The notes under the pieces are model-generated. The model was not told where the DNA came from and did not search any database. It saw nothing but the letters and a program-made list of their open reading frames with translations. The position numbers and the translations under genes are program-made. DNA of 46,685 nucleotides from Verrucomicrobiota bacterium (GTDB lineage: Bacteria > Verrucomicrobiota > Verrucomicrobiia > Limisphaerales > Palsa-1400). Shown in pieces: positions 1 to 46,685 of this stretch. The DNA lies in contig JBEKOF010000001.1 of NCBI GenBank assembly GCA_049522055.1, positions 1 to 46,685 of the forward strand. The letters are read 5' to 3'. Numbering within the stretch: position 1 is the first letter of the stretch; every line of letters begins with the position of its first letter.

Positions 1-755
1 TTGCCGTGCTTGCGGGCGATGTTCTTGACGACGTACTTGTAGATCATCATGTTGTCGGCCGTCCGCACCAGTGTGTCAAATCGAAAATCTATCTCCGCCT
101 GGCCCCCGGTGGCCACTTCGTGGTGCTGCCGCTCGATCTTCATGCCCAGTTCCTCCATCACCAGGCACATCTCGGTGCGAATGTCCTGCTGGGTGTCCAG
201 CGGGGCGACCGGGAAGTAGCCCTCCTTATGGCGGATCTTGTTGCCCAGGTTGGGGGCTTCGTCCCGGCCGCTGTTCCAGATGGCCTCCTCCGAGTCCACG
301 GAATAGAACGTGCCGTTGGATTTGGCGTCGAACTGCACACTGTCAAATATGAAAAACTCGGCCTCCGGCCCGAACACGGCGGCGTCGGCCAGGCCGGTGG
401 ACAGGAGGTACTTTTCCCCGCGCTGGGCGATGCCGCGGGGATCGCGCGTGTAAGTCTCCTTGGTGCCCGTCTCGGAAATCGTGCAGGTCAGGGAAAGGGT
501 GGGCACCGCGCAGAAGGGGTCCATGAAGGCGGTGTTGGGGTCGGGCATGGCGAGCATGTCGGAAGCCTCGATGGACTTCCAGCCGCGAATGGAAGAGCCG
601 TCAAAGCCGAGGCCTTCGGTGAAACTTTCCTCGGTCAACTCGGAAATCGGGCAACTGAAATGTTGCCAGGTTCCGAAAGTATCAACAAATTTCACGTCCA
701 CCATCTTGGCGGCGCGTTTCTTGGCGAGTTCTAATACGCTTTTTGGGGTGTTCAT
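1..755 (-). CDS. glnA: glutamine synthetase type I, N-terminal ~251 codons (the rest runs off the left edge)
   Basis: Absent from the ORF track because no stop lies in the window. Hand translation of the reverse strand from ATG 755-753 gives MNTPKSVLELAKKRAAKMVDVKFVDTFGTWQHFS..GLGFDGSSIRGWKSIEASDMLAMPDPNTAFMDPF..GPEAEFFIFD..HHEVATGGQAEIDF, typical GS-I blocks. The + ORF 6..734 is its antisense shadow. Lies directly downstream of glnB. Confidence 0.9.
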   Translation of the reverse strand, partial: MNTPKSVLELAKKRAAKMVDVKFVDTFGTWQHFSCPISELTEESFTEGLGFDGSSIRGWKSIEASDMLAMPDPNTAFMDPFCAVPTLSLTCTISETGTKETYTRDPRGIAQRGEKYLLSTGLADAAVFGPEAEFFIFDSVQFDAKSNGTFYSVDSEEAIWNSGRDEAPNLGNKIRHKEGYFPVAPLDTQQDIRTEMCLVMEELGMKIERQHHEVATGGQAEIDFRFDTLVRTADNMMIYKYVVKNIARKHG

Positions 756-842
756 GGAACGGTTTTATTGGGTTTTGCTTGGTTTTGTTTCAGGTTCAGG
801 GGACAAACGGACACTCCACGCTCCAGGCGGGAGGGGGTTGCA

Positions 843-1251
<409 letters not shown>

Positions 1252-1478
1252 CAGGAATCTGAAAAAATATTGCACTTTTTTTTGAACAAAAATAAGTGAA
1301 AGAATGTCTTGACTAATGAAACAAATGATGCTTTCTTAATGCAAGGGTCGGATTTTGATTTTGAGGGCAAAAATGTAAAAATTGTTCTTTCTTTGCCCAA
1401 TGTGATTTCGGTTGCGGTTAGGTACAGGCAGCAACCGGAAAACCCCATAAACTACATTTGTACCAAATTCGAAAATTC

Positions 1479-1524
1479 CCCGGGCTTCTTGATCATCCCC
1501 TGATCATTTAGCCCGGTTTTTTTT
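1479..1524 (+). terminator. intrinsic terminator-like hairpin followed by T8
   Basis: CCGGGC(1480-1485)..TGATCA-tcccc-TGATCA..GCCCGG(1511-1516) followed by TTTTTTTT (1517-1524). No annotated + strand gene ends here (see findings). Confidence 0.5.
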
Positions 1525-1691
1525 GTACACGCCCATTCAATCCCGCCGGTTTTCTGGAAACCACACGCCCGAAATCCCCGCTTGATCCTGTAAACAGCGT
1601 AATTGCAACGTAATGAATGGCTCAAAACCTCCTCCCAGTTCGATGGCACGACGAACAATTCGCAGTGACTGGGATGATTCTTGATGGCCGG

Positions 1692-1736
1692 GTTAAAAAT
1701 CAAAAGCCCCGGCCGCAGGTTGCTGCGACCGGGGCT
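1692..1736 (-). terminator. intrinsic terminator downstream of the Gly/Pro-rich protein gene
   Basis: On the minus strand, AGCCCCGG..GCAG-caac-CTGC..CCGGGGCT followed by TTTTGATTTTT, about 45 nt after the stop at 1780. Confidence 0.6.
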
Positions 1737-1779
1737 GGCTGCCGATGGGCAATCTGATTCGGCGCGCGTTCAATCTTGG

Positions 1780-2202
1780 TTATTGATCAGCGGGTGGAGG
1801 GCCAGGAGGCGGGCCGAAACCACCAGGACCACCCGGAGGCGGGCCGAAGTCACCAGGACCACCCGGAGGTGGGCCGAAGTCACCGGGACCACCCGGAGGC
1901 GGGCCGCCACCACCAGGACCACCGGCGCCAGCAGGCGGGCCGAAACCACCAGCAGGCGGGCCACCACCAGGGCCGCCGGGACCACGAGGGCCACCAGGGC
2001 AGCCAGGCCCGCCCGGGCCGCCGGGACCAACGTCATTGGGGCCGCCAGGACCACCCGGCCCGCCATTGCCATGAAATTGCCCTCCAGGCCCCGGCCCGCC
2101 CGGGCCGCCCGGTCCTGGGCCGTTCTCATCCTGCGCTATCACTACCCATGCCGACGCGCCCAGCGCCAACACGGCCAGCACTGCTTTTGTCATTGTTTTC
2201 AT
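1780..2202 (-). CDS. secreted Gly/Pro-rich low-complexity protein (hypothetical)
   Basis: N-terminal signal peptide MKTMTKAVLAVLALGASAWVVIAQD, then PGGPGG tracts and GPPPGGPG(D/G)F decapeptide repeats. This frame was chosen over the three other overlapping ORFs because it alone has a signal peptide, an ATG start and a downstream terminator. Confidence 0.7.
   Translation of the reverse strand: MKTMTKAVLAVLALGASAWVVIAQDENGPGPGGPGGPGPGGQFHGNGGPGGPGGPNDVGPGGPGGPGCPGGPRGPGGPGGGPPAGGFGPPAGAGGPGGGGPPPGGPGDFGPPPGGPGDFGPPPGGPGGFGPPPGPPPADQ
1801..1920. repeat. four tandem 30-bp units inside the Gly/Pro-rich gene
   Basis: Units at 1801-1830, 1831-1860, 1861-1890 and 1891-1920, consensus ACCCGGAGGCGGGCCGAAGTCACCAGGACC with a few substitutions. 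Confidence 0.9.
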
Positions 2203-2403
2203 AATGTGTCTTCCTTTCTTGCTTTGTCATTCTGCGGCTGCTGGCTGGAGGTCTCGCGACAGGCGGGGCGCAGCCGGCAATCCGATTTAATCTTCATGCT
2301 GCCACCTTACTCCGGGGCACCTTAAGCCAGCATGAAGCCGGTGAATTTATTTATAAAACTTTCCGGCGCCCCGTGCCGCTCCGCAATTAAACCAAGAAAC
2401 CCC

Positions 2404-2432
2404 TTGCGCCCTGGCGGCGGCGGCCTTATATT
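2404..2432 (+). promoter_or_regulatory. candidate sigma70-type promoter for rpmI-rplT (TTGCGC-N17-TATATT)
   Basis: TTGCGCcctggcggcggcggcctTATATT ends 26 nt upstream of the rpmI ATG. No infC lies upstream in this window, so the operon needs its own promoter. Confidence 0.35.
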
Positions 2433-2457
2433 GCGCGTTCTTTTTAAGAGACAGATT

Positions 2458-2667
2458 ATGCGACGACCAAAAGGCATTAAGACCAAGAAATCGGTGGCCA
2501 AACGGTTCAGGATCACCGGCACCGGCAAAGTCATGCGTTCCCGCGCGGGCAAACGCCACCTCCTCCAAATCAAAAAACCCAAGCGCCGCCGCAACCTCGG
2601 CACCTCCAAACAAGTGGACCCGACGGATGCTTACCGCATTTTGCAGAATCTGCCCTTCAGCCATTAA
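2458..2667 (+). CDS. rpmI: 50S ribosomal protein L35
   Basis: MRRPKGIKTKKSVAKRFRITGTGKVMRSRAGKRHLLQIKKPKRRRNLG.. is typical L35. Internal ATG at 2458 of ORF 2332..2667. Confidence 0.9.
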   Translation: MRRPKGIKTKKSVAKRFRITGTGKVMRSRAGKRHLLQIKKPKRRRNLGTSKQVDPTDAYRILQNLPFSH

Positions 2668-2687
2668 CCCTTTCCCCCTGAGTTCCC

Positions 2688-3062
2688 ATGCGTGTCACCA
2701 ATTCCCCCGCCTCCCGCAAGCGCCGGATGCGCACGATCAAAGCCGCCAAGGGCTTCCGCCTCAAGCGCTCCAAACTTTACCGCTACGCCTCCGACGCCTT
2801 GGATCACGGCCTGCAATACGCCTACCGCGACCGCAAAACCAAGAAACGCAATTACCGCGCCCTCTGGCAGGTTCGCATCAACGCCGCCACCCGGGCCGCC
2901 GGCATGACCTACAGCCGGTTTATGGAGGGCCTCAAAGCCGCCAAGTGCGCCCTGGACCGCAAGGTGCTGGCCGAGCTGGCCGCCACAGACAGCGCGGCCT
3001 TCCAGGAGTTGGTGCAAATGTCCCAAAACGCCCTCAAGGCCAAGTCGGCCAAGACAGCCTGA
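2688..3062 (+). CDS. rplT: 50S ribosomal protein L20
   Basis: MRVTNSPASRKRRMRTIKAAKGFRLKRSKLYRYASDALDHGLQYAYRDRKTKKRNYRALWQVRINAA.. is canonical L20. Lies immediately after rpmI. Confidence 0.95.
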   Translation: MRVTNSPASRKRRMRTIKAAKGFRLKRSKLYRYASDALDHGLQYAYRDRKTKKRNYRALWQVRINAATRAAGMTYSRFMEGLKAAKCALDRKVLAELAATDSAAFQELVQMSQNALKAKSAKTA

Positions 3063-3071
3063 TTTGCCGTG

Positions 3072-3091
3072 GCGGAGGCATCCCTCCGCCA
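3072..3091 (+). other. GC-rich stem-loop between rplT and pheS
   Basis: GGCGGAGG-catc-CCTCCGCC (8-bp stem, 4-nt loop), 10 nt after the rplT stop, with no T-run. Possibly a processing or attenuation element. Confidence 0.35.
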
Positions 3092-3116
3092 TCCAATCGG
3101 ACGAGGGTTTTAGATT

Positions 3117-4121
3117 ATGTCTCTGCTTGCCGACATAGAGCCGCTGAAAGAGGCCGCGCTGGCCGAATTCCAGGCGGCCGGCGATCTGGCCGCGCTGGAG
3201 CAGGCCAAGGGAACCTGGCTGGGTCCCCACGGAGAATTCACCGCGCTGATGAAGCAACTCGCCGCGTTGCCCAAAGAAGAACGCCCCGCCGCCGGCAAGC
3301 TCATCAATCAGGCCAAGTCGGCCCTGGAAGCGGCGATGACTGCCCGCCGCCACGATTTGCAACTCAAAGCCGCCCTGCCCGCCGAACCCACCGATTTCAC
3401 CCTGCCCGGACGCCGCCGCCCGTTGGGCAAACTCCATCCCCTAACCCAGGTGACCGAGGACATCGTCCGCAGTTTTCGCAAAATCGGCTTCGCCGTGGCC
3501 GACGGCCCGGAAGTGGAGACGGAGTATCATTGCTTTGACGCCTTGAACACCCCGGCTGACCACCCGGCGCGAGATGTCCAGGACACTTTTTATCTCGAGG
3601 ACACTGATGCACTGCTCCTGCGCACGCACACTTCCTCGGTGCAAATCCGCGTGATGAAAAAGCAAGCCCCGCCGGTGCGGATCCTGGTGCCGGGCCGGGT
3701 CTATCGCCGCGACACTCCCGACGCGACCCACAATCCGACCTTCCACCAGATCGAGGGTCTCTACGTGGACCGGGAGGTGACGGCGGGCGATTTGAAAGGG
3801 ACGGTGGAATTTGTGTTCCGGCAATTGCTGGGCGGAGAGACGAAAATCCGGTTCCGGCCCCACTATTTTTCGTACACCGAACCGAGTTTTGAGATTGATT
3901 TCTCCAACTCCCTGACCAAAAAAATGGGCAAGGAATGGCTCGAAATCGCCGGCTGCGGCATGGTCCATCCCCAGGTCTTCGAGAACGTGGGCTACGACCC
4001 GGAGATATGGACCGGCTGGGCCTTCGGATTTGGCATCGAGCGTATTGCCATGATTCGTTACGGCATCAACGACATTCGGCTTTTCTACGAAAACGACTTG
4101 CGCTTCCTGCGGCAATTCTAA
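3117..4121 (+). CDS. pheS: phenylalanine--tRNA ligase alpha subunit
   Basis: 334 aa with HPLTQVTEDIVRSFRKIGF, NTPADHPARDVQDTFY, LLRTHTSSVQIR, FRPHYFSYTEPSFEID and AFGFGIERIAMIRYGI, the class II aaRS PheS blocks. pheT is not adjacent. Confidence 0.95.
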   Translation: MSLLADIEPLKEAALAEFQAAGDLAALEQAKGTWLGPHGEFTALMKQLAALPKEERPAAGKLINQAKSALEAAMTARRHDLQLKAALPAEPTDFTLPGRRRPLGKLHPLTQVTEDIVRSFRKIGFAVADGPEVETEYHCFDALNTPADHPARDVQDTFYLEDTDALLLRTHTSSVQIRVMKKQAPPVRILVPGRVYRRDTPDATHNPTFHQIEGLYVDREVTAGDLKGTVEFVFRQLLGGETKIRFRPHYFSYTEPSFEIDFSNSLTKKMGKEWLEIAGCGMVHPQVFENVGYDPEIWTGWAFGFGIERIAMIRYGINDIRLFYENDLRFLRQF

Positions 4122-4165
4122 AAAGCCGCCCGTGGCGGTTGGCGGCAAGCTTTTGTCAAGTTTTT
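4122..4165 (+). terminator. putative intrinsic terminator after pheS
   Basis: AAAAGCCGCC-cgtggcggtt-GGCGGC followed by aagCTTTTGtcaagTTTTT. Confidence 0.45.
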
Positions 4166-4203
4166 CTCTTGCCACGAGATAGGAAAGGGGCCAAAAGATA
4201 GCT

Positions 4204-4596
4204 GTGGATTCAAGAATGGCCGAAAAACCCAAAATTCTTGTGGTGGAGGATGAACCCAGCCTTCGCATGTTGGTTCGAAAGGTGCTGGAACGAGCCAACT
4301 TTGAAGTGATCGAGGCCGCCTCGGGCGCGCTGGCGCTGGAGTTGTGGAACCAGGAGAAGCCCCAAATAGAACTTCTCCTGACCGACATGGTGATGCCCGA
4401 CGGCATGAGCGGCCGGCAACTGGCCGAACGCCTCAAGGCCGACAACCCGTCGCTCAAAGTCCTTTACACTTCCGGCTACAGCACCGATTTGCTGGGGAAG
4501 GACCTGGGGTTGGAAGAGGGCGTGAATTTCCTGCAAAAGCCCTATCCTCCCTCCAAGCTGGTCGAAACGGTCAAGCGATCCCTTGGCATGTCTTGA
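4204..4596 (+). CDS. stand-alone CheY-like response regulator receiver protein
   Basis: KILVVEDEPSLRMLVRKVLE..LLLTDMVMPDGMSGRQLAERL..KVLYTSGY..FLQKPY is a receiver domain with acidic pocket, phospho-Asp and conserved T/K positions, and no output domain. GTG start at 4204, alternative ATG at 4216. Confidence 0.85.
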   Translation: MDSRMAEKPKILVVEDEPSLRMLVRKVLERANFEVIEAASGALALELWNQEKPQIELLLTDMVMPDGMSGRQLAERLKADNPSLKVLYTSGYSTDLLGKDLGLEEGVNFLQKPYPPSKLVETVKRSLGMS

Positions 4597-4619
4597 CTGG
4601 CCGTTGCCGCAGGGCCGCC

Positions 4620-5903
4620 ATGATGACAAAAAAAACTTCCCCGCCACGCCCGCGCCGTTCCGTGATGCTCTTTGGCGTCGGGTCCTTCGCCCAGAGCATC
4701 GGCCAGACGCTGCTGGAAGCCGGGGCGGATGTCTCGACCTATCTGACCCGCAACTACGGTCATTATTCGCCTCAGCTTGTCGGGCCGGTTTATTCCCGCG
4801 AGGCCTTTCCCAATCCTTGTCCGCTCCTGGCCCAACGGCGCGTTGAACTGGTCATCCCGCAATCCATAGATTGGGCGCAGGCGCCGTGGGCGGAAGAATT
4901 GTTGCGAAGCAGGGCGCCCATTTTCGGCCCCACGGGGGAGGGGATGAGAATTGAGCGCGAGCGCGATTTTGCCCGCAGACTTTGCGCGGATTTGAAGATT
5001 CCCTTTCCGCGGGCTTATGTGGCCTCCAACCGATTGGAGGCCGAGAAAATCGCGGCCAGACATCCCCGCCCGTTTGTCATCAAGAACCCGCTCTGCTCGC
5101 CCTCCAGTCCGGTCCACACCATCCTGTGCGAGACCGCCGCCGACACCCGCGCCTGGCTCAAGCAGGTGAATTATGCCGAAGGGGTTTTTTTGCAGGAATA
5201 CATGGGCCGGGCCGAGGCCGGGCACATCGCCCTGGTCAGCGCCGGCCGGATTTATTCCCTGGTCACCAACCAGGAATACAAGCGGGCCTTTGACGGCAAC
5301 ATGGGGGTCATCGCCGGGGCGCCCCTGGGCGGGTTGGTGGAAAAAGATCCCGGCGACAAGTACGGCCTCGCCCGCCGATTCCTCCATCCTCTGCTGCCGT
5401 GGTTTCGCAGAGTCAAGTACAACGGCCCGATCCAGGTCACCGCCGTGAAGCGGGCGGGCAAATGGTTCGTCATCGAATACAACATCCGCATCGGCGTGAC
5501 CTCCGGCCCGATGATCCTGCGTCTGCTGCGCAACCCGCTGCAAACCCTGCTCCGCACGGCCCGCAACGAGAAGCTCAGCCCGCAATTCCGCGACGACCTG
5601 GCCTTCGGCTGCTCCCTGACGCTGGCGGGCTACGGCTATCCGTACACGCAGGTGGCCGGCCCGCAACTGCCGGTGGAGATCGCCGGAAAACTGACTTGCG
5701 ACGTGTGGTGGAACGAAGTGGCCCGCCACCCCGCCGGCCATCTGGCCACCACCGGCCAGCGCATCGCCGACGTCATCGCCTTGGCCCCCACGCTCGAAGG
5801 GGCGATCACCCGCGCTTATGAAAACATCAGGAAAATCCGGGTTCTCTCCAGCTATTACCGCCAGGACATCGGGCAATCGCTCTGGCCGCCCGGCAGCGAA
5901 TAA
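4620..5903 (+). CDS. divergent PurD-like (phosphoribosylamine--glycine ligase family) ATP-grasp enzyme
   Basis: Start taken at ATG 4620 (MMTKKTS..) inside ORF 4344..5903. Blocks are collinear with PurD: IFGPTGEGMRIERERDFARRL, NQEYKRAFDGNMGVIAGAPLGG, IEYNIRIGVTSGPMILRLL and TTGQRIADVIALAPTLEGAITRAYENIRKI..YRQDIG, but several PurD-conserved residues differ. Confidence 0.6.
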   Translation: MMTKKTSPPRPRRSVMLFGVGSFAQSIGQTLLEAGADVSTYLTRNYGHYSPQLVGPVYSREAFPNPCPLLAQRRVELVIPQSIDWAQAPWAEELLRSRAPIFGPTGEGMRIERERDFARRLCADLKIPFPRAYVASNRLEAEKIAARHPRPFVIKNPLCSPSSPVHTILCETAADTRAWLKQVNYAEGVFLQEYMGRAEAGHIALVSAGRIYSLVTNQEYKRAFDGNMGVIAGAPLGGLVEKDPGDKYGLARRFLHPLLPWFRRVKYNGPIQVTAVKRAGKWFVIEYNIRIGVTSGPMILRLLRNPLQTLLRTARNEKLSPQFRDDLAFGCSLTLAGYGYPYTQVAGPQLPVEIAGKLTCDVWWNEVARHPAGHLATTGQRIADVIALAPTLEGAITRAYENIRKIRVLSSYYRQDIGQSLWPPGSE

Positions 5904-5990
5904 TAACTGGCGAGAACCGCAAATCAGGTCTGAATTCTTCAATCATAAGCAGATTGCTTAGGATTCGCTTTTTGCGGTCAAACCTTTTTT

Positions 5991-6030
5991 TACCTTGATT
6001 TACCTTGATTGGGCTTGATTGGGCTTGATT
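5991..6030. repeat. four tandem 10-bp units sharing CTTGATT
   Basis: taccttgatt taccttgatt gggcttgatt gggcttgatt, with exact 10-bp periodicity. Confidence 0.9.
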
Positions 6031-6090
6031 GGCGTGGCTCCAACTGCATTCGGGAGAAGGGGGATGTTGAGGGCTTCCTCCTCCGCTGAC

Positions 6091-6250
6091 GCTTCCGCCT
6101 TCGTTGAAACTCCCGCCTTCGTTTCCTCCTTCGCAAAAGCTTCCGCCTTCGTTAAAACTACGGCGGACAAGACGCAGGACAGGAAAACTTCGGCGAACGA
6201 GATGGAGGAGAGGGAAGCTACGGCGGACGCCTCGGCGAGGCGTCGCTACC
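6091..6250. repeat. composite block of short GC-rich repeats ending in a REP-like hairpin
   Basis: GCTTCCGCCTTCGTT(G/A)AAAC at 6091-6110 and 6139-6158, a degenerate copy at 6111-6126, CGGCGGAC/CGGCGAAC motifs at 6161, 6191 and 6221, and the hairpin GACGCCTC-ggc-GAGGCGTC at 6226-6244. The 147-aa minus ORF here (RRSF and NEGGSF repeats) looks like a repeat artefact. Confidence 0.8.
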
Positions 6251-6482
6251 AGCATTGGATCCTCCGCCACCTTTGCCTATTCTCCTTCTTCATTCTCGAT
6301 CTGATTGAATCACACTTTTTGAAAAATGTCCATCCCACGGTGGTAACGATTTGCATTTGGTGGTTTTCGATAGAAGTGGCTGATTTGGACATTCTTGTGT
6401 TTGAAAAGTGAGTTTTTGAGGTTGGCATTTTTAAAAATAGTTTTGGGCAAACCGCCGAAAAGCTGCTAAGAGACTGAAAAAC

Positions 6483-7670
6483 ATGGCAAAACTTGTCGTC
6501 AAAGCGCCTGGAGTGCCGGTGGCAGAGTTGGACTTGCCGCCGGGCATTCATCAGGTGGGGCGTTCACCGGACGCGAGCATCCAAATCAATCATCCGAGTG
6601 TCTCGGGTACTCATTGTCAAATCGCGGTGGAGGCGGATGGCACAAGGATCAAGGACCTCGGCTCGACGAACGGGACTTGGATAGACGGCCAGCGGATTGA
6701 GGAAAAAGCGCTGCTGCCGGGTCAGTGCGCGCGTCTTGGGGAGGTGGAGGTGGTTTTGGATCCTCAAGCCGCGCCGCCGGGCGGAGTTCGTCTGGCTTCG
6801 ACGCCCCCGGCAGGCGTGGCGGCCAATCCGCCCGGGCCGCCGCCGATGCGGCCGCCAAAGGCCGCACCCGGGGTGGCCGCAGACCCGATGAGAAGTTTCT
6901 ATCAGCGGGTGCCTGGCGCATTCGCCTGTCCGCTGAAACGCAATGGACTCATCCTGCTGACAGTGGGAAGCGTTGTCTTTCTGGTGTTCAATTTGTTGCC
7001 GGCGTTTGAGCGGATCGCGGCGGCGCTGGCGATTTCCGGCGGGCTTGGGCGCGGATTCTGGACGTTTCTGCGGATGATGTTTTTGAATCCATTTGTCGGG
7101 CTGTGGATGATATTCACTTCGATGGTGACCGGATATGTGTTTCTCTATATGCAGAACATCATCTCCGCCAGCGCCAACGGGGAGGAGGAGATGCCGTCGT
7201 TTCCGGCGTTTGAAAGCTGGTGGTACGACGCCATGGAGCCATTTCTGAAGCTGGCAGCCATCCTGGCCTGTTGTCTGGCTCCCGCCGTGCTGTGCCGGAT
7301 GTATCTGGGACAGGGGGTTTGGGCGCTGACGCTGTGTTTGGGGATTGTTGGCTTCTGTTACTTCGGGATGGCGCTGCTGGCGGTGACGATCTGCGGTTCG
7401 TGGGCGGGGATGAGTCCGCAAGTGGTGGTGCCTTCGATCTTGCGGGTGCCAGGGGAGTATGCCGTGTATTGTGTGCTGTTTATTGTGCTGATGGGCGCCA
7501 CGTTTCACTCGGCTCAGTGGATTCGGGAGTTGCCCATCCCGCTATTGAGCTATCCGATCTACCAACACCTTCTGGGGCAGTTTTTCTTTTTGTATATTTC
7601 CGCGGCGGAAATGCGCGTGCTGGGCTTGCTTTACCGCACCGGGCGCGAGCGCCTGGGATGGAAGCTTTAG
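6483..7670 (+). CDS. FHA-domain protein with Pro-rich linker and polytopic membrane C-terminal domain
   Basis: The N-terminus GRSPDASIQINHPSVSGTHCQIAVEADGTRIKDLGSTNGTWIDGQRI is a canonical FHA core (G-R..S..H..NGT). It is followed by a PPGPPPMRPP linker and about 6-7 hydrophobic segments. Confidence 0.8.
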   Translation: MAKLVVKAPGVPVAELDLPPGIHQVGRSPDASIQINHPSVSGTHCQIAVEADGTRIKDLGSTNGTWIDGQRIEEKALLPGQCARLGEVEVVLDPQAAPPGGVRLASTPPAGVAANPPGPPPMRPPKAAPGVAADPMRSFYQRVPGAFACPLKRNGLILLTVGSVVFLVFNLLPAFERIAAALAISGGLGRGFWTFLRMMFLNPFVGLWMIFTSMVTGYVFLYMQNIISASANGEEEMPSFPAFESWWYDAMEPFLKLAAILACCLAPAVLCRMYLGQGVWALTLCLGIVGFCYFGMALLAVTICGSWAGMSPQVVVPSILRVPGEYAVYCVLFIVLMGATFHSAQWIRELPIPLLSYPIYQHLLGQFFFLYISAAEMRVLGLLYRTGRERLGWKL

Positions 7671-7804
7671 CCGCGACCAGGCACGGCTGGGAGAGGGCGG
7701 TGGTGGCAAAAAGGGGTGATGGATTATGAACTTAGATGAGGCGGTTGATCGGTGGCCGGTCCGGCATGGAAACGGGAGATCCTGGATGAATCCAAAAATC
7801 GGAG

Positions 7805-7824
7805 AAAACGGAGAAATCGGAGGT
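7805..7824. repeat. dispersed 20-nt repeat GAAAACGGAGAAATCGGAGG (copy 1)
   Basis: Identical 20-mer at 42272-42291. Reads as FLRFLRF in the minus-strand shadow ORFs. Confidence 0.85.
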
Positions 7825-8213
7825 TTTGGAGAGCGGAATTCAGTCCGGGAAGGGGCAAAAACTGGCGAGCGGATTGAATTGCAAGAACAAAACGGTCAAG
7901 CCGTCGATGCCTGTTTGGTGGGTCGTTCCAAGGCTCGCGCAAGGGTTTTATGCCGATTCTTTCAATTCCCCGGCGGCTTCATTTTCAAGGATGTTTATGT
8001 CAATCCGCGCAACCTCCAAAGTGTCAAAAGTGAGGACACTGCGCTGATTTGTAAACTGCTTATATTCAGTCTGTTCCAATCGCATAGGCTTCGGGAGGCG
8101 AGGGATGCCTGTCATCAAATGCCAATTAAAAACTAATTGCTTGCGTTTTAGTAATTGCCAGGAATAGTAAAGTTTGAATTAAATAGTAGTTGGCTGACAT
8201 TTTGAAATAATTT

Positions 8214-9572
8214 ATGAAAATTCCTCAAAAGCCGCCGCCGTATTTGGAACTGATTCGAGGAGGTGTGAGTGGAGAGCGCCTTGGCACCATTCTGAACTCG
8301 GTCGGTCTGCAAATTGCATCTGAACACTACCAGCATTGGGACAAGCTCAGGCATTACCCACCCCCCGAAGGCTTGACGCTCGAAGAATGGTGGCTCGCCA
8401 TTAAATTGCAAAGGAATGGTGTGCTGAAGTCTATTCCATTGAATGACAAGAATGGGAAACCGTTTCGTTTCTGCACCCCCGACCTCGTACAGCAGGAGTT
8501 GCACGCGATCGATGTCGGAGCGGGGCGTTCGATTGGCATCCCTGAACCGATCACCAATCCGCAAACGCGCGATCGTTACCTGATCCGGTCACTGATGGAG
8601 GAGGCCATCACTTCCAGCCAGTTGGAAGGCGCGGTAACAACACGCGAGGTGGCCAAAGAAATGATCCGTACAGGGCGACGACCGCGCGACCGCAGCGAGC
8701 AAATGATTCTAAACAATTTCGTGACGATGCAGAGGATCACGAAATTGAAAGAAGAGACGTTGTCAGCCAAAATGATTTTCGACATCCACCGGATGGTGAC
8801 AGAAAAGACACTGGAAGATCCGACGGCAGCAGGGCGGCCTCGTCGCGCGGAGGAGGAACGGGTGGTGGGTGATGATTTCGGCCAGGTTTTCCATGAGCCG
8901 CCGCCAGCCGCGGAATTGGAAGCTCGGCTGAACACCATGTGCGATTTCGCGAATGCCAAGACGCCGAGCTTCTTCGTTCATCCGGTGGTTCGCGCCATCA
9001 TCCTGCATTTCTGGCTGGCCTACGACCATCCGTTCGTGGATGGCAACGGAAGAACGGCCCGGGCGCTGTTCTACTGGTCCATGCTTCGGAGCGGGTATTG
9101 GCTGTTCGAGTTCATCTCGATTTCCAACATCCTGAGAAAAGCCCCAATCAAGTATGGCCGCTCTTTTCTCTACACAGAAACAGACGATAACGACCTGACC
9201 TATTTCATCGTCTCGCAAACCAAGGTCATGCGACAGGCAATTCACGGGCTTCATGCCTACATTAACCGCAAGACTGCGGAGGTGCGTGAGATGGAGTCGC
9301 ACATAAGGGCGTTGGACCTGTTTAATCACCGGCAGGTGGAGTTGATCGGCCACGCCCTGAAGCATCCATTCCAGCAATACAGTATTGCCAGTCACCAGAA
9401 GAGCAACAACGTCGTTTATCAGACGGCTCGCACAGATTTGTTGGCCTTGAGCAAACGGGGTCTCCTTGATTGGAAGAAGCGTAGCAGGCAAATGGTTTTT
9501 GTCGCTCCCGGCGACCTGGTCGAAAGACTTCGCAAGCTGGATAAGCAGACCCGAATGAAATTCACGGAATGA
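8214..9572 (+). CDS. Fic family protein (AMPylase-type motif) with in-cis inhibitory helix and C-terminal winged-helix-like region
   Basis: Fic motif HPFVDGNGRTAR at 9027-9062 matches HxFx(D/E)GNGRxxR. An upstream SSQLEG (8613-8630) matches the inhibitory [ST]xxxE[GN] motif. Third-codon positions are visibly less GC-rich than in flanking genes. Confidence 0.9.
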   Translation: MKIPQKPPPYLELIRGGVSGERLGTILNSVGLQIASEHYQHWDKLRHYPPPEGLTLEEWWLAIKLQRNGVLKSIPLNDKNGKPFRFCTPDLVQQELHAIDVGAGRSIGIPEPITNPQTRDRYLIRSLMEEAITSSQLEGAVTTREVAKEMIRTGRRPRDRSEQMILNNFVTMQRITKLKEETLSAKMIFDIHRMVTEKTLEDPTAAGRPRRAEEERVVGDDFGQVFHEPPPAAELEARLNTMCDFANAKTPSFFVHPVVRAIILHFWLAYDHPFVDGNGRTARALFYWSMLRSGYWLFEFISISNILRKAPIKYGRSFLYTETDDNDLTYFIVSQTKVMRQAIHGLHAYINRKTAEVREMESHIRALDLFNHRQVELIGHALKHPFQQYSIASHQKSNNVVYQTARTDLLALSKRGLLDWKKRSRQMVFVAPGDLVERLRKLDKQTRMKFTE

Positions 9573-9594
9573 AGGTCGAAGAGTATTCGGAATA

Positions 9595-9912
9595 ATGCGT
9601 TTTTTGTTGCTTGTCGCTTGGAACAGCCGAGCGGCGATTCAATTGGAGCTTTCCGGTGGCGGACTGATGCCCCCGCTGACGTTCAACGTGGCGGTGGGCA
9701 AGAATAACGCGCTGGTGAAATTGGGAAAAATCCCGACGAATTCATTGACCGGCTCGATTAACGCCAAGACGGGTTTGTTGACGGTGACGTTCGGCAATGG
9801 CGCGGGCAGAGCAAGGACGACGGGCACGGGAGCGATGATTCAGAGCGTGACGAATGGAGGCGGGTTCTTCCTGGGCAGGACAAACGCAGGCTCGATGGTG
9901 TCGGGACCGTGA
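9595..9912 (+). pseudogene. possible 3' remnant of a large surface-protein gene (or a small hypothetical protein)
   Basis: ..TFNVAVGKNNALVKLGKIPTNSLTGSINAKTGLLTVTFGNGAGRARTTGTGAMIQSVTNGGGFFLGRTNAGSMV looks like the beta-rich C-terminal end of a bigger protein. The N-terminal 20 codons look like read-in, and I found neither a signal peptide nor an SD. Confidence 0.3.
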
Positions 9913-9930
9913 CAAGGCAGAGAGATGGCA

Positions 9931-10455
9931 TTATGCGCCGGCCCAGGAGGTCCAGGTGGGATGGGGGAGGGAGCCGGAAGGGCGGGCGGACTTTTGGGGA
10001 GAGGCCAGGGGACGGGGCCGGCTTGCGGGAGGGGCCTGCCAGGAAAGGGGCAGAACCAAGGTAGGACAGGGGGCAAATTGGACCACGCGCTCCACGGTGC
10101 GGGAATGGAAGAGATGATGCCAGCGGCGGGGCCTGGAACTGGACATGAGGATGAGTTCGGAATGGCTGGCGCCGGCTTCGGCGATGATTTGCTCGTCAGG
10201 ACGGCCAAAGCGGACGCAGAGGCGGGCGGCTTGTTGGTGACCGAAAAAAAGGCGGGAGAGGCTGGCCAAGGATGATTGGGCTTCGTCCCGGAGTTCCTGA
10301 TAGAGGCGCTCTACGGGCGGGGTGATGTTGAGTTCCACCACGTAAAGCAAGGTGGCGCAAAAGGGAGAATCGAGGGCCATCTGTTGCAGGTAAAGCAAGG
10401 TGTCGGTTTTGCTGTGCAACAAATCGAGCGGAAGGAGAATGCGCTTGGCGGACAT
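9931..10455 (-). CDS. universal stress protein (UspA family) with Pro-rich C-terminal tail
   Basis: MSAKRILLPLDLLHSKTDTLLYLQQMA..LLYVVE..GRPDEQIIAEAGASHSELILMSS..SRTVERVVQFAPCPTLVLP shows the Usp fold pattern. The G-x2-G-x9-G(S/T) ATP motif is degenerate. ATG 10455 lies 10 nt after the kdpC stop. Confidence 0.7.
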   Translation of the reverse strand: MSAKRILLPLDLLHSKTDTLLYLQQMALDSPFCATLLYVVELNITPPVERLYQELRDEAQSSLASLSRLFFGHQQAARLCVRFGRPDEQIIAEAGASHSELILMSSSRPRRWHHLFHSRTVERVVQFAPCPTLVLPLSWQAPPASRPRPLASPQKSARPSGSLPHPTWTSWAGA

Positions 10456-10465
10456 GGCGGCCTTG

Positions 10466-11080
10466 TTATGTGCGGGCGGGAGTTGGGGCGGCGGGCTTCT
10501 TTGTGTCCATTTGGTCGAGGGCCAGGTTGAGCAAGAGGACGTTGACGCGGGGTTCGCCAAGAAAGCCCCATTGGGAACCTTCGGTGAATTTGTCCACCAG
10601 TTGGCGGAGAGAGTCCACGCTCAGGCCGCGGGAGGCGGCGACGCGGGCGACTTGGAGTTGGGCGGATTGCGGGCTGATGTGGGGATCGAGACCGCTGCCG
10701 GAGGCAAAAACCATGTCGGCGGGGACGGGGGTATTGGCGGGGAGGTTGTTGCCGCTGATAAAGGCGCTGATGTTGTTGATGACGTTGGTTTGGAGCGCGC
10801 CGCTGGTGGGACCGAGGTTGCTGGCGCCGGAGGGGACGAGGCCGGAAGGGCCGGTGCCGTAAGCGCAGGCGGAGGGGCGGGGCCAGAAGTAGTTGGTGCC
10901 GGTGAATTGCTGGGCCAAGAGCGCGGAGCCGATGAGTTTGCCGTCGCGCATGACGAGGCTGCCTTGGGACTGGTCATTGAAGGCGATATTGGCGATGAGG
11001 GTGATGGCGAGGGGATAGATAAGCCCGCAGATAATGGTCCATAGGATGATTTGGCGAATGGATTGGAGGAGGACTTTCAT
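10466..11080 (-). CDS. kdpC: potassium-transporting ATPase subunit C
   Basis: MKVLLQSIRQIILWTIICGLIYPLAITLIANIAF..GSALLAQQF..YFWPRPSA..ASGSGLDPHISPQSAQLQVARVA..RVNVLLLNLAL is canonical KdpC. Start taken at ATG 11080. Confidence 0.9.
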   Translation of the reverse strand: MKVLLQSIRQIILWTIICGLIYPLAITLIANIAFNDQSQGSLVMRDGKLIGSALLAQQFTGTNYFWPRPSACAYGTGPSGLVPSGASNLGPTSGALQTNVINNISAFISGNNLPANTPVPADMVFASGSGLDPHISPQSAQLQVARVAASRGLSVDSLRQLVDKFTEGSQWGFLGEPRVNVLLLNLALDQMDTKKPAAPTPART

Positions 11081-11106
11081 AGATTTTGCGTGGTATGGGT
11101 GTGAAA

Positions 11107-13188
11107 TCAACTGACCAGATGGGCGGCCACGAGAAGGACATCGAGGGCTTTGATGAAGATGAAGGGGATGAGGATGCCGCCGACGCCGTAGATGAGCATG
11201 TTTTTGCGGAGGATGACGGCCGCGCCCAAGGGCTTGTACTTGACGCCCTTCAAGGCGAGCGGGATCAAGGCGACGATGATGAGGGCGTTGAAGATGACGG
11301 CGCTGAGAATGGCGCTTTGAGGGGAATGGAGGTACATGATGTTGAGTTTGTCCAGGGGACCGTGCTGGCCGGCTTTGAGGGCGTAAAGGGTGCCGAACAT
11401 GGCCGGGAGAATGGCGAAGTATTTGGAGACGTCGTTGGCGATGCTGAAAGTGGTCAGAGCGCCGCGGGTCATGAGGAGTTGCTTGCCGATTTCGACCACC
11501 TCGATGAGCTTGGTGGGGCTGCTGTCCAGGTCCACCATGTTGCCGGCTTCGCGGGCGGCCTGGGTGCCGGTGTTCATGGCGACGCCGACGTCGGCCTGGG
11601 CGAGGGCCGGGGCGTCGTTGGTGCCGTCGCCGATCATGGCGATCAATTTGCCGCCTTCCTGCTCCTTGCGGATGCGGGCCAGTTTATCCTCCGGTTTGGC
11701 CTGGGCGATGTAATCGTCCACGCCGGCCTCGGCGGCGATGGCGGCGGCGGTGAGGTTGTTGTCGCCGGTGATCATGATGGTGCGGACGCCCATTCTGCGG
11801 AGTTGGGCGAAGCGTTCCTTGATGCCGCCCTTGACGATGTCTTTGAGGCGGATGACGCCGAGGATGCGGGAGCCGTCGGCGACGACGAGGGGAGTGGCGC
11901 CCGATCCGGCGATTTCGTCCACGGCGGCGGCGACGGATTTGTCGCGGGTGCCGCCTTGTTGCTGGACGAAGAGGAAGACGGACTCGGCGGCGCCTTTGCG
12001 GATGCGGCGGGTGATGGCGCCGTGGCTGCCGAAATCCACGCCGCTCATGCGGGTTTGGGCGGAGAAGGGAACAAATTGGGCCTGGATGTCGGCCATATCG
12101 CGGCCGCGGAGGCCGTATTTTTCCTTGGCGAGGACGGCGATGGAGCGGCCTTCGGGAGTTTCGTCGGCGAGGGAAGCGAGTTGGGAGGCGTCGGCCAGTT
12201 CCTCGATTTTGACGCCCGGGGCGGGGATGAATTCGGTGGCCATGCGGTTGCCGAGGGTGATGGTGCCGGTTTTGTCAAGCAAAAGGACGTCGACGTCGCC
12301 CGCGGCTTCAACGGCGCGGCCGCTGGTGGCCAGGACGTTGCGGCGCATGAGGCGGTCAATGCCGGCGATGCCGATGGCGCTGAGCAAGCCGCCGATGGTG
12401 GTGGGGATGAGGCAGACCAAGAGGGAGAGGAGGACGGGAGGGGTAGTCAAGACGGCGTCTTTCTGGCCGGACTGGGCTTCGTTGTAATGGGCAAAGGGCG
12501 GGAGGGTATAGACGACGAGAATGAAGAGAGCGGTGAGGCTGACGAGAATGATGTTGAGGGCGATTTCGTTGGGGGTTTGCTGGCGGCGGGCACCTTCAAT
12601 CATGGCGATCATTTTATCGAGGAAAGAATTGCCGGCTTCGGCGGTGACGCGGACGACGATGCGGTCGCTGATGACGCGGGTGCCGCCGGTGACGGCGCTG
12701 CGGTCGCCGCCGCTTTCACGGACGACGGGGGCGGACTCGCCGGTGATGGCGGATTCGTCCACGGTGGCGATGCCTTCGATGATTTCGCCGTCAGCGGGGA
12801 TGAAGTCGTTGGTTTGGCAGACGAAGCGTTCGCCGATTTTCAAGTCGTTGCCCGGGACGAGGACTTCCTTGCCGTCCACGAGTTTGCGGGCGATGGTTTT
12901 GGTGCGCATTTTGCGGAGTTCGTCGGCGTGGGCCTTGCCGCGGCCCTCGGCCATGGCTTCGGCAAAGTTGGCGAAGAGGCAGGTGAACCAGAGCCAGACG
13001 CAAACCTGGATGTTGAAGCCGGTGCGGTTGGCGGGCCAAAAGAGGTAGATGGTGGTCCAGATGGCGCCGACATAGACGACGAACATGACGAGGTTTTTGA
13101 ACTCGTCGGCCGGGTTGAGTTTTTTGAAGGAATCAATGATGGCCTGGCGGACCAGCGGGGAGTATTTGATTTCAGCTTTTGTGCTCAT
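11107..13188 (-). CDS. kdpB: potassium-transporting P-type ATPase subunit B
   Basis: 693 aa with [21 protein letters not shown] (phospho-Asp), [22 protein letters not shown] and TM5 [14 protein letters not shown]. All hallmark KdpB motifs are intact. Confidence 0.95.
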
Positions 13189-13298
13189 AAATAAAATCGG
13201 GATGGGTTTTTAGAAAACGCGCGCCACCCCGCAAGACCGCGCCGGCAAATGGGCGGCGGCCCAAGGAAGGAAAGAAAGCCAAGAACATTCATGTTCAT
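13185..13298 (-). CDS. 37-codon upstream ORF whose TGA overlaps the kdpB ATG (speculative)
   Basis: Hand translation gives [42 protein letters not shown] lies 8 nt before the second ATG (13292), and the junction with kdpB is ATGA at 13185-13188. Too short for the ORF track, with no recognisable homology. Confidence 0.25.
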
Positions 13299-13415
13299 TG
13301 TCCTTATTGTAAGCCTCCGACGGCAAGCCCCTCATAAATAGAAGGGGCAAAAGCGTTAAAATCATATTAAAGCGAACACCTCATCGCTGACGCCGGAGAT
13401 CAAACTGTGGCGCGC

Positions 13416-14471
13416 TCACTTTTTGGCCAGGTGATGCCAGAGGAGGAGAAAACCGACCACCTGGAGGAACAGGGGAATGAGAATCCACGGGGCGATGAGG
13501 CGGGCCTTGCGCCAGAAGCGTTTGGCCGGGGTGGGAGGCTCCAAACGGCCGCAGCGGCCGGTGAGTTCTACTTGACTTGGCGCGTCCAGGGCGGCCTTCA
13601 TCTCGGCGGCGGTTTGGTAGCGGCGGTCGGGATTGCGCTCCATGGCGCGGAGGACGATTTCCTCGGCTTGCGGCGAAAGGGCGGGGTTCACCTTGCGCGG
13701 GGCTACGGGATCGCCGGTGACGCGGGCGTTCATGATGACCATGGGGTCCTCGTGGTCGAAGGCGATGACGCCGGTGAGCATTTCGTAGAGCATGGCGCCG
13801 ACGCCGTAGATGTCGGTGCGGGCGTCGCCGCGTTTGCACTGGACGCGTTCGGGGGCCATGTAATGGGGAGTGCCGGGAGCGAAACCGACGAAGGTGAGGC
13901 GGGGAGACTGGTCGGAGCGGGCGATGCCAAAATCCATGAGACGGATGGAGCCGTCCGGGCAAAGCATAATGTTTTCGGGTTTGAGATCGCGGTGGACGAC
14001 GCCCTGTTCATGGACGAACTGCAAGGCCTGGCAAATACGGCCGGCGAGCTGGAGGGCTTCAGCTTCCGGGAGGAAGGGGCGTTTGCGGAGTTCGTGGTAG
14101 AGGGTGTGGCCTTGGAGCAATTCCATGACGAGATAGGGCCGGCTCTGTTTGCCGACGTCCCGGATGAAATGCATGACGAAGGGGTGGCTGATGCGGCGGC
14201 CGATTTCTGCCTCGCGCTGGAAGCGGGGCATGTGATTGGGATCCAAACCCAGTTTCTGGAGGGGAACCTTGAGGGCGACGGGGCGGCAGCCCTGGAGCAA
14301 ATCTTCCGCCTTGAAAATAGTGGACATGCCGCCGCGGCTGAGCACCTGGGTGATGGCGAAACGGCCGTCCAGGACGTGGCCGGGGCGGAGGTCGCCGTTG
14401 AGCGGCGCCGGCTGGCCGGAGGGGCTTTGTTCCATTTCAGCCAGCGCGGCAGGATTGTAACCTAGCTTCAC
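13416..14471 (-). CDS. Ser/Thr protein kinase with C-terminal membrane anchor
   Basis: Hanks kinase blocks: VALKVP (Lys), HRDLKPENIML, DFGIA, GTPHYMAPE, DIYGVGAMLYEMLTG. C-terminal TM segment APWILIPLFLQVVGFLLLW. GTG start at 14471, alternative ATG at 14435. Confidence 0.9.
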   Translation of the reverse strand: MKLGYNPAALAEMEQSPSGQPAPLNGDLRPGHVLDGRFAITQVLSRGGMSTIFKAEDLLQGCRPVALKVPLQKLGLDPNHMPRFQREAEIGRRISHPFVMHFIRDVGKQSRPYLVMELLQGHTLYHELRKRPFLPEAEALQLAGRICQALQFVHEQGVVHRDLKPENIMLCPDGSIRLMDFGIARSDQSPRLTFVGFAPGTPHYMAPERVQCKRGDARTDIYGVGAMLYEMLTGVIAFDHEDPMVIMNARVTGDPVAPRKVNPALSPQAEEIVLRAMERNPDRRYQTAAEMKAALDAPSQVELTGRCGRLEPPTPAKRFWRKARLIAPWILIPLFLQVVGFLLLWHHLAKK

Positions 14472-14565
14472 GCGGGTACTCTGGCCTGAACGAGGCCGCC
14501 CGGATAATCAAAACAGGGGGAACGGGTATTAAAAATAAATCAATAAAACAAACATCCACCTGGCC

Positions 14566-14635
14566 GGGGTGACCGCCTCGGTAAGAACAACCCACGGACG
14601 CCTCGGCGAGGCGTCCCTACCCGGTCAATGTCAAG
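14566..14635. repeat. REP-like dispersed element with hairpin GGACGCCTC-ggc-GAGGCGTCC (copy B)
   Basis: About 85% identical over about 65 nt to 46540-46610 (GACCGCCTCGG-AAGAAC-ACCCACGGACGCCTCGGCGAGGCG..GTCAAG). The core hairpin is also present at 6226-6244. Confidence 0.85.
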
Positions 14636-14648
14636 TATTTGGATGGGG

Positions 14649-17249
14649 TTATTCCCGCGGGCCGAGGATGTTTTCGATTTTGGCGGGCCTTCTGGAAGGG
14701 GCGAGCCATTGGTCGGGATACCAATACCAGCGCGCGCCCAGATCGGCTTCCGGCCAGCGCCAGAGCGAGCCATCGGCCGCCAGGGCCGCGATTTGGCCCT
14801 GCACACAACCGACCGAGACCCAATCACTGTTTGTCCCCAACCGCGCGGGGGGATTTTGCAACGTCTTTGTTTGGCGGTCGAAATGAGGATCGAGATTCCA
14901 TTGCCAGATCGAGCCGTCAGTTTTCAGAGCCACCAATTGATAGAGTGCGCTTGCGACGGCCACCCAATTTGTGTGATTGCCGATTTGAACCAGTGTCGGC
15001 GGAGCCAGGCCTTTGGCAGGCGATAAGGCGCCCTGGCGCCGCAAATACTGCTCGGAAGACCAATCCCAGTACCACAGCGTTCCGTCATCACGGACACCGA
15101 TCCGGAAGGAGTAGCCGATCGGACACCAGTTGAGGCTCTTGAATTGGACGTGATCCAAACCCGGCATCCGCGCGGCCGCTGTCTCTGGAGAGAGTTCCAC
15201 CTCAAGGCTTCTCTGCGCCGCGTCCTGGTTTGGTTTGGCCTCGTGCAATTCCCACGCGCTGCCGTCCCGTTTCCACGCATAGACAGGTCCATCCCCCCGA
15301 AGAATCCGCGCCCAGTCGGAATCCGCGCCGAGTTGATGCGGCAGGAAAGCCCGCAGCCCTGGGTTCTGATAATTTCTGGCGTTGGAAGAGTCATAGTTGG
15401 TTCCCCAGCGCCACAATGTGCCGTCCCGCTTTAAGAGGACGAACGACCAGACGGAATCACCTACCAGGCTTTGCCAGTCGGATTGGACGCCGAACTGGAC
15501 CAACTGCGGGGGGCCTTCGGCGAACCAGGGCCACGGGAGCGGTTTTTCGGAAACCCAGAGAGTGCCATCAGATCGAATCGCGACTGTTTCGCTGAGGTTC
15601 GGAAATACGGCCACCCAATTCGAGCCGTTGACGAAATGATTTTTGCCGCCGCCCAGCGAAAGGTTTTTGACAGCAATCACATCCTCCCAGAGTCTGCCGT
15701 CCGGCAACAGGATCGCCCGTGTAAGGCGATAGCCAAGGCCAGAGAGCAAGACGGGTTTGCCCGCGGGCAGCCGCGCCGGTCCGTGCGCGCCCTCCAGTGG
15801 CATAACCCGTTCCCAGACGCGATGGTAAAGGGCCGCCGCCGCGCCAGAGATCAATACGATGACGGCGGCCAAGCCAAGGATGTTCCGACGCCAGCGGCGT
15901 TCGCTTTCGAACGCCCATCGGAAGTTGCCATAGGCCAGCCAGAGAAGGGCGGCGGTCAGCGCCGGATAGGCCATCGCAGGCCACAACTTCCAGCCAAAGG
16001 CATTGAAGGCCTGGGAGGAATCGGTTGCGATACTGTGAATGAGCCAAAACACAAAGGTGGCAACCATCCCCGCCGCCATGGCTTGCACCAGGCTGCGCGT
16101 CAGCGTGGAGGCGTAAAAGGCAATCAACGAAAGGGTCAGGAAGACCAAAAAGACGGGGATGAGTCCCGATCCTTCCAGGCGGATTCCCATGACTTGCAGG
16201 TCCACGCCAGCGCCCATGGCGCGGGCCACCGCTTCCACTGCGCCGAGCAGCGCCGCGCTGAGCAACCCGCCCAGGACAAGCACAAAAAGCAATTTGACGG
16301 CAAATTGGACCTTGCGTGAAACCGAGAGGCACAAAAGGCCGTCGAGGGTGCCGAGTTGCCGCTCTTCGGCCACGCTTTGGGAGCCGGCCAGCAACGGCAC
16401 GATGAGCCAGATCCCGCCGAACATTTCGAGGGACAAAAGCGTGGTGTGGCCAAAAACATGGGCGCCGGCCTTGCGCAACATCACGACACCCAGATGCAAG
16501 AAGAAAAGCGCGGCGATTCCCGCCAGCGTGAACTGGTGGAGTTGGAGTTCCTTCTGGAACAACGCCGCCCAGGGCCTGCGCTCGCGCAAGCCGCCTTGCT
16601 CGGTGGCGGCCCGCGCGCGGCCCAGTGAAACGACGCCGCCGGTCCAGGCCGTGTCCTGGAAATGAAGGAATTGCCACCGGGCCAGGAAGAATCCGGCCAC
16701 GGCATACAGGCCCAGCAGCGCAAAGAGCATCCAGCCTGGTCCGCCGATCATTTGAATGGCAATGGTCGCGGCCATCGGAATGAGGAGGGTGAGCCAGAGA
16801 GCCGAGGCGACTTGGCGCAGCAGCAAGGTCATCCAGAGGCCGCCTGCCGTCAAGACGGCCACCAGCAATATGGCGTTGGCCAGGACTTCTGGCGAGACCA
16901 ACCGGACGCCGCGGTGGAAACAGGAGAAGAGGCTGTCGGAGAGCCACCAGGCGTCAAAGGCCAGGGCAATGAAGAGAGCCAGGACGGCAACTTTAATCCA
17001 CCAGATCCGAGCGCGCCCCAAAGGTTGCGCCAGGATAAAGGGAAGGGTTTTGAGGCCAATCTCGCGTCCGAATGAGGAAAGGGCGAGCATCATGATCCCA
17101 AACAAACAGAGGTAAGCGGTGAAGTCGCCGATGTTGCCGAGATAGAAGCTGGCGGCGGGCAAAAGCCATACCGGCAGGACGGCCATCAGGAGAGCCGCGG
17201 CAAAGGCGGGGAGCAGCAGGCGGATTTCCTTTTCGAGGAGCGTTTTCAT
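14649..17249 (-). CDS. ABC-2-type double permease fused to a C-terminal RCC1-like beta-propeller
   Basis: 866 aa from ATG 17249 (MKTLLEKEIRLLLP). About 500 aa form two hydrophobic six-helix-like halves, then seven repeats carrying DG(T/S)(L/I/A)W (RSDGTLWV, KRDGTLWRWG, KRDGSAWE, RDDGTLWYW, KTDGSIWQW, AADGSLWRW, LPDGRLWE). ATGA overlap with the ATPase gene at 17246-17249. Confidence 0.75.
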   Translation of the reverse strand: MKTLLEKEIRLLLPAFAAALLMAVLPVWLLPAASFYLGNIGDFTAYLCLFGIMMLALSSFGREIGLKTLPFILAQPLGRARIWWIKVAVLALFIALAFDAWWLSDSLFSCFHRGVRLVSPEVLANAILLVAVLTAGGLWMTLLLRQVASALWLTLLIPMAATIAIQMIGGPGWMLFALLGLYAVAGFFLARWQFLHFQDTAWTGGVVSLGRARAATEQGGLRERRPWAALFQKELQLHQFTLAGIAALFFLHLGVVMLRKAGAHVFGHTTLLSLEMFGGIWLIVPLLAGSQSVAEERQLGTLDGLLCLSVSRKVQFAVKLLFVLVLGGLLSAALLGAVEAVARAMGAGVDLQVMGIRLEGSGLIPVFLVFLTLSLIAFYASTLTRSLVQAMAAGMVATFVFWLIHSIATDSSQAFNAFGWKLWPAMAYPALTAALLWLAYGNFRWAFESERRWRRNILGLAAVIVLISGAAAALYHRVWERVMPLEGAHGPARLPAGKPVLLSGLGYRLTRAILLPDGRLWEDVIAVKNLSLGGGKNHFVNGSNWVAVFPNLSETVAIRSDGTLWVSEKPLPWPWFAEGPPQLVQFGVQSDWQSLVGDSVWSFVLLKRDGTLWRWGTNYDSSNARNYQNPGLRAFLPHQLGADSDWARILRGDGPVYAWKRDGSAWELHEAKPNQDAAQRSLEVELSPETAAARMPGLDHVQFKSLNWCPIGYSFRIGVRDDGTLWYWDWSSEQYLRRQGALSPAKGLAPPTLVQIGNHTNWVAVASALYQLVALKTDGSIWQWNLDPHFDRQTKTLQNPPARLGTNSDWVSVGCVQGQIAALAADGSLWRWPEADLGARWYWYPDQWLAPSRRPAKIENILGPRE

Positions 17250-18154
17250 GGTTTGACAGCGGCCAAAGTGCCCGCGGCCACGAAAATTTCCTCCAAGGTG
17301 AGGGAGTCGCAACGCAATTCCTCGGGGTGGCAGGCTTGGAGTTTTTCCAGCAAGGACTCGCGATTGCCGTCGGCCAGAATCTCCAGGTCACGCCCGGACT
17401 GGCGGACGTGGAGCGCGCCGGGGAGGTTGAGGTTGACGGGTGGCTGGGCAAAGGTGGCGCGGATTTTTTGAAACCGGTCGCGCGCCTCGTCGGCCAGGAG
17501 GGTGAGCAGTTCGCGCCCCTGCTCGATGATGGTGAACTGGTCAATCAGGCCTTCAAATTCGGCGATGAGGTGGGTGGAGACAAAGACGGTGCGGTGTTCG
17601 GGATCGGCGGCGTGATAGGCGCCGATGACGGTCTGGATGAATTCGCGGCGCACGATGGGGTCCAGCCCGGAGGTGGGTTCGTCCAGCACGAGCAACTCCG
17701 GTTCAGGACAGACGGCGCCGACCAGGGCGAGTTGGGTTTTCTGGCCTTTGGAGAGATGGCTGGTTTTTTGGCGGGGGTCGAGTTGGAAGCGGTTGAGCAA
17801 GGCGGCCTCCATTTCGCGATTCCAGCGGGGCCGGAAGGCGGCGATGAAGCGCAGGGTCTCATCCACGGTCATCCAGGGGTAGAAGGCCACACTGTCGGGC
17901 ACGTAAGAGAGGCGGGATTTGACGGCGACTTCGCGGCGCTGCGGGTCCAGGCCGAAGACCCGCGCGGCGCCGGAGGTGGGCTGCAACAAATTGAGGAGGC
18001 ACTTGATGGTGGTGGTTTTTCCGGCGCCGTTGCGGCCGAAGAACCCGTAACAGCGGCCCGGCCGCACGGTGATGTTGAGGCCGTTGACGGCTTCGAGGGC
18101 GCCGTAGCGGCGGCTGAGGTTTTTGATTTCGATGACGGGCGAATCCATGTTCAT
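17246..18154 (-). CDS. ABC transporter ATP-binding protein
   Basis: Walker A GRNGAGKTT, signature LSKGQKTQL, Walker B LLVLDEPTSGLD, H-loop VSTHL. Start taken at ATG 18154 (MNMDSPVIEIKNL). Confidence 0.9.
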   Translation of the reverse strand: MNMDSPVIEIKNLSRRYGALEAVNGLNITVRPGRCYGFFGRNGAGKTTTIKCLLNLLQPTSGAARVFGLDPQRREVAVKSRLSYVPDSVAFYPWMTVDETLRFIAAFRPRWNREMEAALLNRFQLDPRQKTSHLSKGQKTQLALVGAVCPEPELLVLDEPTSGLDPIVRREFIQTVIGAYHAADPEHRTVFVSTHLIAEFEGLIDQFTIIEQGRELLTLLADEARDRFQKIRATFAQPPVNLNLPGALHVRQSGRDLEILADGNRESLLEKLQACHPEELRCDSLTLEEIFVAAGTLAAVKP

Positions 18155-18170
18155 AGGGTCTGTTTCCTTT

Positions 18171-18578
18171 TCATTTGCCGTCCTTGAGGGCGGAGGCTTT
18201 GCTTTCAAAAAAATCGAGGCGCTCCCGGACCAGGGCCAGGAACTTGTCGCGATCCACGCGCAGGTGATGGGCCAGGACGACGGCTTCATCAATCTCGGTG
18301 AGAAGGAGCCGCTGGCGGGTCTGCTGGGTGAGCGGGGAATGGTTGTGGGTGAGGATGAAGCCTTTGCCGGGGAGGGTTTCGATGAGGCCCTGGCTCTCCA
18401 ACTCGGCGTAGGCTTTGGCGATGGTATTGCGGTTGATGCGCAATTCCTCGGCGAGGGGGCGGAGGGAGGGAAGAGGCTCGCCGGGCCGGAGGCGGCCGGA
18501 AGCGGCGGCGTGGCGGATTTGATCGGCCAGTTGCAGGTAAACCGGCTTGCCGGCCTGGAAATCGACTTGGAAGATCAT
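18171..18578 (-). CDS. GntR-family (YtrA-like short form) transcriptional regulator
   Basis: MIFQVDFQAGKPVYLQLADQIRHAAASGRLRPGEPLPSLRPLAEELRINRNTIAKAYAELESQGLIETLPGKGFIL is a GntR winged HTH followed by a short helical tail, and it sits first in the operon with the ABC genes. Confidence 0.85.
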   Translation of the reverse strand: MIFQVDFQAGKPVYLQLADQIRHAAASGRLRPGEPLPSLRPLAEELRINRNTIAKAYAELESQGLIETLPGKGFILTHNHSPLTQQTRQRLLLTEIDEAVVLAHHLRVDRDKFLALVRERLDFFESKASALKDGK

Positions 18579-18598
18579 AGTTTGTTCACTGTTATACA

Positions 18599-18627
18599 AC
18601 ACTATGACAGTTGGCGGGGCTTGTCAA
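18599..18627 (-). promoter_or_regulatory. candidate promoter TTGACA-N17-TAGTGT overlapped by an imperfect inverted repeat (possible autoregulatory operator)
   Basis: Minus strand reads cTTGACAagccccgccaactgtcaTAGTGTtgtataacagtg. The arms aACTGTcA..TaACAGTg flank and overlap the -10 element, just upstream of the regulator ATG at 18578. Confidence 0.4.
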
Positions 18628-18668
18628 GCGGGAAAAACGCATTAAACTAGGAACATGGAAATAATGCC

Positions 18669-19568
18669 ATGAGCGTGCTGATTGTGGGATCTACCGCGCT
18701 GGACTCGATCAAGACGCCGCGCGGGGAGAATCCGCGGTTGCTGGGCGGATCGGCCAGCCACGCGGCGGTGGCGGCCAGCTTTTTCGCGCCGACGCGCCTG
18801 GTCGGAATCGTGGGGGATGATTTTCCGGCGAGCCACCTCAAACTCTATCGGAAGCATGGAATTGACCTGGAGGGATTGCAGAGGGCGCCGGGCAAGACGT
18901 TTCACTGGTCGGGCGAATATGAAGTCAATCTGAACAACCGGCGGACGCTGGCGACGGAGCTGGGGGTGTTCGCGACGTTCACGCCGCGGCTGCCGGAATC
19001 GTACCGGAACAGTCCATTTGTGCTGCTGGCCAACATCGCGCCCTCCTTGCAGGGGCATGTCTTGAACCAGATGCGCCGCCCGAAATACGTGGTGGCGGAC
19101 ACGATGGATTTGTGGCTGAACATCGCGATGGACGACCTGCTGAAGCTGCTCAAGCGGGTGGACGGTTTTGTGCTCAACGAGAGCGAAGCGCGGCAGTTGA
19201 CGCAGGAGGACAACCTGGTGAGGGCGGCCAAGAAGATCCACAAGCTTGGCCCCAGGCATGTGATTGTCAAGAAGGGCGAGCATGGGGCGATTCTTTCGGC
19301 GGGGGGCAAACTTTTTGTCGCGCCGGCCTATCCGCTGGGCCGGGTGGTGGATCCGACGGGGGCGGGGGACACGTTCGCCGGGGGAATGATGGGTTATCTG
19401 GCAAGCGCGCGCGGACCGGTGGAGGGGAATCTGCGCCGGGCGATGATTTACGGGAGCGTGGCGGCGTCTTTTTGTTGCGAGGGTTTTGGGCTAACGTCCA
19501 CGACGCGGACGAGCCGCGCGGCCATCGAAAAGCGGGTGGAGGCGCTGGAATTGTTGACCCGGTTTTGA
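18669..19568 (+). CDS. PfkB-family carbohydrate/nucleoside kinase
   Basis: 299 aa with N-terminal GSTALDSI, GGSASHAA and the C-terminal DPTGAGDTFAGGMMGYL ribokinase-family signature. Confidence 0.85.
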   Translation: MSVLIVGSTALDSIKTPRGENPRLLGGSASHAAVAASFFAPTRLVGIVGDDFPASHLKLYRKHGIDLEGLQRAPGKTFHWSGEYEVNLNNRRTLATELGVFATFTPRLPESYRNSPFVLLANIAPSLQGHVLNQMRRPKYVVADTMDLWLNIAMDDLLKLLKRVDGFVLNESEARQLTQEDNLVRAAKKIHKLGPRHVIVKKGEHGAILSAGGKLFVAPAYPLGRVVDPTGAGDTFAGGMMGYLASARGPVEGNLRRAMIYGSVAASFCCEGFGLTSTTRTSRAAIEKRVEALELLTRF

Positions 19569-19648
19569 AAGCGAGAGTTCAGGGGGGGCAGACGGACCGC
19601 CAATCCCCGACCGCGGCCGCCCATCCGCCGCCAGACGGGGAGGCGGTC

Positions 19649-21265
19649 TTATTGCGGATTCTCAAGCCAATAGGCCCTGTATCTTGGCGGGACGACTTGG
19701 TTGAAGTTGGTTCCGAACCGGGAATTGGAAGTTTCGCCCCTGCGGCCGGATTCCTGAGTGTCGCTGAAGTGATAAAGGCCGGCGGGGTCCCTCCAAATCT
19801 CCACCACGTTGACGCCGCGGAGGGCGGTGAGCGGGAACAAAGTGCGTTCAAAGTTCAGTTTGCGCGCGCTCTCCATTTGCGCGGGATCCAGAACCCCCCC
19901 CAGCTCTTTCCACATTTGCTCTTCGAGTTTTTGGAAGGCAGCGGTATCGGCCTCTCCGAGGGGTCTGAAGGTGACATGCACGTGGCCGGCGGCATCCACG
20001 GAACGGTCGGCATAAGGGCGTTCGATCTGAAGATAGTCCCGGTCGGTGGTGCGAAAAATGGTGTTGACCACCTGGATTTGGTCGGAGGTGAGATTTAAAT
20101 TGGTAATGGCGCGCTGGTTGACGGCCAGCCCCTCCGGAGTGTTGGTAAAAAGAGGGAGGCGGTTGAAAGCGTTGGTCACCGTGACGGTATTGGTGATGAT
20201 CCTGGGGTTGGCCAGGCTGTGAAAAAGGGCGTAAGCCAGGACGACGACCAAGGCGAGGGCGCCGACGATTCCGGCTTTAAGAAAGGAGGTCATTTTGGCG
20301 GAGCGGGCGGTGGCCATGGCCGGGGCGGAAAAGGTTTCGACTTCGCTGAGGATTTCGCCGGCTTGCTGGTAGCGGAGGAGGGGTTCCTTCTCCAAGGCGC
20401 GCAAGACCACGCGGTCCAGACGGATGTCGGTATGGGCCTTTTGCGATGGGAGGGGGAACCGGCCGAGGGGGAGTTCGCCGGTGAGCATTTCGTAAAAAAT
20501 GACGCCCAGGGAATAGAGGTCCGCGCGGCTGTCCACCTCGGCGGGCCGTTCGATCTGTTCGGGGGCCATGTATTGGGGCGTGCCCATCAGGCCGGTGGTC
20601 TGGGTGAGCTGGGCCATGCGCTGGCCATTGGAGCCGGCGAGCTTGGCCAAACCGAAATCGGCCATTTTGACGCGGCCCTTTTTGTCAATTAGAATGTTCG
20701 CCGGCTTGATGTCGCGGTGAATGATGCCTTCGTCATGGGCGAATTGGAGGGCGCGGCAAATCTCCTTGACGATGCGCTCGGCTTCGGGCGGGGAGATTTC
20801 CTTCCGGTGGATCAGGGTGTGGAGGTCCTCGCCATCCACATATTCCATGAGGAAATAATAGTAGGGGCCGGCGCGGCCGAAATCATAGACGGAGACGATG
20901 TTGGTGTGGTGGAGGCGGGCCAGGGCCTTGGCTTCGCGGGAGAAGCGTTCGGCGAAGGCGGGCTGGGAACTGAGTTCCGGGGAGAGGATTTTCAGGGCGA
21001 CGAGACGATCCAGGTTGAGCTGGCGGGCCTTGTAAACCATGCCCATGCCGCCATAGCCGAGGAGTTCGTAGATTTCCAGTTGGGGAAAGAATTCCGCGAT
21101 CTGGGCGGCGGAGGGCGGCAAACCGGAGGCCGGGACGGGCGGTGTGGGCAGGGAAGCAATGCCGGTGGGAGTCTGCTGGCATTTTGGGCAAAGTTTTCCC
21201 GGCACGTCGGCGGGGAGCGGCGTGTGGCACTGGGCGCAGAGTCGCATGGTGTCCATGTTCAGCAC
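19649..21265 (-). CDS. Ser/Thr protein kinase with N-terminal zinc-ribbon, TM segment and extracytoplasmic domain
   Basis: CAQCHTPL..CPKCQ, then GMVYKARQ..VALKIL, HRDIKPANILI, DFGLAK, GTPQYMAPEQ, then TM segment AGIVGALALVVVLAYALF and a roughly 190-aa C-terminal domain. GTG start at 21265, ATG alternatives at 21256 and 21247. Confidence 0.9.
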   Translation of the reverse strand: MLNMDTMRLCAQCHTPLPADVPGKLCPKCQQTPTGIASLPTPPVPASGLPPSAAQIAEFFPQLEIYELLGYGGMGMVYKARQLNLDRLVALKILSPELSSQPAFAERFSREAKALARLHHTNIVSVYDFGRAGPYYYFLMEYVDGEDLHTLIHRKEISPPEAERIVKEICRALQFAHDEGIIHRDIKPANILIDKKGRVKMADFGLAKLAGSNGQRMAQLTQTTGLMGTPQYMAPEQIERPAEVDSRADLYSLGVIFYEMLTGELPLGRFPLPSQKAHTDIRLDRVVLRALEKEPLLRYQQAGEILSEVETFSAPAMATARSAKMTSFLKAGIVGALALVVVLAYALFHSLANPRIITNTVTVTNAFNRLPLFTNTPEGLAVNQRAITNLNLTSDQIQVVNTIFRTTDRDYLQIERPYADRSVDAAGHVHVTFRPLGEADTAAFQKLEEQMWKELGGVLDPAQMESARKLNFERTLFPLTALRGVNVVEIWRDPAGLYHFSDTQESGRRGETSNSRFGTNFNQVVPPRYRAYWLENPQ

Positions 21266-21340
21266 TTCCCCTGTACAGAGGGGGAACCGGGCAAAAGGTT
21301 ACGCCAATCGGGCGACGGGATGGGCGGAGCGGGCGGCGCG

Positions 21341-22258
21341 TCAAATCTGGAAATCCAGTTCGGAGGCGGGGTTGTTTTTGCGGGTGATTTTGACGTCATA
21401 TTTTTCGAAGGTGACGAGCGAGTGGGGGGGGACGCTGTGGGTCAGGAACACGCTGGCGCCAATGGTGCTGCCTTCGCCAATGGTGGTTTCGCCGCCGACA
21501 ATGGTGGCGTTGGCATAAATGGTGACGTGATCCTCGACGGTGGGGTGGCGTTTTTGGCCGCGGAGCAACTGGCCGCCAGCCAGGGACCGGGCGACCAAGC
21601 CGACGCCCTGGTACATTTTGACATGGCGGCCGATGAAGGCGGTTTCGCCCACGACGGTGCCGGTGCCGTGATCTATGAAAAAGTGGGAGCCGATTTGAGC
21701 GCCGGGATGCAAATCCATGCCCGTGCGGCTGTGAGCCCATTCGGTCATAATGCGGGGAATGAGGGGTATTTTTTTTTGGTAGAGTTGGTGGGCCAGACGC
21801 TGGACGGCGATGGCCTCGATGAACGGATAGGCCACGATGACCTCTTCCTTGCTCAAGGCGGCGGGATCGCCCTGGTAAGCGGCTTCGGTGTCGGCATCCA
21901 GGAGATCGCGGATCTGGGGCAGCTTGCTCAAAAAATCGAGGGTGCAGCCGCGGGCCAGGCGGCGCAAATCTTGCGGGGCCGGGGCGTCCGGGGGCGCGTA
22001 TTCGAGGCTTTTGTAGATTTCATCCTCTAATCGTTCCGAGATGGAGTCCATCAAGGCGGCGGTCAAGGCTCTGAGTTCGGAGGCGTGGATGGATTGCTCG
22101 TCGAAGAAGCCGGGGAACAAGAGGCGCAAGAGATCCCCGGCGATGGAGGCGATGGCGCTTTTGGAGGGGAGGTTTTTGCCGTCCACATGGTTGATCCCGC
22201 CCACGCGGGCGTAGGAGGCGATGAGTTGGTCGGTTAATTCGGTGACCGTGTAGTTCAC
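21341..22258 (-). CDS. cysE: serine O-acetyltransferase (long form)
   Basis: AYQGDPAA..EVIVAYPFIEAIAVQRLAHQLY, then GMDLHPGAQIGSHFFIDHGTGTVVGETAFIGRHVKMYQGVGL and hexapeptide repeats TIYANATIVGGETTIGEGSTIGASV. Confidence 0.85.
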   Translation of the reverse strand: MNYTVTELTDQLIASYARVGGINHVDGKNLPSKSAIASIAGDLLRLLFPGFFDEQSIHASELRALTAALMDSISERLEDEIYKSLEYAPPDAPAPQDLRRLARGCTLDFLSKLPQIRDLLDADTEAAYQGDPAALSKEEVIVAYPFIEAIAVQRLAHQLYQKKIPLIPRIMTEWAHSRTGMDLHPGAQIGSHFFIDHGTGTVVGETAFIGRHVKMYQGVGLVARSLAGGQLLRGQKRHPTVEDHVTIYANATIVGGETTIGEGSTIGASVFLTHSVPPHSLVTFEKYDVKITRKNNPASELDFQI

Positions 22259-22316
22259 AGGGGAATTATCAGGCAGGAGCGGGGGAAAGGCAAGCCGGAG
22301 GGGAATGGCGCACTGG

Positions 22317-23453
22317 CTATGTGTCCCGCAAAACGAGCAGGGCGGCCTGGACGACAGCGGCGGGGGAAATGCGGGTCATGCAACGGAAATCTATGGGACA
22401 CTTCCGCAGGAAACAGGGGGAGCAGGGAACGTCGGAGGCGCGGAGAATGTGCGCGCGGGTGGAAATGGGCGGGCGGGTCATTTCGGGCGAGGTGCTGCCG
22501 AAGAGAACAACAACCGGGGTGCCCAGCGCGGCGGCAATGTGCATGGGGCCGGTGTCGTTGGTCAGAAGGAGGCGGCAGATTTTGAGGGCGGCCATGAGTT
22601 CGCGCAAGGTGGTCTTGCCGGCAAGATTGAGAACGGAGGGCGGGCCGGACGGGGACGGCTGGAGCGCGGCGGCGATCCCCGCGGCCAATTGGCAATCGCC
22701 GCCGCCCCCAAAGATCACCCAACGACAGCGGGTTTGCTTTTGCAGGTCCAGGGCGGCGGCGATGAAGCGGTCGGCGGGCCAGCGCTTGGCCGGGCCGTAC
22801 TGGGCCCCCGGGTTCAATCCAAACCACGGACGGTCCTCCGGCAAGGGCGCCATTCCCAAATGGGCGGCGGTTTTTTCGGCGGCTTCCTGACTGAGGGTGA
22901 GGCGCGGGGGCAAGGGGGCGGAAGAGGCGCCAAGAGCCGCGACCAAGCACAGGTAGTTGAGGGTGTGATGGGCGCCGGGCGGGATGGCGGCCGAGGCGCC
23001 GCCGCGCGCGGCCAATTGGCGGACTTGGGCGGCGGGGCGTTTACGCATGGGGAGGGCGCCGGAACGGGGAGGGACGGGGATTGTCAAGAACAAGGATCGC
23101 CAGGGGCCGGCGTAACCGGCGCGGCGGGGGATTCCGGCCAGCCAGAGTTCAAGGGCGGAACGGAGGGAGTTAGGAAAGGCGAGGGCGGCGGAGAATTTTT
23201 TCGCGCGGAGGCGGCGGGCGGTTTGGCAGAGGGTGTCGGAGGGGGAAAAGAGGAGGAGTTCATCCAGGAAGGGCTGGCCGTCCCACAGGCCGGCGAGTTT
23301 TTCGGGGGCCAGAAGGGTGATGCGGGCGGCGGGTTGGGCTTCGCGCAGGCGTTGCAGGGCCGGGGCGCTCATGACGGCGTCGCCCAGCCAGTTGACGCCG
23401 CGCACGAGAATATTTTCGGGGGCGGCGGGAGGATTGGGGGCGGGTGGATTCAT
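22317..23453 (-). CDS. waaF: ADP-heptose:LPS heptosyltransferase (GT9, WaaF-like)
   Basis: ILVRGVNWLGDAVMSAPAL, FPNSLRSAL, LNPGAQYGPAKRWPADRF, NLAGKTTLRELMAAL..LLLTNDTGPMHIAAALGTPVVVLFGSTSP. Start taken at ATG 23453, 15 nt after the lpxK stop. Confidence 0.75.
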   Translation of the reverse strand: MNPPAPNPPAAPENILVRGVNWLGDAVMSAPALQRLREAQPAARITLLAPEKLAGLWDGQPFLDELLLFSPSDTLCQTARRLRAKKFSAALAFPNSLRSALELWLAGIPRRAGYAGPWRSLFLTIPVPPRSGALPMRKRPAAQVRQLAARGGASAAIPPGAHHTLNYLCLVAALGASSAPLPPRLTLSQEAAEKTAAHLGMAPLPEDRPWFGLNPGAQYGPAKRWPADRFIAAALDLQKQTRCRWVIFGGGGDCQLAAGIAAALQPSPSGPPSVLNLAGKTTLRELMAALKICRLLLTNDTGPMHIAAALGTPVVVLFGSTSPEMTRPPISTRAHILRASDVPCSPCFLRKCPIDFRCMTRISPAAVVQAALLVLRDT

Positions 23454-23467
23454 GGGCGGGGCGGGGG

Positions 23468-24652
23468 TCAGCGCAGGCAGATTTTGTGGACGCAATCGGC
23501 GAAGTCCTGGGCGCCGTGGAGGATTTTAATTTCGACGCGGACGAAGCAGATGGGAAGGTCGCGGCGGTCAATCTTGGGAAAGCGGACGGCGTCTTTTTGG
23601 GTGGTGACGATGATTTGGGCCTGGCGTTTTTTGCCGCGGTTAATGACGTTGAGGATTTCCTGCTGGGAGAAGCGGTGGTGGTCGGCGAAGCGCTTGGAAT
23701 AGACCAGTTCGGCGCCGAGGCGGACGAGGCTTTGCTCGAAGCTTTCGGGCTGGGCGATGCCGCTGAGGGAGGCGACGCGTTTGCCTTTGATGAAATCAAG
23801 GTCCTTTTGTTCGCCGGTGAAGACGTCTTCAAAGTAAAGGGGATGATGAACGCACTCGATGATGCCGGCGACGGGGTTGTAGGCGGCGATACGCTGGCGG
23901 AGTTGGGTGGTGTCGCCTTCGCTCTTGGTGATGAAGATGGCGCTGGCGCGGGCGAGATGGGAAGGAGGCTCGCGCAAGGTGCCGCGGGGCAGCATTTGTT
24001 CGTTGCCAAAGGGCTGCTGGCAATCAATGAGGACGATGTCCTGGCGGCGGCCGGCCAGGCGCCAGTATTGAAAGCCATCGTCGAGCAAGAGGGTGTCGCA
24101 GCCGAAATTCTCGATGGCGTAGCGGCCGCTTTTGACGCGGTTTTTGTCCACCAGGACGACGACGTCTTTGAGGTTGGAGGCGAGCATGTAGGGTTCGTCG
24201 CCGGCGGTGTCGGAATCCAAGAGGAGGGATTTGCCGTCGGAGACGACGCGCGGAGGGGTGCTGTCGGCGCGAAAGAGCAGGGCGTTGAGGAGCCACTGGC
24301 TGAAGCGCTGGGGTTTGGAACGGTAGCCGCGGGAAAGGATGGCGACGGTGCGGCCTTGATTCTGGAGTTCGCGGGCGAATTTTTCGACGACGGGGGTCTT
24401 GCCGGTGCCGCCGACGGTGAGGTTGCCGATGGCGATGACTTGAATGCCGAGGGTGGAATCGCGCAGGATGCGGACGCGGATGAGGAAGCGCTGGATGTTG
24501 ACGCCGAGTTGCCAGATTTTGGAGAGGAGGTAGAGGAAAGAGCGGAGGAGGGCGGCGCGTTTGCCGCGGCGCTGCTCAAAGTTGACTTCCAGGCCGAAGG
24601 TGTAGAGGGCGTCCAGTTGAGTGTCCAGCCATGCGCGCAGGGATTCGATCAT
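23468..24652 (-). CDS. lpxK: tetraacyldisaccharide 4'-kinase
   Basis: VIAIGNLTVGGTGKTPVVEKFARELQNQGRTVAILSRGY, DEPYMLA, LLLDDGFQY, PRGTLREP. Start taken at ATG 24652 (MIESLRAW) inside ORF 23468..24832. Confidence 0.9.
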   Translation of the reverse strand: MIESLRAWLDTQLDALYTFGLEVNFEQRRGKRAALLRSFLYLLSKIWQLGVNIQRFLIRVRILRDSTLGIQVIAIGNLTVGGTGKTPVVEKFARELQNQGRTVAILSRGYRSKPQRFSQWLLNALLFRADSTPPRVVSDGKSLLLDSDTAGDEPYMLASNLKDVVVLVDKNRVKSGRYAIENFGCDTLLLDDGFQYWRLAGRRQDIVLIDCQQPFGNEQMLPRGTLREPPSHLARASAIFITKSEGDTTQLRQRIAAYNPVAGIIECVHHPLYFEDVFTGEQKDLDFIKGKRVASLSGIAQPESFEQSLVRLGAELVYSKRFADHHRFSQQEILNVINRGKKRQAQIIVTTQKDAVRFPKIDRRDLPICFVRVEIKILHGAQDFADCVHKICLR

Positions 24653-24777
24653 GTCCGGGGCAGATTGCCAAAGAAAGGGCGGGTTTGCCAGCGCGGAGTT
24701 TTCACGGGGGCGTCTGCCAATTAGAAAAAGGAGGCGCAGGCAAATGAGCCTGGCCCCGAGAATTCCAGCAATAACGC

Positions 24778-25089
24778 TTGTTTCGCTGCGCCGCCTGGGG
24801 TTTTCTTTTTGCGTTGAAACCGGGTCGGACACTTTTGGAAAAGGGCGCGGGAAGCTGCTCGGACGCGGAATTGCTGGCCATTCTGCTCGGCAGCGGCGGA
24901 CGAGGATATTCGGCGCTCGACAGCGCCAATGCGCTCCTCGATCAATACGGCACGCTGGCGGGGCTGATGAATTGTCCGCTGGAGGAAGTCGCGCAAGTCA
25001 AAGGCATTAAAGTGGTGCGCGCGATTCGGCTCGCCGCGGCGTATGAAATCTGCCAAAGATTGCTCAAAGAAGTCGCTCGCGACACCTGA
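24778..25089 (+). CDS. radC: RadC N-terminal helix-hairpin-helix domain only (truncated radC, JAB/MPN domain missing)
   Basis: LLEKGAGSCSDAELLAILLGSGGRGYSALDSANALLDQYGTLAGLMNCPLEEVAQVKGIKVVRAIRLAAAYEICQRLL matches the RadC/YicR N-terminal half. The ORF stops at about 100 aa, where the JAB domain should begin. The start is uncertain (TTG 24778 or TTG 24814). Confidence 0.65.
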   Translation: MFRCAAWGFLFALKPGRTLLEKGAGSCSDAELLAILLGSGGRGYSALDSANALLDQYGTLAGLMNCPLEEVAQVKGIKVVRAIRLAAAYEICQRLLKEVARDT

Positions 25090-27689
25090 TGAAAACCCGT
25101 GAACTAGCCCGCGCTAAAATCGGCAGGATCCGCCCGCCGGCCTTCGAGCACATCAACCGGCAGATTCCGCCGGAATCGCACACGGCGATGTACGTCTGGC
25201 ACAAGTATTGGTCGCGCAAGACCTGGAACGTGGTCAGCGAACACATCCAGGCGTACACCAAACCGCATCAGGTTGTTTTCGATCCCTTTGCCGGCAGCGG
25301 CGTGGCCGCCATCGAGGCGGCGCGCCACAAACGCCGCGCCATCGTCTGCGACCTCAATCCGGCGGCCAGCCACATCACGGAACTGACGCTGCGGCGGGTG
25401 GACACGCTGAAACTCCTGGAAGCGTTCGAGCGCGTTCGTGAGCGCGCGCAGAAACGCGTGGCGGAGCTTTACACGATTCATTGCCTCAAGTGCGACCAGC
25501 CGCTGGCAGCAGATTGTTGCGTGCGCGAGGGCGATAACCTTGTGGAAGTGCGATACAAAAGCTGCCCGCATTGCGAGCATCGTTGCGAAAGCGGCTGCAA
25601 GCCCAAGCAGAAAGACCTCGACGCCCTGGCCGAACTGGAAGCCAAACGCATTAAGGAGTGGTATCCGAAGAACCAACTATATTACGACGACGGCACGCCC
25701 TTCATGAAGAAGGAGCATTTCGATTCACTCGACCAACTGTTCACGAAACGTAATTTACGCGCGGCGGCGATGATTTATGAAGCCATCGAACAGGAAAGCA
25801 GCCCGCAACTGCGGAAGTTTTTGGCCGGCGCGTTCACTTCGATGATTCACCTCTGCACGCGGATGTGCCCGGCCCTCGCGCCGGGCGAGGGCAATCACCA
25901 AACCGCCTTCAGTTCCACATGGACGCAACACAGTTATTGGTCGGCCCCGCGTTACCTTGAGTCAAACGCGTGGGAGAAATTTGAAAGCGCAGTGACAGGT
26001 CATCAGGGAATCATAAAGGCCAAGAACGAGACCAACGAATTGTTGGGCGGTGTGAAGGTCACGGACGACTGGCGGAAAGTATTGGAGGGCGAAGCCGACA
26101 TAGCGGTCGTCAATGATGATTGCGTGGAATTGATGAAAAAGATGCCCGACGAGTGTGTGGACTACATTTTCACCGACCCTCCTTACGATGCGTCCATCCA
26201 GTATGGCGAGCTTTCCTATCTTTGGAACGCCTGGCTCAAGAAAGATTATCTCTATGCCGACCGGATCACGGTGCATGAAATCGTGCGGAACGAGCGCCAA
26301 AAAAAGCCGTTCGACCTCTATTACGCGCTGCTGAACAACAGCGTGCAAGGCATGTACCGCGTCTTGCGCCCGGAGCGGGTTCTCACGCTGACCTTTCATA
26401 ACCCGACCTTCATGGTCCGCAATGCGACGGTGCGGGCCGGAGTGTTCGCCGGATTTGATTACGAACACATCCATCATCAGCCCCTGGCGCAGGTTTCAGC
26501 CAAGGCGATGATGCAGCCGTTCGGCAGCGCGCAGGGCGATTTCTACCTGCGTTTCGCCAAAACCGCGCGGCCGGCGCGTCCGATGGAAGAAATCAACGAA
26601 GATCGGTTTCGCCGCATCGTGATCGAGACTTGCCGGGAAGTCATCGCCCACCGCGCCGAGCCGACGCCTTACACGATTCTCCTCAACCAAGTGGACCCGG
26701 TGCTCGCCAGGCGCGGCCTGTTCGGCACGCTGCAAACGGGCCTAGACGTCAAGACGGTGCTGGAAGAAAGCATCGGCAAGGAATTCGAACTTGTGGAGGC
26801 AAGACTCGGTGGCGCGGCGGGCAAACTGTGGTGGTTTGCCGACAAAACTTTTGTCGCGCGGCTCGAAGCCGTTCCGCTGTCGGAGCGCGTCGAAGAAACG
26901 GTCTTTCGTTGCCTGCATGAGAAAGGCCGCGTCACGTTTACGGAGGTCTGGGACACGGTCGCGCGGGAGTTTCCGAACTCGCTGACTTCCGACAGCACGA
27001 GCATCAAGGAGGCCCTGGAGATCTTTGGCTGCAAGGCCGGCGCCGGCGCGTGGATGCTCAAAGAAGAAATCCGATTGAGCTTGTCGCGCCACAGCGAACT
27101 GATCGCCCTGCTGGCGAAAATCGGCGAAGGGCGCGGACATTCCATCTGGATCGGCCAGCGTGAACAACGCGAGACGGCGACCGGGGTGGTTGAGCGGGTG
27201 CAACTGCGCGATCTGGTCACCCAAAAGCCCGCGTCGTTAAAAGGAGTGAAAGAACTCGGCACGGTGCTCAACATGGATTTGCTTTGGCTTGATGGCGACG
27301 AGGTTGTCCGCGCGTTTGAAGTGGAATGCACCACCAGCATGACCAGCGGCCTGCAACGCGGTTCCAATCTTCCCCGGAATGTTCCCAAGACCATGGTCAT
27401 CCCCGATGAACGGGAAGAGGATTTTGCGCGGAAGATGAAATCTCCGTTGTTCAGCGAGCACTTCGAGAAAGACCAGTGGACACTGGCTTATTTCAACACG
27501 CTGCGCGAAGCGTTCACCAAAAGCAAAGGCAAAACCGCGCTGGAGTCGCTGTTCGGAGTGAAAAAGAGCGCCGGCAGCCGCACGCGCGAGGACCATGGAC
27601 CTGAAAACCAGGTGTTGTTTGATCTTCCAGAATCCGGCCGCAAAAGCCTTTCCCCGGGCATCGTGATGAAGGATGACGCGGCCGACTGA
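25089..27689 (+). CDS. Zn-ribbon-containing N6/N4 amino-DNA methyltransferase fused to a C-terminal nuclease-like (PD-(D/E)xK-like, Lys-less) module
   Basis: AdoMet motif I FDPFAGSG at 25278-25301. Cys pairs C132/C135 and C159/C162 at 25482-25574. Catalytic motif IV DPPY at 26175-26186 (FTDPPYDAS). C-terminal MDLLWLDGDEVVRAFEVECTTS at about 27273-27335. The start overlaps the radC stop (TGATG). Confidence 0.8.
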   Translation: MKTRELARAKIGRIRPPAFEHINRQIPPESHTAMYVWHKYWSRKTWNVVSEHIQAYTKPHQVVFDPFAGSGVAAIEAARHKRRAIVCDLNPAASHITELTLRRVDTLKLLEAFERVRERAQKRVAELYTIHCLKCDQPLAADCCVREGDNLVEVRYKSCPHCEHRCESGCKPKQKDLDALAELEAKRIKEWYPKNQLYYDDGTPFMKKEHFDSLDQLFTKRNLRAAAMIYEAIEQESSPQLRKFLAGAFTSMIHLCTRMCPALAPGEGNHQTAFSSTWTQHSYWSAPRYLESNAWEKFESAVTGHQGIIKAKNETNELLGGVKVTDDWRKVLEGEADIAVVNDDCVELMKKMPDECVDYIFTDPPYDASIQYGELSYLWNAWLKKDYLYADRITVHEIVRNERQKKPFDLYYALLNNSVQGMYRVLRPERVLTLTFHNPTFMVRNATVRAGVFAGFDYEHIHHQPLAQVSAKAMMQPFGSAQGDFYLRFAKTARPARPMEEINEDRFRRIVIETCREVIAHRAEPTPYTILLNQVDPVLARRGLFGTLQTGLDVKTVLEESIGKEFELVEARLGGAAGKLWWFADKTFVARLEAVPLSERVEETVFRCLHEKGRVTFTEVWDTVAREFPNSLTSDSTSIKEALEIFGCKAGAGAWMLKEEIRLSLSRHSELIALLAKIGEGRGHSIWIGQREQRETATGVVERVQLRDLVTQKPASLKGVKELGTVLNMDLLWLDGDEVVRAFEVECTTSMTSGLQRGSNLPRNVPKTMVIPDEREEDFARKMKSPLFSEHFEKDQWTLAYFNTLREAFTKSKGKTALESLFGVKKSAGSRTREDHGPENQVLFDLPESGRKSLSPGIVMKDDAAD

Positions 27690-27705
27690 CCCTCTGCCCG
27701 GACAC

Positions 27706-30700
27706 TTATTGGACGAGGACGCGGTAAAAGCGGGCGGGGGGAGCCGGGAGGTTGGTGTCCTGGATTTGCATGGTTTGGCCGGTGCCCGGGAGGTTGGTGG
27801 AGAGGACGGTCCAGTTGGTGGAGAACAGGGAGGTGGAGGTCTCCAAGGCATAGGTTTTGCCGGGCACGGAGGGCCATTGGATGGTGAAATTGGCGACCGG
27901 GAATAATTGCAGGACGGAGGCGGGGTCCTGGGGATTGGTGCCGGCGACGTATTCCTGCCAGTTGGAGGCGCCATCGCCATCGGGGTCGAGGTTGGCGGCG
28001 GAAAGAAGATTGGAAACGGTGCCGAAATAGAGCAACCGCCACCAATCGGGAATGCCGTCGTTCCAGCTTGAGAGGGAGCGGTCGCTGCCGATGGTAATGA
28101 GGCCGTCCTGGATGGCGGGTTGGAAGAGGGCGAGGCCGTTGGGAGAGGCTGAGAAATGCTCGAAATGGACCAGGTAGGAGGAATTGGAGGTGAGGTTCGG
28201 AGGCAGGGTGACGGTGACGGTGCCGAGGAGGTTTGTTCCGCTGACGCCGGAGACGGTGGAATCAAGCCAGGTGGCGGCGAAGTTTTCCACGCCTTGCGAA
28301 TCGGTGATGGTGGGCGCACCCAGAGCGGCGGCGGGGGAGAGTGTGACGGTGTTGGTCAGGGCGGGTGAGCCGTCGAGCGGGAGGACGTCCACATTGAGCG
28401 CCAGGACGCGGATGGGATAAATGGGGTCGGCGGCCAGAACACGAATGGGGACTTGGACGGTCTGGCCGGCGGGTGCCTGAACACGGTCGGCGGCGACGGT
28501 AATCTGGCGGACGTAAGCGGTTGCGGAATTTGCGTTGGTGACGGCGCTGGCACTGATGAGGCTGGTGAGGACGGTTGGATTGGTATTCGGGACGGGTTGG
28601 GCATATTGGATGCCGTTGGTCCAGAAGCGCTCGTACCATGTCAGCGCAGGATCCAGGGAGCGGCGGTAGGTGACATAGATATCGTCCACATTGAGGGAAT
28701 TATCGCCGAAGGGGATGTTGTTGATATTGGTGTCGTTGCCATTGAAATAATTATTGTACTTCCCGTTGGAGGAATCCATGGCGTTAAAGTAATCGCTGTG
28801 AGGAGGAGGCGGGTTTTGTGCCGGAGGCCCGGTGACACCATTGTAAACGACCGCGCGGAAGACCTCCACGACATCATCGTTGAGGAGAGAGGCGTCGCCA
28901 AAATCACCGGCGTTGAACCATTTGAAAGGGAAAACATCGCCTACCAGGTAGGGAGTGACGCCCAGGTTGACCGTTTTGATGGCGTTGAGGGTGCCCGGTC
29001 CCAGATTGGTGGCATTGGTATTAGCCGGGGCCTGGATCACCACAGCCGCGGTGGGGTATCCAGCTCCGCTCTCGACTGCGGCGGAAGGCCGTGAAATTTG
29101 GATTTGGTATTGGTCATTCATGGCGGCCGATGCGGGAATCATGAACGAATAACCCCCAACAACCACCTGGCCGGAGGAACTGACAAAGACCGTTTCGTGG
29201 TCTTGAGAATAGGTGACCAAGTCCTGCCCGGTGGTGGTGTTGAACAGATTGGTTTCCGGAGCCACTTCCAGCCAGCCAACGGCAAGCAGATTCTCGTTGG
29301 TGTCGGCCAGGAGGAGGGATTGCTCGACGCCGTTGGTGAAGTAGGCCGGGGGAATAGTGATATAGACGGTCTGGCCGTCCAAGCTCTCCTTTTGCTTGAG
29401 CATGGAATCGAAAGAGTAGGTTGGCGGGACCGCTGGAGCGGATCCCAAGTTGGTGACGGTGACGTTGAACTGGAGGGAATACATCAACGCCCCGGGAACG
29501 AGGGTCAGAGTGATGGGGGCGAAGAATTGATGACCCGCCGAGCCGACAAACTGGCTGGAGGCCTCGCCATCGGGAAAGCCAAAACTGATCTGGTTTGGGA
29601 CATAATTGCTGGCGTTAAAGACCTCCACGGCGAGGGCGCTGGGAGAGAAATCCTGCCGGAACGCCTGGACGGTGAGTGTGACATTGCTGGTGGAAGGAAA
29701 GGAAATAGTCGCTCCGGTGCCTCCCGCCGCGATGGTGTTGGCGCCTCCAATGACCGGCGAAGAACCATCCAAGGTATAATACATTTGAGCGCCGATGGTG
29801 GCATCAGTCAATTGGACTGAAGCGGAGTTGTTGCCTATAATGGTGGGACTGGCGGTGATGAAAAGGAAACGCGCGCTGACGACAGCGCTGGGAGGGCGGC
29901 CCGGGGCTTCACTGATGACATTGAGCGTCACATCGGGGTAGGAGTTGTTCACCAACAAGGAGGGGCCGAGATCCTCGGCTGACAATCCGTCGCCGGCGTA
30001 AACTTGGAAGCTGGGCCAGCCGGGACCCGGGAGCGGAATGGTGTTGTCATAGGGATTGAGCGGAGTCGGACCGATGGTGACATAGTTAATGACGCCCGTC
30101 TCGCCTTCGATGGCGATGATATTGGTGTTATTGTCGAAGACCTGGTATGAGGCCTGGTTGAATTGCGACACCAGTTGTCCGTCGCCAGTGGGGGAGGGAA
30201 CAAAGGTGACGTAGCCGATCACCGGGTTGGAAATTGGCGGCAGGGCCGGGCCGGTTTCCAATCGGCGCAACGCATTGTTCCCCCGGTCCACCACATAGTA
30301 GCCATTGTCCAGGACATCCACGGCGAGGCCAATGGGATTGTCGAGCCGGGCAACGGCCAGGGTGCCGTCCACGTATCCCGCCACGCCGGGAATGCCTGCG
30401 ATGGTCTGCACGGAAAAGCCGTTGGGGCTGATGGAGTTTGGATAGAGGCGGCGGAGGGTCTCGTTGGCGGTGTCGCTAATGAGCAATCCCGCGCCGTTGG
30501 GGTCCCAAAGCAAGCCGCAGGGCTGGTCGAAGAGAGCCAGAGCGGCCTGAGACGAATCGTTGGTGCCGGGTTGACGCCGGGAGCCGGCCACCACGGTGAC
30601 GGAGAGGTTGGTGATGAAGCTGATGTTGCTGATGACGCAAATGGTGTTGTTTCGGGTGTCGGCCACCCAGAGGTTGTTGCTGTTGTCCACCACCACCGCT

Positions 30701-31293
30701 TGCGGGCTGTAAAATGAATAGTTGGTCACCTGCACGGTGGAGACATTGTTGTTGGTGTCGAGCCGGCGGATGGCGTTGTTGCCGGTGTCGGCGACGTAAA
30801 GGTTTCCCGCGCCGTCGGAGGCAATGCCCACCGGATAGCTGAACTGGGCGTTGGTGGCGAAACCATTGGAAAGACCGGCGATCCCCGGAGTGCCCGCCAG
30901 AAAGGACACCTGGGACCCCTGGGCGCTGTTGGTGACGAAGCGCAGCACCTGGTTGCCTTGATCCACCACCACCAAGCCATTGCGGTAGGTGTCAAAGACA
31001 ATTCCCAACGGCTGGGAAAAAAGCGCGGTCGAACCCAGCCCGTTGCTGTATCCGGCGTAGCTGGGACCTGAGACCCCTGCGAAGGGGATGACGGCATTGG
31101 TGCTGGGGATGAATTGGAGGATGCGGTTGTTGGAGGCATCGGTGAAATAAATAATGTTGTTGGGGTCCGCGGTGATGGAGTTGGGTTCCAGCAAGTTGGT
31201 GGCAGTGACGGTGGAGACCTGCTGGGCCTGAGCGCTTGCGGCAAAGAGGAACGCGACCAACGCTCCCAAGATGGAATGGTGTTTGGTTGTCAT
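27706..31293 (-). CDS. giant secreted NHL-repeat / cohesin-like / dockerin-like protein (paralog 2, 1195 aa)
   Basis: Signal peptide MTTKHHSILGALVAFLFAASAQAQ. Six NHL blades (YFTDASNNRILQF, VVVDQGNQVLRF, YVADTGNNAIRRL, WVADTRNNTICV, LISDTANETLRRL, YVVDRGNNALRRL). MYYTLDGSSP (chitobiase-C/FN3-associated type). Two cohesin-like beta modules, a dockerin-like DASLLNDDVVEVF..NVDDIYV segment, and a C-terminal DPDGDGASNWQEYVAGTNP plus terminal beta-sandwich. Confidence 0.8.
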   Translation of the reverse strand: MTTKHHSILGALVAFLFAASAQAQQVSTVTATNLLEPNSITADPNNIIYFTDASNNRILQFIPSTNAVIPFAGVSGPSYAGYSNGLGSTALFSQPLGIVFDTYRNGLVVVDQGNQVLRFVTNSAQGSQVSFLAGTPGIAGLSNGFATNAQFSYPVGIASDGAGNLYVADTGNNAIRRLDTNNNVSTVQVTNYSFYSPQAVVVDNSNNLWVADTRNNTICVISNISFITNLSVTVVAGSRRQPGTNDSSQAALALFDQPCGLLWDPNGAGLLISDTANETLRRLYPNSISPNGFSVQTIAGIPGVAGYVDGTLAVARLDNPIGLAVDVLDNGYYVVDRGNNALRRLETGPALPPISNPVIGYVTFVPSPTGDGQLVSQFNQASYQVFDNNTNIIAIEGETGVINYVTIGPTPLNPYDNTIPLPGPGWPSFQVYAGDGLSAEDLGPSLLVNNSYPDVTLNVISEAPGRPPSAVVSARFLFITASPTIIGNNSASVQLTDATIGAQMYYTLDGSSPVIGGANTIAAGGTGATISFPSTSNVTLTVQAFRQDFSPSALAVEVFNASNYVPNQISFGFPDGEASSQFVGSAGHQFFAPITLTLVPGALMYSLQFNVTVTNLGSAPAVPPTYSFDSMLKQKESLDGQTVYITIPPAYFTNGVEQSLLLADTNENLLAVGWLEVAPETNLFNTTTGQDLVTYSQDHETVFVSSSGQVVVGGYSFMIPASAAMNDQYQIQISRPSAAVESGAGYPTAAVVIQAPANTNATNLGPGTLNAIKTVNLGVTPYLVGDVFPFKWFNAGDFGDASLLNDDVVEVFRAVVYNGVTGPPAQNPPPPHSDYFNAMDSSNGKYNNYFNGNDTNINNIPFGDNSLNVDDIYVTYRRSLDPALTWYERFWTNGIQYAQPVPNTNPTVLTSLISASAVTNANSATAYVRQITVAADRVQAPAGQTVQVPIRVLAADPIYPIRVLALNVDVLPLDGSPALTNTVTLSPAAALGAPTITDSQGVENFAATWLDSTVSGVSGTNLLGTVTVTLPPNLTSNSSYLVHFEHFSASPNGLALFQPAIQDGLITIGSDRSLSSWNDGIPDWWRLLYFGTVSNLLSAANLDPDGDGASNWQEYVAGTNPQDPASVLQLFPVANFTIQWPSVPGKTYALETSTSLFSTNWTVLSTNLPGTGQTMQIQDTNLPAPPARFYRVLVQ

Positions 31294-34200
31294 GGCTGGA
31301 GAATTTGGATGCGATAGAAACGCACGCTGTCAAAGTGGTTGGTGAGGGATAACTGCAAGGAGTTGCCATCACCGAGATTGGTGCTGATGGGGGTCCAGTT
31401 GGTTTGGCCAAGGGCTGGGGTGGTTTCCAGGACGTAGTATTTGCCCGGGGCCGTCAGCCAGCTGAGATTGATTGTTTGCGGGGCGCCGGGGGCGAGGGCG
31501 GCGCCGCTGAATTGGAATTGCGAAGCGGCGTTGGTCGGATTGGTTCCGGCCAGGTATGCCTCCCAATTGGGAACGCCATCGCCAGCAGGGTCGGCGTCAT
31601 CGGCGGCCATTGCGTTGGTGATGCTGCCGAAATAGTAAACTTTCCATTCGTCGGAGGTGATTTGGGGCGGGGCCAGGGCGGCAGAGGCGACCCAGGCCGA
31701 GCCCGGCACGCTTTCCAACTGGTACTGGGTGTTCAAGTCGGGCGCGCCATCCACGCCGGTAAAGTGCAAGGTGTAGGACTGCCCCTTGCCGGCGGCGGGC
31801 GGGACTTGGAAGGTGATCGAACCGAGGAAATTGCTCGCCTGAAGCGGCGGGGAGAAGGGGTCAAAGAGCGACCAGGCGCAAACGATTTCGTTGGGCGCCA
31901 GGCCCTGGTACTGGGCGGGAGGAGGGATGCCCGCGGCGGGAGAGAATTGGAGAGGAGCAGCCAGGGGCGCGCCCGCGGCAGGCCAGAGCAGGGCGCGGAA
32001 TTGCAAACCGGCGAGGCTGTATCCGGGCAGGACATTGACATAAAGGGGGATGGAGGCGGTGTTGCCTGGGAGAAGGTTGGCGACCGTCCCCGCGCTCAGG
32101 GCCGCCTGCCTGAACCAGACGCCGGCCGGAAGGGAACTGGCACTGGCGCCGTCTTTTGACACGGCCTTGGCCGGAGAAGGTGGGTCCGGGGGTGTGCCGA
32201 TGGGGATGGGGGGACCGCCGGGAGACCAGGCGACTTGCTGGTGGGAGAGCACTCCGCCCGGGGTCCAGAACCGGACCCAGTTGTTGGTTTCCAAACCGAG
32301 GGAGCGAAAGAGAATATGCTGCCAATCGAGGAAGGTGATGAAGCCGTCGCCAATTTCACCGGAGGCGGTTTCAGGATAGACGTCCATGGCGCTGTAAGCG
32401 TCGCTGAAGGGGAATGGCACACGGATGCCGACTGAAGCCATGAGGGCGTTGTTGACATCGCTGTTGTCGAGGAGGCCAGCGCCAAATTGGCCGGAGGCAT
32501 ACCCGGTGGAAGGGGAGGAATCGCCCGCAAAGTACTGGACGTTGGAAACGGTCAAGGTCTGGTTGGTCATGGGAAGCAGCGTCACTTCATCCTGGGCGCC
32601 ATCGGAAGTGCCGGAGGGGTAAAGAATGCTGAGTTGATAGGATTGTCCAGGCAGGGCGGCAGGCGGAACAGGCACCTCCAAGAGCAGCGCCGCGGCAAAA
32701 TTTTGGACATAGAGTCCTGTATTGCCGCCCGCCGCGGAGACGACCAATCCCTGGCCGTTGGGGAGGAGGGTGTTGGTGTAGGCAAAGGTTTGGTAGGCGA
32801 CCGGCACATTTCCGGCCGCGGGGCCGACGAGGTTGAGGAAGTCGTTGGTGGAAATGGGCAAGAGGGTGAGGGAGGGGATGGTGTTGGTGTTGGGGGCAAT
32901 GGGGTTGACTTCGACGCGGAATTGGAGGGATTGCAAGATCTGGCCGGGCAGCAAGTTGATCACCAGGGGAATGAACGCCGTGGAGCCGACCCCGGCCAGG
33001 GCGCCGGCGGGGAAGCCGATTTGGTTGAAGGGACTGGTTTGACCGTTGGTAACCGCGCTGGTCTGTGTGGCGGTGGCGGCGATGATTTGGAGGAAACTCA
33101 GATCGTGCTGGGAATTGCACCACTGGAAGGACCCGACGTAGGCGTCATCCGGGACACTGAAGGTCATGTTGGTCACCTTCAGGCTGTTGGTGGTGGGGGC
33201 GGTGCCGTCAAGGGTGTAGAAAACGGAAGGGACGGAACTGGTGACGGCGATGGTCTGGCACTCTGGATAGTATCCGAAATTTGGCCCGAAGAGGGGCGGG
33301 GGCAGGACGACCACATTGGTGTTTGTGCCCACGATTATTAAGTTGGTGCCGGTCTGCGGCGCCAGCCCGACTCCCTGCACTTCGCGCAACAGGTCGTAGT
33401 AAAGTTCGGTGACGTAGATATTGCCGCCGGGAGCAATGACGACGCTGGCGGGCGCGCGGCCCGTGGCATTGGTGCTACTGGGACCGGCGGGGCCGTCAAC
33501 CCAGCCGGAATAAACCTCGGTCTTGCAGTCTGTCGCGGGCCAGTGCTTGGAGTTGACGCCGTAAATGGTGCTGACGGTTCCGCTGGCATCAATCCGGCGC
33601 AGGGCGTTATTGCCGCGATCGGCCACCACCAACTGGCCGTCCGCCGACCACGCCAAGCCGGCCGGGTGGTTGAAGGCGGCGAAGCGGGGATTGCCGTCAA
33701 TCCAATTGGTGGCGCCTTCGACGGGGACGAACGGGGCCGGAACGGAATTGGAGACGGCAGCTACCTCGTAAATGATATTGCTTTTCACGTCGCTGACGGC
33801 CAGCACACCGTCGTTTTTCCAAGCGATGCCGGCGGGGAGCCACTTAAAACCGTTGGCGGGGACAATGGTGTTGGAACCTGTGATGCCGGTCCCGTTTTGG
33901 GTCAACTCGAGGACCAGACCGTTGGTGAAGGCGATGAAGATATTGGTGTTGGCGTCCTGGGAAATGGCCAAGGCGCTGGGCGGGGAAGACAGGGGAAATG
34001 CGAACAACGGGTTAAAGGAATTGTTGTATTTAATCAGCTCATTGTCGCCCTGAATGAGAAGATAAAGGCTGTCCCCCGCATCCACCGCCAAAGCGATGAT
34101 CTGGCTTTTCGACAAGGGCAGGGAGTTGGTCAGAATGGTGGAGGTCTGGCTGCTGGAGGTGTTTCCGACCAGCGTGACCATGCGGACGGAGTTGTTGGTC

Positions 34201-34481
34201 CTGTCGGCGATGAAGAGAGTGCCCTGGGAATTGAGAGCGATGGAAACGGGGCCGTCGAATTGGGAATCAATGAAGGTATTCCCATTGACATTTCCGGAGG
34301 AGGAGCCGCAGACGGTCAAGGGGCCGCCGCCGATGGTGGTGACGGTAACATTGGTTTCCACGTAGTTGACTTGAGCGCGCAGGCCGGGGCAGAAGGCAAA
34401 AAGGCCAAGGGCGGCGAGCAGGCCCGCCGGGCCGGAGAGCAACCTCTTGATCCAGGCGCAGTTGATTGAAACCAGGTGCAT
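31290..34481 (-). CDS. giant secreted NHL-repeat / cohesin-like / dockerin-like protein (paralog 1, 1063 aa)
   Basis: Start taken at ATG 34481 (MHLVSINCAWIKRLLSGPAGLLAALGLFAFCPGLRAQ, a signal peptide). Six NHL-like blades (FIADRTNNSVRMV..VVADRGNNALRRI..), VFYTLDGTAPT, cohesin-like modules, LDNSDVNNAL..GDGFITFLDW, and a C-terminal DADPAGDGVPNWEAYLAGTNP module. Its TGA overlaps the ATG of paralog 2 (ATGA at 31290-31293). Confidence 0.8.
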   Translation of the reverse strand: MHLVSINCAWIKRLLSGPAGLLAALGLFAFCPGLRAQVNYVETNVTVTTIGGGPLTVCGSSSGNVNGNTFIDSQFDGPVSIALNSQGTLFIADRTNNSVRMVTLVGNTSSSQTSTILTNSLPLSKSQIIALAVDAGDSLYLLIQGDNELIKYNNSFNPLFAFPLSSPPSALAISQDANTNIFIAFTNGLVLELTQNGTGITGSNTIVPANGFKWLPAGIAWKNDGVLAVSDVKSNIIYEVAAVSNSVPAPFVPVEGATNWIDGNPRFAAFNHPAGLAWSADGQLVVADRGNNALRRIDASGTVSTIYGVNSKHWPATDCKTEVYSGWVDGPAGPSSTNATGRAPASVVIAPGGNIYVTELYYDLLREVQGVGLAPQTGTNLIIVGTNTNVVVLPPPLFGPNFGYYPECQTIAVTSSVPSVFYTLDGTAPTTNSLKVTNMTFSVPDDAYVGSFQWCNSQHDLSFLQIIAATATQTSAVTNGQTSPFNQIGFPAGALAGVGSTAFIPLVINLLPGQILQSLQFRVEVNPIAPNTNTIPSLTLLPISTNDFLNLVGPAAGNVPVAYQTFAYTNTLLPNGQGLVVSAAGGNTGLYVQNFAAALLLEVPVPPAALPGQSYQLSILYPSGTSDGAQDEVTLLPMTNQTLTVSNVQYFAGDSSPSTGYASGQFGAGLLDNSDVNNALMASVGIRVPFPFSDAYSAMDVYPETASGEIGDGFITFLDWQHILFRSLGLETNNWVRFWTPGGVLSHQQVAWSPGGPPIPIGTPPDPPSPAKAVSKDGASASSLPAGVWFRQAALSAGTVANLLPGNTASIPLYVNVLPGYSLAGLQFRALLWPAAGAPLAAPLQFSPAAGIPPPAQYQGLAPNEIVCAWSLFDPFSPPLQASNFLGSITFQVPPAAGKGQSYTLHFTGVDGAPDLNTQYQLESVPGSAWVASAALAPPQITSDEWKVYYFGSITNAMAADDADPAGDGVPNWEAYLAGTNPTNAASQFQFSGAALAPGAPQTINLSWLTAPGKYYVLETTPALGQTNWTPISTNLGDGNSLQLSLTNHFDSVRFYRIQILQP

Positions 34482-34495
34482 AGGTTTTAGGTGGT

Positions 34496-36160
34496 TTAGG
34501 GCTGATAAACCGGCTCGACGGAGGGTTTGGGTTTGGTCCAATCGTAGGGCACACCGGAATCCCAAGCCGGGTCCTTGCCCGTCGGGATGTCTTCGGCTTT
34601 GGTGTTCAAGAAGCGAGAATCACTGGGTTTGAAGTCCGAGTCCTGGATGATGGTGGGGGTGACAAAAATGAGGATTGTCTCCGCGCTATGCTCTTTGGAA
34701 TTGCTGCTGAAGAGGCCGCCGAGTCCCGGGAGGTCGCCCAGGAGAGGAACCTTGGTGTAAGTTTTGTTCATCAAATCGGTCTCCAGGCCGCCCAGCACGA
34801 GGGTCATGCCGCTGGGGACGGAGGCCACGGTATTGATGCTGCTGCGGTCGAAGATGGGGGCGGTGCTGACTTGGCCGTTTAAGGTATCCGTGGCCACCGC
34901 GGCGTCCACCTGAGAAATTTGCGGTTCGAGGGTAATGAGGACGTTGGAAGGACCCGCGATGCGGGGAACCACATTGAGAATGACGCCGACCCGGGTGAGC
35001 GGGCTGGTGTCGCCCGTGATTATTTTGTTATAATTAGGCGTGACGGTGGCGAGGGCCTGGGTGCCCGGCGCTCCGGTGCTTTGTGTCTGTTCAAAGAACG
35101 GCACGTCTTTGATGACCATCAATTGATTTTTCACCCCGTCCAGGGAAACGGTGCGCGGGAAGGAGATGGATTTGGTGTCGGCGTCGGTGTTTAAGAAAGA
35201 GAGGACGGCTTGGACTCCGCTGGCACTAAGGAAGGCGGTGGTGGGATTGATCCCGTTGGCCGTGTTGAGCGAAAAGCCTCCCGGAGCGGTTGGGGTTCCG
35301 GCAATGGAGGTGAGGAAGGTGTTAGTGCTGCTGATGGCCGTGGTCAACGGGCTGCCGGAGAGAGGGCGTCCGCCGGGGGCTTGGGGAGAGGTGCCGGCGC
35401 CGGAGGTGACGGTAGATGAATTGTAAGTCGCGCTGGCCAGGCCATTTCCAAAACTGACATTCTGGGCCGCCAAAGTTCCGCTCCAATTGACACCTTTTGC
35501 TGAATTGATGTCTTTGGTTGTTTCCACGATTTTGGCCTCGATCAACACCTGGCGCGTGGCGCTGTCCAACTGGGCGATGAGTTTCTGGGCGGCGGGGAGC
35601 TCTTTTTCGGTGGTCCGAAGGACGATTTGGTGGGTGCGGTTGTCTGGCAGCATGAGACTGCGAGGGGAAAGAGTGTTGCTGACTTCAAGGATGATGTTGG
35701 TGGGTTCGCTGTAGTTCAACTGGATGACGGCGGTGATCAGGGGTTCGAGCGCTTTGGGATCTTTGGCGGTGATGCGGATGATAGGGGTGCTGGGGTCGCG
35801 TTCCATCTGCCAACCCCAGTTGTCGAGCAAGGCCTTCAAGGCCTGGGCAGCGGTGACATTTTTCCATTTTTCCGTGACCTTTGGAGGGGGAACGGGACGA
35901 CCGTCCGGGCCGACGACGTTGAGCAGCCGGGGATCGAATTGGATGTTAAGGTTGGCCAGAAGGGCCAGCTGCCGGATGGCATTGGGGAGTTCGAGGTCGT
36001 CAAAAGCCACATCGGCCGGTTCATCGCCTGTGTAAGTGTTGGTGTTGGGGGCGGTCAAATCGGCGGGGGGGGCGACGGCCGGCTCGTTGGTTTGCGCCTG
36101 GCTCAGCACGACCGGGGCGGCCAGCAGGATGGTGATAAGGAATAACAGTGTGGTTTTCAT
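34496..36160 (-). CDS. pilQ: secretin (PilQ/GspD family outer-membrane channel)
   Basis: Signal peptide MKTTLLFLITILLAAPVVLSQA, an STN-like N domain (LPNAIRQLALLANLNIQFD..AAQALKALL), N-domain RQVLIEAKIVE, and the secretin core VVPRIAGPSNVLITLEPQISQV..SVPSGMTLVLGGL..KVPLLGDLPGLGGLFS..ILIFVTPTII. Confidence 0.9.
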   Translation of the reverse strand: MKTTLLFLITILLAAPVVLSQAQTNEPAVAPPADLTAPNTNTYTGDEPADVAFDDLELPNAIRQLALLANLNIQFDPRLLNVVGPDGRPVPPPKVTEKWKNVTAAQALKALLDNWGWQMERDPSTPIIRITAKDPKALEPLITAVIQLNYSEPTNIILEVSNTLSPRSLMLPDNRTHQIVLRTTEKELPAAQKLIAQLDSATRQVLIEAKIVETTKDINSAKGVNWSGTLAAQNVSFGNGLASATYNSSTVTSGAGTSPQAPGGRPLSGSPLTTAISSTNTFLTSIAGTPTAPGGFSLNTANGINPTTAFLSASGVQAVLSFLNTDADTKSISFPRTVSLDGVKNQLMVIKDVPFFEQTQSTGAPGTQALATVTPNYNKIITGDTSPLTRVGVILNVVPRIAGPSNVLITLEPQISQVDAAVATDTLNGQVSTAPIFDRSSINTVASVPSGMTLVLGGLETDLMNKTYTKVPLLGDLPGLGGLFSSNSKEHSAETILIFVTPTIIQDSDFKPSDSRFLNTKAEDIPTGKDPAWDSGVPYDWTKPKPSVEPVYQP

Positions 36161-36164
36161 AAAG

Positions 36165-36689
36165 CTATTGCTTTTTCTTTTCCAAGTTTAAGCGCGTTGT
36201 TCCGGTTTTACCCTCAATGGTGAGGATCACGTAGTCGGCGCCGATTTCGACGATATGCACAGTGACTTTGCCTTGGGCGGTCTTGACTTCCGACCTGTCG
36301 CCCGCTTCCAGAATATCGTTGTTGATGACGGCCATGCGTCTGGCCGGCGGGCCAGCGATGCCGGAGACCTTGAGATCAGGCTCCGCCGAAGCCGAAGGAG
36401 GGGTTTTTCCCCCCTCTGGCTGCATGGCAGATGCCTCGCGGGTCGAGTCGGGGTAAAACGGATCCCTGGTTTTGACGCGGGGCAACCTGTCGTCAAACAC
36501 GGAGACGAATTCGAGGGAAAGATTGGTGTCGGCGGTGGTTGGAGCGTTGGTTTTGGCGGCGGCCAGGGCGGGCTTGGCAGTAGCCGCGGGGGCAACGGGT
36601 TTGTGGCAAGCGGGGAGGAGCATCAAGGCCAACAGCAGCCCCACCGCCGCAAGCGGGGCGTTTCTGGCAGAGGGTCGGGAAAGTTTCAT
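36165..36689 (-). CDS. pilP: PilP-like lipoprotein
   Basis: Start at ATG 36689. Lipobox LALMLLPAC, a disordered Ala/Pro linker, and the C-terminal beta domain LKVSGIAGPPARRMAVINNDILEAGDRSEVKTAQGKVTVHIVEIGADYVILTIEGK. Sits between pilO and the secretin. Confidence 0.55.
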   Translation of the reverse strand: MKLSRPSARNAPLAAVGLLLALMLLPACHKPVAPAATAKPALAAAKTNAPTTADTNLSLEFVSVFDDRLPRVKTRDPFYPDSTREASAMQPEGGKTPPSASAEPDLKVSGIAGPPARRMAVINNDILEAGDRSEVKTAQGKVTVHIVEIGADYVILTIEGKTGTTRLNLEKKKQ

Positions 36690-37273
36690 TTTGCCTCCTG
36701 GCCGGTTGGCACCAAGGGGGTGACGATGTCGAAGCTGTAGAAGAGCTTCTCCGGATCCTCCCCCAGGCCGGCGGAGGAGATTTCGATGTTCTGGATGCGA
36801 TAGTAAGGGAAAGCGTTCTCGAAGTCGGCAAAGAATTTTCCGAATTCGCGGTAAAAGCCGACGCCCTTGATGTGGAAGGTGGCCCATTTGTACGGAAAGT
36901 GAGAGAGGAGGCCCTTATCGCTGATCTCCACTTTGCTGATGGAGCGAATGTTCACGCCTTTGCGGGGCAGGATGAATTGACCGATTTTGCCGATCATCCA
37001 GGCGTAGGGGTCATGCTCCGGGGCAAGATCGGCTTCCCGTTTCTGAAGGGTTTCCAGGCGGTTGGTAAGTTCCTGGCCGGTTTGAAGGGCGCCGCGCACC
37101 AGGATGTCGGCGTGCCGGAGAGTGTCGGTCATATTTTCGCTCTTCTTTTGGATGGCGTCCAGTTGTCTCTGTTGGGCCATGACGACAAAGTACCACAAGG
37201 CGGCCATGACCGCCACCGCCCCCACGGCAACGCCAGTCAATTGATCCCGCTGAGTTTTGGTGATTTTAATCAT
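36686..37273 (-). CDS. pilO: PilO-like pilus/secretin assembly protein
   Basis: Start at ATG 37273 (MIKITKTQRDQLTGVAVGAVAVMAALWYFVV). One TM segment, a coiled coil, then a ferredoxin-like part ..ATFHIKGVGFYREFGKFFADFENAFPYYRIQNIEI. ATGA overlaps on both sides. Confidence 0.6.
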   Translation of the reverse strand: MIKITKTQRDQLTGVAVGAVAVMAALWYFVVMAQQRQLDAIQKKSENMTDTLRHADILVRGALQTGQELTNRLETLQKREADLAPEHDPYAWMIGKIGQFILPRKGVNIRSISKVEISDKGLLSHFPYKWATFHIKGVGFYREFGKFFADFENAFPYYRIQNIEISSAGLGEDPEKLFYSFDIVTPLVPTGQEAK

Positions 37274-37950
37274 TGGTCGGTGCGGGTGGTGTCGGGGAAA
37301 TGGGTGGCGAGGGTGAATTTTTTGAACTGCTTGGTGGGATCCTGCGGATCGAGAGTCAAGGGGCCCAAAGTATCTTCCAGAACAAAGCCGTCGTTGCGTC
37401 CCAGGTGTTGGACGAAGAAGGGGAAATTGCAAAGGGCGTCCTTGTATTTGCTGTAGCCTGCGTTGGCGGGGTCGAAGTCGCGTCCTTCAATGGTGAGCTT
37501 GATTTTTTCGATCACGCCGCCAGGAAGCATGACCTTGGAGGAGCCGGCGCCGATGAAGGTGGGATCCTGGGTGGCGTAGGTCTGCTCCCCAATGATTTGA
37601 GTGACCGCGACATGGTCCACCACGGTGAGTTGGAGAGCGTTCAGGACACTGCCCCAGAGGAAGCGGTTGGTGGACAACCGGTCCAGGGCGGCCAGTTTTA
37701 GGTTCACCTCGGCGATGCGGGCCTGGAAATTGGTGACTTGTTCGAACTGGGGTTTTTTGTGATTCCACTGGTCGGTGCGATTGGCCAAGGTGGAATTGGC
37801 GAAGTAAATGTCCATTTGCTTTTTGACAATCCACAGCCCGACGACGATGACGAAAAACGCGGCGATCCAGATGCCGAGCTTGACCGGATCGCGCCGCCGC
37901 GCTTCTTCGGCGGCCTGCGCCTCAGCCATGAGGTTAATTCGGATCGGCAT
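37270..37950 (-). CDS. pilN: PilN-like assembly protein
   Basis: MPIRINLMAEAQ.. (the conserved N-terminal I-N-L motif that binds PilM in characterised systems), one TM segment LGIWIAAFFVIVVGLWIV, a coiled coil, and a C-terminal alpha/beta domain. Confidence 0.65.
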   Translation of the reverse strand: MPIRINLMAEAQAAEEARRRDPVKLGIWIAAFFVIVVGLWIVKKQMDIYFANSTLANRTDQWNHKKPQFEQVTNFQARIAEVNLKLAALDRLSTNRFLWGSVLNALQLTVVDHVAVTQIIGEQTYATQDPTFIGAGSSKVMLPGGVIEKIKLTIEGRDFDPANAGYSKYKDALCNFPFFVQHLGRNDGFVLEDTLGPLTLDPQDPTKQFKKFTLATHFPDTTRTDQ

Positions 37951-38201
37951 AATAATTTACGCGTTGGCGGCGGTGCTCGCCATTGGGCTGGTCCTAAATG
38001 GGCTGGACGAACTTAACTGTGCGCCAAAAATGTCCATTAAAACATCCAATACTGGTTGTGTGCAACCTGACACGTCCTGTTATAATCCAACCACCCGGCG
38101 AAAAGCAAGGAGCAACTGACAATGGCCATCGCTCCGATGATGGACCCTCCCTCAAGCCAATTCCGCGGAGTGCGCGCAAAGCACGCCGGCGCCGGTTCCA
38201 T

Positions 38202-38861
38202 TCAATTCTTGCTGGCGCCGTCCGCCGCCGGAGCCAGCGGCGCCGCCTCTTCGCCCGGCTCTTCCGCCGGCTCCGCTTCTTCCTGGGCTGGAGCCGGCTC
38301 GGCGGCCTCGACCAGTTTCATCGCCCCGATAAAGAGGGCGCTAAAAATTCCCCCGCTCAAGAGGGTGCCGCGGAAAAACGTCCAAGTGGGCGGATAGCCC
38401 GGCAGGCCGGTGGTCAGGGCCTGGATCCAGCCGGCGAAGGTCTTCGCGTAGAAGGGACTGGTAATCCAGGATCCGGTGTTGGTGATCAGATAAAACAAAA
38501 TCGCGCCGAAGATGCCGACGCAGAGCAACGTTCCCCACGGGCGTTTGCCGCCCAGGAGAACCCCCAACCCGATGATCAGAGCGTAGGCCGCGTAATTGGG
38601 GGCCTGGTCCCTGGCGAATTGAAGCAAGGAATAACCGTGCGGATGATAATAAAGAAAGGTGAGGAGCAAATCCGTCGCCGCCATGACGCCCAGCGGAACC
38701 GTCCAAGCCAGCCGCCGCGGGAGGTAAAGGCCGGCGCAAAAAGCCAAAGCATAAGCCGCGCTGAAATTAAGCGGCCTGTCGGCATGCGGGATGAGGCCGG
38801 GCCACCGGCTTAACGCGAACACCAAAATCAGGACCACGGGCCAGAGGATTCTATTTTTCAC
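38202..38861 (-). CDS. polytopic membrane protein with acidic Ala/Pro/Glu tail (DUF6580-like by memory)
   Basis: 219 aa with about 5-6 TM segments, NFSAAYALAFCAGLY and a C-terminal AAEPAPAQEEAEPAEEPGEEAAP tail. No catalytic motif recognised. Confidence 0.6.
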   Translation of the reverse strand: MKNRILWPVVLILVFALSRWPGLIPHADRPLNFSAAYALAFCAGLYLPRRLAWTVPLGVMAATDLLLTFLYYHPHGYSLLQFARDQAPNYAAYALIIGLGVLLGGKRPWGTLLCVGIFGAILFYLITNTGSWITSPFYAKTFAGWIQALTTGLPGYPPTWTFFRGTLLSGGIFSALFIGAMKLVEAAEPAPAQEEAEPAEEPGEEAAPLAPAADGASKN

Positions 38862-38904
38862 AACGTCATTCTATATGGAGGAGTGAATTGTGAATAGTGA
38901 ATTC

Positions 38905-39414
38905 TCAACTCCCCAGGCTCGACTCAGGCTTCTCGATTTCCAGCAGCTTGCGTTTCCAGGGCAGGCCGCCGGAGAAGCCGCCCAGAGCGCCACCCGAGGC
39001 GAGGACGCGATGGCAGGGGATGAAGAGGGGAACCGGGTTGGCGCCGCAGGCGCTTCCCACGGCGCGCGCCGCTTTCGGGGCGCCAATGGCGGCGGCCACC
39101 TGGCCGTAGGATTGGGTCTGGCGTGTCTGAATCCGGCGCAAGGCAGCCCAGACTCTGGCTTGAAAAAGTGTCGCGCCAGCCAGGTCCAACGGCGGGATTG
39201 GGCCAGCCGTCCGGCCCTGCAACACGCGCCCCAGCGCGCGGGAGGCCAGCTTGTGCCAGCGAAGGATGGCTGGGGAAGCTCCCGGAGTTTCGACTTTTTT
39301 CCCGCGGCCGGGAAAGTCCAATCGGGCCAGTCCGGCGGCGGAATAATGGGCGGTGAAAAGTCCGCGCGGAGTTGTGATGGCCAGGGTGGCGATGATGGTT
39401 TGGGTGGTTCTCAT
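38905..39414 (-). CDS. ogt: methylated-DNA--protein-cysteine methyltransferase
   Basis: ATLFQARVWAALRRIQTRQTQSYGQVAAAIGAPKAARAVGSACGANPVPLFIPCHRVLASGGALGGFSGGL contains the PCHRV active site. Confidence 0.9.
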   Translation of the reverse strand: MRTTQTIIATLAITTPRGLFTAHYSAAGLARLDFPGRGKKVETPGASPAILRWHKLASRALGRVLQGRTAGPIPPLDLAGATLFQARVWAALRRIQTRQTQSYGQVAAAIGAPKAARAVGSACGANPVPLFIPCHRVLASGGALGGFSGGLPWKRKLLEIEKPESSLGS

Positions 39415-39426
39415 TGTTTTTTGAGG

Positions 39427-39921
39427 TCAATGACGGTGGGCCAGCCAGTAAAAAATCAAAAGGCACAGCCCGACCATAAATGCCAAGAGAAGAAAGAAGC
39501 GGTTGCGGGCGATGCGCTTTTCGTAGCGCAAGGGCCGCAACCCCTGGATGCTGCCGGCGGCCAGATAGTTGATGAGTTTGGGATTGGCCAGGGGGCGGCC
39601 GCCCACCTGTTTTCTCAGACGCTCCCACAGGGCCCAAAGATCGAATTTGCGCACGCCCAGGTCGTTGAAATGCTCAGGGGTGGCAGGAGGCTCGGAGTAG
39701 CCGGTCAACCGATGCTGGCGAACATTCTCGAAGACCGGCTCGCCCGCCGAAGGCGCGGCGGCGGCGCCGGAAGGGTAAACGGTGGAACGCAAACGAGGCC
39801 CCTGGCCGGACTGGACTTGCTGGTTGAGCTTTTTGATCCGGGCTTGGAGCGCGGAGATTTCGGCGTTTAACGCACGGGCGCGGTCAGTGATGGGATTGAC
39901 ATTTTTTTTGAAGAGTCCCAT
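39427..39921 (-). CDS. hypothetical tail-anchored coiled-coil protein (164 aa)
   Basis: N-terminal heptad-like RARALNAEISALQARIKKLNQQV and a single C-terminal TM segment FFLLLAFMVGLCLLIFYWL. No homology recognised. Confidence 0.55.
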   Translation of the reverse strand: MGLFKKNVNPITDRARALNAEISALQARIKKLNQQVQSGQGPRLRSTVYPSGAAAAPSAGEPVFENVRQHRLTGYSEPPATPEHFNDLGVRKFDLWALWERLRKQVGGRPLANPKLINYLAAGSIQGLRPLRYEKRIARNRFFLLLAFMVGLCLLIFYWLAHRH

Positions 39922-39932
39922 TGGCGGTCAGG

Positions 39933-40619
39933 CTATCGGCGCAGCAATAATACGATGAAAATCGCCAGTCCCACCAGCCAGATAGGCCAGGTGACGGCCA
40001 GGCCGATCTTGCAAAGCTGCGCCAGGCTGGCGGTGGCCAGGGAGGGAGGACGGGCTTTGGGCGCGGCGGTTTCCGTCTCGGCGGCGGGAATTCCGGCGAG
40101 GAAAGGAAATTTCAATCGGGCGGAGTTCCATTCCATCCGGGCGTTTTCCAGGGTGGTCAGGGCGCGGGTCAACTCGACGGAGTAATTGTCCTGGGTCCAA
40201 AGTTGTTCATTGATGCCCTGGACTTTGGAAACCGCGTCGCGGAACTCGCCCAGGGCGCGGGCCATTTCGTCGGCGTCGCGGCGGGCGGTCAGCTCGGCCT
40301 CCTCGAGCAGGCCGATGCCGCGGGTCAAATGCTGGAGCATTTCGGCGCGGCTGGTTTGGTACTCCATTTGGCGGCGGCGCAATTCCTCCAGGCCGGCGCG
40401 CTCGCGTTCGAGGTCCTCCTGGGCGCGCTTGAGTTCAGCGAGCTTGATTTGTTTCTGGCTCACCAGGGACTCGATTTCCTCGCGGGTGGGCGGGCGGTTG
40501 GGAGGCGGAGGCGAGCCGGCGGGCAGCGCCGGTAAGGGCGCGGCGCAGGCGGTTTGCCGGGCGGACTGAAAATCGCTATCAACAAAATCTGAGGCGTCGT
40601 GATGCGCTGGCATGACCAC
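39933..40619 (-). CDS. hypothetical tail-anchored coiled-coil protein (~226 aa)
   Basis: Pro-rich N-terminus, a long coiled coil (EEIESLVSQKQIKLAELKRAQEDLERERAGLEELRRRQMEYQ..), and a C-terminal TM segment IGLAVTWPIWLVGLAIFIVLLL. GTG start at 40619 or ATG at 40613. Confidence 0.55.
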   Translation of the reverse strand: MVMPAHHDASDFVDSDFQSARQTACAAPLPALPAGSPPPPNRPPTREEIESLVSQKQIKLAELKRAQEDLERERAGLEELRRRQMEYQTSRAEMLQHLTRGIGLLEEAELTARRDADEMARALGEFRDAVSKVQGINEQLWTQDNYSVELTRALTTLENARMEWNSARLKFPFLAGIPAAETETAAPKARPPSLATASLAQLCKIGLAVTWPIWLVGLAIFIVLLLRR

Positions 40620-40670
40620 GAGTATAAGGCGGGGAATGAAAAAGGCAAATGTGAAAATTGAATTGGGGGA

Positions 40671-40961
40671 TTAACGGAGGCGGTCCCGCCAGTAACCAGG
40701 CCGCCGTTTCATGTGCATGACCGCCACAACAAGCACTCGGCCCGGTTGATCCATATAGAGCATCGCATAGGGAAACACGCTGTCGAAGTGGCGGCGGATG
40801 GGCGGATCAAACAAGGGAAACTGTTGCGGCTCACGCCAGATGTCCAGGAGGAGGCGTTCGATTTGGTCGTAAAACCTTCTGCCCAATTCCGGGTCGAGAC
40901 GCGCGTAATATCTGGCCGCCTCGGCATATTCCTCGTTTGCGGCAGGATGAAAGGAGTGTGG
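40671..40961 (-). pseudogene. ParE/RelE-family toxin reading frame lacking a canonical start (first start-like codon is TTG at 40886)
   Basis: The frame is open from 40961 and reads PHSFHPAANEEYAEAARYYARLDPELGRRFYDQIERLLLDIWREPQQFPLFDPPIRRHFDSVFPYAMLYMDQPGRVLVVAVMHMKRRPGYWRDR, the typical RelE/ParE pattern. It lies in frame directly behind the antitoxin TAG (40962-40964). Confidence 0.6.
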
Positions 40962-41192
40962 CTACCGGCCCACGATCCGGCCAATGCGAGCGGAGACCTC
41001 TCCGCCATCCACGGCTTGCGTTTTGCCGTTTTCGATTTCTGCCAACCGGCGCCGGGTTTCCTGTTTCCAGGCTTCTTCAATGCCTGGGTCGCAGACGCGC
41101 AGATCTTCGGTCAGGCGTCCAACAAGTTCCCCGACCTTTTCCGGAGGCCATTGGCGGGTTTCTTCAACGATTTGTTGCAGCGTCATAGGCAT
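40962..41192 (-). CDS. addiction-module antitoxin (Unstab_antitox-like)
   Basis: MPMTLQQIVEETRQWPPEKVGELVGRLTEDL..DPGIEEAWKQETRRRLAEIENGKTQAVDGGEV fits the pattern EAW..E..RR..E...G typical of this small antitoxin family. Paired with the downstream toxin frame. Confidence 0.7.
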   Translation of the reverse strand: MPMTLQQIVEETRQWPPEKVGELVGRLTEDLRVCDPGIEEAWKQETRRRLAEIENGKTQAVDGGEVSARIGRIVGR

Positions 41193-41249
41193 GGCGCGCT
41201 TAATCTATAACCTTCCGGATTTGGATTCAACCCGCATTATTTTGGCGCT

Positions 41250-42137
41250 TCATTTCTTCGGCGCAGGAAGTTTGCCGACCCATTTGGGTGTCAGCCGGTA
41301 GAACTTGCCGTCCAGGGAAAACGCGATGGACTCGCCCGGGTGGCTGATGGATTTGATTTCCGTGAAATCTGGCGCAGGCCCGGCGTCCGGGGTTTCCTTC
41401 CCGATATAAATCTGGTACGGGAAAGTGGCTGCGGTGGCGTGGAGGTCCTGGGTTTTGAGAATACAAACCGTACCCCCGCCGAGGTCAAGGCGGCTTGGAG
41501 CGGAGGCGGAGACCTCCACCTCGCCCAGGTCGGTGAGCTTGGGCATGTTGTCGTCGAGCCATTTTTTAAGGGCGTCGAATCGGGCCTTGTCCCATTCCAG
41601 GCGTTTGGCGAAGTCGTTGGTGGAGGTGAGGGGAATGAATTTGTCGTCGGCGCGAAAGTAGATCAGGGCGGTTTCAAGCCGCCGGCCATCATTGGCGTAA
41701 TAGAACTCGACGTAGCCGAGGTCCCCGACGGCATGGAGGTCGGTGTGGTTTTTATTCCGGGCCGGGTCGGAGGAATGCAGTCCGGAGACCCACGCGGTTC
41801 CAGGAACAAAAATGGGCAGAACCAGGTCGGCGGGGTGTCTGGCCAGGGTTGGGCCGGAGCTTCTGCGCCGGGCATCCAGACCATATCCCCACCAGTTTGT
41901 GGCGGTGGCGATTTCTGGACCGAAAATCTTCGCAGTGTCGTCAGATTTGAGTGGAAGAAGGCGGGTCTGGATGACCTCCGAATACGCGGCCTGAAGGGGC
42001 TGCGACTCGGGGCGATCGCACACGCTCAGGCGCGCCTGGCGGTCGTCCTGCGGGGCGTCGAGATTGAAGGTCATTTGGGCGAGGCCCGCGGCGCACCGGC
42101 CGCCAAGCAGAATGGCAATGGCAATGATTCGTTTCAT
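41250..42137 (-). CDS. secreted hypothetical protein (295 aa)
   Basis: Start taken at ATG 42137 (MKRIIAIAILLGGRCAAGLAQ, a signal peptide). The upstream part of ORF 41250..42296 is encoded by REP-like repeats (FLRF). No domain recognised. Confidence 0.6.
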   Translation of the reverse strand: MKRIIAIAILLGGRCAAGLAQMTFNLDAPQDDRQARLSVCDRPESQPLQAAYSEVIQTRLLPLKSDDTAKIFGPEIATATNWWGYGLDARRRSSGPTLARHPADLVLPIFVPGTAWVSGLHSSDPARNKNHTDLHAVGDLGYVEFYYANDGRRLETALIYFRADDKFIPLTSTNDFAKRLEWDKARFDALKKWLDDNMPKLTDLGEVEVSASAPSRLDLGGGTVCILKTQDLHATAATFPYQIYIGKETPDAGPAPDFTEIKSISHPGESIAFSLDGKFYRLTPKWVGKLPAPKK

Positions 42138-42250
42138 ATTCCTGGCAATGTTCGTTCTGGCTCGTGTGTTCTCGGTGTTGCGAAGATTTTTACCACGGGT
42201 TGGGCGGATTACACAGATGAAAGCTGGCGGATGCGAAAAAGTTACATATC

Positions 42251-42324
42251 GGTGAAATCGGAGAAATCCGTGAAAACGGAGAAATCGGAGGATCAATCCT
42301 TTTGGTTGCGGCTTGCCGCGCTGC
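42251..42324. repeat. composite REP-like block (AATCGGAGAAAT-type repeats plus the 26-nt CTTTTGGTTGCGGCTTGCCGCGCTGC element)
   Basis: 42272-42291 is identical to 7805-7824. 42299-42324 is the exact reverse complement of 46152-46177. Confidence 0.9.
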
Positions 42325-42481
42325 GGTTTGGCGCGCTGGAGTTGAGCCTGTGTTGATATGGGAGCCAGCCGATTGACCCGGGAAACTTCCGCGAGGAGAG
42401 TTTGCAGTCTGTTCAGGAGACTGGGCGTCCTTTTTCATTGCCGCGTGGCTCCAGTGAGTTTAAACAGCATCCAACGATTTG

Positions 42482-43663
42482 ATGAACATGCATTCGGCAG
42501 GATTTCCGTTGCGCCCGGCCTGGGTCGAGATTGACCTCGCCCGGCTCCGGCGCAATCTGCAACTCATCCGCCAGGAACTCCCCCCCGCGGTCAAATTGCT
42601 GGCCATCGTCAAGGACGAGGCCTACGGCCACGGCGCCCTAGAGGTGGCGCAAATCGCCCTCGAGGAAGGGGCGCACGGCTTGGGTCTGAGCACTCTGGAA
42701 GAAGCGATGACGTTGCGCGACGCCGGCATCACCGCGCCGCTGTTGCTGCTGGGCGAGCGGCAGGAGGCGGAATTGCCCTGGTGCGTGGAACATGACCTCA
42801 CCGTCTGCGTGAACGAGACCAACACCGCGCGCCTGCTGGCCCGCGCCGCCGCCGCCGCCGGGAGATGCGTCCCGGTGCATGTGAAAATCCACACGGGCAT
42901 GAGCCGCTACGGGGCGCGCTGGGACGAGGCGCTGCCGTTGTTCGATTTGATACGCGGGCAAAAGTCCCTGCGCCTGGAAGGGGCCATGACGCACTTCGCC
43001 CAATCCGATGAGGCGGACAAGAGCTTCGCCCTGCTGCAGATTTCCCGCTTTGACGAGGTGATGCGCGCGCTGAAGCGCGGCGGCATTGAGGTTCCCTGCC
43101 AGCACCTTTGCAACAGCGGGGGCTTCCTGGATTTGCCGGCGGCGCATCGGGACATGGTGCGCGCCGGGATTTTGATGTATGGGATTTTTCCCTCCAGCGT
43201 CTGCCGGCGCATTGCGGGCATCCAGCCGGTGATGTCGGTCAAGGCCCGCATCGCCGCGATCCAACACCTCAAGGCCGGGGAAGTCGTCGGCTATGGGATG
43301 CGCTACACGGCGCCCAGCCCGCGGCGGATCGCCATCCTGCCGATCGGTTACGGGGACGGCTTCCCGCGGGTGCGCAACGCGGGCGCGGCGCTGATCCGCG
43401 GGCGGCGCGCCCCGCTGGTGGGCGGGGTGGCGATGGACGCGATCACGGTGGATATCACCGCGATTGCCGAGGCGCAAATGTGGGACGAAGCTATCATCAT
43501 GGGGAGCCAGGGCCGCGAGGAGATCAACGTCCACGAGATGGCGCAATTGAAAAACTCCGTCAGCTACGAGGTGCTCACCAGTTGGCGTCTGCGCTTGCGG
43601 AGGAAAACCGTCAATGGCGGACCGAAGGCGACCCGCGCGGCGGCGGGGGTTTTGAGCGCATGA
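42482..43663 (+). CDS. alr: alanine racemase
   Basis: WVEIDLARLRRNLQLIR, the PLP-Lys block LAIVKDEAYGHG, HVKIHTGMSRYG, THFAQSDE, GYGDGFPR, GGVAMDAITVD. ATG start at 42482 (ORF-track TTG at 42479). Confidence 0.9.
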   Translation: MNMHSAGFPLRPAWVEIDLARLRRNLQLIRQELPPAVKLLAIVKDEAYGHGALEVAQIALEEGAHGLGLSTLEEAMTLRDAGITAPLLLLGERQEAELPWCVEHDLTVCVNETNTARLLARAAAAAGRCVPVHVKIHTGMSRYGARWDEALPLFDLIRGQKSLRLEGAMTHFAQSDEADKSFALLQISRFDEVMRALKRGGIEVPCQHLCNSGGFLDLPAAHRDMVRAGILMYGIFPSSVCRRIAGIQPVMSVKARIAAIQHLKAGEVVGYGMRYTAPSPRRIAILPIGYGDGFPRVRNAGAALIRGRRAPLVGGVAMDAITVDITAIAEAQMWDEAIIMGSQGREEINVHEMAQLKNSVSYEVLTSWRLRLRRKTVNGGPKATRAAAGVLSA

Positions 43664-44463
43664 AACTTCTGTTTTCGGAGCACAAATCCAACTACGCGCG
43701 TTACCAGTTTCCCTACGCGATCTGGGCGGTGCCCGAGGCGGGGGAAACGCCGGCCGATCTTTTCCAGGCCGGCTTCCTGCCCTCCTCGCGCAACCTGGAC
43801 CGCTATTATCTCTGCCGGCATATCCGGGTGAACCTGGCCGACTACAAGGCGACGACGGAGAACCGCCGCATCCTGCGCAAAGGGGCGGGCATTGAGGCGC
43901 GGCTGGTGGCGCGGGGCGAATTTGATTACACCCCCGAACGCCGGGAGTTCTACAAGACTTACGCCGACATCAAATTTGGCAAGGACGTGATGAGCTACGA
44001 GCGGTTGGACTCGCTGTTCGATTCGCCCGTCATCTCGCACCTGCTGGTGTTCACCGACACGGTGAAGAACGCCGAGGTGGGGGTCTCGACGCTGTTCGTG
44101 GAGGGCCGGGAGCTGGCCTACTATTACTACGCCTTTTACGACCTCAACTACTACTCGCGCAATCTGGGGATGTACATGATGACCTCGGCGGTGGCGCTCT
44201 TCACCGAGCGCCGCTGCCGCCGTCTATATCTGGGCACGTGCTACTCGCGCTCGGCGCTCTACAAGACCCAATTCACCGGCGCCGAATTCTTCAACGGGGT
44301 GCGCTGGAGCGGCGACCTGGCGGAGCTGAAATTCATCCTGCGCCGCGACGCGGGCGAACTTTCCGAGCACCTGCTGGAGGACGAGGATTACCGCCGCCAA
44401 TTCCACGGCGGCAGTCTTGATGAAATTGCGCAGGCCAGTTCTTTTCGGATCAAAGCCGGGTGA
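43660..44463 (+). CDS. ATE_C/Bpt-like (arginyl- or leucyl-tRNA--protein transferase family) protein lacking the Cys-rich N domain
   Basis: Start at ATG 43660 inside ORF 43108..44463, overlapping the alr TGA (ATGA). RHIRVNLADYKATTENRRILRKG and YYYYAFYDLNYYSRNLGMYMMTSAVALFTERRCRRLYLGTCYSRSALYKTQFTGAEFFNGVRW parallel the Bpt/Ate1 C-terminal blocks (from memory). Confidence 0.5.
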   Translation: MKLLFSEHKSNYARYQFPYAIWAVPEAGETPADLFQAGFLPSSRNLDRYYLCRHIRVNLADYKATTENRRILRKGAGIEARLVARGEFDYTPERREFYKTYADIKFGKDVMSYERLDSLFDSPVISHLLVFTDTVKNAEVGVSTLFVEGRELAYYYYAFYDLNYYSRNLGMYMMTSAVALFTERRCRRLYLGTCYSRSALYKTQFTGAEFFNGVRWSGDLAELKFILRRDAGELSEHLLEDEDYRRQFHGGSLDEIAQASSFRIKAG

Positions 44464-44601
44464 CCTTTTTTGGCGGTGCTGCTCTTAATCCTGATGCAAT
44501 AAACCTGAAGAGGTCCGGATTGGTATGACGATTAAGATCGGGATTGGGAATTGAGAAAAACCGCGTGCCGCCCCGCCCAAGGCGGGGTAAAGTGCGCTGC
44601 T

Positions 44602-45135
44602 GTGAACGACGCGCGCCAAATCGAAAATCTCACCCTGGTGGGTTTCATGGGCGCCGGCAAATCCACCGTCGGGCGCATTGTCGCCGAGCAGTTGCAGTTC
44701 GACTTTGTTGATACCGACGCGCTGATCGAGTCGCGCCTGGGAACATCCATCGGCGACATATTCGACCGGGAAGGGGAGGCGGCTTTTCGTCAATACGAAA
44801 AACAAGAGGTCGTGGAATTGGCCAAGCGCCGCCGCCTGGTCATCGCCGCCGGGGGCGGGCTGGTGATGGACCCGGAGAACATGGCGAGCCTGAAGACCCA
44901 TTCGCTGGTGGTCTGTTTGTGGGCTTCGCCGGAAACGCTCTGGGAGCGGGTGCGCGAGCAAACGCACCGGCCGTTGTTGCAGGGGCCGGACCCGCCGGCC
45001 AAAATCCGCGAAATGCTGGCGGCTCGCGGCCCGGCCTATCGGCAGGCGGACGTGCTGATCCACAGCGGTTTTCGTTCCCCCAAGGAACTGGCGCAGCAGC
45101 TGGTCCATCAATTCCACCTTGCCCGGAAAAAGTGA
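44602..45135 (+). CDS. aroK: shikimate kinase
   Basis: NLTLVGFMGAGKSTVGRIVAEQLQFDFVDTDALIE..GDIFDREGEAAFRQYE..VIAAGGG. The start is uncertain (GTG 44602 preferred over ORF-track 44551). Confidence 0.85.
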   Translation: MNDARQIENLTLVGFMGAGKSTVGRIVAEQLQFDFVDTDALIESRLGTSIGDIFDREGEAAFRQYEKQEVVELAKRRRLVIAAGGGLVMDPENMASLKTHSLVVCLWASPETLWERVREQTHRPLLQGPDPPAKIREMLAARGPAYRQADVLIHSGFRSPKELAQQLVHQFHLARKK

Positions 45136-46181
45136 AGGCGGCCATCCAGGAACGCGCGCGCCAGGAGGGCTTCGACGCCTGCCAAATCACCTCCGCCCGG
45201 CCGCCCGGCCACGCCGCGCATTTTGAACGCTGGCTCACGGAGGGCCGCCACGGCCAGATGGCTTACCTGGAGCGCAACGCGCACAAGCGGGCGGATCCGG
45301 CGCAAGTGCTGGCGGCCGCCCGGAGCATCATCACGCTGGCCGCCAGCTACGCTGTCAAGAATACAGAAGCGCCGTCCGCGGCGGCGCGGCCCCGCGGCGA
45401 AATCGCGCGCTACGCGCGGTTCTCGGATTACCACCAGGCGCTGGGCGCCCGTCTGCGGTCGCTGACGGCGTTTGTCAATCAAATGGGCGGTCCGGCCACG
45501 CGCTCCTTGTGGTATGTGGACACGGGGCCAATGCTGGAGCGGGACCTGGCCCAGCGCGCCGGGCTGGGGTTCATCGGCAAACACACCAACCTGATCAGCC
45601 GCAAGCTGGGCAACTGGTTCTTCCTGGCGGAAATCATCACCACGCTGGAACTGCCGGCCGACGCGCCGGAGAAAAACCATTGCGGCTCCTGCCGCCGCTG
45701 TCTGACCGCCTGCCCGACGGCCGCGATCATCGCGCCATTCCAACTGGACGCCCGCCGCTGCATTTCCTACCTGACCATCGAATTGCAAGGCGCCATTCCG
45801 GTGGAATTGCGTCCGGCGCTGGGGAATCGGATTTACGGGTGCGACGATTGCCTGGCGGTCTGTCCCTGGAACCGATTCGCCCGGGAGGGTTCGCTGATGG
45901 CGCCCCATCGCCGCGCGGACCTGACCGCGCCTGATTTGGCGGGGTTGTTGACGCTGGACGAGCCGGCCTTCAAGGCGCGTTTCGCCGGGACGCCCATTCT
46001 GCGCGCCAAGCGGCGCGGCTTCTTGCGCAATGTTTGCGTTGCGCTGGGGAATGTGGGCGACCCAGGCGCCCTGGCGGCCTTGCAGCGAGCCGCCTCGGAT
46101 CCCGAACCGCTGATCGCCGAACATGCGGCCTGGGCGAGCCGACAGATTGAGGCAGCGCGGCAAGCCGCAACCAAAAGCTGA
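45132..46181 (+). CDS. queG: epoxyqueuosine reductase
   Basis: GTG 45132 overlaps the aroK stop (GTGA). HGQMAYLERN, RYARFSDYH, WYVDTGPMLERDLAQRAGLGFIGKHTNLI, the 4Fe-4S motifs CGSCRRCLTACPT and CDDCLAVCPWN, and C-terminal HEAT-like repeats. Confidence 0.9.
   Translation: MKAAIQERARQEGFDACQITSARPPGHAAHFERWLTEGRHGQMAYLERNAHKRADPAQVLAAARSIITLAASYAVKNTEAPSAAARPRGEIARYARFSDYHQALGARLRSLTAFVNQMGGPATRSLWYVDTGPMLERDLAQRAGLGFIGKHTNLISRKLGNWFFLAEIITTLELPADAPEKNHCGSCRRCLTACPTAAIIAPFQLDARRCISYLTIELQGAIPVELRPALGNRIYGCDDCLAVCPWNRFAREGSLMAPHRRADLTAPDLAGLLTLDEPAFKARFAGTPILRAKRRGFLRNVCVALGNVGDPGALAALQRAASDPEPLIAEHAAWASRQIEAARQAATKS
46152..46177. repeat. 26-nt element GCAGCGCGGCAAGCCGCAACCAAAAG (inverted copy of 42299-42324)
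   Basis: Exact reverse complement match. It encodes the last residues of queG (..AARQAATKS). Confidence 0.9.
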
Positions 46182-46365
46182 ATCTGAATTGAAAATTGGT
46201 CCTTGAGAATTTGTCATTTGTCATTGGGAAAGACGATTCGGAAAACTTTGCTAAAAATGCGCAACTTTCGGATATAGCACTGCAAGGAAGAAGGAGGCCG
46301 GATGACCCAGCCGCGTTCCCCCGGCATCAGGGCAGAAGTCAAAGCAACGTATCTTACTCTGAAAA

Positions 46366-46409
46366 GGAACATGCCGCATTGACCTTGTGAAATGCGGCAT
46401 GTTCATTTT
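46366..46409. terminator. bidirectional-looking intrinsic terminator hairpin
   Basis: GAACATGCCGCATT-gaccttgtga-AATGCGGCATGTTC (14-bp perfect stem), followed by ATTTTA on the + strand and preceded by the complement of CTTTTC. Confidence 0.6.
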
Positions 46410-46520
46410 AAAAACGCCATTGGATTTGTCGAGAAAAATATTTTGGGGGGAGTTAGGGTCGAATCATTAGAGCGGTTTAAGAAAAAGTGTAGCCACCCGC
46501 TACTTGCCGAGGGCCTCTGA

Positions 46521-46610
46521 AGGTAGGGTCGTCTCGCCGAGGCGACCGCCTCGGCAAGAACCACCCACGGACGCCTCGGCGAGGCGACCCTGCTATGGGA
46601 ATTGTCAAGC
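46521..46610. repeat. REP-like dispersed element, double-hairpin copy C
   Basis: GGTCGTCTCG-cc-GAGGCGACC (46528-46548), then GACCGCCTCGGCAAGAACCACCCACGGACGCCTCGGCGAGGCGACC..GTCAAG, matching 14566-14635. Confidence 0.85.
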
Positions 46611-46685
46611 GAGCTTTCGTCTTTATTTCATAGTTCCTTTCGGCTTGAGGGGTCAATGGTTCATTTCGGAGCGTTTCCTCTTCAA

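Follow-up and report, generated by a model that had tools for sequence, protein, structure and literature searches.

In the 46.7-kb stretch of DNA analyzed here (the window), which comes from a Verrucomicrobiota bacterium of soil or freshwater, six tightly packed genes on the minus strand (27706–37950) are best read as pilN–pilO–pilP–pilQ followed by two diverged paralogous genes for giant proteins. We lean toward the view that this locus supplies that half of a type IVa-pilus-type machine which comprises the alignment and outer-membrane parts, together with operon-linked giants that are accessory partners of that machine. The pairing of secretin and giant is kept in >200 related species and apparently has not been described so far.

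Gene Neighborhood and Its Conservation

The six genes lie as the initial annotation described them, codirectional and nearly without gaps. ATGA start/stop overlaps join pilN to pilO (37270–37273), pilO to pilP (36686–36689), and the gene of giant 1 to that of giant 2 (31290–31293); 4 nt separate pilP from the secretin gene, and 14 nt (34482–34495) separate the secretin gene from that of giant 1. No promoter- or terminator-like site that would split the transcript was found at this last junction (34481–34496). The non-coding stretch and membrane protein already noted 5' of pilN correspond to a leader of 251 nt (37951–38201, minus strand), presumed to be the promoter region, which contains no ORF, no pilM remnant, and no sigma-70-like or sigma-54-like consensus, and to a gene for a DUF6580 membrane protein of 219 aa (38202–38861, minus strand; Pfam E 3.5e-32). 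This gene adjoins the 5' side of pilN in nine of the 13 close relatives with sufficient upstream DNA and sits where other relatives carry pilM; we treat it as context, its membership in the system being not shown. None of the annotated neighbors is a carbohydrate-active enzyme.

A giant is encoded in 223 species-level genomes, almost all of them Verrucomicrobiota, and giant 2 has >1000 homologs that align at full length with 35–70% identity. The family was retrieved with the pattern [FA]xW[FYL]N[AI]G[DE]FG, and 80 giant loci were fetched for neighborhood comparison. The secretin gene is immediately 5' of the giant gene in 49 of the 52 fetched loci with >2.5 kb of upstream DNA (median gap of 26 nt), and the adjacency is also present in the other three, in which the ORFs are fragmented; among the fetched loci with enough flanking DNA, no giant was found outside a position after the secretin. 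The adjacency of secretin and NHL giant on which the initial annotation relied is conserved over a broad range of Verrucomicrobiota: it recurs in every fetched relative with enough flanking DNA, far beyond chance, and holds down to ~35% identity in giant 2 and across changes in copy number. Loci contain one to three giants. The giant 2 ("par2") type invariably closes the cluster and is the sole giant wherever there is only one, and orthologs of giant 1 ("par1" type) are present in zero to two copies at the same position. The orthology and gene order of the two types are stable across loci. Between the window and a distant clade, giant 2 is 40.8% identical and the secretin 40.2%, against 31–34% for PilN, PilO, and PilP; that is, giant 2 changes at about the rate of the secretin and more slowly than the other three proteins.

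Operons of pilMNOPQ without giants also exist; their PilM and the PilM of a giant-bearing locus share 72–76% identity, which places the giant-free operons inside the diversity of giant-bearing operons. Given that such close operons lack giants, the machine is not, as had been proposed, dedicated to the giants, and the giants are an accessory module. Loss of the giants while pilMNOPQ is kept could also mean that they share the pilNOPQ transcript with no functional tie, being ordinary proteins that are secreted or displayed at the surface, and their C-terminal tail, common to thousands of unrelated proteins, fits this explanation. Operon linkage can indeed be non-functional, and interaction of the giants with the secretin, or passage through it, is our inference; in Proteobacteria, aroK and aroB follow pilQ as conserved neighbors without a functional tie, a precedent taken from general knowledge. 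We nevertheless regard a purely genomic linkage as very unlikely, based on the position of the giant directly 3' of the secretin in every locus with enough flanking DNA, on the very short gaps and start/stop overlaps, and on the persistence of the linkage through sequence divergence and copy-number change.

PilN, PilO, PilP, the Secretin, and the Missing PilM

The initial naming of PilN and PilO is supported by profile comparisons. PilN (226 aa; 37270–37950, minus strand) has one transmembrane helix and a periplasmic domain; a profile of 28 orthologs matches PilN of M. xanthus (3jc8_Na, E 1.8e-6, residues 1–131), and NCBIfam adds a weak match (E 0.004) to that part of Amuc_1101_fam which resembles PilN. 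The PilO (195 aa; 36686–37273, minus strand) ortholog profile matches PilO of M. xanthus (3jc8_Oa, E 2.4e-4, over 16–169). Pfam matched neither protein of the window, and weak matches of PilO orthologs to Pfam PilO and to T2SSM were found in one locus each (L004 and L086, respectively). PilP (174 aa; 36165–36689, minus strand) is a probable lipoprotein whose signal peptide includes a Cys (...LLPAC). Its profile match to M. xanthus PilP is not significant (E=2), and Pfam yields a weak match to T2SSB (E 0.001, over 115–161) and none to a PilP family; its identity is mainly based on synteny, the PilP position being occupied in all loci. The secretin (554 aa; 34496–36160, minus strand) has a signal peptide, a Secretin_N domain (Pfam 1.5e-6), and a secretin pore domain (Pfam 1.8e-31), with no AMIN domain detected by Pfam. 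Taken alone, it is about equidistant from GspD and PilQ, both in NCBIfam (PilQ 1.1e-41, GspD 1.6e-40, each under the cut-off) and against the PDB (GspD 1.2e-21, PilQ ~2e-18).

The 46.7-kb window contains no gene for PilM, an ATPase, a platform protein, or a pilin, nor any pilM remnant, and, as first reported, PilN retains an I-N-L N-terminus (MPIRINLMAE) with no pilM in the canonical place. A Pfam-positive pilM (PilM_2) heads the same operon in 23 of 36 informative relatives, the more distant ones, with pilN directly 3' of it. Only in the window's subclade is pilM absent from the operon head, and neither pilM nor a remnant was found at distances of up to ~10 kb from the operon in 17 close-relative loci. 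Judged from these sequence comparisons, the absence of pilM is a derived trait of this subclade. In the type IV pilus machines that have been studied, PilM binds to the cytoplasmic N-terminus of PilN. Because this N-terminus (MPIRINLLAEAQ..RR.DPVKR) is just as conserved without an adjacent pilM as with one, pilM is probably encoded elsewhere in the genome. Likewise, pilMNOPQ operons of Pseudomonas and Neisseria normally include no pilB, pilC, or pilin genes, so that the absence of these genes here is no argument against a pilus.

These observations weaken the initial reading that a locus without PilM does not belong to a pilus. In that proposal, PilN, PilO, PilP, and the secretin have taken on a new task in which neither PilM nor a pilus takes part, and are dedicated to exporting or anchoring a cohesin–dockerin scaffold built from the two giants. 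Such repurposing would account for the lack of pilM near the operon in the window and in close relatives, for the conserved secretin/giant adjacency, for a secretin that is as GspD-like as it is PilQ-like, and for the cohesin fold described below, which is real. We consider it unlikely, however, given that pilM heads the same operon in more distant relatives, that the PilM-docking N-terminus of PilN is invariant where pilM is not adjacent, that sister operons work without giants, and that the dockerin assignment is unsupported (see below). In addition, PilNOP and a secretin without an ATPase and a pilin-type piston would have no energy source for export that is known to us from type II secretion or type IV pili.

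Domain Architecture of the Giants

Giant 1 (1063 aa; 31290–34481, minus strand) and giant 2 (1195 aa; 27706–31293, minus strand) are paralogs with 27% identity over 735 aa (E 2e-36), and the N-termini of both, judged by eye, resemble signal peptides, as had been annotated. Among the domains assigned initially, Pfam recovered Secretin, Secretin_N, and NHL, whereas PilN, PilO, PilP, Cohesin, and Dockerin had no match to their families. The six-blade propeller is supported by Pfam NHL in both giants and by a motif count in giant 2. In giant 1, the NHL propeller (NHL 5.1e-13; TEN_NHL) is followed by a CHB_HEX_C Ig-like module (CHB_HEX_C_1, 2.5e-5, 24.6 bits vs. a cut-off of 22) and then by a region homologous to the C-terminal half of giant 2. 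In giant 2, the propeller (~aa 25–350; 30244–31221, minus strand; NHL 3.5e-20; TEN_NHL) contains six blade motifs of the form D-x-x-N-x-x-[ILV] (aa 51–335), and the Ig-like module, first described as a YYTLDG module, scores just under the same cut-off (2.6e-4, 21.3 bits).

The cohesin-like modules hold at the level of the fold, with no Pfam Cohesin match in the giants. In an AlphaFold2 model of giant 2 aa 540–1195 (pLDDT 88, pTM 0.86), the first β-sandwich occupies model residues 28–212 and corresponds to a predicted cohesin-fold module at ~aa 567–751 (29041–29595, minus strand; approximate boundaries). The top Foldseek matches of the model, dozens of them, are all cohesins (6kgd_A, E 2e-9; 5nrm_A, TMt 0.77), with TM values of 0.7–0.77 at a sequence identity of only 11–18%; the cohesin fold in giant 2 is supported by predicted structure and not by Pfam. 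A second β-sandwich (model residues 391–529; ~aa 930–1068; 28090–28506, minus strand; approximate boundaries) is assumed to be a cohesin as well, the basis for two modules being only a loose alignment of the type II cohesin dyad 3l8q to the model (~550 columns, rmsd ~18 Å, TM ~0.27).

An acidic loop-helix segment of giant 2 (aa 779–884; 28642–28959, minus strand) is the most conserved stretch of the family, with motifs ...W-F-N-A-G-D-F-G-D... and ...F-G-D-G-x-L-x-V-x-D-V... and invariant Gly, Asp, and Phe columns. It is modeled confidently within the C-terminal half and with a pLDDT of 68 when modeled alone. The segment had been labeled dockerin-like, but it matches no dockerin by Pfam, PDB profile, or Foldseek; since the label fails all of these tests, the self-assembling cohesin–dockerin scaffold proposed from it has no basis yet. 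The C-terminal tail (aa 1076–1195; 27709–28068, minus strand) is composed of a TSP3-like DPDGDG..NW.EY.AGTNP repeat, with a weak Pfam TSP3_bac match, and a small β-sandwich ending in FYRV. These 120 aa match 22,893 representative protein clusters, often at the extreme C-terminus of unrelated proteins.

The giants are conserved like a core component, which suits a structural role no less than it suits a role as adhesin or cargo. If the giants are not exported, they could serve the secretin complex structurally, in the periplasm or in association with the outer membrane, whether as a scaffold, as a gate or plug, or as a tether to the cell wall, similar to TsaP, FimV, or secretin-plug proteins. 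Their slow rate of change, their stable orthology and gene order, and the lack of a detected AMIN-type wall-binding domain in the secretin agree with this possibility, and propellers and β-sandwich modules are generally common as envelope scaffolds. There is precedent in the secretin-interacting plug proteins of P. aeruginosa (PMC13392014). We hold a structural role to be possible but doubtful: complete absence from closely related operons and a copy number of one to three are both unusual for a core part, and the combination of NHL, CHB_HEX_C Ig, and cohesin modules with a widely shared tail is typical of surface proteins.

Proposed Role of the Giants

In the pilus-machine reading that we prefer, the locus would contribute PilN, PilO, PilP (a lipoprotein), and PilQ (the secretin) to a Verrucomicrobial type IVa-pilus-type machine whose PilM, ATPases, platform protein, and pilins are presumably encoded elsewhere in the genome. 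This operon carries an extension of one to three giant genes in a large group of Limisphaerales/Pedosphaera-like Verrucomicrobiota. Each giant is predicted to be exported by Sec and to begin with a six-blade NHL propeller; an Ig-like module comes next, then two cohesin-fold modules on either side of the acidic loop-helix segment, and last the generic TSP3/β-sandwich tail. Made together with PilQ, the giants may be accessory partners of the machine and not core parts, and they may reach the cell surface, or stay held there, via the secretin or the pilus, in analogy to PilY1 on type IVa pili, to TcpF/CofJ in type IVb systems, or to the proteins of the Akkermansia MUL2 locus, a precedent from the same phylum. 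The propeller would recognize a polymer, a particle, or a similar ligand, and protein–protein attachment would fall to the cohesin-fold modules. The giants are most likely pilus-machine-dependent surface binding or scaffold proteins, a function and an export route that we infer.

Comparison with Characterized Systems

The locus resembles pilMNOPQ of P. aeruginosa, N. meningitidis, M. xanthus, and T. thermophilus in its pilN–pilO–pilP–secretin order with overlapping stops and starts, the I-N-L peptide and single transmembrane helix of PilN, the lipoprotein PilP, the Secretin_N and pore domains of the secretin, the first position of pilM in relatives, and, as in Pseudomonas and Neisseria, the presumed location of ATPase, platform, and pilin genes elsewhere. 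In contrast to those operons, that of the window's subclade has no pilM, the window's secretin is short, without detected AMIN domains, and no nearer to PilQ than to GspD, and one to three NHL/cohesin-fold giant genes lie 3' of the secretin, an arrangement that we know from no characterized pilMNOPQ operon.

From general knowledge, PilY1/PilC of type IVa pili and TcpF/CofJ of type IVb pili are Sec-exported, as is predicted for the giants. PilY1 (~1000–1200 aa) contains a propeller and a calcium-type acidic site, and TcpF/CofJ are type IVb cargo whose genes lie in the pilus operon; PilY1/TcpF-type proteins are accessory, are exposed at the surface via the pilus machine, and differ in copy number, with three PilY1 in M. 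xanthus. The giants, however, show no relationship to PilY1 (Neisseria_PilC) or TcpF by sequence or by Pfam, their propeller is N-terminal and of the NHL type, and their genes adjoin pilQ and not minor pilins. The giant 2 model shares the nine-strand jelly-roll fold with cohesins of cellulosomal scaffoldins and with non-cellulosomal cohesins (e.g., Archaeoglobus fulgidus 2xdh), from which giant 2 differs in its low identity, the lack of a Pfam Cohesin match, and the lack of a detected dockerin partner.

Within the same phylum, the Akkermansia muciniphila locus Amuc_1098–Amuc_1102 (MUL2) also clusters a secretin with proteins that resemble PilM/PilN or occupy the PilO position and with secreted proteins whose fold is unknown, and Amuc_1099 shares the TSP3-like DPDGDG..NW.EY motif with the giants. 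The window proteins score far under the NCBIfam cut-offs (Amuc_1098_fam 74.7 vs. 750, Amuc_1101_fam 16 vs. 650, Amuc_1099_fam 20.7 vs. 50) and thus are not orthologs of Amuc_1098, Amuc_1099, or Amuc_1101. In Akkermansia, PilM and PilN are apparently one protein of 608 aa, based on where PilN aligns on the Amuc_1101 profile; MUL2 has no NHL/cohesin giants, and the window has no Amuc_1102-type pilin gene. This pilus-like locus has been proposed to let the cell attach to complex glycans and take them up (PMC13174399, PMC12418764), and it has also been implicated in the attachment to mucin and its uptake (PMC13174399, PMC12418764, PMC5332112).

Organization of the operon

The initial annotation of six consecutive genes is confirmed, all of them on the minus strand: a pilN-like gene (37270–37950, 226 aa), a pilO-like gene (36686–37273, 195 aa), a gene in the pilP position encoding a probable lipoprotein (36165–36689, 174 aa) with a cysteine-containing signal peptide, a secretin gene (34496–36160, 554 aa), and the genes of two large secreted paralogs, giant 1 (31290–34481, 1063 aa) and giant 2 (27706–31293, 1195 aa). 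Its junctions were likewise recovered, with three ATGA overlaps and gaps of 4 nt before and 14 nt after the secretin gene. Consensus scans revealed no promoter- or terminator-like site at the secretin/giant junction, and the sigma-70 and terminator scan returned nothing at the gene junctions. On the 5' side of pilN, 251 noncoding bases are followed by a gene for a DUF6580 membrane protein (Pfam E 3.5e-32). This multi-pass protein is encoded at 38202–38861 on the minus strand, directly upstream of pilN and in the place of pilM, as it is in the related loci L002, L003, L007, L011, L013–L016, L063, L067, and L072. We sought a sigma-54 promoter upstream of pilN because genes for sigma-54 regulators adjoin the operon in the related loci L001–L003; this candidate was rejected, given that 37951–38201 contains no site and the window-wide motif count is below chance. 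In these three loci, a convergent gene for a sigma-54-dependent response regulator lies downstream of giant 2, where the window has a DNA methylase gene. The latter (25089–27689, plus strand) is convergent with giant 2, ends 16 nt from the giant 2 stop, and encodes an 866-aa protein with two separated DNA-methylase regions, one of N6_N4_Mtase/D12 type (aa 43–136) and one CcrM-like (approximately aa 334–389), which may be a fused or rearranged methyltransferase.

The remaining genes of the window have housekeeping functions, including PheS, KdpBC, Ser/Thr kinases, an ABC transporter, LpxK, a heptosyltransferase, a DNA methylase, MGMT, Alr, AroK, and QueG, and Rfam and tRNA scans gave no match. 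Genes for one FHA-domain protein and two Ser/Thr protein kinases are dispersed at 6483–7670, 13416–14471, and 19649–21265, and 14649–17312 encodes an 887-aa fusion of an ABC-2 permease with an RCC1-like propeller. Upstream of the MGMT gene, at 39427–42296, four ORFs match no Pfam or NCBIfam family: one of 164 aa, a coiled-coil-like one of 228 aa, and two of 165 aa and 348 aa.

Identity of the secretin and its partner proteins

The secretin assignment is unambiguous, with matches above cut-off to Pfam Secretin in the C-terminal pore region (1.8e-31) and to the N1-type Secretin_N domain (1.5e-6). By sequence, the protein appears about equally far from PilQ and GspD, both in NCBIfam (PilQ, 143 bits against a cut-off of 284; GspD, 139 bits against a cut-off of 351) and against PDB sequences (GspD, 1.2e-21; PilQ, about 2e-18). 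The secretin gene is split into several ORFs at L001/L012 (5185–6953), L005 (4191–5988), and L033 (3162–4719), reflecting either pseudogenisation or assembly frameshift errors. Neither the window nor the annotated related loci contain a gspC–M set (GspE, GspF, pseudopilins, fused GspL), and PilM and PilN are separate proteins in relatives.

Profile searches bore out the secretin of the initial annotation, whereas PilN, PilO, and PilP have no Pfam match above cut-off and NCBIfam was likewise of no use for these three proteins. We therefore searched PDB sequences with family profiles built from 28 orthologs. The PilN profile matched Myxococcus xanthus PilN (E 1.8e-6), and the MPIRINL.. N-terminus, a putative PilM-binding peptide, and the transmembrane helix are kept in 40 orthologs. 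The PilO profile matched M. xanthus PilO (E 2.4e-4), and PilO orthologs give weak matches to Pfam PilO or T2SSM; the PilP profile gave a nonsignificant match to M. xanthus PilP (E=2), and the PilP-position protein itself has a weak match to Pfam T2SSB (E 0.001). It is the gene context that decides the identity of the four genes as pilN-pilO-pilP-secretin, with pilP a probable assignment: in relatives, a 357-aa gene carrying Pfam PilM_2/FtsA domains and annotated as PilM at the source stands ahead of these four genes.

The absence of pilM is derived

The initial annotation proposed that the alignment proteins and secretin export or anchor the giants independently of a pilus. This model is a less likely alternative, and the 46.7-kb window does lack any gene for a pilus ATPase, platform protein, prepilin peptidase, or pilin as well as pilM or a pilM remnant. 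On the other side, pilMNOPQ operons, as in Pseudomonas and Neisseria, normally do not include pilB, pilC, or pilin genes, and the reading of the missing pilM as a sign against a pilus is weakened by a wider comparison. The 36 loci with enough DNA upstream of pilN fall into two clades: 23 distant relatives have pilM, located 3–15 nt upstream of pilN, and the 13 close relatives of the window lack it, with the DUF6580 gene in its place in 9 of 13. Neither pilM nor a remnant was detected in the window or within approximately 10 kb on either side of the operon in 17 close-relative loci. This distribution argues that the absence of pilM is derived and specific to the subclade of the window, and that the operon is otherwise a canonical pilMNOPQ operon. 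The cytoplasmic N-terminus of PilN (MPIRINLLAEAQ..RR.DPVKR) is as strictly conserved in the pilM-less clade as in the pilM-first clade, which points to a PilM encoded elsewhere in these genomes. In a PilM profile search over 5.8 billion proteins, aimed at this putative second location, all of the 120 matches listed come from pilM-first operons. In L001, which lies on a 6-Mb chromosome from the pilM-less subclade, a 265-aa protein weakly matching the prepilin-type N_methyl domain is encoded approximately 0.5 kb upstream of the pilN cluster (2119–2916), adjoining the gene of a giant PATR-repeat protein.

The giants are a conserved family linked to the secretin

Giant 2 has >1000 homologs, which align over its full length at 35–70% identity. 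A scan with one genome per species identified giant relatives in 223 genomes, nearly all of which are assigned by label to Verrucomicrobiota, Limisphaerales, or Pedosphaera, with obviously wrong MAG labels on a few. Contigs with the operon occur under the labels Klebsiella, Bifidobacteriaceae, Saccharimonadales, Baltobacteraceae, Bryobacteraceae, Acidoferrum, and Limnocylindrales (L007, L011, L039, L041, L047, L048, L074, L076, L077, and L082), which are likely binning or taxonomy errors.

We searched 80 fetched loci with the proteins of the window and with PilM, PilN, PilO, and PilP of the pilM-first locus L004. The adjacency of secretin and NHL giant held up in related genomes: the secretin gene lies immediately upstream of the first giant in 49 of the 52 loci with >2.5 kb of upstream DNA, and in the other three, where the ORFs are fragmented, the protein search recovered a secretin as well. 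The gap between the two genes has a median of 26 nt (56 loci), and pilN/pilO and pilO/pilP overlaps are the rule among relatives. A single giant is encoded in 8 loci, two giants in 34, and three in 16, with a gene of giant 2 type last in every locus. Compared with their distant-clade counterparts, giant 2 (40.8% identity) and giant 1 (36.5%) of the window show conservation similar to that of the secretin (40.2%) and higher than that of PilN, PilO, and PilP (31–34%).

Domain architecture of the giants

Giants 1 and 2, which share 27% identity over 735 aa (E 2e-36), are diverged paralogs with a modular build of propeller, Ig and cohesin folds, and a shared C-terminal tail. The module labels initially assigned were supported for the NHL repeats of both proteins (Pfam 5e-13 in giant 1 and 3.5e-20 in giant 2, the latter with six blade motifs) and for the Ig-like CHB_HEX_C "YYTLDG" module of giant 1 (2.5e-5), whereas that of giant 2 falls just below the cut-off (2.6e-4, 21.3 bits vs 22). 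Pfam Cohesin and Dockerin matches are absent from the window proteins and from the records of the 120 homologs listed, and a direct sequence search of PDB with a giant's C-terminal half gave no match. AlphaFold2, given 52 homologs as input, produced a confident model of giant 2 residues 540–1195 (pLDDT 88, pTM 0.86), for which Foldseek returned mostly cohesins (E down to 2e-9, TM up to 0.77), including a good match to a non-cellulosomal archaeal cohesin. The cohesin-like label is accordingly valid at the level of the fold and not of the sequence family. The match to the type II cohesin dyad 3l8q covers approximately 550 columns and is loose (rmsd about 18 A, TM about 0.27), so that support for two modules comes mostly from the two beta-sandwiches of the model.

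The most conserved part of the family is a segment between the cohesin-fold modules (giant 2 aa 779–884) in which acidic loops precede helices and Gly, Asp, and Phe columns are invariant. The initial annotation called this segment dockerin-like, a label that gained no support in four tests: no Pfam Dockerin match in 27 members of the giant family at E<=10, a PDB profile search that returned an EF-hand protein alone (E 0.36), an AlphaFold2 model of the isolated segment with low confidence (pLDDT 68), and no Foldseek match to it. The sequence tests argue clearly against a dockerin; the fold test is weak given the low confidence of the isolated model. That the segment is confidently modelled only within the larger fragment suggests that it packs against the flanking cohesin-fold modules.

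The last 120 residues of giant 2 (aa 1076–1195, 27709–28068) comprise a TSP3-like repeat and a beta-sandwich that has no Pfam model, and giant 1 carries the same module at 31293–31650 (the endings of the pair are FYRV and FYRI, with FYRV in giant 2). This generic tail matches 22,893 representative protein clusters, often at the extreme C-terminus of unrelated large proteins (356–4337 aa), and its first approximately 50 aa recur in as many as 40 copies within proteins that reach 5,872 aa. The module resembles a tail for sorting or anchoring that has so far gone undescribed.

The giants behave as an accessory cassette

A search from the PilM side identified two long contigs, L086 and the JGI contig of P0146, with pilM-pilN-pilO-pilP-secretin and no giant after it. 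In L086, an unrelated 302-aa secreted protein is encoded after the secretin in the place of the giants (14682–15590). The PilM proteins of the giant-free operons are 72–76% identical to that of one giant-bearing locus, well inside the range within giant-bearing loci (minimum 39.5%, median 50%). Giant-bearing L005 shares with the two giant-free contigs a convergent GBBH-like_N gene after the cluster. The P0146 contig also has a T2SSF (PilC-like) gene approximately 1.7 kb downstream of the secretin. Because the giant-free operons fall inside the giant-bearing diversity, the giants behave as a cassette whose gain or loss can leave the pilus genes in place, and we down-weighted the candidate role of the giants as a core part of the machine.

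Two further explanations have to be weighed here. That giants and pilus genes are merely co-located is a less likely alternative, with the pilus genes found without giants in these sister operons; the exclusive linkage to the secretin, the near-overlapping genes, and the secretin-like rate of change argue that the giants are functionally tied to the machine. The giants could also be non-exported structural accessories of the secretin, again a less likely alternative; their dispensability, variable copy number, and modular surface-protein build point instead to surface binding or scaffold proteins.

Proposed function and comparison with known systems

The most likely interpretation is that the locus encodes that half of a type IVa-pilus-type machine which comprises the alignment proteins and the secretin, together with lineage-specific accessory proteins, the giants, that would be co-expressed from the same operon. 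The giants would most likely be surface binding or scaffold proteins whose display depends on the secretin or the pilus; both their export route and their ligand are putative. It is a doubtful extension of this proposal that the giants ride the PilQ/pilus machine to the surface and build a calcium-dependent docking platform there, based on cohesins and with the NHL propeller as its binding head.

Full-text literature searches returned no description of NHL/cohesin-fold proteins tied to pilQ, or of the operon in Verrucomicrobiota. We regard the locus as a pilMNOPQ operon carrying an accessory family that is widely conserved and had not been reported before, and not as a secretion system of a new category. 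Verrucomicrobiota abound in soil, peat, and fresh water, where they degrade complex polymers, and most are uncultured; to our knowledge, their capture of substrates is poorly understood, and Akkermansia, with its pilus-like secretin locus, is the one studied case. The giants, a large and well-conserved family after the pilus secretin gene in every relative examined, are concrete candidates for accessory or cargo proteins of type IV pili that would form a new class. They combine a predicted ligand-binding propeller with two predicted protein-docking (cohesin-fold) modules and show the cohesin fold in a setting far removed from cellulosomes. The idea is directly testable given that nature provides the contrasts, namely operons that carry 0, 1, 2, or 3 giants and that differ in whether pilM adjoins them.

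As putative pilus- or secretin-dependent surface proteins, the giants are comparable to PilY1 and TcpF/CofJ. A comparable pilus-like locus is MUL2 of Akkermansia muciniphila (Amuc_1098–1102). Against the Akkermansia NCBIfam equivalogs, the proteins of the window score below the cut-offs (Amuc_1098_fam, 74.7 vs 750; Amuc_1101_fam, 16 vs 650; Amuc_1099_fam, 20.7 vs 50). MUL2 has been implicated in glycan attachment and uptake (PMC13174399, PMC12418764, PMC5332112). Were the docking-platform scheme correct, the giants would constitute a pilus-linked, cellulosome-like device for the capture of polymers or particles that is widespread in soil and freshwater Verrucomicrobiota and a distant functional cousin of the MUL2 system.
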